Origin: Bdellovibrionales bacterium GWB1_55_8
GTDB taxonomy: Bacteria > Bdellovibrionota > UBA1018
Reading direction: 5' to 3'
NCBI GenBank assembly: GCA_001769835.1
Contig: MEPR01000079.1
Coordinates: 24,891 to 62,674 of the forward strand
Length of the DNA stretch: 37,784 nt
Shown: positions 1 to 37,784 of the stretch, one piece after another
Layout: every line of letters begins with the position of its first letter
How positions within the stretch are numbered: position 1 is the stretch's first letter
Notes under the pieces: generated by a model
Told to the model about the DNA's origin: nothing
The model's database searches: none
The model's input: only the letters and a program-made list of their open reading frames with translations
Translations under genes and position numbers: made by a program

Positions 1-348
1 GCATTCACGAGGGTAAGCTTTCCTCAGGCTTTCGGCACCCTGCACGTCAATGTCGAGGAGAACGGATTTGCCCTGTTCGAAACATTTTTCGATCACGGTC
101 CTGGATGTGCCGTAATAATTGCCGTGAACGAGCGCCCACTCGGCGAACCGGTGGTCCTGGATCCCTTTTTCAAACTCCGCTTTTGAAACGAAGTGGTATT
201 CGACTCCATTTTGTTCCCGCCCGCGAGGCGCTCGGGTGGTGGTCGAGATCGAGAGCACGAGTTTGCCCGCGAAATCGCGCAATAATCGTTCGCACAGAGT
301 GGTTTTACCTCCCCCTGAAGGGGCCGAGATCACAACTAATTTACTCAT
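1..348 (-). CDS. gmk: Guanylate kinase (3' end runs off the window; absent from the ORF track)
   Basis: Manual translation from ATG at 348 gives MSKLVVISAPSGGGKTTL...SISTTTRAPRGREQNGVEYHFV...EWALVHGNYYGT...VLLDIDVQGA. This shows the P-loop plus the TTRxPR, YHF, YYGT and DIDVQG motifs. Confidence 0.96.
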   Translation of the reverse strand, partial: MSKLVVISAPSGGGKTTLCERLLRDFAGKLVLSISTTTRAPRGREQNGVEYHFVSKAEFEKGIQDHRFAEWALVHGNYYGTSRTVIEKCFEQGKSVLLDIDVQGAESLRKAYPREC

Positions 349-388
349 TAGAGTACGTTCTCAACAGTACAGTTCTCAGGCTTTATGC

Positions 389-1420
389 TCATTCCAATTT
401 CGCATGAGCGAGCGCCTGGTGGCCCATGCCGCGGAACTTCTGAATTCGTTCAGATGCCCTGGTTTTCGAGGATTTCCGTCCCGCTTTGATCAAGGGCTCA
501 GTGTACTTGATGAGACCCTCGCGGAGCAACAGGCAAGCGGCCAGCCAGTCGCGATGCGCGCCGCCTTTCGGTTCCGTGATGATCCCATCGATCACACCCA
601 GTTTCTGGAGTTCAGGGGGGCTCATTTTAAGCCGATTGGCGGCGTTTTCCGCCAAACCTGAGTTGCTCCAGAGGATGGATGCGCAGCTTTCCGGGGAAAT
701 CACGGAATAGGTACTGTACTCCTGCATCAGAACCACATCGGCTACACCGATGGCAAGCGCGCCGCCCGACCCGCCCTCGCCAATCACGACGGCGACAACC
801 GGCACTGACAGCTCGAACATGGTCTGAATGCTTTCAGCGATCGCCTGAGCCTGGCCCCGCTCCTCGGCTTCGATGCCAGGGTAAGCCCCGGGAGTATCAA
901 TGAAGGCAAGGATCGGCATCTGCGCGCGATCGGCCATCCTCATCAAACGAATGGCTTTGCGATATCCCTCCGGGCGCGCCATTCCGAAGTTTCTCTCCAT
1001 TTTCTGTTTCGTGGTCCGGCCTTTCTGATGACCGAGGATCAGAACAGGCGTTCTTTTGCTGTCCAAAGGTTTGGCCGGGCTTGGTTCAGTGCTTGGAACG
1101 GCCGGCGGCCAGGTTGCCACGCCTGCGAGCAACGCCCTGTCGTCACCGAAGGTGCGGTCTCCGTGGAGTTCCAGGAAGTCCGGGAAAAGCATGTCCACGT
1201 AGTCTCGTGTGTAGGGTCGGTTGGGATGGCGGCAAAGCTGTACGCGTTGCCAGGGACTGAGCTGCGCGAAAGTATCGTCGATGAGCTGCAAGACCTTCTT
1301 TTCGAGGATGGTGATTTCCTTCGAAAAGTCGACGCCCTCCTGACCCGCGATTTCCTTCAGGTCCTTCAGTTTCTTTTCAAGGTTGATGATCGGTTTTTCA
1401 AATTCGAGGAATGGTTCCAT
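389..1420 (-). CDS. accA: Acetyl-CoA carboxylase carboxyltransferase alpha subunit
   Basis: Motifs FLEFEKPI, RHPNRPY, ELHGDR, GHQKGR, PEGYRKA, FIDTPGAYPG, GEGGSGGALA, YSVISPE. Confidence 0.98.
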   Translation of the reverse strand: MEPFLEFEKPIINLEKKLKDLKEIAGQEGVDFSKEITILEKKVLQLIDDTFAQLSPWQRVQLCRHPNRPYTRDYVDMLFPDFLELHGDRTFGDDRALLAGVATWPPAVPSTEPSPAKPLDSKRTPVLILGHQKGRTTKQKMERNFGMARPEGYRKAIRLMRMADRAQMPILAFIDTPGAYPGIEAEERGQAQAIAESIQTMFELSVPVVAVVIGEGGSGGALAIGVADVVLMQEYSTYSVISPESCASILWSNSGLAENAANRLKMSPPELQKLGVIDGIITEPKGGAHRDWLAACLLLREGLIKYTEPLIKAGRKSSKTRASERIQKFRGMGHQALAHAKLE

Positions 1421-1529
1421 GAGGCGACGAAACTAGCACGGTTCGCGTCGCGGTGGAACCAGCAAGCCGCCTGAGATCGACGCGATTCCGACAAGGAAGG
1501 TCGAATACTCGAGATTTGGCGGAGCAAAC

Positions 1530-1558
1530 TTGAGTGTTCTATTCGGTATAGCTACACT
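1530..1558 (+). promoter_or_regulatory. Putative sigma70 promoter giving a leaderless fliL mRNA
   Basis: TTGAGT-N17-TACACT followed 6 nt later by the ATG at 1565. Confidence 0.5.
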
Positions 1559-1564
1559 AAGGAG

Positions 1565-2200
1565 ATGGCAGAATCGAACTCCTCGCGAGTAGCTCGCCTT
1601 CGCGCTGCACTTCATTCGACTTCCTTTTTGGGCCGCCTTTCACATCCGTTCACCGTTTTCGGGGACATGTGGGTGGCGTTTCGGGGACCGGATGCCCCGA
1701 GCCGCAAGATGGCTCTCGTCTTTTTCCTGAGTCTTGGAGTTCTTGCTCTTGCCTTGGGCATGGCTTATCAGCGCTATCTCCGTTTTCAGGATTTGAAGGC
1801 GCTCTCTTCGGGAAGCGCAGCTTTTGAAGATGCTTCCAAGAATATCGGAGAGTTCATTCACAAGCAGGCCGAGACCGCCCGGCACAGGTTCAGTACGCTT
1901 CCTCTGGGTCGTTTCAACGTGGAAGTGCGACCTGCGGTAGGGTCCGAGGGTGATTTCCAGTCCGCTGAAATCGAAATCGTCATTGAATGCGATAGCAAAG
2001 AGACACGTTATTTCATTGAAGATAACATGCCGAGGGTCCGTGATCAGATCACGAACGTACTCCTTCCCTTGGAGCGAGATGAGCTGATGACTCGAGATGG
2101 AAAGAAGCTCCTGAAAAAGAAGCTTCTCGACCGAGTCAATGCATGGCTTCCCGAAGGCCAGGTCATTGAGTTGTTCTTCCTGGACGTCATCGTCAAATAG
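1565..2200 (+). CDS. fliL: FliL-family flagellar basal-body-associated protein (orphan copy)
   Basis: One TM segment, then a FliL-like domain (LPLGRFNVEV...PRVRDQITNVL...ELMTRDGKKLLKKKLLDRVNAWLPEGQVIELFFLDVIVK). Confidence 0.8.
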   Translation: MAESNSSRVARLRAALHSTSFLGRLSHPFTVFGDMWVAFRGPDAPSRKMALVFFLSLGVLALALGMAYQRYLRFQDLKALSSGSAAFEDASKNIGEFIHKQAETARHRFSTLPLGRFNVEVRPAVGSEGDFQSAEIEIVIECDSKETRYFIEDNMPRVRDQITNVLLPLERDELMTRDGKKLLKKKLLDRVNAWLPEGQVIELFFLDVIVK

Positions 2201-2203
2201 AAG

Positions 2204-3538
2204 CTAGGCAGCTTCCACACCCGAAGACTGGGTTAACCAGATTTCCCCGGTGGGAGCCTTTTTCGCGGCACTGCGGGGTCCCTCGATCCGGTGCCGTTTC
2301 AGCATCTCGAAAAGCGTGCTGCGAGCGACGCCCAGAATCTTTGCGGCTGTCGCACGGTTCCCATTGGCCAAGCGCAGGGATTTCAGGAGGAGAAGACGCT
2401 CCATTTCCTTGAGGCTCAATACCCCAGCACCGAGTTCGAGTTGAGGGTTGACGGAAATATTGTCAGGTGTCAGCAGAAATTCAAAGGCCTCTTCGCTCAA
2501 TACCGGCGTGAAGGGTCCTGCAAGTCCGCTGGCTCTTTCGATTGCATGCCGAAGTTCGCGTACATTTCCAGGCCAGGAGTGGGCTTTGAGGCGCAGCAGC
2601 GCTTTGGGGGAGAAGCTCCGGTCCAGATCAGCCGCGAACTGCCTGGCCAGCATTTCAACATCGTCAGGACGTGATCTGAGTGATGGAATATCAATTGTCA
2701 CGGAGGCGATCCGGTAATAGAGATCGCGTCTGAATTTGCCTTCTTCTACGAGTTTAAGTAGCGGGTGGTGAGTGGCGCAGATGAGGCGTACATCCGCACG
2801 TGACGGGCGATCAGCGCCGACGGGCCGAATTTCCCCGTCTTCCAGGAATCGCAGAAGTTTGACCTGAATGTCGGCAGGCAGGTCGCCGATTTCATCCAGA
2901 AAGAGCGTCCCGTTATGGGCCTGCATGAGTGCTCCGGGACGCTGATTCATGGCGCCCGTGAAAGCCCCTTTCACATGCCCGAAGAGCTCGCTTTCAGCGA
3001 GCGACAGGGCCAAGGCCCCGCAATGAAGCGGAACGAACGGACCGCTCGCCCGATCGCTCCAGGCGTGAATCAGATGCGCGAGCACCTCCTTGCCGGTGCC
3101 GGTTTCGCCTGCGAGATAGATGGACAGCGGAGTGGCGGCCGCCTTTTTCGTCATCCAGAGAATACGCCGGCCTTCCGCCGATTTTGTCAGCCAAGGCCTC
3201 ACTCCGGTTGGCATTTGAGGGAGGGCGTCGGCAGCGCCTGTTTGCTGGATCGTGAGCACGCTTTCAGCCAGCTGGAACGGGAGCCCCGCAGGCACCTGGC
3301 TTTCGCGCACTGCCAGATCTCCGAGTCGGCACGGAGGGGCGCTTTCGTTCACGCGCAGCCAATAAGGGCTCCCCCCAGGGATGTTGTTGAATGTGGGTGA
3401 GAGGACCGCGGCTTCGATCGGTGCGGTAGCATCCCTGAGCCGGATGCAGGAATCCTCGCCTCGACCTATTTTGACCGCGCCCTTCAAAGGAAATGTACGG
3501 ACTTCGCCTGAAGGGTCCTGAATTCTGATTTGCCACAT
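2204..3538 (-). CDS. Sigma54-dependent enhancer-binding protein with a degenerate N-terminal FHA-like domain
   Basis: Walker [15 protein letters not shown], Walker B LFLDEIG, FRRDLYYR, WPGNVREL and a Fis-type HTH. The N-terminus VKIGRGEDSCIRL is FHA-like. RBS AAGGAG is present. Confidence 0.93.
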   Translation of the reverse strand: MWQIRIQDPSGEVRTFPLKGAVKIGRGEDSCIRLRDATAPIEAAVLSPTFNNIPGGSPYWLRVNESAPPCRLGDLAVRESQVPAGLPFQLAESVLTIQQTGAADALPQMPTGVRPWLTKSAEGRRILWMTKKAAATPLSIYLAGETGTGKEVLAHLIHAWSDRASGPFVPLHCGALALSLAESELFGHVKGAFTGAMNQRPGALMQAHNGTLFLDEIGDLPADIQVKLLRFLEDGEIRPVGADRPSRADVRLICATHHPLLKLVEEGKFRRDLYYRIASVTIDIPSLRSRPDDVEMLARQFAADLDRSFSPKALLRLKAHSWPGNVRELRHAIERASGLAGPFTPVLSEEAFEFLLTPDNISVNPQLELGAGVLSLKEMERLLLLKSLRLANGNRATAAKILGVARSTLFEMLKRHRIEGPRSAAKKAPTGEIWLTQSSGVEAA

Positions 3539-3570
3539 GGTTCGATTCTCCTTTTGATGGCAGCCGCTTG

Positions 3571-3586
3571 AGCAATCAGTGTTCCA
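3571..3586 (-). promoter_or_regulatory. Sigma54 -24/-12 promoter of the activator gene
   Basis: Minus strand reads TGGAACACTGATTGCT (GG-N10-GC), just upstream of the RBS and the ATG at 3538. Confidence 0.75.
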
Positions 3587-3646
3587 GCTCGCGATTCTGT
3601 GCCTCTGAACGCCCCCGGTTTTCGGAAAGACATGGCTGAGTGTGCG

Positions 3647-3662
3647 ATTTCAGGACTGAAAT
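3647..3662. promoter_or_regulatory. Perfect 7-2-7 palindrome, candidate upstream activating sequence
   Basis: ATTTCAG-GA-CTGAAAT, centred about 70 bp upstream of the sigma54 -24 element. Confidence 0.45.
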
Positions 3663-3737
3663 TCGGTTCTTCGTGATATCCAACTCCCGGATCACAGGTC
3701 TTTTTGTCCTTGTCTTGCCAGGGGTTTTGGATGTGGT

Positions 3738-3775
3738 TTGAACCGGGTGGTTCAATCCCGAACCGCTAACGGTTC
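3738..3775. repeat. Two adjacent related inverted repeats (GAACC...GGTTC)
   Basis: TTGAACC-GGGT-GGTTCAA (3738-3755) and GAACCG-CTAA-CGGTTC (3760-3775). Confidence 0.6.
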
Positions 3776-3847
3776 AGAGGCGAGCCGTGCTGGGTGACCC
3801 CGGATCTCAGGAAGACCTTAGAAAGACCTCAGAAAGGGAGTTTTCTT

Positions 3848-4447
3848 TTGGCCGGCGAATTCGTGCTCACGATAGGCAGTGAAACCCAGATTCCAGATAC
3901 CCTGAAGGGCATCTTTCTGAAGGGCCGGCGCGAGCCACGCATCGCCATGGTAGGGCGTTCGAACGTTGGAAAGAGTTCCCTGATCAATGCTCTCCTGGGA
4001 ACGCGCCTGGCTCAAGTCAGCAAGGAGCCGGGAAAAACCCGGGCGATCCATTTTTATTTTTGGAAAGACGCGGGCAAGATCATCGCCGACCTGCCCGGCT
4101 ACGGCTATGCGCGCGCCGGACATGAGGAGCGCGAGCGCTGGGCCACTTTTATAGGCGCCTACCTAAGGGCGGACGAAGGTCTGGACCGCGCCTTTGTGCT
4201 GCTCGATGCGCGACACGGCCCGACCGAGCTCGATCTCGATGCCATGCGTTTTCTGGCGGAAAACGGTATTCCGATGACCGCGGTGTTCACCAAGGCTGAT
4301 GTCCTGAAAACCCAAAGCGAGCGTGCCATCCGTAAACGCGAATCGCTGGCTCTGCTGAAGGAGCTGGGGTTTGGTCCCGATAACATCTTCTGGGTATCGG
4401 CTCGAGGACAAACTGGGTTGCAGGAGCTGCTTCGCGCGATGAAATGA
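3848..4447 (+). CDS. engB: Ribosome biogenesis GTPase YihA/YsxC (EngB)
   Basis: G1 GRSNVGKSS, PGKT, G3 DLPGYGYA, G4 TKAD. Start reassigned to TTG at 3848: AAGGGAG lies 7 nt upstream and the protein begins MAGEFV. The ORF track starts at 3794. Confidence 0.95.
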   Translation: MAGEFVLTIGSETQIPDTLKGIFLKGRREPRIAMVGRSNVGKSSLINALLGTRLAQVSKEPGKTRAIHFYFWKDAGKIIADLPGYGYARAGHEERERWATFIGAYLRADEGLDRAFVLLDARHGPTELDLDAMRFLAENGIPMTAVFTKADVLKTQSERAIRKRESLALLKELGFGPDNIFWVSARGQTGLQELLRAMK

Positions 4448-4460
4448 GCGCCGGTTCCCT

Positions 4461-4489
4461 TTGATTTAAGACGGGACGATCGTTATTCT
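4461..4489 (+). promoter_or_regulatory. Putative sigma70 promoter, near-leaderless
   Basis: TTGATT-N17-TATTCT followed 9 nt later by the ATG at 4499. Confidence 0.55.
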
Positions 4490-4498
4490 CCAAGGACT

Positions 4499-5554
4499 AT
4501 GGCTTTGCTTTCATCCCTTCGAGTCGGAATCGTAGCGCCCTCATTTCAGGTACCTCAAGCGGAGTTTGAACTCGGTCTTGAGAAGCTTCGTGAGGAAAAC
4601 TGGTTTTTTAAAGTCCATCCACAATGCCGGCGTGCTTATCGCTACTTTGCAGGCACTGATGAAGAACGAGCCCAGGCCTTTTTCGAGTATGCACAGGATC
4701 CATCCATTGACATCGTCTGGTGCGCGCGGGGGGGGTATGGTGCAGCGAGAATTCTGCCATATCTCGAGCGGCTGGTCGCGAAAAACGGGCTGCCCCCGAG
4801 AAAGCTTCTCGCGGGCTATTCGGATTCGACCGCTTTACTGGAGTATGTTCGCTCCCGCTGGGGTTGGTCCGCATTGCACTCACCAATGGCGGGTCTGAGG
4901 AGTTTTCGTGCGCTTTCCCCGGGAGAATGGAAAGCCATGCGGCAGTTCTTCAGCGGAGAATCGCCGAAAAATCCCTGGGGCGCGAAGAAACTCCGATTCG
5001 CCACGAAAGCCCCGTCTCAGAACATTGAAGGTGAACTCGTTGGTGGGAACCTGTCGGTCTGGGCTTCGATGATCGGAACGCCTTTTGAGCCGGTAGTGCA
5101 GGGGAAGTTCGTCTTTTTCGAAGATGTCGACGAGTCTCTTTATCGTCTCGACCGGATGGCGGAGCAGGTGGGCCAGTCAGGGATGCTGTCCGGAGCAAAG
5201 GGAATCATTCTTGGGAATTTCCTGAACTGCACAGACAAGGTCTCGAACGTGCTTGCGGAGGTTCCAAAAGGAAAGAACCGCGCGCGCGTGATTGCGTCCC
5301 CGAAGCCCTCTGAGCTTGAGCCAGCGCGAAAGAAATTGAACGAGAAAAAAATGATCCCGAAGCTTTTCGGTGAGCTGGGCGATCGGGTCGGAATTCCTGT
5401 CGCTTACGGCTTGCCGGTGGGGCATGGGCCGGCCAAGTACTCGCTTCCGCTCGGGGCGAAATACCGGCTTTCCCGGAGCGGAGGTTTTGAGCTTTTGCAA
5501 TGGGACTGGCGCCCTTCGCACGCGCCTCTAGACAGAAATACTCATTTAGGTTAG
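4499..5554 (+). CDS. ldcA: LD-carboxypeptidase (peptidase S66, LdcA/MccF family)
   Basis: RGGYG, GYSD (catalytic Ser), GGNL, FFED (Glu), PVGHG (His). Confidence 0.92.
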   Translation: MALLSSLRVGIVAPSFQVPQAEFELGLEKLREENWFFKVHPQCRRAYRYFAGTDEERAQAFFEYAQDPSIDIVWCARGGYGAARILPYLERLVAKNGLPPRKLLAGYSDSTALLEYVRSRWGWSALHSPMAGLRSFRALSPGEWKAMRQFFSGESPKNPWGAKKLRFATKAPSQNIEGELVGGNLSVWASMIGTPFEPVVQGKFVFFEDVDESLYRLDRMAEQVGQSGMLSGAKGIILGNFLNCTDKVSNVLAEVPKGKNRARVIASPKPSELEPARKKLNEKKMIPKLFGELGDRVGIPVAYGLPVGHGPAKYSLPLGAKYRLSRSGGFELLQWDWRPSHAPLDRNTHLG

Positions 5555-5575
5555 TCCTTTAGGTCCTACCTGATT

Positions 5576-5662
5576 GGCTCCTTGGCGGAATTGGTAGACG
5601 CGCACGACTCAAAATCGTGTATCCTCACGGGTGTCCGAGTTCGATTCTCGGAGGAGCCACCA
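5576..5662 (+). tRNA. tRNA-Leu(CAA)
   Basis: Acceptor stem GGCTCCT/AGGAGCC + A + CCA. Anticodon arm CACGA-CTCAAAA-TCGTG, long variable arm, T-loop GTTCGATT. 87 nt. Confidence 0.97.
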
Positions 5663-5738
5663 AAATTTCTTAATCACCACTTACATTTACACTGACGCTC
5701 GACGGGACCCCGGTTTCCGATTCATCCAAGAAATGGAG

Positions 5739-6781
5739 TTACCACCCGCGAGCTGCGGTCTCGAGCTTAAGTTGGAGGTAGCCGGTTTTGTCGGTGCCGT
5801 CATACGCTCTTAGGCCCAGAGTTTCCAGGTATTCCACAAAGTAGGGGGGGCAGTTCCGGGGGCGTAGTAGGAGTTTCCAAGAATTTGTGCACCCGAATGA
5901 GAGAGATCGTTGAGGCGCAAAAATGAAACAAAAGCGATTCGTGTATCGTAGTGATCCCAGGTCTGGAAAAAATCCTGGATGAAGTGACCTTGTTTGGATT
6001 GAGAACTGCTGCTGTACGCCGAGCCTGTGTGATACCCCACTTCCTGAAGGTGAATGGGTTTGGAAACATCGGTGTAAACCGAAACGAGCGAGGCGATGTC
6101 AGCCGAACTGATCGTCGGATCTTTGACCGTAAAATCGCCATTCATCGGATAATAGGTGAGCGCGATGATGTCGCTTATGGTGTTGTTCAGTTGCTCCAGT
6201 CCACCTTGAATCGCCCGCGCATGCGTGGCGACATTTGCATAAAAGCGCCAGTAATTTGCCCAAAAGTGTGAGCTCGTGCTTTGCGCCGTGTGGTCAAGCT
6301 CATTTCCAATTTGAAGAGCGACGATTTCGATATCAGGGATCCTAGTAAAAATAAAATCCAACATCTTGTTGAAGCGGCAGGCGATAATGTCGATCGTATT
6401 CTGTGTGGCAACAAGTGACGAATCAGCGGCAAAATCCGCACTCGAAAAATCGCCCGGCAGAGTCCATACATTTGTGGTCATTGGATTTACGGTCAGACTG
6501 AGCTTGAGATTTTGCGCCGGAAATATTCCATTAAAAGCGGCAAACATATTTGAGTATGGATCGGTGTACGCTCCTGGCGTACAAGTACCGGTCCCAGCGC
6601 TTTCCACCGCATTCCAGGCAACATGAAGGGGTATGGCGCCTGCTCCGGCGGCTTTAGCTAAAGCAAGATTACTTGAAATCGCTGGCAGGGGTGACATCCA
6701 TGACGTCATTCAGCTCCCGGGGTTTTCTTTACAGGAATGATTGCTGATATCCACGCTTACAATTTCTTGGAGAGATCCCGG
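5739..6781 (-). pseudogene. Disrupted gene for a TIM-barrel glycoside-hydrolase-like protein (5' limit approximate)
   Basis: Clan GH-A-like IGNE and LQEVGY motifs. An in-frame TGA at 6710-6712 splits the ORFs 6710..7222 and 5810..6709. After a frameshift at G7 (5844-5850), another frame gives a plausible C-terminus YFVEYLETLGLRAYDGTDKTGYLQLKLETAARGW with a stop at 5739. Confidence 0.75.
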
Positions 6782-6894
6782 CCAAGGCTCACTGCTCTCG
6801 CGCAACGTTTCCCGAAAGATCAGCATGCGGAGAGAGAGCGTCAATAAACGCCCGCTTTCAGTTTCCTGTCGAATGGTGATCATGCAGATCATCA

Positions 6895-7167
6895 GAATCC
6901 GACGAATCTCGTACCCCAGGTGAAAACCGATCCCTGCAGCGACGATCAGGGAAGCGCTATGTGCGTCGTTCAGTCCGAGCGCATAAAAGAGGCCGGAAAG
7001 GTAAGCTCGGCCGTCGCCCCGGGAGCCCGGATCTTTCCACCTCCTCGCGTCGAAAGATAGCTGGAGCTTCCGCCTGCATCCAGGCTGAAGCGTGCCTCGG
7101 CCTGCCCTGGGAGGAACAGGGCCAGACTGGCCAGACAGGCCGTCGCAATTTGAAGAGAGATTCTCAT
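6895..7167 (-). pseudogene. Remnant of a secreted, probably outer-membrane beta-barrel gene (3' limit approximate)
   Basis: Signal peptide MRISLQIATACLASLALFLPGQAEA and strand-like RFSLDAGGSSSYL, then a stop after 65 aa. Another frame carries a barrel-like strand LIVAAGIGFHLGYEI. TTTCCA-N17-TACAAT lies 7 nt before the ATG. Confidence 0.45.
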
Positions 7168-7249
7168 GAGTCAGATTGTAAATGGCCAGACGTAAGCTGG
7201 AAAAGACAAAACAGGGTCGCAATAAAGGTCTTTGGGGCGTTCGCTCGAA

Positions 7250-7915
7250 CTACCGCCTCGGGTAGCCTTCCGCGACGAGCGCGTGCAGAAGGGCTCGTTT
7301 CAGCTCTTTCTTTACCAGCGGCGCAGGTCCCCAGATCGTCTGGAAGTTCTGGGGATCGTTCCAGAACTCATCCCATTCGGGAGTTCCGTGAATCCTGTTC
7401 AGGTAGGCGAAAAAGCCCGCGTCTCCCACACGCTCGCGACCTTTTTCGGTGAGTTGAATCTGCAGGTCATTCTTGCAGAGCGTGTTTCGCGTCCCCAGGG
7501 ATGCGATCGCCTTTTCGAACTCCTGCGGAGTGATTTCGATTTCCGACTTCACGAGGCGATACATCGCCCTGAGACCTTTCCTGGCCCTTTTTGAGCCCGT
7601 AGCTGAAAGCGCCTCGCCGACTTTCAGCAGATATCTTGCCTCATGGGCATCAAAGGCGGATTGAGTTCCATCGACAATCACCAGGAAGGGAAAGGCGACG
7701 CCAAGCACTGCAAGCGTGGTGATCGCCTTGAAGTGATCCTGGTCAAAAAATTTCATCGTCTCGTCGTAATCGTAAATGCCCTTGATAAGGAATCCAAAAC
7801 CCCTGTTCTGTTGGATCTCCATCCCGCTCTGCAAATAGCTTTCGGCACATTGGCCGGCAAAGGCTTGGGTACCGCTGAGGGTGATCGCGAGTAAAACAAG
7901 AAGAAGCTTTTTCAT
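7250..7915 (-). CDS. Secreted/membrane hypothetical protein, paralog of 9699..10376
   Basis: Signal peptide ending TQAFA, an internal hydrophobic segment and two Cys. Overlaps the upstream stop by 4 nt (ATGA). Confidence 0.85.
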   Translation of the reverse strand: MKKLLLVLLAITLSGTQAFAGQCAESYLQSGMEIQQNRGFGFLIKGIYDYDETMKFFDQDHFKAITTLAVLGVAFPFLVIVDGTQSAFDAHEARYLLKVGEALSATGSKRARKGLRAMYRLVKSEIEITPQEFEKAIASLGTRNTLCKNDLQIQLTEKGRERVGDAGFFAYLNRIHGTPEWDEFWNDPQNFQTIWGPAPLVKKELKRALLHALVAEGYPRR

Positions 7916-8979
7916 TTTGATTTCCTTCTCAGGATGACTTTGGATTCCTTGAAAACGTCCGAATCATCATCGCGGTCGCCGCCGATCGAGTAGGTGACCT
8001 GAACAGGGGCGCGCGACTGGAGGGGAATCTCGAAATCGTTTTCCTTCTCGTATTTGAGCGAGATCCGGAAAGCTCTGCTCAGGGTCAAGCGCTTCCCGTC
8101 TTTCATCTCTTTTTTTATGGTGCAATCCGAACGTTCGTAGGTCCTTTCGACACACTTGCCGGTGCCGTGGATCTTGAATTTCGGTTCGCGAACTTCGATC
8201 TCCTTCTTTCTTGAGAGATCGAACTCAAGCATGATTCCGTTCGCCGAACCCAGGATCACCGCCTCGGGTGCGAGTTTTCCGCTTTCCCAGTTTTCGATGA
8301 GCTTGGTTGAATTCCAGTATTCCGGATCCCAGCTCTTCATGCAGTCAAAGCCAGCATAGCGCTGCTCCAGGGAATGACAGTCTCGGATCTGGCGTGCGGC
8401 GCGAAGGCCCAGTTGATCCGAATAACGCGCGTAGTTCTGAGCCAGGTCGTCATTGATGATTCCGAAGTGATGAAGCGCTTCCTTGAAGAGCTTGATTCGC
8501 ATTGCCTTCTCGAGATTTTCTTCGGCCTGAAGCTTTTCAAATCCGCGGTTTGATTGCTCAAGCTGACGGACTCCCCAGTCGTAGAAGCCAGAAAGGATGA
8601 AGATCGCTTCCTCGCCATTCTCGTTGAGTCCGAAGTCGAGAAGAAGCGGTTCCAATTCTCCGCGGGGGTTCTTCCGGAAACGACGCTCACTCAGTCGCTC
8701 CTCAATATGACCCAGGATCGAAGCCAGTCTTTCGCGGCTCACCTGATAGGAGGTGAAGACTTCATCGAAGAATGCCTGCGGGGTTTCCCTGGTATCGAAA
8801 ATCAGTCCCTGCGCCGCCCTTTGCTGATGAAGCCTGACGCCGGAATGATAGTAGGCGAAATCACCTCCGCCATCGGCCGTGCCACCTCCTCCTCCGGCGG
8901 CGAAGGAGGGGGTCCATCCGCAGAGGAGGAGGGCTAAGCCGACTGCAATCTGAAGTATTTCCTGGGAGGGCTTTATCAT
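7912..8979 (-). CDS. Secreted hypothetical protein with Gly-rich mature N-terminus and a degenerate HExxH-like motif
   Basis: Signal peptide, then AGGGGGTADGGGD. Later LFKEALHHFGIINDD. Confidence 0.85.
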   Translation of the reverse strand: MIKPSQEILQIAVGLALLLCGWTPSFAAGGGGGTADGGGDFAYYHSGVRLHQQRAAQGLIFDTRETPQAFFDEVFTSYQVSRERLASILGHIEERLSERRFRKNPRGELEPLLLDFGLNENGEEAIFILSGFYDWGVRQLEQSNRGFEKLQAEENLEKAMRIKLFKEALHHFGIINDDLAQNYARYSDQLGLRAARQIRDCHSLEQRYAGFDCMKSWDPEYWNSTKLIENWESGKLAPEAVILGSANGIMLEFDLSRKKEIEVREPKFKIHGTGKCVERTYERSDCTIKKEMKDGKRLTLSRAFRISLKYEKENDFEIPLQSRAPVQVTYSIGGDRDDDSDVFKESKVILRRKSK

Positions 8980-9070
8980 GGCAAAAATACCAGATCGTAT
9001 TAGTACACTATTAATTGCTCGGAAACAAGTCGAATTCTGAGATTCATCTTCTTGTTTTCACAGTGCTTTC

Positions 9071-9697
9071 TTATTCGCGATGACAGGTCATGTACATGTG
9101 GAAAGGCTGATTCAGTGGCAGGCGTTGGATGAGCTCACTGAAACTGATGTTGGGTTCCTCAGCCTGCAGCCGTGCTGCTTCAGGAGAGCTGGCGAAAACG
9201 AAAGAGGTTCCGTCATCCTCCAGGAAGCTTTCAACGCTCATGAGGGGTTTTGTTCCGGCGTATACGACAGCGCTGATGAAGACGCTTTGTCCCACCGGTT
9301 TCGTCGCGATCAGCACGTAGTTTCCCTTTGGAAGTTCATTTGACCCGAACGATGCAAAAGCAAGTGCGGAGTCGTTTTCCCTGCTGAGATCGAGGAAGGG
9401 GATGGTCGAATGGACGCGTCTTCCATCGGCGGTGAAGGCTTCGTGATCGATGACTTTCATTCCCGCGATTTCTTCCCGGCTCAGTCGGGACGAAAACGGC
9501 GGCGTTCCGCGGTCCGAGGCCACGTACATCAGATATTGCCTGCTCATCATCGTCTTCGTCCCAGGATTGTTCTCCGTGGGGTAGCTGTTCTCGATGACTG
9601 TCTTCACTTCCACATCACAGGACATGCGGGACGGTGATGCGGCGTGAGTGTTCAGGGTGATGAGAAAAATTCCAACGCTGATCAGTATCTTTTTCAT
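9071..9697 (-). CDS. Secreted hypothetical protein
   Basis: Signal peptide MKKILISVGIFLITLNTHA, with one Cys near each terminus. Starts 1 nt after the upstream stop. Confidence 0.85.
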   Translation of the reverse strand: MKKILISVGIFLITLNTHAASPSRMSCDVEVKTVIENSYPTENNPGTKTMMSRQYLMYVASDRGTPPFSSRLSREEIAGMKVIDHEAFTADGRRVHSTIPFLDLSRENDSALAFASFGSNELPKGNYVLIATKPVGQSVFISAVVYAGTKPLMSVESFLEDDGTSFVFASSPEAARLQAEEPNISFSELIQRLPLNQPFHMYMTCHRE

Positions 9698-9698
9698 T

Positions 9699-10376
9699 TC
9701 AGTAGCCCTTCCTTTTCAGTTCATTGACGAGGTTTTTAACGACTTCTTTCTTCTTGATGGGACTCGGTGCCCGTGTGAATTCAAAATGCGAAACCGTTTC
9801 CCAGAATTCCCGGAACACTCTTTCGTCATCCACGATGGCGTAGAGTTCGTAGACATCCTTTACCCCATGGCGTTCCAGATACCGCCGGCCTTCTTCACTG
9901 AGGGTGATCCTGTCGGTGTAAGGGCAGAAAAAAGATCCGGTCTTCAGATCCGAGACGATTTCGTGAAATGTCTTCCGATCGATCTCGATCTTTCTGCTCA
10001 CCGACTTGAAGAGTTTTCGTTCCATTTTCAGTGCGGTCTTGGTCTCAGTAGAGGCGGTGAATTCAGCCATTTTCCTTGCGTAGCTGCGGTGCGAAGCCTT
10101 GTAGGCCTCCATTCCTGGCATAACAACGACACCCATGATCGTGGCTGCGACAACCATGATGGGATAGGAAAGCACGGCTCCGGCCATGGTGTCCGTGTAG
10201 CGCCGGTAGTTATGGTAGCTGTAGAGCTCCTTCAGGTCCTGGAAGTACGTGGACCGGTTCGCAACCACCTCTTCGCGATACACGCTCGAACACCCTGAGG
10301 ATGCCTGGGCCGGAAGCGCGCTTGAAACAGCGAAAAAAGCGGCCAGAAACAACACGATCGGCTTTTTCATTTTCAT
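9699..10376 (-). CDS. Secreted/membrane hypothetical protein, paralog of 7250..7915
   Basis: Signal peptide ending PAQA and an internal hydrophobic segment. AAGGAG suits the second ATG (MKKP) better. Confidence 0.85.
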   Translation of the reverse strand: MKMKKPIVLFLAAFFAVSSALPAQASSGCSSVYREEVVANRSTYFQDLKELYSYHNYRRYTDTMAGAVLSYPIMVVAATIMGVVVMPGMEAYKASHRSYARKMAEFTASTETKTALKMERKLFKSVSRKIEIDRKTFHEIVSDLKTGSFFCPYTDRITLSEEGRRYLERHGVKDVYELYAIVDDERVFREFWETVSHFEFTRAPSPIKKKEVVKNLVNELKRKGY

Positions 10377-10450
10377 CTCCTTGTCAGGCGGCAGGATTAA
10401 CCGACCTTAGTGCGTCGCGCCATATGTCTTTAGTAAATAGATAAGGAGAT

Positions 10451-10470
10451 TATTTACCTGCAGGTAAATA
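10451..10470. promoter_or_regulatory. Perfect 20-bp palindrome, probable operator of the DUF4423 regulator
   Basis: TATTTACCTGCAGGTAAATA is its own reverse complement. Its left arm contains the -35 of TTTACC-N17-TAAGCT-N6-ATG(10488). Confidence 0.7.
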
Positions 10471-10487
10471 TGTCTTAAGCTTCATAT

Positions 10488-11300
10488 ATGAATATCTTTT
10501 CGTATTCCGATTATCGGAAGGTCATTCGCGACAGCCTGAGCGGACGTCCGAGAAAGGGGTACGGCCAGCTGAGCCGGCTTGCGGAATCGATGGGTGTCAA
10601 CGCCACTTTCATTAGTCAGGTTCTCAGTGCCGCGAAGGCCTTCAGTCCTGAGCAGGGTGTTGTGGTGGCGGAGTTTCTCGGGTTTACGGAGCTGGAAGCC
10701 GAATATTTCGTCCTGCTCGTGCAGATCGAGCGTGCAGGCAGCCTGAAGCTCAGGCGCATCCATGAAAAGCGGCAACGCGAACTTCAGAAACAATCGAAGG
10801 ATCTTCTTCACCGCCTCACGCCCGACCAGGTCCTGTCCGAGGAGCAGAAGGCGATCTTTTACTCCGACTGGCACTACTCTGCGGTTCGGCAGATGACGGC
10901 GATACCCGGATTCGACACGCCTGACGCGATCGGAGAGCGGCTTTCCATTCCGATTTCACTTGTCCGCGAAATTCTATCTTTTCTGGTGAAGTCAGGGCTC
11001 TGCATCCAGAAGTCACGGGGACGATTTTCGGTGGGACCTAGCCGGACACATCTTGAGGGAGGTTCCCCCTGGGTCAAGGTTCATCACCAGAACTGGCGGG
11101 CAAGGGCCATTGAAGACGTGAACCAGCCAGAGGACGGTATTCGGCTTCACTACTCCTCGCCGATGACCGTATCGCGCGAGGACGCCTTGAAAATAAGGGC
11201 AATGGCCGTGCAGCTCATAGATGACGTCGGGAAATCCGTCAGGAAGACACATTCCGAGGAACTGCTTTGTCTCAATGTCGACTGGTTTCGCGTCCAGTAG
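10488..11300 (+). CDS. TIGR02147/DUF4423-family protein (N-terminal HTH, probable transcription regulator)
   Basis: MNIFSYSDYR, HTH GQLSRLAESMGVNATFISQVL, FYSDWHYSAVR, HHQNWR, HYSSPMTVS and C-terminal LNVDWF. Confidence 0.9.
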   Translation: MNIFSYSDYRKVIRDSLSGRPRKGYGQLSRLAESMGVNATFISQVLSAAKAFSPEQGVVVAEFLGFTELEAEYFVLLVQIERAGSLKLRRIHEKRQRELQKQSKDLLHRLTPDQVLSEEQKAIFYSDWHYSAVRQMTAIPGFDTPDAIGERLSIPISLVREILSFLVKSGLCIQKSRGRFSVGPSRTHLEGGSPWVKVHHQNWRARAIEDVNQPEDGIRLHYSSPMTVSREDALKIRAMAVQLIDDVGKSVRKTHSEELLCLNVDWFRVQ

Positions 11301-11466
11301 CTGACGGACGGAGCAACCGCCGCCGTTCGTAAGACTCCAAATCGGGTCTGAGTTTTTGACTTGCATGGGTTAAGCTGCTAACAGCAGGCGCTGTTTTGGC
11401 GGATGGACCGAGCAGGTGCCGGTTTGTGCAGCAAGCAAATCACGCCTACCCGCGGTCAATAATTTC

Positions 11467-11730
11467 TCACTTAAGCCGGTATTTCCGCCTAAACCCTGCC
11501 CGGCGTCCTCTGGTTCCAGGGATCGATAATCCGGGTCCCATTGAATCGGAGTGATCATGCTTTCTGAGTTGAAGGCGAGATGGGTTCAAGTCTTCAGCGT
11601 AGGTTGTGCCCGCTCCCTGGCGAATTTCGGCTCTTGATCCTGGGTCGGAGGCGTTCCATCGATCTCTTGGCCGTCGAACAGGTGTGCTTGCCAGCCGTTT
11701 GGCAGATGCGGTTGGCTTCGTGACTCCCAT
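11467..11730 (-). CDS. Small basic hydrophilic protein (87 aa)
   Basis: Strong RBS TAAGGAG 6 nt before the ATG at 11730, with a sigma54 motif directly upstream. Confidence 0.55.
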   Translation of the reverse strand: MGVTKPTASAKRLASTPVRRPRDRWNASDPGSRAEIRQGAGTTYAEDLNPSRLQLRKHDHSDSMGPGLSIPGTRGRRAGFRRKYRLK

Positions 11731-11762
11731 GGGTTTCTCCTTAATGAATCAAACGAAGAAGC

Positions 11763-11778
11763 TGCAAGGCGCAAACCA
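11763..11778 (-). promoter_or_regulatory. Putative sigma54 promoter for the 87-aa ORF
   Basis: Minus strand TGGTTTGCGCCTTGCA (GG-N10-GC). Confidence 0.55.
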
Positions 11779-11808
11779 GGGCAGTACTGATCGCCGCCCG
11801 TTTGAGAC

Positions 11809-11824
11809 TGGAGCCTAATTTGCT
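11809..11824 (+). promoter_or_regulatory. Putative sigma54 promoter for the DUF5996 gene
   Basis: TGGAGCCTAATTTGCT (GG-N10-GC). Predicted +1 is about 11835, 2 nt before the GTG. Confidence 0.5.
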
Positions 11825-11836
11825 TCTTTTTCAGGC

Positions 11837-12802
11837 GTGTGGCCTGAGCTGAAATACGAGCAGTGGCGGGACTCCTGCCAAACCCTGCATCGCTGGATGC
11901 AGATCATCGGCAAAGTGAAGCTGTCGAAGTCGCCGTGGCTGAACCACTCCTGGCATTCGACGTTTTTCCTCACTCCACGAGGCCTTACCTCAGCCTTGAT
12001 CCATGACGGGCCCCGTGCATTCGCGGTGGATTTCGATTTTGTGGATCATCTGCTCGTGATTCAGGACGATCGAGGCGCTGAAGTGAAGCTTCAGTTGATG
12101 CCGGAAAGCGTCGCATCCTTTTACAGGAAAGTGTTTCGTGCGTTTGACGGAATGGGCATTCAAGCACACATTGATCCCAGGCCCAATGAGCTTCCGGATC
12201 GCGAGCGATTCTCGGAGGACGTGATTCATTGCTCTTACGATCCGGAGTTTTCATCGCGGTTTTGGCAGGCGATGCTCAGGACGCATCAGGTGATGCAGGA
12301 GTTTCGTTCCCGGTACGTGGGGAAGGTGAGTCCGATTCATTTCTTCTGGGGCAGCATGGATCTTGCGATCACTCGTTTTTCCGGCAGACGAGCTCCTCAG
12401 CATCCCGGAGGAGTGTTGAACCTTCCAGATCTTGTGACGCGCGAGGCGTACTCGCATGAGGTGAGCAGCTGTGGGTTCTGGCCAGGAAATGACCTCGTCC
12501 CGTATCCTGCTTTCTATAGCTACGCTTACCCTATTCCCGCCGGGTTTGAGTCAGCGCGCATCCGTCCGAACGGCGCCATTTACCACGAGACTTTGCGCGA
12601 GTTTCTTTTGCCTTATGATCTGGTTCGCGCATCAGCCGATCCAGCGGCCACCTTGCTCGATTTCTTTCAGAGCACATATGATGCCGCCGCGAATCTGGGC
12701 GGGTGGGACCGCGTTTCGCTGGAGGAAAGCCCGTTTCTGAAGCTTCTTCAGCTCAGTCGCGCTTCTTCACGACGCGCAGGGCAGCTGAAGAAAGCGGGCT
12801 AG
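11837..12802 (+). CDS. DUF5996-family protein
   Basis: WPEL...TLHRWMQIIGK...NHSWH, SPIHFFWGSMDLAITRFSGR, EAYSHEVSSCGFWPG, AFYSYAYP, FFQSTYDAAA. Confidence 0.88.
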   Translation: MWPELKYEQWRDSCQTLHRWMQIIGKVKLSKSPWLNHSWHSTFFLTPRGLTSALIHDGPRAFAVDFDFVDHLLVIQDDRGAEVKLQLMPESVASFYRKVFRAFDGMGIQAHIDPRPNELPDRERFSEDVIHCSYDPEFSSRFWQAMLRTHQVMQEFRSRYVGKVSPIHFFWGSMDLAITRFSGRRAPQHPGGVLNLPDLVTREAYSHEVSSCGFWPGNDLVPYPAFYSYAYPIPAGFESARIRPNGAIYHETLREFLLPYDLVRASADPAATLLDFFQSTYDAAANLGGWDRVSLEESPFLKLLQLSRASSRRAGQLKKAG

Positions 12803-12850
12803 TGGGGGCTGCTTGATGCGGCTGTCGCGATTTTTGCACCGCTGCTATGT

Positions 12851-13957
12851 ATGAATAATCCGCAGCGACGAATTCGTTATGGTGTGATTGGTCTCGGCCA
12901 TATAGCTCAAGCGGCTGTGCTACCTGCGTTTGAACACGCGGAAAACGCGGAGCTGGCGGCTTTATTTTCGCGGGACCGCGAAAAGCTCAAGGTGCTTGGA
13001 AATCAGTATGGAGTGCAGACTCGTGCATCCTACGATGATTTCGAAACGGTTCTTCGCCGTGAGCGCATTGACGCGGTCTATATCGCACTTCCGAACCACC
13101 TTCATCGCGAGTACACCATTCGCGCGGCCAAGGCGGGTTGCCACGTGCTATGCGAAAAGCCCATGGCCCTGAACGAGCAGGAATGCTGGGACATGATTCA
13201 TGCCGCGAACGACGCGCGGATCAAGCTGATGATCGCTTATCGGCTGCATTTCGAGGAGGCGAACCTCTCGTGTGTCGAGCTGATCGAATCGGGTGTGATC
13301 GGCGATCCCCGGTTCTTTGATTCTGTATTCGCTTTTCCGGCAAAAGAGGGAAATATCCGGACACGGAAAAAAACAGGTGGAGGGCCGCTTTACGATATCG
13401 GGATCTATTGCATCAATGCGGTGAGATACCTGTTTCGGAGCGAGCCTGTCGAAGTCGTCGCGATTGGCAGTGCAAAGCGCGTTGGCGAGGTTGAAGAGAC
13501 GGTCAGCGCGATTATGCGTTTTCCAGAGGAGCGCATCGCTTCGTTCACCTGCAGTTTTGGCACAGCTCATGTCGCGAAGTACTCCGTGTCCGGAACGAAA
13601 GGCGAGATTTTGCTGGAGAACGCCTACCAATATACTGGGGATATGATCCAGAAGGTGATCGTCAACGAGGAAACCAGTCAGACAAAATTTGCGCAGCGTG
13701 ATCAGTTCGCTCCTGAATTGATCTACTTCTCCAATTGCATCCTGAATGATGTGGAGCCTGAGCCTTCCGGATATGAGGGCCTCGCGGACATACGAGTCAT
13801 CGAGGCCATCCAGAAGGCCGAAAGAACCGCACGCGCGGTCGTGGTGGAGCCGCTCTCGCGCGCGATCAGGCCAGATCTCGATCAGGCCATTGATCGGGAA
13901 GCGGTGGAGGAGCCCAAGCCTGTTCACGCCGAGAGCCCGAAAAAAGAGGCTGCCTAA
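12851..13957 (+). CDS. Gfo/Idh/MocA-family oxidoreductase
   Basis: YGVIGLGHIA Rossmann motif, DAVYIALPNHLH, HVLCEKP, AYRLHFE, GGGPLYDIGIY. Confidence 0.93.
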   Translation: MNNPQRRIRYGVIGLGHIAQAAVLPAFEHAENAELAALFSRDREKLKVLGNQYGVQTRASYDDFETVLRRERIDAVYIALPNHLHREYTIRAAKAGCHVLCEKPMALNEQECWDMIHAANDARIKLMIAYRLHFEEANLSCVELIESGVIGDPRFFDSVFAFPAKEGNIRTRKKTGGGPLYDIGIYCINAVRYLFRSEPVEVVAIGSAKRVGEVEETVSAIMRFPEERIASFTCSFGTAHVAKYSVSGTKGEILLENAYQYTGDMIQKVIVNEETSQTKFAQRDQFAPELIYFSNCILNDVEPEPSGYEGLADIRVIEAIQKAERTARAVVVEPLSRAIRPDLDQAIDREAVEEPKPVHAESPKKEAA

Positions 13958-14120
13958 AAAGAATTGATCACGAGAAGTCCTTCGCTCAGGCGGAGGCACT
14001 CGTTGAAATAGCTATAACGCAGAGCATTAAAAACCAGTAATGTTGGAAGCCCCATTTTTTATGTGCTAGATAGCACCGAAATTATTCCCCGCGCTCTAAG
14101 CGGAAGAAGGGCTTACACGT

Positions 14121-16319
14121 ATGTACAGGAAATCTGTTGCCTATCTATTGCTCGCCACGTTTACCAGCAGCCTCACGCTCCCAACGGCATTTGGAAACGA
14201 TCTTCCTTCTGAAATCGAGACCGCACGCACTGAAGGCCAGGCTGACGGGGCTGCTGATGGAGCTCGCGAAGCTGATGCTCGCGGAAACGCAGAAGGTATG
14301 GCTGCAGGTCGCGATGCTGGCTACAAGGACGCCTTTGCCCGTTGCGAGCGCCAGGAGCAGAAGCGCGCCCGCGATAATGGTTTCGCGGATGGTTTTCTTC
14401 GCGGTGAAGCCGAGGGGGTGGAACTGGGGCGTGCCGAAGGTACCGCGGAGGGCGATCGCAAAGGATTTGAAGAAGGTCGTGCTGACGGCATGCGCCGGGC
14501 GGACACTGATGCAAAACGCGAAGCACCGCCAAAGGGTTCAGCCGCAGGCATTCAGGAGGCAAATGGTTCCGACACGGCGGAACGCGCCGCCCGCGATGGC
14601 GTGGTAGCCGGCGATCGTGACGCTCTGAAAAAAGCCGAAGCCGAGGATTATCCTTTTGGTCGACGTCAGTACAGGGATGAGAGATTTGCAGAAGCGATCG
14701 AACACACGGACCTGCTTGAAAATCTTCTCTCATCGACACAAAAGCAGGGCGTTTCATCACGATCCTTCGTCAGAGTTTCCGGAGTCAGTGCACCGGCTCC
14801 TGATAACCGGTTCTTCAATCCTCGTCGGCAGTATCCGTCACAGCAGGAGAATCTCGCTTATTCGGAGGCCTACGCGTTGGCTTACAACGCGGAATTCCGT
14901 TCGAGTTACGAGGCGATCTTCCAGCCCGTGTTTGATCAGGCCCGTCGTACAGGCGAGGAAGCCGGCTGCGAGGCCGCGCGCCAGGCCGATTACCGCAGTT
15001 TTTACCAAACTGGCTGGAATGACGGGAAACCCAAGGGGTACGCCAAGTCGTACCGAGCCGAACGTGACAAATCCGCTCGCGCCGCCTATCAGAGCCGGTT
15101 CCAGGAGGCGTCCAATACGGCCTATCAGCAGACTTACAACACCGCCTACGAGCGTTATTTCGAGCAGGCCCGTTCTGAAGCATTTGCCAAACGTGTCGGT
15201 GAAATCTATCAGGCTGCGTTCATCGATGCTCATGACCGGCGCTTTGCTGAAACTTATCCCGGGCACGCTCAGTCGGAGAAGGAGCGAGGACGAAAAGAGG
15301 AACATGAAGATTTCGTCCTGCGTCCGGTACGCTTGATTGAAGGTTCCGTTGTCGAATCCGTCGCGGATGGAGTCTATGAGCCGGGCGAGGCACTTGCGGT
15401 GAGTCTGGTTCTGAGGAACTTCGCGGACCACGAGCTGAAAGGTGAGGATATCAAGATCCAGGTGGAATCACTCAGTCCGACGCTGCTGACGTTGCCTAGC
15501 GGGGAAACGACGCTTTCCAGAGATCTTCAGCGAAAGAGTATCGTGAAGGTGAAACGCGGGTTTCAATTTTATCTGAACGAGTCCGCCCTGGGCCGTACGG
15601 CCGCGCTCCGTTTGACCGCGTTCTACAAGGGGCGTGTGATTGGTGAAGTTTCGCTGCAGCCGCGCGGGCAGTATTCAATGGAAATTCAAATCGTCGAAAC
15701 GCCGGTGCTGAAAGAAGGCCTTGAAGCCGCACTTCGGGTGAAGGTGAAAAATCGCTCACAGCTCCCGAGCGAAGACGGCATGCGCGTGTCGTTCCGCACA
15801 AAATCCCGGCAAGTTGAGGTGAAGAACTCCGACGTTGCTTTGCCATCATTTCGTCCCGGAGAGGAGCGCATGGTCGAATTCCCCATGATCGCACGTACCG
15901 AAGGACGGGTGAATCTGGCGTACGCGGTGGAAGCCACCGTGGGTTCCGGAAGACGCGTGGGAATCCTGGATCAGACCGGTTCGCTGCCTGTCAGAAACGA
16001 TTACACGATCGAGCCGATTACGAATCTAACCGAGCTGAAAAGCGCGGGAATCGTTCGCCTCGGGTATCTGGTGACAAACGTCGCTTCGCGAGCAATCACC
16101 AAGACCCTTGAACTTTCGATCAGAATCGAGTCCAAATCGGCGGAAGACGTATTTGCGATTACGGGGCCTAATCCGCAGTTCCTGAGGCCATTGGTGTATG
16201 GTCAGCAGTCGCGCTTTGTCGCTCCTGTAGTGGTGAAAAGCAGCAATTCGGGTGGCGCGGTCTTCCTGGAGCTCCGGGAAGCCGGTCGAACCGTGATCAT
16301 TCGGAAATTTGAGTTCTGA
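14121..16319 (+). CDS. Large secreted protein: GxxxG/AYxx helical repeats plus C-terminal Ig-like domains
   Basis: Signal peptide. Repeats such as EGQADGAADGAREA and AYQQTYNTAYERYF. Beta-sandwich cues DGVYEPGEALAVSLVLRN and PSFRPGEE. Confidence 0.88.
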   Translation: MYRKSVAYLLLATFTSSLTLPTAFGNDLPSEIETARTEGQADGAADGAREADARGNAEGMAAGRDAGYKDAFARCERQEQKRARDNGFADGFLRGEAEGVELGRAEGTAEGDRKGFEEGRADGMRRADTDAKREAPPKGSAAGIQEANGSDTAERAARDGVVAGDRDALKKAEAEDYPFGRRQYRDERFAEAIEHTDLLENLLSSTQKQGVSSRSFVRVSGVSAPAPDNRFFNPRRQYPSQQENLAYSEAYALAYNAEFRSSYEAIFQPVFDQARRTGEEAGCEAARQADYRSFYQTGWNDGKPKGYAKSYRAERDKSARAAYQSRFQEASNTAYQQTYNTAYERYFEQARSEAFAKRVGEIYQAAFIDAHDRRFAETYPGHAQSEKERGRKEEHEDFVLRPVRLIEGSVVESVADGVYEPGEALAVSLVLRNFADHELKGEDIKIQVESLSPTLLTLPSGETTLSRDLQRKSIVKVKRGFQFYLNESALGRTAALRLTAFYKGRVIGEVSLQPRGQYSMEIQIVETPVLKEGLEAALRVKVKNRSQLPSEDGMRVSFRTKSRQVEVKNSDVALPSFRPGEERMVEFPMIARTEGRVNLAYAVEATVGSGRRVGILDQTGSLPVRNDYTIEPITNLTELKSAGIVRLGYLVTNVASRAITKTLELSIRIESKSAEDVFAITGPNPQFLRPLVYGQQSRFVAPVVVKSSNSGGAVFLELREAGRTVIIRKFEF

Positions 16320-16331
16320 TTCGGAGGAATT

Positions 16332-16844
16332 ATGAGAATCCAATCTTTTGCAAAACTAACTCTTTCAGTCCTGGTCCTCGCGTTTGCCTCGGCATGTGTT
16401 CAGATCCCTGAGTCCTACGTTGGTAGTTACCTGGATCCTGTTTCAGGCGCCAAACTTTCACTTCTTTCGAATCAGGCGGAACTTCTGGAGCCAAGCGGGC
16501 GAAAACTGAAGGGCAAGGTGAAGGCGCTTTCCTTTGAACGCCTTCTTGGCGGCAAAAGCGGTATTCAGATCAACAATAACTCCAAGGACCCCAAGAAGGT
16601 CGAGCTGTTCTGGGTGTTCCCGCGCGTCGAAACGCGCAAGGAAGCGGCGGGTATGGTCTGGCTGGAAGCCGAGGTGATTTACGCCTTGCTGGATAATCCT
16701 GAGTCAAAGAAGGCCAGTCGACTTGAAGTTTTCCAGTGCAGGAACGGAACGGTCCTGCTTGACGTGAAGAATAGTGATTGGCAGATCGGATGTCCGGAAA
16801 CGGCGTCCTATTACGATTTCCATCGAATCAAGGAAGAGGGTTGA
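16332..16844 (+). CDS. Lipoprotein of unknown function
   Basis: Lipobox LAFASA-C and RBS GGAGG. Confidence 0.85.
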   Translation: MRIQSFAKLTLSVLVLAFASACVQIPESYVGSYLDPVSGAKLSLLSNQAELLEPSGRKLKGKVKALSFERLLGGKSGIQINNNSKDPKKVELFWVFPRVETRKEAAGMVWLEAEVIYALLDNPESKKASRLEVFQCRNGTVLLDVKNSDWQIGCPETASYYDFHRIKEEG

Positions 16845-16847
16845 TCC

Positions 16848-17945
16848 ATGAAATTCAGCGCAGTTTTGTTGTTAGGAACGCTCGTTTCTTTTTCAGCGCA
16901 GGCCGGTCTTCCGGATTGCCAGCCAGCGCAGGGCTACGCGATTGATGGTTTTTCGCGGAACGAAGCCCTGATGCTCGAATGGAATCAGCGATTTGCGCAG
17001 GCTCCCTCCGGCTCTTTTGATGAAAAATATGCGGACCGTGAACGCCGGACGGCGGGCGCTGCGGCGCTGAATGCGCTTGCAACCGCTTCCGCCTTGGCCG
17101 GCGAGCATACGCAGGACGAACTTCATGCCTTCGCTCAGCTGATGAACCGTAAATACGGCGGGGCTTCGAGCGGAAGCTACACCGAGAGCGTCTATCTCAC
17201 GGCGGCGCGTCTGGCGTGGGATGCCTTCGCACTTCGCGGGAATTCGAACTTCACCTGTATTACCGAGTGGCGTGACATGTGGTCGCTGGCTCGGACCTAT
17301 GCATCTTTCTACGCTTCAGCCTCTTCGGGCTCGAAGGCCGAAAGCGCCTATCTACAGCTGGCTCGGACCGGGTATTCAGAGACCAATAGGCGCTTTGAAC
17401 ACTGGATCAAGTATTCGCGCGAGTCGTATGCGGAACTTGAAGGCCTCGCCGATGAACTCTGGACCCTTTATGGCCGTGCCTCGAGTGGTTCTCTGGAGGA
17501 GGCCTTTGCGAAGAACGCAGGAACGCTGACCTACCGTTACGCCCTTGAGCGATTGAACAGCTCTCTCGGTTATTATTCAACCGGCGAACTTCTGGATCTG
17601 CAGAAGGTTTACGATGCCTGCTATTCGCGCGCGACTTCGGGGAGCGTGAAAGAAAGCTACTGCCGCCAGGCGCGTGATCTGGTTCGACAGGAAATCATGC
17701 GTCGTCCCCCTGGTGGCGAAGCCCCGAGGCCCCAGCCCGATCCACAACCAGTTCCTCCGCCTCCGGCTCCTCGTCCCGAGCCTATTCCGGGTGACTACGT
17801 TGAATGCGAACTCCGGACGGTGTTGGGTTCCTACCGTGGCATCGGAACGGATAGGAATTCCGCGTCTGATTCCGCTCTGCGCGTTTGTCTAGGCAGCGAG
17901 AGTGAATACAGCTGCTCGACAGGCGCGTTGAACTGCAGCCGCTGA
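16848..17945 (+). CDS. Secreted protein with five A(S/P/T)SGS helical repeats, a Pro-rich linker and a small 4-Cys C-terminal domain
   Basis: Signal peptide ending SAQA. Repeat cores at 17001, 17163, 17319, 17478 and 17631. Confidence 0.88.
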   Translation: MKFSAVLLLGTLVSFSAQAGLPDCQPAQGYAIDGFSRNEALMLEWNQRFAQAPSGSFDEKYADRERRTAGAAALNALATASALAGEHTQDELHAFAQLMNRKYGGASSGSYTESVYLTAARLAWDAFALRGNSNFTCITEWRDMWSLARTYASFYASASSGSKAESAYLQLARTGYSETNRRFEHWIKYSRESYAELEGLADELWTLYGRASSGSLEEAFAKNAGTLTYRYALERLNSSLGYYSTGELLDLQKVYDACYSRATSGSVKESYCRQARDLVRQEIMRRPPGGEAPRPQPDPQPVPPPPAPRPEPIPGDYVECELRTVLGSYRGIGTDRNSASDSALRVCLGSESEYSCSTGALNCSR

Positions 17946-17960
17946 TGCTAAGACAGCAGT

Positions 17961-18782
17961 ATGATTGACCGGCTCTTGCAGCAGTTAATGGAGCTGCATC
18001 CCGTTTCCCTTGCGTTCTTGGGGACCCTGTTCACCTGGGGTATGACAGCACTCGGCGCTTCGACGATCTTTCTCACTGGGGAGAAGGTGAATTTGAAGGT
18101 CCTGGACTGGATGCTCGGGTTTGCGGCGGGCGTGATGATTGCGGCGAGTTTCTGGTCCCTGCTTTCGCCCGCGATCGAAATGTCCAAGGGAATGACCGTC
18201 CCCGTCTGGTTTCCCGCGTTTACCGGCTTTCTTGCGGGAGCCATCTGCCTTCGTCTGATCGACCGTGTTCTGCCGCACCTTCATCTCGGGTTTTCCATGG
18301 ACGAAGCGGAAGGGCGCAAAACCGGCTGGCGGCGAAGCACGCTCCTGGTGCTTGCAATCACTCTTCACAATGTTCCTGAAGGCCTTGCTGTCGGCGTGGC
18401 ATTTGGAGCACTGGCCGCGGATCCGTCAAACCTTCCGGCTGCGCTGGCTTTGGCGCTCGGTATCGGCATTCAGAATTTTCCTGAGGGGCTTGCTGTCGCT
18501 GCTCCGTTGCGGCGTGAGGGGTTCACGCGTTTCAAGGCTTTCTGGTATGGGCAGCTCACGGGAGTGGTCGAGATTATTGCCGGAGTTCTTGGCGCCGGAC
18601 TCGTGCTTCTGGTGCAACCGATTCTTCCTTACGCCCTGGCCTTTGCCGCGGGAGCCATGATTTTCGTTGTCGTGGAAGAGGTGATTCCGGAATCCCAGCG
18701 GGGCCATCACACGGATCTTGCCACGATGGGGACGATCATCGGGTTTGCCCTGATGATGCTGCTGGATGTCGGCCTGAGCTAG
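17961..18782 (+). CDS. ZIP-family (GufA/ZupT-like) divalent metal transporter
   Basis: LGFAAGVMIAASFWSLL, AITLHNVPEGLAVG, IGIQNFPEG, AAGAMIFVVVEEVIPE. Confidence 0.95.
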   Translation: MIDRLLQQLMELHPVSLAFLGTLFTWGMTALGASTIFLTGEKVNLKVLDWMLGFAAGVMIAASFWSLLSPAIEMSKGMTVPVWFPAFTGFLAGAICLRLIDRVLPHLHLGFSMDEAEGRKTGWRRSTLLVLAITLHNVPEGLAVGVAFGALAADPSNLPAALALALGIGIQNFPEGLAVAAPLRREGFTRFKAFWYGQLTGVVEIIAGVLGAGLVLLVQPILPYALAFAAGAMIFVVVEEVIPESQRGHHTDLATMGTIIGFALMMLLDVGLS

Positions 18783-19586
18783 TTACCTGCAGCTTTCAGA
18801 AATCCCATTTTGGCTCGTGAAAAGTCTGCGTTCAAAGTCGTAAATGAATGAGCTCCGCCAATCGAAGCAAACCACGGGCTTCGCCTCGGGGAGGAGATTT
18901 TCCGGTACTGAAATTTCCGGAACATCTTTAGCCTTGTAGATGCAGCTGCGGAATTCCAGCGAGATGTTTTTGGCGCTTTCGTTGTTTGCTGTGCCCGTGG
19001 CGAATGCCGTTCCCGGAAGGTCCTGGACATAGAGCCTCGGGTTAATCGGCTTCGCCTGGCCGTAATAACGCATTGTCTTTTTCTCAAAAGAGCCGGGCAC
19101 AAGATTCCAGCGATAGTAGTGATGTCTGGGCACGCCTCTCTCGGAAGCGCTGTTGTAAACGGGATCGCGATCCGTCGAGTCCACGATCCACTCCGGGTGC
19201 ACCAGGGGCACGATCTGACCGAAGAGTTCACGCTCGATGCTGTGTTCGGTTTTCACCTGGCCATTTTTGCGGCTCGATTCGAACTGGCACCCTCGAATGA
19301 ATTGAACGACGACATAATCCTCGAGTGTTTCGAGAGATGAGGTCTCATACGCCACATGCGCCTTGGTTCCAAAGGAGGCGCCATCAGAAAAATTGACGCG
19401 GTAATTCTCGACGGTCAAGGAGGCGCCAAGAAGAGAGCAGGACTCCGTGGTTTCGCAGGCCGTGTTTTCAGAGACTTCGACTCGTCTGGAAATCGTGTCC
19501 ACCGGAGCGGCAAAGGCGCAGAGCGCGGTGAATGCTGCTGGTAGCACTAGGGCTGCCGAGGAGGAGAGGAGTGAAAGCCTGAACAT
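18783..19586 (-). CDS. Secreted hypothetical protein (Cys-containing)
   Basis: Hydrophobic signal peptide, 267 aa open frame, RBS AAAGG. Confidence 0.8.
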   Translation of the reverse strand: MFRLSLLSSSAALVLPAAFTALCAFAAPVDTISRRVEVSENTACETTESCSLLGASLTVENYRVNFSDGASFGTKAHVAYETSSLETLEDYVVVQFIRGCQFESSRKNGQVKTEHSIERELFGQIVPLVHPEWIVDSTDRDPVYNSASERGVPRHHYYRWNLVPGSFEKKTMRYYGQAKPINPRLYVQDLPGTAFATGTANNESAKNISLEFRSCIYKAKDVPEISVPENLLPEAKPVVCFDWRSSFIYDFERRLFTSQNGISESCR

Positions 19587-19685
19587 CGCAAACCTTTCTT
19601 TGCTCCCTCGAATGAGGGCAAGCGAGAGTGGTTTAGCGTATTGAACTGTTTAGTCAATTAATAAGTAGCCTGGCAGATCCTGCCG

Positions 19686-21782
19686 CTATGGACGTACTGG
19701 CTCATGGCCATCGGTTGAAGCCGATGGCAGACGAAGAGCGCCAAGGACCGCTCGAAAACGCTGGTGATTTCGTATTTTATTGAATACCGGATCATTTGCG
19801 ACCAACACCATGTGGCTCGCGCGTTCCTCAATGCCATTTTCGAGAAAGGTAAGCGCCTGGTCAGTGTCGCCAAGCGCCGCGTGGAGGGTCGCGATATCGT
19901 AAGCGGAGACATAGCGCTTTTTCGATCGTTTCAGAAGGTCCGATAGAATCTGCCTGGCCTGCGCCGTCTCCCCGGATAAAGCATAGGCTTGCGCCAAAGC
20001 GGATAACATCATGGATTCCCCGCCTGAGAGGTCAGCTGCTCTTTGAAGCGATTGAATGGCGTCGGCTGATTTTCCCAGCTGTATATATGCTCGGCCGGCC
20101 CAATAATGCGGGAGCATGAACGCCGGATTCATCTCGATAGCAGACTGGCAATGGCGAACTGCGGCCTCGTAGTTCCCGGAAAAATAAGCCACGTTTGCCG
20201 CTGCGGATTTTACGATCAACGAGAGAGGTGCCAGGCGAAGAGCGGTCTGAATTTCCATGTCCGCCTCTGAGGGGCGTTTCATGTATGCAAGAAATTCCGC
20301 GTACCACTGGTGAGCGGTCGGGTCGTCAGGGTTGGAAGCAATGGCTCGGCGATAGCGGTCCTCGGCTCCGGACCAATCGTGAGTGAAGTAGAGTTTTCCC
20401 TCGGCGAGCGACAGCAGCGCATCCGTCGAGCCCGGATTGAGTTCCAGGGCGCGGTCGGCATAGAGAAACACTTCGTTCCATGTTGTCTGCGGAGAGGCCC
20501 CACCATAAAAAGACCGCAGGCTGGCAGCGCTGGCCATTGCGGCATAGGCGCTGCTGAAATGCGGGTCGATAGCTACGGCTTTCTTGAGGAGTTCCATGCC
20601 TTGCTTAAGGCCTTCCTCCGTCCTTTTCTCGATGAAATAGCGAGCCTTCAGATAAATCAGGTAGGCCTCACTATTGGGCGTCGGATCCGGATCAGGTCGG
20701 TTTCCAATCGTGCTTGCAGGCGAACGGCCGCGAAACTGTCGGGAAACCTCGCCAGCGATTGTCTTTTGAAGACCGAAGATGTCGTTGAGCTCGCCTTCGT
20801 AAACCTGAGACCAGCGGCTTTCCTGAGATGCAACATCGATGAATTGGACGCTGATGCGGACTCGTTGGCCCAGCGTTCTTACGCTCCCCTGGATCAGATA
20901 TCCGACCTGCAAATCCTTGCCGATCTGCCCCGCAGTTCGATCACTGGATTTGTACTGCATCACGGCAGTGCGAGCCAGGACCCGTAGATCCCCGGAGCGC
21001 GAAAGACTGGAAATCAACTCTTCTGTCAGTCCGTTGGAAAGGTAGGCGTCGTCCTCGCCCTCGTGGCTGATGTTTTCAAAAGGGAGTACGGCTATTCTGC
21101 TCTTTATGTCAGGAGAGTAGCGTTCGCGGGCCAGCTGGAACTGCCAAAGAACTCCGAGGATCAGGGCTGCAGTGGCAACGGCGATGCCGGCCTTCTTGAG
21201 AATGCGGCGGTTGAAAGCTCGACGATTGAACCAGACCCGGGGCGTAGCGGGTATGGCACTGTTTTCAAAACGGATCTCATAGACCGCCACGGGATTTTTG
21301 ATGTTCTTCAATTGCCTGGCGCCGCGATGTTCGACGGGTATGTCGAGTTTGTGATCCACTTGATAGAAAACGGAGCCGCTCATACAGATTCCGCCAGGGC
21401 GCGCGACGTATTGAAGTCTGGCCGCGATGTTTACCCCATCTCCGTAGACATCGCCTCCTGACACGACCACATCGCCGAGGTGAACTCCGACGCGAATCTG
21501 CATCCGCCGGTTCTTAGGTTGATCACGATTCCGCTCAGTAGTCGTTTTCTGAAGTTCTATGGCGAACTGAACGGCGTCGAACGCTGTTTCAAAAACGAGC
21601 AGAAACGCGTCGCCGATCGTTTTTATCTCGGTTCCGAAGTGCTTTGCGACGATCGGTCGCGTAATGTCCCGGTGCTCCTGCAGGAGTTCCAGCGCGAGCT
21701 TTTCGTTCAGGTGGCTCAAGGCGCTATACCGCACGATATCGGTGAAAACGATTGCGGCGAGTTTTCGCTTTCCGTCTTTCAT
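19686..21782 (-). CDS. Class III adenylate cyclase with a TM segment, TolB-like domain and TPR repeats
   Basis: FTDIV, IKTIGDA (Lys favours ATP), DVYGDGVNIAARL, then TM, IAVLPFEN and multiple TPRs. RBS GGAGG. Confidence 0.93.
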   Translation of the reverse strand: MKDGKRKLAAIVFTDIVRYSALSHLNEKLALELLQEHRDITRPIVAKHFGTEIKTIGDAFLLVFETAFDAVQFAIELQKTTTERNRDQPKNRRMQIRVGVHLGDVVVSGGDVYGDGVNIAARLQYVARPGGICMSGSVFYQVDHKLDIPVEHRGARQLKNIKNPVAVYEIRFENSAIPATPRVWFNRRAFNRRILKKAGIAVATAALILGVLWQFQLARERYSPDIKSRIAVLPFENISHEGEDDAYLSNGLTEELISSLSRSGDLRVLARTAVMQYKSSDRTAGQIGKDLQVGYLIQGSVRTLGQRVRISVQFIDVASQESRWSQVYEGELNDIFGLQKTIAGEVSRQFRGRSPASTIGNRPDPDPTPNSEAYLIYLKARYFIEKRTEEGLKQGMELLKKAVAIDPHFSSAYAAMASAASLRSFYGGASPQTTWNEVFLYADRALELNPGSTDALLSLAEGKLYFTHDWSGAEDRYRRAIASNPDDPTAHQWYAEFLAYMKRPSEADMEIQTALRLAPLSLIVKSAAANVAYFSGNYEAAVRHCQSAIEMNPAFMLPHYWAGRAYIQLGKSADAIQSLQRAADLSGGESMMLSALAQAYALSGETAQARQILSDLLKRSKKRYVSAYDIATLHAALGDTDQALTFLENGIEERASHMVLVANDPVFNKIRNHQRFRAVLGALRLPSASTDGHEPVRP

Positions 21783-21813
21783 GCTCCTCCGGGCAGGCTG
21801 AATCCCATTCTGC

Positions 21814-21842
21814 TTATCGGAGAAAGCCGCGTCAAAACTGAG
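21814..21842 (-). promoter_or_regulatory. Putative sigma28 (FliA) promoter of the cyclase gene
   Basis: Minus strand CTCAG-N16-TCCGATAA. The -10 matches GCCGATAA at 7 of 8 positions. Confidence 0.5.
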
Positions 21843-21941
21843 AATTTCTGCAAATCTTCATCATCAGTGCGTCTTCGCAGACCCAGGGGCGCGCCTGCGG
21901 CTCGCGGCGTATACTTGGGGTATTGTCCAAAGGGGAACAAG

Positions 21942-23570
21942 ATGCGGAAGTATGTGGCGCAGGTGTTGGCTGCAACATCTATTATAGGGCTCTCGACGGG
22001 GCTGGTGAGCTGCCGGGAGGTCACGCTCAGTATGACAAATGGCATTTCGGAGCTTTCGTCGACCACCTCGATCGTGGACGCAAATCCTCCAGTCGTGACT
22101 GCGTTCCTGGTTCCGGCATTCCAAAGTTCTCTCCTGGTTTCGGAAATCAGCATCACGGCGACCGACAATCTCGCGGTAACGGAATTCCTTTTAACCGAGA
22201 GCGAGTCCTCTCCGGCGCAGAACGACTCCCGTTGGAGCCCTATCGCGCCCACGAACCATCACTTCTCTTCCTTTGGGACAAAAACTCTTCATGCTTTCGC
22301 CAAGGACGCCGCAGGTAATGTCTCCGCCAGAAAGAGTGCTGGAATCACCATCGCTCCTCCGCCGCCCCAAAGCGGTTCTCCGAGTGAACCGCTCCTGCTT
22401 CAGAGTAATCTCGTTTATCAAGGCGCTTTCCGTATTCCGGGAGGGGATTTTGGAAGTCCTCAATATTCCGGTTTCAGCTATTCCGGAACAGCAATCACCT
22501 ATCACCCCGGGAACAACTCGCTCTACATGGTGGGGCACCCTTACCATAATCTGGTGGCCGAGGTATCGATCCCCGCGATCAAGAGCAGTGGGCAATTGAG
22601 CGAACTCAACACGGCCACTGTTCTTCAGAATTTCTCTGACATCACGGAAGGGAATCTGAAAAATATCAATGCAGGGGGAACACCCTACAGCTCATCACTG
22701 CATGTCGGTGGTCTTCTGGTGTTCAATGGAAGATTGATCGGAAACGTGTACGCATACTACGACGCCGCACACAATGCGGCGCTCTCTCATTTCGTATCCG
22801 GCTTGAATCTGTCCGCAGTCGGTGATTTCCAGGGCATGATTCGCGTTGGAATGCAGAACCCGGGTTTCGTCGCTGGTTATATGGCAACGATCCCGCCTCA
22901 ATGGCAGGCACTGCTTGGCGGGCCCGCGATGACCGGACAAGCCGGGATCCCAATCATCGGAAGAAGCTCGCATGGACCGGCCGCGACTGTTTTTAACCCG
23001 GATGATCTGGGCAGTTCCGTGAGTACTGTTGCGGCGACTCCCGTACTGGGCTATCCGATCGAGCATCCCACCCTGGGGAATTACGGCCACACGGACGCGG
23101 CGATTCCTGCGGGTTTTAACATGTCGACTCAGATCAATGGCGCGGTTTTTCCCGTGGGTTCAAGTACCGTCCTATTCTTCGGGCGGCAAGGGCTTGGAAG
23201 ACCGTGTTACGGACAAGGGACCAGCGATCCCTCTTTGGACCGACAACCAGTGCCGGAATATCCAACTGTCATGTATTGCTACGACCCGGTGAGTGCCGCG
23301 AAAGGCTCGCACGGATATCCGTATTCAATGATCATCTGGGCTTACAACGCGAACGATCTCGTCGCGGCGAAAAAGGGTCAGAAAAATATCTGGGACGTTC
23401 TGCCTTACGATGTGTGGTTTCCTGTTCTTCCCATCGGAACCGGCAACGAAACCATGGGCGGCGTGGGCTATGATCCTGAACGCCAGCTCATTTATGTGTC
23501 GCAGAAAAACGGCGATCCCGGAACGGGGTATTTTTCAGGCCCTGTGATTCATGTTTTCAAGATTCAATAG
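21942..23570 (+). CDS. Lipoprotein with an Ig-like domain and a large C-terminal beta-rich (propeller-like) domain
   Basis: Start moved to ATG 21942: RBS AGGGGA, lipobox GLVS-C, and the ORF-track start overlaps the cyclase. Ig-like ATDN...AKDAAGNVS, Pro linker, then LVYQGAFRIP...YDPERQLIYVSQ. Confidence 0.85.
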   Translation: MRKYVAQVLAATSIIGLSTGLVSCREVTLSMTNGISELSSTTSIVDANPPVVTAFLVPAFQSSLLVSEISITATDNLAVTEFLLTESESSPAQNDSRWSPIAPTNHHFSSFGTKTLHAFAKDAAGNVSARKSAGITIAPPPPQSGSPSEPLLLQSNLVYQGAFRIPGGDFGSPQYSGFSYSGTAITYHPGNNSLYMVGHPYHNLVAEVSIPAIKSSGQLSELNTATVLQNFSDITEGNLKNINAGGTPYSSSLHVGGLLVFNGRLIGNVYAYYDAAHNAALSHFVSGLNLSAVGDFQGMIRVGMQNPGFVAGYMATIPPQWQALLGGPAMTGQAGIPIIGRSSHGPAATVFNPDDLGSSVSTVAATPVLGYPIEHPTLGNYGHTDAAIPAGFNMSTQINGAVFPVGSSTVLFFGRQGLGRPCYGQGTSDPSLDRQPVPEYPTVMYCYDPVSAAKGSHGYPYSMIIWAYNANDLVAAKKGQKNIWDVLPYDVWFPVLPIGTGNETMGGVGYDPERQLIYVSQKNGDPGTGYFSGPVIHVFKIQ

Positions 23571-23624
23571 CGGGAACTCCGCCCGATCGTCCCGAAATCC
23601 GAATCTCCAGGGCCCGATTGTGAA

Positions 23625-24623
23625 TCAGATCTTCTGTTTCTTGAGATTCAGCTCGGTTGAACCCTCTTCTCCCAGGTCGTGTCGGTTCAGGCATCCGCTG
23701 AGAGCTGAGTGAGAAGGCTCAAGTTTGATCTGAAGCTTGTAATTCTTCTCGTTCTTCAAAGCCTCTTTCATGCCAAGCTTCGCGAGATCCAGCGTGTAAC
23801 GCGAGGTTTCAGTTCCTTCCGCAACCTCAAGAGCGGAGGCCGAGATCTGGCCCGAGAAGAGTTTCTTCGAGAACCAGAGTGTCCGCTGACGTTTGACGGT
23901 GAGACTCAGCTGAACTTCTTTCGAAAACACATGAGTCGGCATTTCAAAGCTGAGCACGCCCGATTTGAAATCGACGCTGCTGATGCCCGTGCGGAACGCC
24001 TTGCGGATGCCAGCTGTCGGAACCAGGGTGACTTCGGCCTGCACCTGTACGCTCTTCTGCTTTCCGTTGACCTGCGTTTCCGCGCTTTCTTTCACGAACA
24101 CGAGGAATTCCCCGGAGGTTCTTGCGGCACTGAAATCAACCGTTCCTGAATGGCGATCGATGCTGGCGCGGAGGGTTTCGTGCGGGACAGCGCCTTCAGG
24201 AGCCGTCACTTTCACGTTGATGGACGCGTTCACATAGTAATCGGTTTCCGTGCCGACCTTGACAGTCGTCGTGTAGCTGCAGTCGTAAAATTCCGTATAG
24301 TACCGGGCCACCTGGTGGCATTCCCGGCGAGGGCTTTCGCGGCATATGCGATGGCCGCGGCGATCGTTGTGGCAAACCCGGTGCGAGACCGTATGGCAGA
24401 CCGTTTCGTAATGACCGAAAACCTGACGAGAGCAGGTTCTGGGGACCAGGACTTCCTGGTACACGTCATGCTCCTGAACGCCGGAAAGCGAGAGTGAGTG
24501 TTCGCTATTGGAGTCGATGGTGAAGGTCTCAGATTGCGAAGCGAATGCGGGCAGCGCATTTCCGGCAGCTCCTGCGATACCGATCCACATTGCCAAACCT
24601 AGAATTTTCAAAAACGATTTCAT
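23625..24623 (-). CDS. Secreted beta-rich protein with a 6-Cys hairpin insertion
   Basis: Signal peptide ending PAFA, RBS AAGGGGA, and CSRQ...VCHT...VCHN...ICRE...ECHQ...DCSY. Confidence 0.87.
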   Translation of the reverse strand: MKSFLKILGLAMWIGIAGAAGNALPAFASQSETFTIDSNSEHSLSLSGVQEHDVYQEVLVPRTCSRQVFGHYETVCHTVSHRVCHNDRRGHRICRESPRRECHQVARYYTEFYDCSYTTTVKVGTETDYYVNASINVKVTAPEGAVPHETLRASIDRHSGTVDFSAARTSGEFLVFVKESAETQVNGKQKSVQVQAEVTLVPTAGIRKAFRTGISSVDFKSGVLSFEMPTHVFSKEVQLSLTVKRQRTLWFSKKLFSGQISASALEVAEGTETSRYTLDLAKLGMKEALKNEKNYKLQIKLEPSHSALSGCLNRHDLGEEGSTELNLKKQKI

Positions 24624-24662
24624 GACGAGTTCCCCTTAATTTTTTAAAACCGCGGCGCATTG

Positions 24663-24678
24663 AGCAACACGTGTGCCG
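24663..24678 (-). promoter_or_regulatory. Sigma54 -24/-12 promoter
   Basis: Minus strand CGGCACACGTGTTGCT, near-consensus (GGCAC-N5-TTGC). Confidence 0.8.
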
Positions 24679-24950
24679 AAGATCGAGGAGCCGCTCAAGC
24701 ACGCCGAAGTTTGTTATTTTTTTGATCCAACTTGCTGAACTTTCGAGATTCTTTGTTTCGCGAAAACGGACTCCAGGAGAGGACATGCTTCAGCTATTTG
24801 GATCGAAAAGCTGAACCAACGCCTCAAGTGGAGCCGAAATGCGCCCTCTTGTTTTCACAATTCATCTCCATTATTTGAAGGGCGCCCACGGATGACTCTA
24901 TGCGTTATTTTGATTGTGAATTCAAGCCCAATCGACTAGGTTGCTGCGCT

Positions 24951-26384
24951 ATGGAGCGAGTGGGGTCGTTTATTCTTGAGCGGGAACTCGGGCGCGGGGC
25001 TACCGCGCAGGTGTTTCTTGCTCATCGAGCAGAAGCGCCTTCTGAAAAGGTCGCTCTCAAGATATTCCATCCAGGCCTATGGGACCGCGAAGATCTTCGC
25101 AAACGCGCTCTCGCGGAGTTCAGGACCGCTTCCGTGCTGAATCATCCGAACATCGTCCGGGTCCTTGAGCCTTGTTGGGAAACAGACAAACCTGCGGTCG
25201 CACTCGAATACGTCGATGGTTCTTCGCTCGAGGAATTTCAGAAGCGCCTGCCATACATTCTTCCTGAAGTAGCCGTTCTGATCCTGATTGAGGTGCTTTC
25301 GGCTTTGGAGCATGCGCATGCGCAGGGCGTGATTCACCGCGATCTGAAGCCTGCCAATATTTTGATCAGCAAATCGGGCCGCGTTTTGGTGAGTGATTTC
25401 GGATTGGCAAAAATGGCCGATGTATCGCGGCTTACGCTTTCGGGCACGATTCTCGGGTCACCCGACTTCATGTCTCCCGAACAGGCCAGAGGCGATGTCA
25501 CGAGCCTGCGATCAGACCTGTTTTCCGCTGCTGCGATTCTCTACTTCCTGATAACCGGAACCAGGCCGTTTGCGCGTCACTCCCCGTTGGCGACGCTTGC
25601 GGCCGTGAACGAGGCAAATGCAGAGCCGGTTCAACGCAGAAACCCGAAGATCAGCGCAGCTCTTGCGCGTACTCTGCATCGGGCTCTTCAGGCGGATCCG
25701 TTGTCACGTCCCGCCTCCGCGGCCGAAATGCGCGCCGAGTTTCAGGATTACTTGTCCGGCCTCGGGTTAGCTCGCGAAACATTCAACTTTGCTGATTGGG
25801 TAAGCAGTCCGACCGAGACCCTGATGGGCGCTATGAAAATTTGCGCGGAGTCCCTGAGTATCCGGTGCGAGGCGCTGATTCGCTCGGAACAGTCGGATAC
25901 ATTTCTGGAGACCCTGGCGCATCTCAGTCTTGTGGCGCCGGAAAGCGGGGCGCTTCCAAGGCTGATGAGTGAATTTGAAACCCGCCAGCGGCAACGCCGT
26001 CATAAAAAATTCCTGATCCCGGGAGTCGCTCTGGGTGTCATCTCCGCCTGTGCGGTTGTTCTGGGTGGCTGGTGGTTTGTTCATGACACCGGTCCGGGCG
26101 TGGACGCGATTCCGAGTACGCAATCCGCGTTGAAACCTGTTTCTCATCCGCCACGTATTGTGGCATCCAAGGCGAAAGCTGCCCCGGCGGTGGGATCCGT
26201 CCGTTTCGATGTTCCTGATGACATTCGCGTTTTCTGGAATGGTAAAAAGGTGAATCGGAAGAAGTCACTCAAGGATCAGAGTCTGGGAAAACATTGGATT
26301 CGCCTTGAAAAGAGCGGCAATCGGCCGATCGTTCGCGAGGTTCTTGTCCGGGCGGGCGAGCCCACGGTCATTCGGGTAAGGTGA
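24951..26384 (+). CDS. Membrane Hanks-type Ser/Thr kinase with an extracytoplasmic PEGA-like domain
   Basis: GRGATAQV, VALK, HRDLKPAN, DFG, GSPDFMSPEQ, then TM FLIPGVALGVISACAVVLGGWWFV and PEGA-like RVFWNGK...GKHWIRLEK. Start set at ATG 24951, after TTGTGA-N17-TAGGTT. Confidence 0.93.
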   Translation: MERVGSFILERELGRGATAQVFLAHRAEAPSEKVALKIFHPGLWDREDLRKRALAEFRTASVLNHPNIVRVLEPCWETDKPAVALEYVDGSSLEEFQKRLPYILPEVAVLILIEVLSALEHAHAQGVIHRDLKPANILISKSGRVLVSDFGLAKMADVSRLTLSGTILGSPDFMSPEQARGDVTSLRSDLFSAAAILYFLITGTRPFARHSPLATLAAVNEANAEPVQRRNPKISAALARTLHRALQADPLSRPASAAEMRAEFQDYLSGLGLARETFNFADWVSSPTETLMGAMKICAESLSIRCEALIRSEQSDTFLETLAHLSLVAPESGALPRLMSEFETRQRQRRHKKFLIPGVALGVISACAVVLGGWWFVHDTGPGVDAIPSTQSALKPVSHPPRIVASKAKAAPAVGSVRFDVPDDIRVFWNGKKVNRKKSLKDQSLGKHWIRLEKSGNRPIVREVLVRAGEPTVIRVR

Positions 26385-26387
26385 CTC

Positions 26388-28220
26388 ATGGCGCAGCTGG
26401 TTCTTTCCGGAAGTCTGGCTCAAGGCACGCGCGAGCGTCAGTTTCTGATTAGAAAAAAAATGATGACCATTGGAACCGAAGCCACTCACGATGTGATGGT
26501 GTCGGCCAGTTCGCCAGGCGTTCTTTTTTCTCTCGTGATCCAGGACGGCTATTGCGAGGTTCTGCCTTCCAGGCGTTTGAGAATCAACGGAAACTCAACG
26601 ATTGGGAGAAGCCGGCTCTCATCCTGCGATCGGATCGAATGGGACGGAGGGTCCGCCGTCTATCTCGACAACGAAATCGCCGCGGCAGCGCAACACGTCG
26701 AGGGCGTCAGTCTGTCCCGTGCATTGGAAGTTCTTCAGAACCTCTCCGCCACGTTGCAAGGCACGGGAGCGCTTCAGGCGGGACTGCACCAGACCCTCGA
26801 TGCATTGGTGGAGTTCGCGGGCGCTGAAGTGGGCTACCTTCTGGTGGAAAATGCGGAGGGTTCGGGGTGGGCTCTTTCCGCCTCTCGTGCGATCGGACAG
26901 GAAAGCGGGGATGTTCCTAGACCCAATCGAAAGGAACTCTTCAGTAATACGATCCTGAAAGAGGCGCTGGAGCGACGCGAACCGGTTTACGTGGAAAACA
27001 TCATCGGACATCCCTGGGGAGACGCCGAAAGCGTGATTGCGGCCCGGATCTTCTCGGCAGCGTGTTTCCCGTTGTGCCTCGGAGAGCGAACGTTCGGCGC
27101 CGTATTCCTCTTCACAAGGTCTCCGGGGAAATCCATTCGCCGGGAGTCGCTCGGAGAACTCAGCCTTCTTGCAAGCCAGGCCGCGTTGATGCTGGCTTCG
27201 CAGGCCGAGCTTTCAAATGCCCGCCGCGAGAACGCGCGTTTGAAGTCGCTCGTGAACGCGGGAGACGGAGAGGTTGCGCTTTATCAGGACTCGCAAAGTC
27301 CGATGGTGGAGGTCGCGCGCAAGCTGGAGAAGCTCGCGCGCACGCCGCTTACGGTACTGATCCTCGGGGAAACGGGTACGGGTAAAGAGGTTGTTGCCCG
27401 TGAACTTCATCGCAAGAGCGACCGCGCGAAGGGCCCTTTTGTCGCAGTCAATTGCGCGGCAATACCGGCGCCTCTTCTGGAGTCGACGCTTTTTGGATTT
27501 GAAAAGGGTGCGTTCACGGGGGCCATCCGCTCGCAGCCGGGTAAATTTCAGATCGCGAGTGGCGGAACTCTTTTCCTCGACGAAATCGGGGATCTCCCGC
27601 TTGAGCTTCAAGCCAAACTCCTGAGAGTTCTGCAGGAAAGAATGGTCGAACCGATCGGCGCGCGCGCTCCGCTCCCCGTGGATATTCGCGTGCTTTCCGC
27701 TACTCATCAGGAACTGGAAAGGGCCGTTCGCGAAGGCCGCTTTCGGCAGGATCTCTATTTCCGTCTGAACGGAGCCACACTGAAAATTCCGCCGCTTCGG
27801 GAGAGAAGGGAAGACATCCTTCCTCTTGCGGACCTGTTTTTGAAGGCAGCCGGTTGTGAGCTTCCGATCTCTCCAGACGCGCGAGAGGCGCTGACTCGTA
27901 ACTCCTGGTCAGGAAACGTACGGGAGCTTCAACAGGTCATTACAAGGGCCGGATTTTTGGCTGAAGGCGCGGAAATCACCCTCAGGGATCTGGAGCTCGA
28001 TTCCCGGGAAGTTCAGTCAGCGGGTGATTCAGAGCACTGGAGCAGCCTTGAGGATGCGCAAACGGCATTTACGAGAGACTTTGTCAGGCGCGCTCTGGAG
28101 CGAAATGGGGGAAGCCGATCGCTGGCCGCGGCATCGCTTGGAGTTTCTGAACGCACTCTTTATCGAATTCTCGCCTCCGAAGCCGACCCGAAAACCGACT
28201 CCAAGGCTGACCCGACATGA
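26388..28220 (+). CDS. Sigma54 enhancer-binding protein: FHA-like + GAF + AAA+ + HTH
   Basis: FHA-like N-terminus, GAF ([19 protein letters not shown]), [36 protein letters not shown] and [13 protein letters not shown]. Starts 3 nt after the kinase stop. Confidence 0.94.
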
Positions 28221-28266
28221 GCCTGGCCATGACAAAGACGGCAGGTGAGGCTGACAGAACTGTCAG
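28208..28266. promoter_or_regulatory. Phased enhancer (UAS) sites
   Basis: TGAC half-sites at 28208, 28230 and 28252 (22-bp period). The last is the perfect palindrome CTGACAG-AA-CTGTCAG (28251-28266). Confidence 0.65.
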
Positions 28267-28299
28267 GAGAGGGCAGGGGCAACGAAGTGGATCGAGTTG

Positions 28300-28312
28300 T
28301 TTCAATGACTTA
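28300..28312 (+). promoter_or_regulatory. IHF-like binding site
   Basis: TTTCAATGACTTA versus consensus WATCAANNNNTTR (one mismatch), between the UAS and the sigma54 site. Confidence 0.55.
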
Positions 28313-28316
28313 GGAG

Positions 28317-28332
28317 TGGCACTGAGGATGCT
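28317..28332 (+). promoter_or_regulatory. Sigma54 -24/-12 promoter
   Basis: TGGCACTGAGGATGCT (TGGCAC-N6-TGC). Confidence 0.8.
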
Positions 28333-28377
28333 TTGTTTGGATCCCATGATCGCAGATCAAAAAAAGGAGAATGTATC

Positions 28378-29274
28378 ATGAGATCGTATTTGAGGGGCGC
28401 AACCGGAGAATTCGGAATCTGGGCCTTTGTGATGGCTGGGCTGACGGCCCTGGTTTTGAGTACGGGTGCTTCGGCGGCCACGTACAATTTTTATTTCAAC
28501 AACACCGAGCAGGGCGATAACAGTACTGCGAGTCCCGCACTGAACGTCCAGGACGGGAAAAATGTCTCGCCAACCCCGCAGGAAACTCCGGCGGCTCAGC
28601 CCACGCCCCTGGCGTTTCCGGACGCTGCGGCCGCAGCACTGGCGAATGCCTCAAGTAACGCGCTTAAAAGCCTGGGTGGCAATCAGGAAACTCCGGTGCC
28701 TGCAGCCCCGGATGCGGCGGGTGCTTCATTGGCGAATGCCTCAAGTGCCTCGCTCAACAGTCCGAGCGGCATTTTTAACCGCGAGTACCGGCCCTTTCGT
28801 TTGATGGTGGGGGCAGCGGCGGTTACAGAACAAGGAACGCATACCTACATATCTGGGATGGGAACAACGGAGAGCTACGAAGACTTCGGGGACATGCGCT
28901 TTGGTGGTGCCGCAAGTCTTGCCCTCTATTTATCGCGCCGTTCCGCTGTGAATTTCTTCGGAGGGATGCAGCAAGTCACCTATTCAGATACGGAGGACTT
29001 TTATCCCACAACGGCGGATCAGCTTCGTGCTTACGCCGGCGTGGAGCTTGAGTTGATGCCCATTCATTTGTCCCTGTTTGGCGTGGAGGATATTTTCGAA
29101 GCAGGGATTTTGCTCGGTGCAACGACGCTTCGTAAGGCACCCGGCAATATCGCTTCAGCACAGGCAGGGGTTCGCCTCAATTTCAATTTTGGAAATGATT
29201 GGGGGCTCACTGCAGCGGGCCGGGCGAACATGGGATTTATTATGGCGGAAGCCGGGCTTGCTTTCCGGATCTGA
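28378..29274 (+). CDS. Probable outer-membrane beta-barrel protein with a long Ala/Pro-rich N-terminal linker
   Basis: Start ATG 28378 (RBS AAGGAG), signal peptide ending GASA, alternating strands, and C-terminal AEAGLAFRI resembling a BAM beta-signal. Confidence 0.82.
   Translation: MRSYLRGATGEFGIWAFVMAGLTALVLSTGASAATYNFYFNNTEQGDNSTASPALNVQDGKNVSPTPQETPAAQPTPLAFPDAAAAALANASSNALKSLGGNQETPVPAAPDAAGASLANASSASLNSPSGIFNREYRPFRLMVGAAAVTEQGTHTYISGMGTTESYEDFGDMRFGGAASLALYLSRRSAVNFFGGMQQVTYSDTEDFYPTTADQLRAYAGVELELMPIHLSLFGVEDIFEAGILLGATTLRKAPGNIASAQAGVRLNFNFGNDWGLTAAGRANMGFIMAEAGLAFRI
28579..28758 (+). repeat. Internal tandem duplication in the linker
   Basis: CAGGAAACTCCGG at 28579 and 28684. TGGCGAATGCCTCAAGT at 28640 and 28730. 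Protein QETP...PDAA..ALANASS occurs twice. Confidence 0.85.
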
Positions 29275-29286
29275 TCGAGGTGTGAC

Positions 29287-29919
29287 ATGGAAAAAATCAA
29301 TTATATCGACAAAAGTATTCTGGTTTTCGTAGTTCTCGCTGCTCTGAATGGATGCAACTGGGATCCCGAGGCCTTGGCAGGAAAGTCTTCCAGGTTTGTG
29401 GAGCACACCGAATCAGCTGACTCATGCTCGCAGTCTGGTTACGAGATGCGGCAGTCCTGGGCAACGATGCCTGAGGGCGCAACCTGCAGCGCTCCCATGC
29501 CGCAAATCATTCACATTGAAACCCTTTCAGATGGGGGGCTTTTGGTTCGAGTGAAAAAACTCCCGGACGGGAAAGTGCCGAGCATCGGAAAGATGGTCTT
29601 TGCGACGCAATGGGGTCCCGAGAGAATGGTGGCGTTTCAGTGCACCAATACGGGAGAGGCCCTGGACATGAGCGGGTTTGAAATCACGTGCCAGCCCCAA
29701 TCCGCAAAAAGAGTCAGTCCGGTGGAACTCGCTTCGTCGGATCTGCAGCTTTTATTGAAAGCGATTCTGATAAGTAACCCAGATTGTGGCGCGCAAATAC
29801 TTTATGAGGCCGTCTCTGCATCGCGGCCTTGCACGTACGGTAACACCCTTCATTCGATGGTGGCCATGGGATCCGTGTTCTTCCCGAGCCTTTGGTTAGA
29901 AGACTCTGATAGCTTGTAA
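29287..29919 (+). CDS. Cys-rich lipoprotein of unknown function
   Basis: Lipobox LAALNG-C, RBS GAGGTG, and six further Cys. Confidence 0.8.
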   Translation: MEKINYIDKSILVFVVLAALNGCNWDPEALAGKSSRFVEHTESADSCSQSGYEMRQSWATMPEGATCSAPMPQIIHIETLSDGGLLVRVKKLPDGKVPSIGKMVFATQWGPERMVAFQCTNTGEALDMSGFEITCQPQSAKRVSPVELASSDLQLLLKAILISNPDCGAQILYEAVSASRPCTYGNTLHSMVAMGSVFFPSLWLEDSDSL

Positions 29920-29943
29920 GCAACTCACGGTCCTTCTTCGTTT

Positions 29944-29981
29944 TGCGGCGATCTTCCAGCTTGGGGGATCGCCGCAGTTTT
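29944..29981 (+). terminator. Intrinsic terminator
   Basis: Stem TGCGGCGATC/GATCGCCGCA, extended by TTCCA/TGGGG, followed by GTTTT. Confidence 0.75.
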
Positions 29982-30065
29982 ATGTGCAGCTGTCTTGACG
30001 TGGTGCGTCAGTCTGTGTTAGCAACCGGCTAACTTTTGTAATCACTCTCATTCGAAAGGTTCCGG

Positions 30066-32741
30066 ATGAACTCCCCACTGCGTTCGATGTCGCCTCGTTT
30101 TTTTCGTGGTTCTCTCACCGCCCTGCTGCTGATCTCCCTCGCAGGTGCCACCGGCTGTAAAAAGCCGCCAACGACATTTAACGCTGTCGAGGGCACTGCC
30201 ACGATCGAGGTGAAGCTTCAGGCCAAAGACAAGGCTGACTCGACCGAGCTGAAGGACCGTGAAGGTGTGCTTCGGTTGAAGTATGAACGCGCGGGCGGCA
30301 CGGTTCTCGATCAGCTTTCGACGGATGTTTCATTCACCGGATCAGCCAAAGTTCCGTTGCTTGCCAAGCCTGTTCTTAAGAAAAAGGATCCTTCTGAGAT
30401 TCCAACCTTCGTGCTGGCCGGCATCAGTATCCTCCCGGTCGAGGCTCTGGGTTCGGAAACGCCCGTGAAGTCTTTTGCTGATTTCGCGGGAACGGCGCTC
30501 TCTGAATTGAAACTCAAGGCGGAACGAGGCGAGGTGAAGATTCTTCTCACGTTCGTGGGCGCGGACACGCAACCGGCCGTTGAGGTTGTCAAAACGGATC
30601 GGCCCGTTTACGACCGGGATCCAGCTACCCATTACATCTCGATCAAAAGCGTCTTCGGGAGCCTGAACGCGGTTCTTGAAGCGACTGATATCCAAGCCAC
30701 GCTTGCTCAACTCAGGGCTATTGCATCTGCAACATATGAATATCACCGGGAGCTCCTGGAAGTCGCGAGGCAAGGGAAGAAAGTGGATCTGGAGCACACG
30801 ATCCTGCTTCTTGATGCGGCGTATTTCACGGTTGCGGACGCCGAAGGCATGAAAGCCCGGATCGCCGCTTTATATAAAAGATTGGAGAAAACTTCCGATT
30901 CGCAGTTGCGCCGGGATCTCCAGGCCGAGGTCAACCGTGTCGAGAGGAACTATTCGCTTGCGCGTGAGTTCGGTCAGTTCACCAACCAGATCGTCGCGAC
31001 GGTGGTCAAGAAATTGTCCGACTTCACGCTCGAGAACGCCACGATTTTAAGTGAACGTCTCTTCGCGGGCGATGGCACCAATGCTCTGTTCGACGAAGTG
31101 CATGGCAAGTTCAGCCCGTTCAGCGCTGACCAAAAAACTTTCTGGATGGATCGCGCGGTTCTGAAAGGCGCCTTTGCCAGTGCAGGAAAGTTCGCGCTCG
31201 ATTATTTCAAGCAGGACACTAGCAAGGATTTTGAAAGTCTGAAGGCGCTGGTGCTGAAATTGAAAGGAACCGATGGAGCGGATGTCCTGATCGTTGGCGC
31301 TCTTCCTGAATTCAGTGAGCTGAGTTTTGAGCAGGCGAAATTTCTGGTCTCCCAAAGCAATCAGAAGGCCGTTGAGATCGCACTGGATGTGCTGAAGAAG
31401 GTGACTGCGATCACCGCGGCGCAGCTGGTATCGGTCGCCGATCTGTTTCACTCCTCTTCTTCAGCCCGCGATCAGATCCTTCTTGCTGGTTTGCCGAAGA
31501 TAAAAGCTTTGAACGTGAACGAGACCAAGGCGATTGTTTCGGCTTCCTATCAGAAGGGAGTGGAAATAGCGCTCGCGTGCTTCAAAAAGGTGAGTTCACT
31601 CAAGGGTGAGGACGTCGCTTCTGTTTGCGAGCTCTTCAATTCGAGTTCATCTGCTCGTGACAGTATTCTTATCGGGGCAATTCCAAGCCTGGCAGTGGTC
31701 ACGCCCGCAGGCATTCACGCGATGGTTGGTGCCAGTTATCAGCGCGGGACCGAAATCGCAGGGATGCTCTTTCCGAAAACTACGAGTTTGACTGGGGAGG
31801 AAGTGGCAAAAATAGCGGAGCTTTATAATTCGTCAAGTTCGGCACGCGATACCATTATCCTCACGGCTCTTCCGCATCTGAAGCCCGTCACGTTCAGTGG
31901 CGTAAAGGCGATGGTGCAGCAGAGTTACCAGAAGGGGGTTGAGCTGTTTAAAACCGCGTTGCCTAAACTCGGCTCCATCAAAGCAGCGCAAGCCCTCGAA
32001 GTGGTGAGTCTCTACAACACGAGTTCATCTGCCCGCGATCAGATCCTTACAGCATCGCTCGATTTCATCGGGATCGTTCCGGTTTCCGAGATCGTGCAGC
32101 TGATGCAGGCGAGTTATCAGTCTCATGAAACCCTTGGGAAGACCCTGATGGGACGCCTGGAAGTTCTGACGTCAAAGGAGCTTGCGAGCATCGTGAGCAT
32201 TTATCATTCGAGCTCAACCGTTCGAGATCGCCTGCTGCTGGCCGGCCTGCCAAAGATCGTGCAGCTCTCGGCAGCCGAGACGATCCTGTTGATTCGTGAG
32301 GCTTATCAGGAGCATCTGAAAATAGCACTTTTCGCGTTGGACCGGATTCCAGGCATGACGGCGAATGACGTGTTCTTGATCGCGGACGTTTATCACAGCA
32401 GCTCCACTGTCCGTGACACGATCGTGACTGAAGGCCTGGCGCGGCTGAAAAGTGTCAAAACAGCGGAGTTGATCAAGCTGGTGCACGCGGCTTACCAGAA
32501 ACATCTGGAGATCACGCTGGCCGGATTGGAGAGGACCTCTGACTTGAGCGTGAACAACGCGATTCAGATCGTTTCGATCTATCACTCGAGTTCTTCGGCT
32601 CGCGATAAGATACTGCTGAAAGCCATCGATTTCGTGACAGATCTCGATGAAGAGAATCTGATCCGCCTGGCCGATCAGGCTTATGCGGATCGAAAAGGGG
32701 TTCTGAAGAAAGGCCTGGAGCGGCTTCGGAATCAGCGTTGA
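30066..32741 (+). CDS. 891-aa lipoprotein with a C-terminal alpha-solenoid of 63-aa repeats
   Basis: Lipobox AGATG-C and seven (F/Y)(H/N)(S/T)SS(S/T)(A/V)RD cores. Confidence 0.9.
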   Translation: MNSPLRSMSPRFFRGSLTALLLISLAGATGCKKPPTTFNAVEGTATIEVKLQAKDKADSTELKDREGVLRLKYERAGGTVLDQLSTDVSFTGSAKVPLLAKPVLKKKDPSEIPTFVLAGISILPVEALGSETPVKSFADFAGTALSELKLKAERGEVKILLTFVGADTQPAVEVVKTDRPVYDRDPATHYISIKSVFGSLNAVLEATDIQATLAQLRAIASATYEYHRELLEVARQGKKVDLEHTILLLDAAYFTVADAEGMKARIAALYKRLEKTSDSQLRRDLQAEVNRVERNYSLAREFGQFTNQIVATVVKKLSDFTLENATILSERLFAGDGTNALFDEVHGKFSPFSADQKTFWMDRAVLKGAFASAGKFALDYFKQDTSKDFESLKALVLKLKGTDGADVLIVGALPEFSELSFEQAKFLVSQSNQKAVEIALDVLKKVTAITAAQLVSVADLFHSSSSARDQILLAGLPKIKALNVNETKAIVSASYQKGVEIALACFKKVSSLKGEDVASVCELFNSSSSARDSILIGAIPSLAVVTPAGIHAMVGASYQRGTEIAGMLFPKTTSLTGEEVAKIAELYNSSSSARDTIILTALPHLKPVTFSGVKAMVQQSYQKGVELFKTALPKLGSIKAAQALEVVSLYNTSSSARDQILTASLDFIGIVPVSEIVQLMQASYQSHETLGKTLMGRLEVLTSKELASIVSIYHSSSTVRDRLLLAGLPKIVQLSAAETILLIREAYQEHLKIALFALDRIPGMTANDVFLIADVYHSSSTVRDTIVTEGLARLKSVKTAELIKLVHAAYQKHLEITLAGLERTSDLSVNNAIQIVSIYHSSSSARDKILLKAIDFVTDLDEENLIRLADQAYADRKGVLKKGLERLRNQR
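31446..32738 (+). repeat. Seven 189-bp (63-aa) coding repeats
   Basis: First core at 31446, seventh at 32580 (6 x 189 bp). One degenerate copy precedes them. Confidence 0.9.
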
Positions 32742-33199
32742 GCCGAAGTTTCCAGAAGAACTTTCGCTTCCCGCGCACCTTGAGACGCGAGCGCATCCGC
32801 ACGCTCGTTCCCGGCATTGCCGTTATGGCTTCGAAGCCAGGTCCAGGTGATCTTCAGCTCCTTTGATGTCTGAAGCTCGTCAATTGCACTGAGATGCGTG
32901 AGATAACGTGGCTCGACGTTTTTCCAGCCGTTCCTGCGCAGTACGGGGATCCGTTTTTCGCATATTTCGAGGATGGTTCTGGAATCCGAGAAAACGGTGG
33001 CTTCCACTTGATTCGGAAGCCATTTCAGCGCTTCGACGATTGCCGTCAGCTCCATGGCCTCGCTATCGGTCTTGATCGCTGAGCCGTGCATCTCAACCGG
33101 GACGCCCTCGGGGGTCCGAATGAAAACGCCCCACCCGCCCGGAGCGCCAGGACTCTTTTTGCAGGCGCCATCCGTGTAACAGAAGAACATGAGCTGCAT
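32732..33199 (-). CDS. rnhA: Ribonuclease HI
   Basis: YTDGAC...PGGWG, MEL, FSDS, WLRSHNGNAGNERADALA. The ORF-track TTG at 33235 coincides with a -35 box, so ATG 33199 is preferred. Confidence 0.9.
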   Translation of the reverse strand: MQLMFFCYTDGACKKSPGAPGGWGVFIRTPEGVPVEMHGSAIKTDSEAMELTAIVEALKWLPNQVEATVFSDSRTILEICEKRIPVLRRNGWKNVEPRYLTHLSAIDELQTSKELKITWTWLRSHNGNAGNERADALASQGAREAKVLLETSAQR

Positions 33200-33205
33200 A
33201 CGCTG

Positions 33206-33235
33206 ATCATGGCTCCCGAAATGCGCCGACGTCAA
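33206..33235 (-). promoter_or_regulatory. Putative sigma70 promoter giving a leaderless rnhA mRNA
   Basis: TTGACG-N18-CATGAT-N6-ATG. Confidence 0.55.
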
Positions 33236-33249
33236 GTTTCTGGTGAGGG

Positions 33250-35550
33250 TCAGCCCGTCGTCATCATGCCGCTCGAGATTCCGGTGACAGTCGTCCGCAA
33301 CAGGTTTGCGTTCCGGTTTTTCGTCGCGCTGATTTGCAGAAGATTCAAAGGATGGATCATCGGCGAACGAAGCTGAATGCTTTCGCCGAGCCAGGGCCGG
33401 AACCAGAGGAGGTTCTGTTCGCCCGACATGCTCCGGACAAAACTGCAGGCCTGCCTGTATTCGCTTTCAAATGCGAGCAGGGTGGTTTTGGCGAGTTTGC
33501 CGGACAATCCGGACTGCTCAAGCGCGATTCTCCAGACACCAAGTTCGACTTTAGCCAGGGTGAACCCCAGGAGCTTGATATAGGAGCGGAAAAGCGCGTC
33601 TTTCCCGAAAGCCTTTTTCAACAGTTTCCGGTTTGCAGGCGGCGTTTTCCTCCAGGCGGAGCCAATGCCCCACCATGCAGGAAACAAGGTTCGGCTCTGA
33701 GTCCAGCAAAGCACCCAGGGAATGGCTCTTAACGCTTCCACCGCGCTTTTCGGTGTCTTCTTCCGTTTTGCGGGACGAGAGCCGATACGAAGTGCGCTCA
33801 GATAAGCGTAGAGTGTCGCATGTCGCGTGATTTCCGCGAAATCAGGGCTGTGGACCTGCTTGCGATAGGTGTTTGAGGCATTTTTTGCGAACTGCAATAC
33901 AATGCGTTGTTCCGCTGCGTCGAGTGTAGAGCTGTTTTTCAGGGATGTTTCGGCCGCCCTTTTTGCGATCCGCGCAAACTGGCTTCTTGTGATTTCATGA
34001 CCCGCGAAAGTCCGATCCACCATCTCTCCCTGGATTGTCGCTTTAAAGCGGGTAAGGGCGCTCTCGGGCCACCAGGCCGTCTGCTCGTCGATGGAGCCGC
34101 CACCGCGGTCAACGCTGCCGCCTGAACCATGGAAGAAGACCGGTTTGCAGGCGTGTCGCCGTATTTCCTGGTCCAGTTTCCGCACCGCTCTGGCGATGAG
34201 AAACCTGCTTCTCAATCCGCCGACTTCCTTGGCGGAGTCTGAATATCCCAGCATGATTTCAACGAAACCGCCCCAGGCGGTTTTCACCTGTGCAAGGATT
34301 GTTCTGTTATGAAGCAGTTCGCGAACGATCCGAGGCGCCTGTTCAAGCGCTTTCTCCTGTTCGAAAAGAGGGATGACCGGGAATGTTTCCGTCCGGAGAA
34401 CCTCGCGCACGAGATCCAGCGCCGCATGCACGTCAGCGGGAGAGGACGCCATGCTGATGATCAGCCCTCTGGCGTAGCAGAGCGGATTTCCTCCTGCTGA
34501 GAGTTCTCGCAGTTCGGAGAGCATTCCCGCGATCACGGATCCGCGGGGATTCCGCCGGGCGGAGTGGATCAAGTCGGCGCTTTCGCGCAGTTCGAGAGGA
34601 ACAACCAGTCCGGGAAAAAGTTCAAGAATCTGTTTCAAGTAGACGAGCGCAGGGTGTGCTGCCCCGTTCCGATGGCGCTGTCTTGACGTCATGGACTCAA
34701 TCGTTCGCTTCACTTTCTCGACTCTTGCACCGTCGCCGCGTTTGACGATCTGAAGAGAATTGAATAATCGGGCAAGGTTCAGGTTTTCGGAGTCGTTCAG
34801 ATTATTTTGAATGATGTTGAGCAGGTAGGTTCTTGAGCATTGGAGACTGCGTTTCAAAGTTTTTCGGTCGACATAGGGATGGCCGTCTTTGTCGCCGCCC
34901 ACCCATGTGCGGATGTGAATGGATGCGATCTCCTGGGATGCTCGCACCAGGGTCTCAATGTTTCCGGGTTGAAGGAGAATGGAAAAGATGTGCTCGGCTT
35001 CATCCTCCACCGACGGCCTGCGGCCCGGCGAAGCCGGCGTTCGCCAAGCCTCTGTGAGCAGATAATGCAGTTTTTCCTCGTGAGTCCCGAAGCGGCCGTT
35101 CAGGATTTCAACGAGTACCTGTTGAAGGGCGCGGAAAAGGAAAATGTTTTCCGGCGCGCGTGCCTCGCTTGGATGTGCCGTGAGTACATAGATGATTTGC
35201 GCTGAGCCGGGTTCCTGGGGGGCGGATTCAGGATGCTGTCGCAGTCGATGGGTGCGATAGGCATTTTCGCATGCGTTCATCAGTTCGAGCATCAGCGTGA
35301 AGGCATGGGCTGTTTGCATTTGTTCCCGCGCGGACGCGCGTTTGAGCTGCGAATAGAGTCTTTTGAGTTCGCGATGCTGTTGTTCTCCGGATGTTCCGCG
35401 CAGCCCAGCCATGCGACATCGGATATTTTCAATTTTTCTGAATGCGGTCGCTCCCGCTTCCTGTTGAATGACCTTGCCGAGCAAAGCGACCGATCGGCTC
35501 ACAAGACTTTTCAGGACGGGCGAAAGCTCACTCGAGGTTCTGCTGGTCAT
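33250..35550 (-). CDS. ppc: Phosphoenolpyruvate carboxylase, shortened variant (alternative start 35565)
   Basis: VLTAHPSE, WVGGDKDGHP, VIPLFE, IMLGYSDSAKE, FHGSGGSVDRGGG, IGSRPAKR, LRAIPW. Confidence 0.93.
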   Translation of the reverse strand: MTSRTSSELSPVLKSLVSRSVALLGKVIQQEAGATAFRKIENIRCRMAGLRGTSGEQQHRELKRLYSQLKRASAREQMQTAHAFTLMLELMNACENAYRTHRLRQHPESAPQEPGSAQIIYVLTAHPSEARAPENIFLFRALQQVLVEILNGRFGTHEEKLHYLLTEAWRTPASPGRRPSVEDEAEHIFSILLQPGNIETLVRASQEIASIHIRTWVGGDKDGHPYVDRKTLKRSLQCSRTYLLNIIQNNLNDSENLNLARLFNSLQIVKRGDGARVEKVKRTIESMTSRQRHRNGAAHPALVYLKQILELFPGLVVPLELRESADLIHSARRNPRGSVIAGMLSELRELSAGGNPLCYARGLIISMASSPADVHAALDLVREVLRTETFPVIPLFEQEKALEQAPRIVRELLHNRTILAQVKTAWGGFVEIMLGYSDSAKEVGGLRSRFLIARAVRKLDQEIRRHACKPVFFHGSGGSVDRGGGSIDEQTAWWPESALTRFKATIQGEMVDRTFAGHEITRSQFARIAKRAAETSLKNSSTLDAAEQRIVLQFAKNASNTYRKQVHSPDFAEITRHATLYAYLSALRIGSRPAKRKKTPKSAVEALRAIPWVLCWTQSRTLFPAWWGIGSAWRKTPPANRKLLKKAFGKDALFRSYIKLLGFTLAKVELGVWRIALEQSGLSGKLAKTTLLAFESEYRQACSFVRSMSGEQNLLWFRPWLGESIQLRSPMIHPLNLLQISATKNRNANLLRTTVTGISSGMMTTG

Positions 35551-35602
35551 GCGTGGCAGGAGCATACCGGTTTGGCCCAGTGCAGGTCACGCCGCAGGAG
35601 TC

Positions 35603-35618
35603 TGGAATACGAGATGCA
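35603..35618 (+). promoter_or_regulatory. Putative sigma54 promoter
   Basis: TGGAATACGAGATGCA (GG-N10-GC), about 20 nt before RBS AAGGAGG. Confidence 0.55.
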
Positions 35619-35651
35619 GTCAGATGGCCTTTGATCCAAGGAGGATTGATC

Positions 35652-36125
35652 ATGAGACGGATGGCACTTTTGTCGAGCGCTGTTGGCGCGTTTACACTGA
35701 TAGTCACGGTAACGGGATGCTCCACGATTCGTGGTGAGAAGAGCGGCAGCGGCGAAGAGCTTGCCGCAAGCGGTCCTACGGTGGTGGACGTTCAGGTCCA
35801 GCCGGAGACCGTGGAATTGAATCAGCAGAATCAGCTGAATGCACCGGCCGCAGTCGTGGCGCAGGTGCAGGATATTCGTTCTGACGTCACCAACGTGACC
35901 ATTCGGTTCTTGAATGCTCCTGTGGAGTTACCGATGGAGCATGTGTCAGGTACGTCGTGGCGGGCCGAGATCCCTACGGAAACCGTGCAGCGCCTGGCCA
36001 TCAATAACCAGACTACGACCTATCAGGCCAACATCTATGCCCGGAACGCTGATGGGGAGGTGGGGGTGAGCCGTGAACCCATCGACATCGCTATCAAGGC
36101 TCCAAACGTGACGGGAGCTGGCTGA
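35652..36125 (+). CDS. Lipoprotein with a single Ig-like domain
   Basis: Start ATG 35652 (RBS AAGGAGG), lipobox TVTG-C, beta-sandwich pattern GTSWRAEIP...YQANIYARNADG. Confidence 0.85.
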   Translation: MRRMALLSSAVGAFTLIVTVTGCSTIRGEKSGSGEELAASGPTVVDVQVQPETVELNQQNQLNAPAAVVAQVQDIRSDVTNVTIRFLNAPVELPMEHVSGTSWRAEIPTETVQRLAINNQTTTYQANIYARNADGEVGVSREPIDIAIKAPNVTGAG

Positions 36126-36366
36126 GTCATCTGACATAATCGCGAGATAAAGCGGCGGAACCTAAACTCGTTCAAACGTCTCAGGGAGTATGATGCTCTA
36201 GTTTAGGTTTTCGCCGCAACTCGTTAATATTTCTTAGTAAATTAGTATACGGGTTAGTTCCGCTTCCGGGCTTCAAACAACCAGCTTCGGCTTGACCCAT
36301 GGGTATCACGGGGATATATGAGCCTCGCTCGTATTTTTGTCTGAAAAACCCAAGGGAGTTTGACCC

Positions 36367-37026
36367 ATGTTCAAGAAACTTTTGATGGCGTCCGCGCTGA
36401 GCGTCGCTTTGATCGCGACCGGTTGTGGATCGTCGGTGTCTGGAAATATCACCCTGAAAGGCGATCAATCGATCGTTCTCTCAGATTCCAATGGCGATAC
36501 GGTTGAGCTGAACAATGGACCCGCGGTCCTTCAGTTCAAAGGCAACTTGTTCAAGCCTCGCCTGGAAATCGCCGCTTCCGGCAAAGCTGCTGAGTTCAAG
36601 ATTCCCCGCAAGCTCGCTACCGGTCAACAAAACCGTTTTTACCTGAAAGCCGAGAAGATTGACCAGCAGGTGGATCTCGAAGGAAACACCGCTTTTGAAC
36701 CGATCGGTGTTCGCGAGGAAGTGGGTCTTCAGAGCTGTTATGCTCCCGGCTGGTGCTATGTCGGGTGCTATCGGTATTACGATGGCCGTTGCTACGATCG
36801 CGGCGGTTACCCTTACTATCCACCGGGTGGTGGCTATAGTAACTTCTGTCCCGGCACCCAACAGGTGCGAAGAACTTATGAAGACAGCCGTGAGCTTCTC
36901 CAGATCAAGTTCCGCGACGCGAAGTCGGCGGATCGGGAGATCCTCGGCGTGTTCGATGGTGACCGTGGAGTGTCGAGCCGTTTGACCACGGTGGAGCCTC
37001 TCGGCCCCTGCGTTACGCATTACTGA
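36367..37026 (+). CDS. Lipoprotein with a Cys/Tyr/Gly-rich insertion
   Basis: Lipobox LIATG-C, RBS AAGGGAG, and SCYAPGWCYVGCYRYYDGRCYDRGGYPYYPPGGGYSNFCPG. Confidence 0.87.
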   Translation: MFKKLLMASALSVALIATGCGSSVSGNITLKGDQSIVLSDSNGDTVELNNGPAVLQFKGNLFKPRLEIAASGKAAEFKIPRKLATGQQNRFYLKAEKIDQQVDLEGNTAFEPIGVREEVGLQSCYAPGWCYVGCYRYYDGRCYDRGGYPYYPPGGGYSNFCPGTQQVRRTYEDSRELLQIKFRDAKSADREILGVFDGDRGVSSRLTTVEPLGPCVTHY

Positions 37027-37063
37027 TCTCGGACGCGGAAGGCATCCGGATCTGAAAGCATGG

Positions 37064-37097
37064 ACGGGTGGGCGTGTATCGCTCACCCGTTTTTTTT
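37064..37097 (+). terminator. Intrinsic terminator
   Basis: ACGGGTGGGCG-TGTAT-CGCTCACCCGT followed by T7. Confidence 0.88.
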
Positions 37098-37111
37098 GAT
37101 AAGAGAACGGG

Positions 37112-37784
37112 GTGTTCCTGGTTCCCCTGTTGGCCGCAAACCCGCTCCTGCTCGTGTTTCTGGTGGCAGCGATCGGATTCCCGCTTGGACGTGTCCGTTG
37201 GGGCGGCGCGACTCTGGGTGTGTCGGCCGTGCTTTTCGTGGGTCTCGTGTTTGGCGCGATGGATCCAAGCCTCGTTATTCCTGAACTCTTCACCACTTTT
37301 GGTCTGACGCTTTTTGTTTATACGATCGGACTGAGTAGCGGCCCCGTGTTCTTTTCGTCCTTCCGTAAAAAAGGAATCACCGAAACGGCCTTTGTGATCG
37401 CGATGCTGGGTGCGACCGCCGCAGTCACGATTCTCCTGTCCAGAGTGCTGTTTTCTTTCGACAGTGCCACTTCCGCGGGTTTGTTCACGGGGGGGCTCAA
37501 TAATACGCCTGCCTTGGCGGCCGTTCTGGATCAGATCAAAAGGTTGTCTGAAACAACTGGGGCGGAGCCCATTTCCAACCCGGTCGTTGCGTATTCCATC
37601 GCTTATCCGTTTGGCGTTCTGGGGACAATTCTTGCGATCATGCTCGCACGCAAACTTTGGGGTTCGAAGGAACTCGCGCTTTCCGAGGGCGATCCGGCCG
37701 CCCAGGGAAAACTTCTGAGTCGAACGATTCTGGTCACCCGACCCGGAGTTGTGGGGCGATCGCTCTCGGACCTTGCTCGCGAGA
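37112..37784 (+). CDS. AspT/YidE/YbjL-family antiporter (3' end runs off the window; absent from the ORF track)
   Basis: Manual translation from GTG 37112 gives ...NPLLLVFLVAAIGFPLGRVRWGGATLGVSAVLFVGL...FGLTLFVYTIGLSSGP...GLFTGGLNNTPALA...YSIAYPFGVLG. Confidence 0.9.
   Translation, partial: MFLVPLLAANPLLLVFLVAAIGFPLGRVRWGGATLGVSAVLFVGLVFGAMDPSLVIPELFTTFGLTLFVYTIGLSSGPVFFSSFRKKGITETAFVIAMLGATAAVTILLSRVLFSFDSATSAGLFTGGLNNTPALAAVLDQIKRLSETTGAEPISNPVVAYSIAYPFGVLGTILAIMLARKLWGSKELALSEGDPAAQGKLLSRTILVTRPGVVGRSLSDLARE

Follow-up and report, generated by a model that had tools for sequence, protein, structure and literature searches.

The cassette described here is probably a dedicated one-target signalling unit of Bdellovibrionota, where a PEGA kinase controls an activator and the activator controls an adjacent sigma-54 promoter. 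Its host is an uncultured predatory-type bacterium of this phylum with a genome of 3.78 Mb. A 5-kb stretch holds one kinase, one activator, a palindromic enhancer, one promoter, and two target genes. It lies in a window of 37,784 nucleotides, which is the whole stretch of DNA that was analysed. The order is kinase, activator, two enhancer-like sites, sigma-54 promoter, barrel gene, lipoprotein gene, and terminator, with the following features.

24951..26384, + strand: Hanks-type Ser/Thr kinase (Pfam Pkinase, PF00069, E 5.3e-42)
26388..28220, + strand: sigma-54 enhancer-binding protein (domains by Pfam; FHA fold by AF2, Foldseek, and profile search)
28230..28243, + strand: upstream enhancer site, half-conserved, TGACA-N4-CGGCA (sequence inspection)
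28250..28267, no strand assigned: main enhancer-like site, perfect palindrome CTGACA-N4-TGTCAG (genome count, locus comparison, and enrichment)
28300..28312, + strand: uncertain IHF-like element TTTCAA-N4-TTA, TTTCAATGACTTA (8 of 9 consensus positions)
28317..28332, + strand: predicted sigma-54 promoter (-24 GG / -12 GC), TGGCACTGAGGATGCT (exact TGGCAC-N6-TGCW match)
28378..29274, + strand: gene for a secreted barrel protein (alignment, AF2 model, and Foldseek)
29287..29919, + strand: gene for a putative lipoprotein with 7 Cys (translation and Cys count)
29943..29977, + strand: intrinsic terminator closing the unit (hairpin of 16 pairs, 9 of them G-C, followed by a T run)

Nearly all of this layout had been proposed in the initial annotation. 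Its kinase with a transmembrane span and a PEGA-like outer domain is borne out by the Pkinase match, a hydrophobic span, and a PEGA-like fold in structural comparison. The claimed 3 nt between the kinase stop and the activator start are found at 26384/26388. The FHA-like/GAF/AAA+ activator is recovered through GAF_2, Sigma54_activat, and HTH_8 in Pfam and through the FHA fold in the AF2 model and Foldseek. The phased enhancer sites correspond to two sites 22 nt apart (28230-28243 and 28252-28265), the latter lying within the perfect palindrome. The sigma-54 promoter at 28317, the Cys-rich lipoprotein gene, and the terminator at the cassette end all stand as listed.

The kinase and the activator

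The kinase is made up of a kinase domain, a helical juxtamembrane region, one transmembrane span, a Pro/Ala linker, and a C-terminal periplasmic PEGA domain. It is of the Hanks type, scoring 144.5 bits against a Pkinase cut-off of 31.7, and its catalytic motifs VALK, HRDLKPAN, and DFG are conserved in an alignment of 10 orthologues. The single hydrophobic span is followed by ~100 extracytoplasmic residues. In Pfam, PEGA (PF08308) falls under the gathering score in the window's kinase (15.0 bits vs. 20.8). Of 10 orthologues, 8 give a sub-threshold match (E 6e-4 to 0.05) and 2 give none. In the ESM Atlas, the outer domain has a PEGA feature score of 0.94, and 28 of 30 hits share the PEGA family set. 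The Atlas model of residues 425-494 has the PEGA-like beta-sandwich fold, with a TM of 0.74-0.81 against PEGA clusters. A kinase start at ATG 24900 was rejected, as the orthologue starts and the Atlas record fit ATG 24951.

The activator is composed of a degenerate FHA domain (residues 1-95), a helix, a GAF domain (129-269), an AAA+ domain (303-465), a lid, and HTH_8 (567-593). Pfam E-values are 8.1e-13 for GAF_2, 3.5e-68 for Sigma54_activat, and 2.5e-6 for HTH_8; the bit scores are 229 for PF00158 and 27.5 for PF02954 (cut-off 22). The translation and alignment show the GAFTGA loop, Walker motifs, and DEIG, which place the protein among the enhancer-binding proteins.

The N-terminal domain is, by model and profile, an FHA fold with detectable homology. 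Pfam gives no FHA match (PF00498) in the window's activator at E <= 10, and weak matches are observed in 2 of 10 orthologues (FHA, E 0.015; Yop-YscD_cpl, E 0.16). The AF2 model of the domain has a pLDDT of 87. The Foldseek matches listed are overwhelmingly FHA or FHA-like type III secretion system (T3SS) cytoplasmic domains, with a TM by target of 0.7-0.8 for single-domain chains. A profile search of PDB sequences finds KIF13B and other FHA chains, and the profile also finds canonical FHA proteins in a library of 1.84 billion proteins.

The loss of phosphothreonine-binding residues (IGT, no SxxH), claimed from the window's protein, extends to the family. When residues are mapped to the canonical FHA motif by alignment pattern, not superposition, Arg follows the invariant Gly in just 2 of the 47 family members, and the positions equivalent to SxxH read G-x-x-F, the Phe being shared by 40 of 47. 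The NG motif keeps its Asn in 46 of 47. The known mode of phosphothreonine reading is not available to the FHA-like domain, and the textbook link between a kinase and an FHA activator thus does not apply.

The kinase gene is directly upstream of the activator gene in all 24 unique Bdellovibrionota loci with upstream sequence, including L066, whose contig retains only the last 37 residues of the kinase. In 22 of 23 loci, the activator start lies -29 to +12 nt from the kinase stop. By these positions, the two genes are shown to be always adjacent and translationally coupled. A check of neighbourhood conservation had been set beforehand as a test that could refute the initial annotation; the kinase-activator-barrel order recurs across several Bdellovibrionota families with the same enhancer and sigma-54 promoter. 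In one sample of 301 genomes from the phylum, 22 carry the activator N-domain, 27 the barrel, 20 both, and 272 neither; owing to relatedness among the genomes, the counts overstate independence. Three genomes (G002, G261, and G228) have a strong barrel match and no match to the activator N-domain. G002 (locus L030) retains the enhancer and promoter, with neither an activator nor a kinase in the 8 kb upstream of the barrel gene and no full-length orthologue found in the 98%-complete assembly.

The control region and its targets

The main palindrome has its TGACA core starting 66 nt upstream of the -24 GG. The 16-nt sequence CTGACA-N4-TGTCAG occurs once in the 3.78-Mb genome. An enhancer-like site is present in 20 of 24 loci, and four loci have no match by the patterns used. 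The enhancer pattern has 21 matches in 3,600 nt at the cassette position vs. 8 in 282,340 nt elsewhere, an enrichment of 206-fold. A second site at the same 22-nt phase is also found in L015 and L017.

The element at 28317-28332 qualifies as a predicted sigma-54 promoter by its GG/GC spacing, an rpoN gene in the genome, and a candidate activator site upstream. TGGCACTGAGGATGCT is the only exact TGGCAC-N6-TGCW match within the window, and rpoN is present as a single copy (457 bits vs. a cut-off of 277). A -24/-12 element is found in 21 of 24 loci, with three loci lacking a match by the patterns used. The promoter pattern has 18 matches in 4,800 nt at the cassette position vs. 31 in 281,140 nt elsewhere (34-fold enriched), and the palindrome is 45-76 nt from the promoter in most loci. 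The IHF-like site that had been claimed between them survives in part. It does match 8 of 9 consensus positions, a level reached by shuffles 2% of the time. Similar elements are found in L017, L053, and L025 and are absent from loci with shorter enhancer-promoter spacing; the site is uncertain and is conserved only in nearer relatives.

The first target is a secreted protein with a signal peptide, an invariant mature N-terminus (TYNFYFNNTEQG...), a Pro/Ala-rich linker, and a C-terminal small outer-membrane beta-barrel. The barrel itself had been recognized correctly, as supported by the AF2 model and Foldseek, but its gene start had not: TTG 28333 is rejected, and the true start is ATG 28378, behind GGAG. 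In the AF2 model, mean pLDDT is 87-98 per 10-residue block over residues 141-298, except for 68 at 201-210. Foldseek gives 27 matches at E <= 1e-3, the best being AlkL, Ail, OprF-N, OmpX, and OmpA. The modelled C-terminal domain belongs to the class of small (8-stranded) outer-membrane beta-barrels, OmpX/Ail/OmpA-N/OmpW. The protein has no match in Pfam and only a sub-threshold low-complexity match in NCBIfam (E 0.035). A word-indexed search of 5.8 billion proteins returned 15 proteins including the query's own, all named "hypothetical protein" or unnamed and none with a Pfam domain. The cassette defines an uncharacterised family of Bdellovibrionota outer-membrane proteins with an invariant N-terminal peptide.

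This mature N-terminus is far more conserved than the remaining protein (alignment A1). Counted by eye, an aromatic YNF-type motif is present at the mature N-terminus of the secreted product of the first downstream gene in 23 of 23 loci with sequence, with the exact YNF core in 19. The host's own genome encodes one protein with this motif.

The second target is the putative lipoprotein. Its candidate lipobox reads ...AALNGC, and the orthologues read SAC, TGC, GGC, AAC, or TAC. Asn is an uncommon residue at -2 of the lipobox consensus. Following the lipid Cys, the N-terminus reads x-x-DPEAL-x-GK. No family was found for the protein, Pfam and NCBIfam being among the searches made. In L014, L015, L018, L020, L061, L062, L065, and L067, the gene after the barrel gene also encodes a similar lipoprotein. 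As a member of a four-gene synteny, the lipoprotein recurs in about nine loci, not in all.

Proposed mechanism and alternatives

In the proposed mechanism, a periplasmic cue read by the PEGA domain would switch the kinase. The FHA-like and GAF domains would restrain the activator ATPase until the kinase acts. The activator would then bind the palindrome via HTH_8, assemble its AAA+ ring, and open the sigma-54 promoter, which would drive the two target genes. This single adjacent promoter appears to make up the regulon. From adjacency and translational coupling, we infer that the kinase signals to the activator. Because the phosphothreonine-binding Arg, Ser, and His are missing from the FHA-like domain, the coupling is most likely phospho-independent docking on the kinase together with direct phosphorylation of the activator. 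Classical phosphothreonine reading is unlikely, and the GAF domain alone could also be the activator input.

If the GAF domain is taken as the input, the activator would be under small-molecule control, as in NorR and NifA, the kinase would be merely co-transcribed and act on other substrates, and the FHA-like domain would only oligomerise. The GAF domain is indeed well conserved (G207 and H208 invariant, W210 nearly invariant, within a GHPW stretch), and the missing phosphothreonine-binding residues fit this reading. For NorR, GAF-mediated repression of the AAA+ domain is established (PMC2941729). This explanation is nevertheless rather unlikely, as a kinase that is adjacent in 24 of 24 loci and tightly coupled in 22 of 23 is unexpected if the functions are unrelated, and the cassette has no further conserved partner gene.

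Less likely still is a feedback loop, where the PEGA domain reads the aromatic N-terminal peptide of the barrel protein, or the lipoprotein, and the cassette checks whether its own product is delivered or assembled, or tethers across the envelope. The peptide is kept in L063 and L068, where the barrel is too diverged for tblastn. The linker between the motif and the barrel is ~100 residues of low-confidence model (block pLDDT 40-59), predicted to be long enough to reach the inner membrane. Apart from the target's peptide, the conserved periplasmic element of every locus is the PEGA domain. It is just as conceivable that the aromatic motif acts in chaperoning, sorting, or assembly, at a step encoded outside the cassette. 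A fuller, similarly doubtful version is a self-monitoring circuit: the linker-hung peptide, alone or with the Cys-rich lipoprotein, would be the PEGA ligand, the kinase would gauge the arrival of this reporter at the outer membrane, and the FHA fold would have given up phosphate reading to become a permanent docking module toward sigma-54. If true, this circuit would be the eukaryote-like-kinase counterpart of sigma-E/DegS logic.

No terminator was found between the activator and barrel genes, so that the targets could also be expressed by read-through. This gap favours the view that the palindrome and -24/-12 element are non-functional and that the barrel and lipoprotein genes are distal members of a sigma-70 operon starting upstream of the kinase, but such an operon is very improbable given that both elements are conserved across families and strongly enriched at this position, stay with the target gene despite gene insertions (L014 and L018), and precede barrel genes that have no neighbouring activator (L023 and L030).

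Comparison with known systems

NorR and NifA share the GAF-AAA+-HTH architecture of the activator, which matches both in NCBIfam below the cut-offs (E 4.8e-93 and 2.9e-90, respectively). They differ in having neither an FHA-like domain nor a kinase partner, and their ligands, NO-iron in NorR and NifL in NifA, are not implied for the cassette. NtrB-NtrC resembles the predicted circuit in that an AAA+ activator with an upstream palindrome and a -24/-12 promoter answers to a membrane- or signal-linked kinase. The cassette differs in lacking a histidine kinase and a receiver domain, and its enhancer is only 45-76 nt from the -24 element in most loci.

In actinobacteria, PknB-GarA and PknG-OdhI likewise combine a Hanks-type kinase and a regulator of FHA fold. 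Among the best structural matches that Foldseek gives for the activator N-domain are GarA and OdhI (6i2p, 4qcj, and 7rj3). Both regulators bind phosphothreonine via canonical residues and regulate enzymes, whereas the FHA domain of the cassette lacks these residues and its predicted output is transcription. The FHA domain of KIF13B gives the top PDB hit of the sequence profile (3fm8, E 5.4e-4); in the printed alignment, it likewise lacks the Arg after the conserved Gly and has Ser there. YscD and PscD of T3SS are among the fold matches. The FHA folds of the kinesin-3 proteins KIF13B and KIF13A and of YscD/PscD bind partners without phosphate; these systems are unrelated to the cassette and only illustrate phospho-independent use of the fold. 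In the cassette, a fold that has lost its phosphate-binding residues is yet strictly linked to a kinase, which poses the question of whether it docks or reads.

The sigma-E pathway of DegS-RseA uses a periplasmic PDZ domain to read an aromatic C-terminal peptide of outer-membrane proteins and acts by proteolysis. Its likeness to the cassette is an analogy to feedback reading only, with no homology, PDZ in place of PEGA, and a C-terminal rather than an N-terminal motif.

A close precedent is in Myxococcus xanthus, where Jelsbak, Givskov and Kaiser reportedly described FHA-domain enhancer-binding proteins in 2005 (PNAS 102:3010) and proposed a kinase input. In both cases, an N-terminal FHA fold replaces the receiver domain, and the Myxococcus host is rich in Hanks-type kinases. 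The activator of the cassette differs by a GAF domain between FHA and AAA+, by the missing Arg, Ser, and His of the phosphothreonine pocket, and by an FHA domain below the Pfam threshold. Its kinase gene also sits in the same operon, and its regulon is apparently one adjacent promoter. No worked-out triplet of kinase, activator, and promoter leading from a Hanks-type kinase to sigma-54 was found in the literature searched. The cassette is a minimal and easily testable system, suited to reconstruction with a reporter in a laboratory host. The idea of a Hanks kinase acting through an FHA activator on sigma-54 was already proposed for Myxococcus, and the one-target arrangement of the cassette is a variant of it.

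Conservation of the cassette across Bdellovibrionota

The cassette is composed of four genes that encode a kinase, a sigma-54 activator, a barrel protein, and a putative lipoprotein. Its features, in window coordinates, are:

24951-29977, plus strand: the four-gene cassette
24951-26384, plus strand: kinase gene
26388-28220, plus strand: activator gene
28230 and 28252: the sole two enhancer-pattern matches in the window, 22 nt apart
28250-28267: putative enhancer palindrome
28300-28312: IHF-like element TTTCAA-N4-TTA, 8/9 consensus positions
28317-28332: predicted sigma-54 promoter TGGCACTGAGGATGCT, the window's single exact pattern match
28378-29274, plus strand: barrel gene
29287-29919, plus strand: lipoprotein gene
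29943-29977: terminator, a strong hairpin and T run at the end of the unit

Related loci were drawn from the genomes of forty relatives, from 185,579 species genomes, and from 301 genomes sampled across the phylum; all are uncultured MAGs. Full-length orthologues of the activator are found in five of the 40 relatives' genomes, and one more is cut at a contig end. The kinase is directly upstream in all six of these loci, and a barrel homologue is downstream in all five complete ones. A scan of the 185,579 species genomes for the barrel N-terminal motif returned 11 loci, all of them Bdellovibrionota-type MAG records. In eight of them the activator gene immediately precedes the motif gene; six of these also have the kinase, and two are cut by a contig end. 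Loci L023, L029, and L030 have no activator directly upstream. The 301-genome sample contributed 16 further loci, with the kinase directly upstream in every one and the barrel downstream, by tblastn, in 11. Five loci are duplicates: L021, L022, and L024 are identical in contig to L018, L015, and L014, and L053 and L054 to L028 and L026.

The initial annotation had read the four genes as one circuit. The order of kinase, activator, and barrel gene is borne out: the kinase adjoins the activator in 24/24 unique loci having upstream sequence, and the aromatic N-terminal motif, counted by eye, is in the first downstream gene of 23/23 loci with sequence there, 19 of them with the exact YNF core. L063 and L068 encode a motif protein where tblastn gave no barrel. 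Of 23 loci, 22 have a kinase stop-to-activator start distance between -29 and +12 nt. As for the fourth gene, the window and eight further loci encode lipoproteins of similar N-terminus after the barrel.

Activator and barrel also occur together at the genome level. The profile of the activator N-domain matches 22/301 genomes, with one copy apiece and clustered in a few families, and the barrel profile matches 27/301. Both are present in 20 genomes, the activator only in 2, the barrel only in 7, and neither in 272. The two activator-only genomes, G061 and G098, are weak matches, and the G098 locus (L068) has the motif protein. Three barrel-only genomes are strong matches (G002, G261, G228) and four are weak (G139, G209, G247, G300); the weak matches cover the barrel part alone in three and most of the profile in G139.

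Domains of the kinase and the activator

The kinase is a Hanks-type Ser/Thr kinase (Pfam Pkinase, E 5.3e-42), and its VALK, HRDLKPAN, and DFG motifs are kept in an alignment of 10 orthologues. The start at ATG 24951 is better than the upstream ATG 24900, as judged from the orthologues and the ESM Atlas record. A single hydrophobic span is followed by ~100 extracytoplasmic residues, of which the C-terminal 70 are PEGA-like. PEGA is below the Pfam cut-off in this protein (15.0 bits vs 20.8) and sub-threshold in 8/10 orthologues. In the ESM Atlas model, residues 425-494 match PEGA clusters with a TM of 0.74-0.81, and the PEGA family set is common to 28 of the 30 feature matches.

The activator has 610 residues, and its gene starts 3 nt past the kinase stop. 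Pfam recognizes a GAF domain, Sigma54_activat (E 3.5e-68), a lid domain, and HTH_8, and the GAFTGA and Walker motifs are present. The genome encodes one rpoN (457 bits) and ~21 activator-type AAA+ matches. Another sigma-54 activator is encoded in the window at 2204-3538 (minus strand), with no N-terminal input domain recognized by Pfam, and adjoins a FliL-like gene at 1565-2200 (plus strand).

Residues 1-115 of the window's activator have no Pfam match, and weak FHA-type matches are seen in only 2/10 orthologues. Membership of the PEGA and FHA families by Pfam criteria was set aside, as the window proteins are below threshold for both models. A word-indexed search with residues 1-120 returned the query and one other protein only, and an exhaustive profile search was used in its place. 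Three lines point to an FHA fold. Against the PDB, a profile built from 10 orthologues matches FHA chains, led by KIF13B (3fm8, E 5.4e-4), with another kinesin-3 and Slr1951 next and YukB and afadin lower in the ranking. The same profile, run on 1.84 billion representative proteins, matches 141 at E <= 1e-3, of which 31 reach E <= 1e-10. The Pfam scan covered 32 of the 141: 20 are sigma-54 activators with a GAF domain, or fragments of such proteins, and have no FHA call; 11 have a canonical FHA domain (E 1e-23 to 1e-64); and the last is FtsK-type, with a match resembling YscD. The third line is an AlphaFold model from a 47-row alignment, with a mean pLDDT of 87 and block means of 96-97 over residues 21-90. 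Nearly all of its best Foldseek matches are FHA or FHA-like T3SS cytoplasmic domains, including 3po8, GarA/OdhI, KIF13A, Ki67, and Bdellovibrio DgcB, and TM by target is 0.7-0.8 against single-domain chains. From these searches and the model, the fold of the N-domain is FHA.

The initial annotation held that this FHA domain lacks the phosphothreonine-binding residues, and the family agrees. Arg follows the invariant Gly in just 2/47 members. In place of SxxH the family has G-x-x-F, its Phe kept in 40/47, and the Asn-Gly motif is retained in 46/47. Asp81, Arg82, and Trp85 are conserved in the N-domain and are candidates for an alternative pocket. Mapped by alignment pattern, without superposition, the phosphothreonine pocket appears to be absent.

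Putative target genes and their control elements

The barrel gene starts at ATG 28378 after GGAG, and the TTG of the raw ORF is not used. The protein is made up of a signal peptide, a mature N-terminus, a Pro/Ala-rich linker of ~100 residues, and a C-terminal domain of ~160 residues. The mature N-terminus, TYNFYFNNTEQG..., is nearly invariant across 21 family members. AlphaFold models the C-terminal domain confidently: across residues 141-298, each 10-residue block has a mean pLDDT of 87-98, apart from 201-210 at 68. Its Foldseek matches, 27 at E <= 1e-3, are small outer-membrane barrels such as AlkL, Ail, OprF-N, OmpX, and OmpA. The protein has no Pfam family and just a sub-threshold low-complexity match in NCBIfam. 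A word-indexed search of 5.8 billion proteins found 15, including the query's own; none has a Pfam domain, and the source names, where given, are "hypothetical protein".

The second target, P0004, is a putative lipoprotein of 210 residues with 7 Cys. It has no family in Pfam or NCBIfam and no usable Atlas feature match, and its Atlas structure matches have a TM <= 0.35, below the bar for naming a family. Past the terminator, the gene at 30066-32741 (plus strand) encodes an 891-residue putative lipoprotein of about nine tandem repeats with a Ser-rich "SSSSARD" motif. Neither Pfam nor NCBIfam assigns this protein to a family, and the related loci lack it.

The second enhancer site is inside the perfect palindrome CTGACA-N4-TGTCAG, which has one copy in the 3.78-Mb assembly. 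Its TGACA core (28252) is 66 nt upstream of the GG in TGGCACTGAGGATGCT. The enhancer pattern is at the 3' end of the activator gene in 18 loci and ahead of a displaced target gene in L014 and L018, for a total of 20/24; the -24/-12 pattern is in 21/24. In the two displaced cases, genes are inserted between activator and target: L014 has one 179-residue ORF there, and L018 has two small ORFs on the minus strand. Enhancer and promoter have both shifted with the target. The inserts thus lie between the activator and its enhancer, showing that it is the target gene to which the cis elements belong. Over the 24 loci, which come from related genomes so that these counts are not independent trials, the enhancer pattern has 21 matches in the 3,600 nt where it is expected vs 8 in 282,340 nt elsewhere, and the promoter pattern 18 in 4,800 nt vs 31 in 281,140 nt.

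The IHF-like element scores 8/9 in the window, L017, L053, and L025, and 7/9 in L015, L018, L027, L063, and L064. Eighteen loci have an enhancer-promoter pair, and the 9 of them not named here score 4-6; an IHF site was thus dropped as a general feature. The element at 28300-28312 is a candidate IHF site.

Barrel genes with the same palindrome and -24/-12 elements also occur with no kinase and no adjoining activator, at 7792-8543 of L030 (genome G002) and 2965-3804 of L023. The G002 assembly is 98% complete, and a search of it gave no full-length orthologue of the activator. These genes may be orphan targets, or their regulator may fall inside an assembly gap. In other loci the target gene is multiplied (L028/L053 of genome G077 at ~5,800-9,600, L014, L016, L017, L025, L027, L054, and L058). 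Up to five tandem paralogues are seen, each with the N-terminal motif, and enhancer and promoter are present only at the first.

Another sigma-54-like element, CGGCAC-N5-TTGCT with one mismatch, is at 24663-24678 (minus strand), in a window with 5 such one-mismatch matches vs 3.2 expected. It is ~40 nt upstream of the gene at 23625-24623 (minus strand), which encodes a secreted 332-residue protein of no family, with 7 Cys. The element has no CTGACA-type palindrome in its vicinity and the kinase of other loci is not accompanied by this gene (P0006), so the element was excluded from the cassette. The gene at 19686-21782 (minus strand) encodes a long TPR region fused to an adenylate/guanylate cyclase domain. 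The ORF at 21480-23570 (plus strand) has no family, and its initial ~150 codons appear non-coding; the likelier start is near residue 155, where a lipoprotein-type signal peptide begins.

The proposed circuit and known systems

Gene order, coupling, domain content, conserved cis elements, and co-occurrence are established for the cassette. A look-up of RNA runs found none covering 26388-29950. In the proposed circuit, the activator would bind the palindrome and activate the sigma-54 promoter that precedes the barrel and lipoprotein genes, and the kinase, with its PEGA domain facing the periplasm, would control the activator. The chief alternative would make the GAF domain the true input, with the kinase acting on other substrates. 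Since the FHA-like domain cannot recognize phosphothreonine canonically, the favored form of control by the kinase joins two parts: the domain would dock on the kinase independently of phosphate, and direct phosphorylation would also free the ATPase from repression by the FHA-like and GAF domains. A further idea is that the PEGA domain is a candidate reader of the barrel's invariant N-terminal peptide; the circuit would then form a feedback loop spanning the periplasm. A complex prediction that paired periplasmic residues 378-477 of the kinase (from the kinase alignment) with barrel residues 34-75 (from the barrel family alignment) had a score of 0.30 and a mark of 0.32, and counts neither for nor against this idea.

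In open-access papers and preprints, the cassette, its target family, and kinase-to-activator signaling in Bdellovibrionota were not found. FHA-type activators have reportedly been described in Myxococcus xanthus. The logic of the cassette has been anticipated. New here are the degenerate FHA domain, the fusion of the kinase and activator genes into one operon, the apparent single-target regulon, and the target family.
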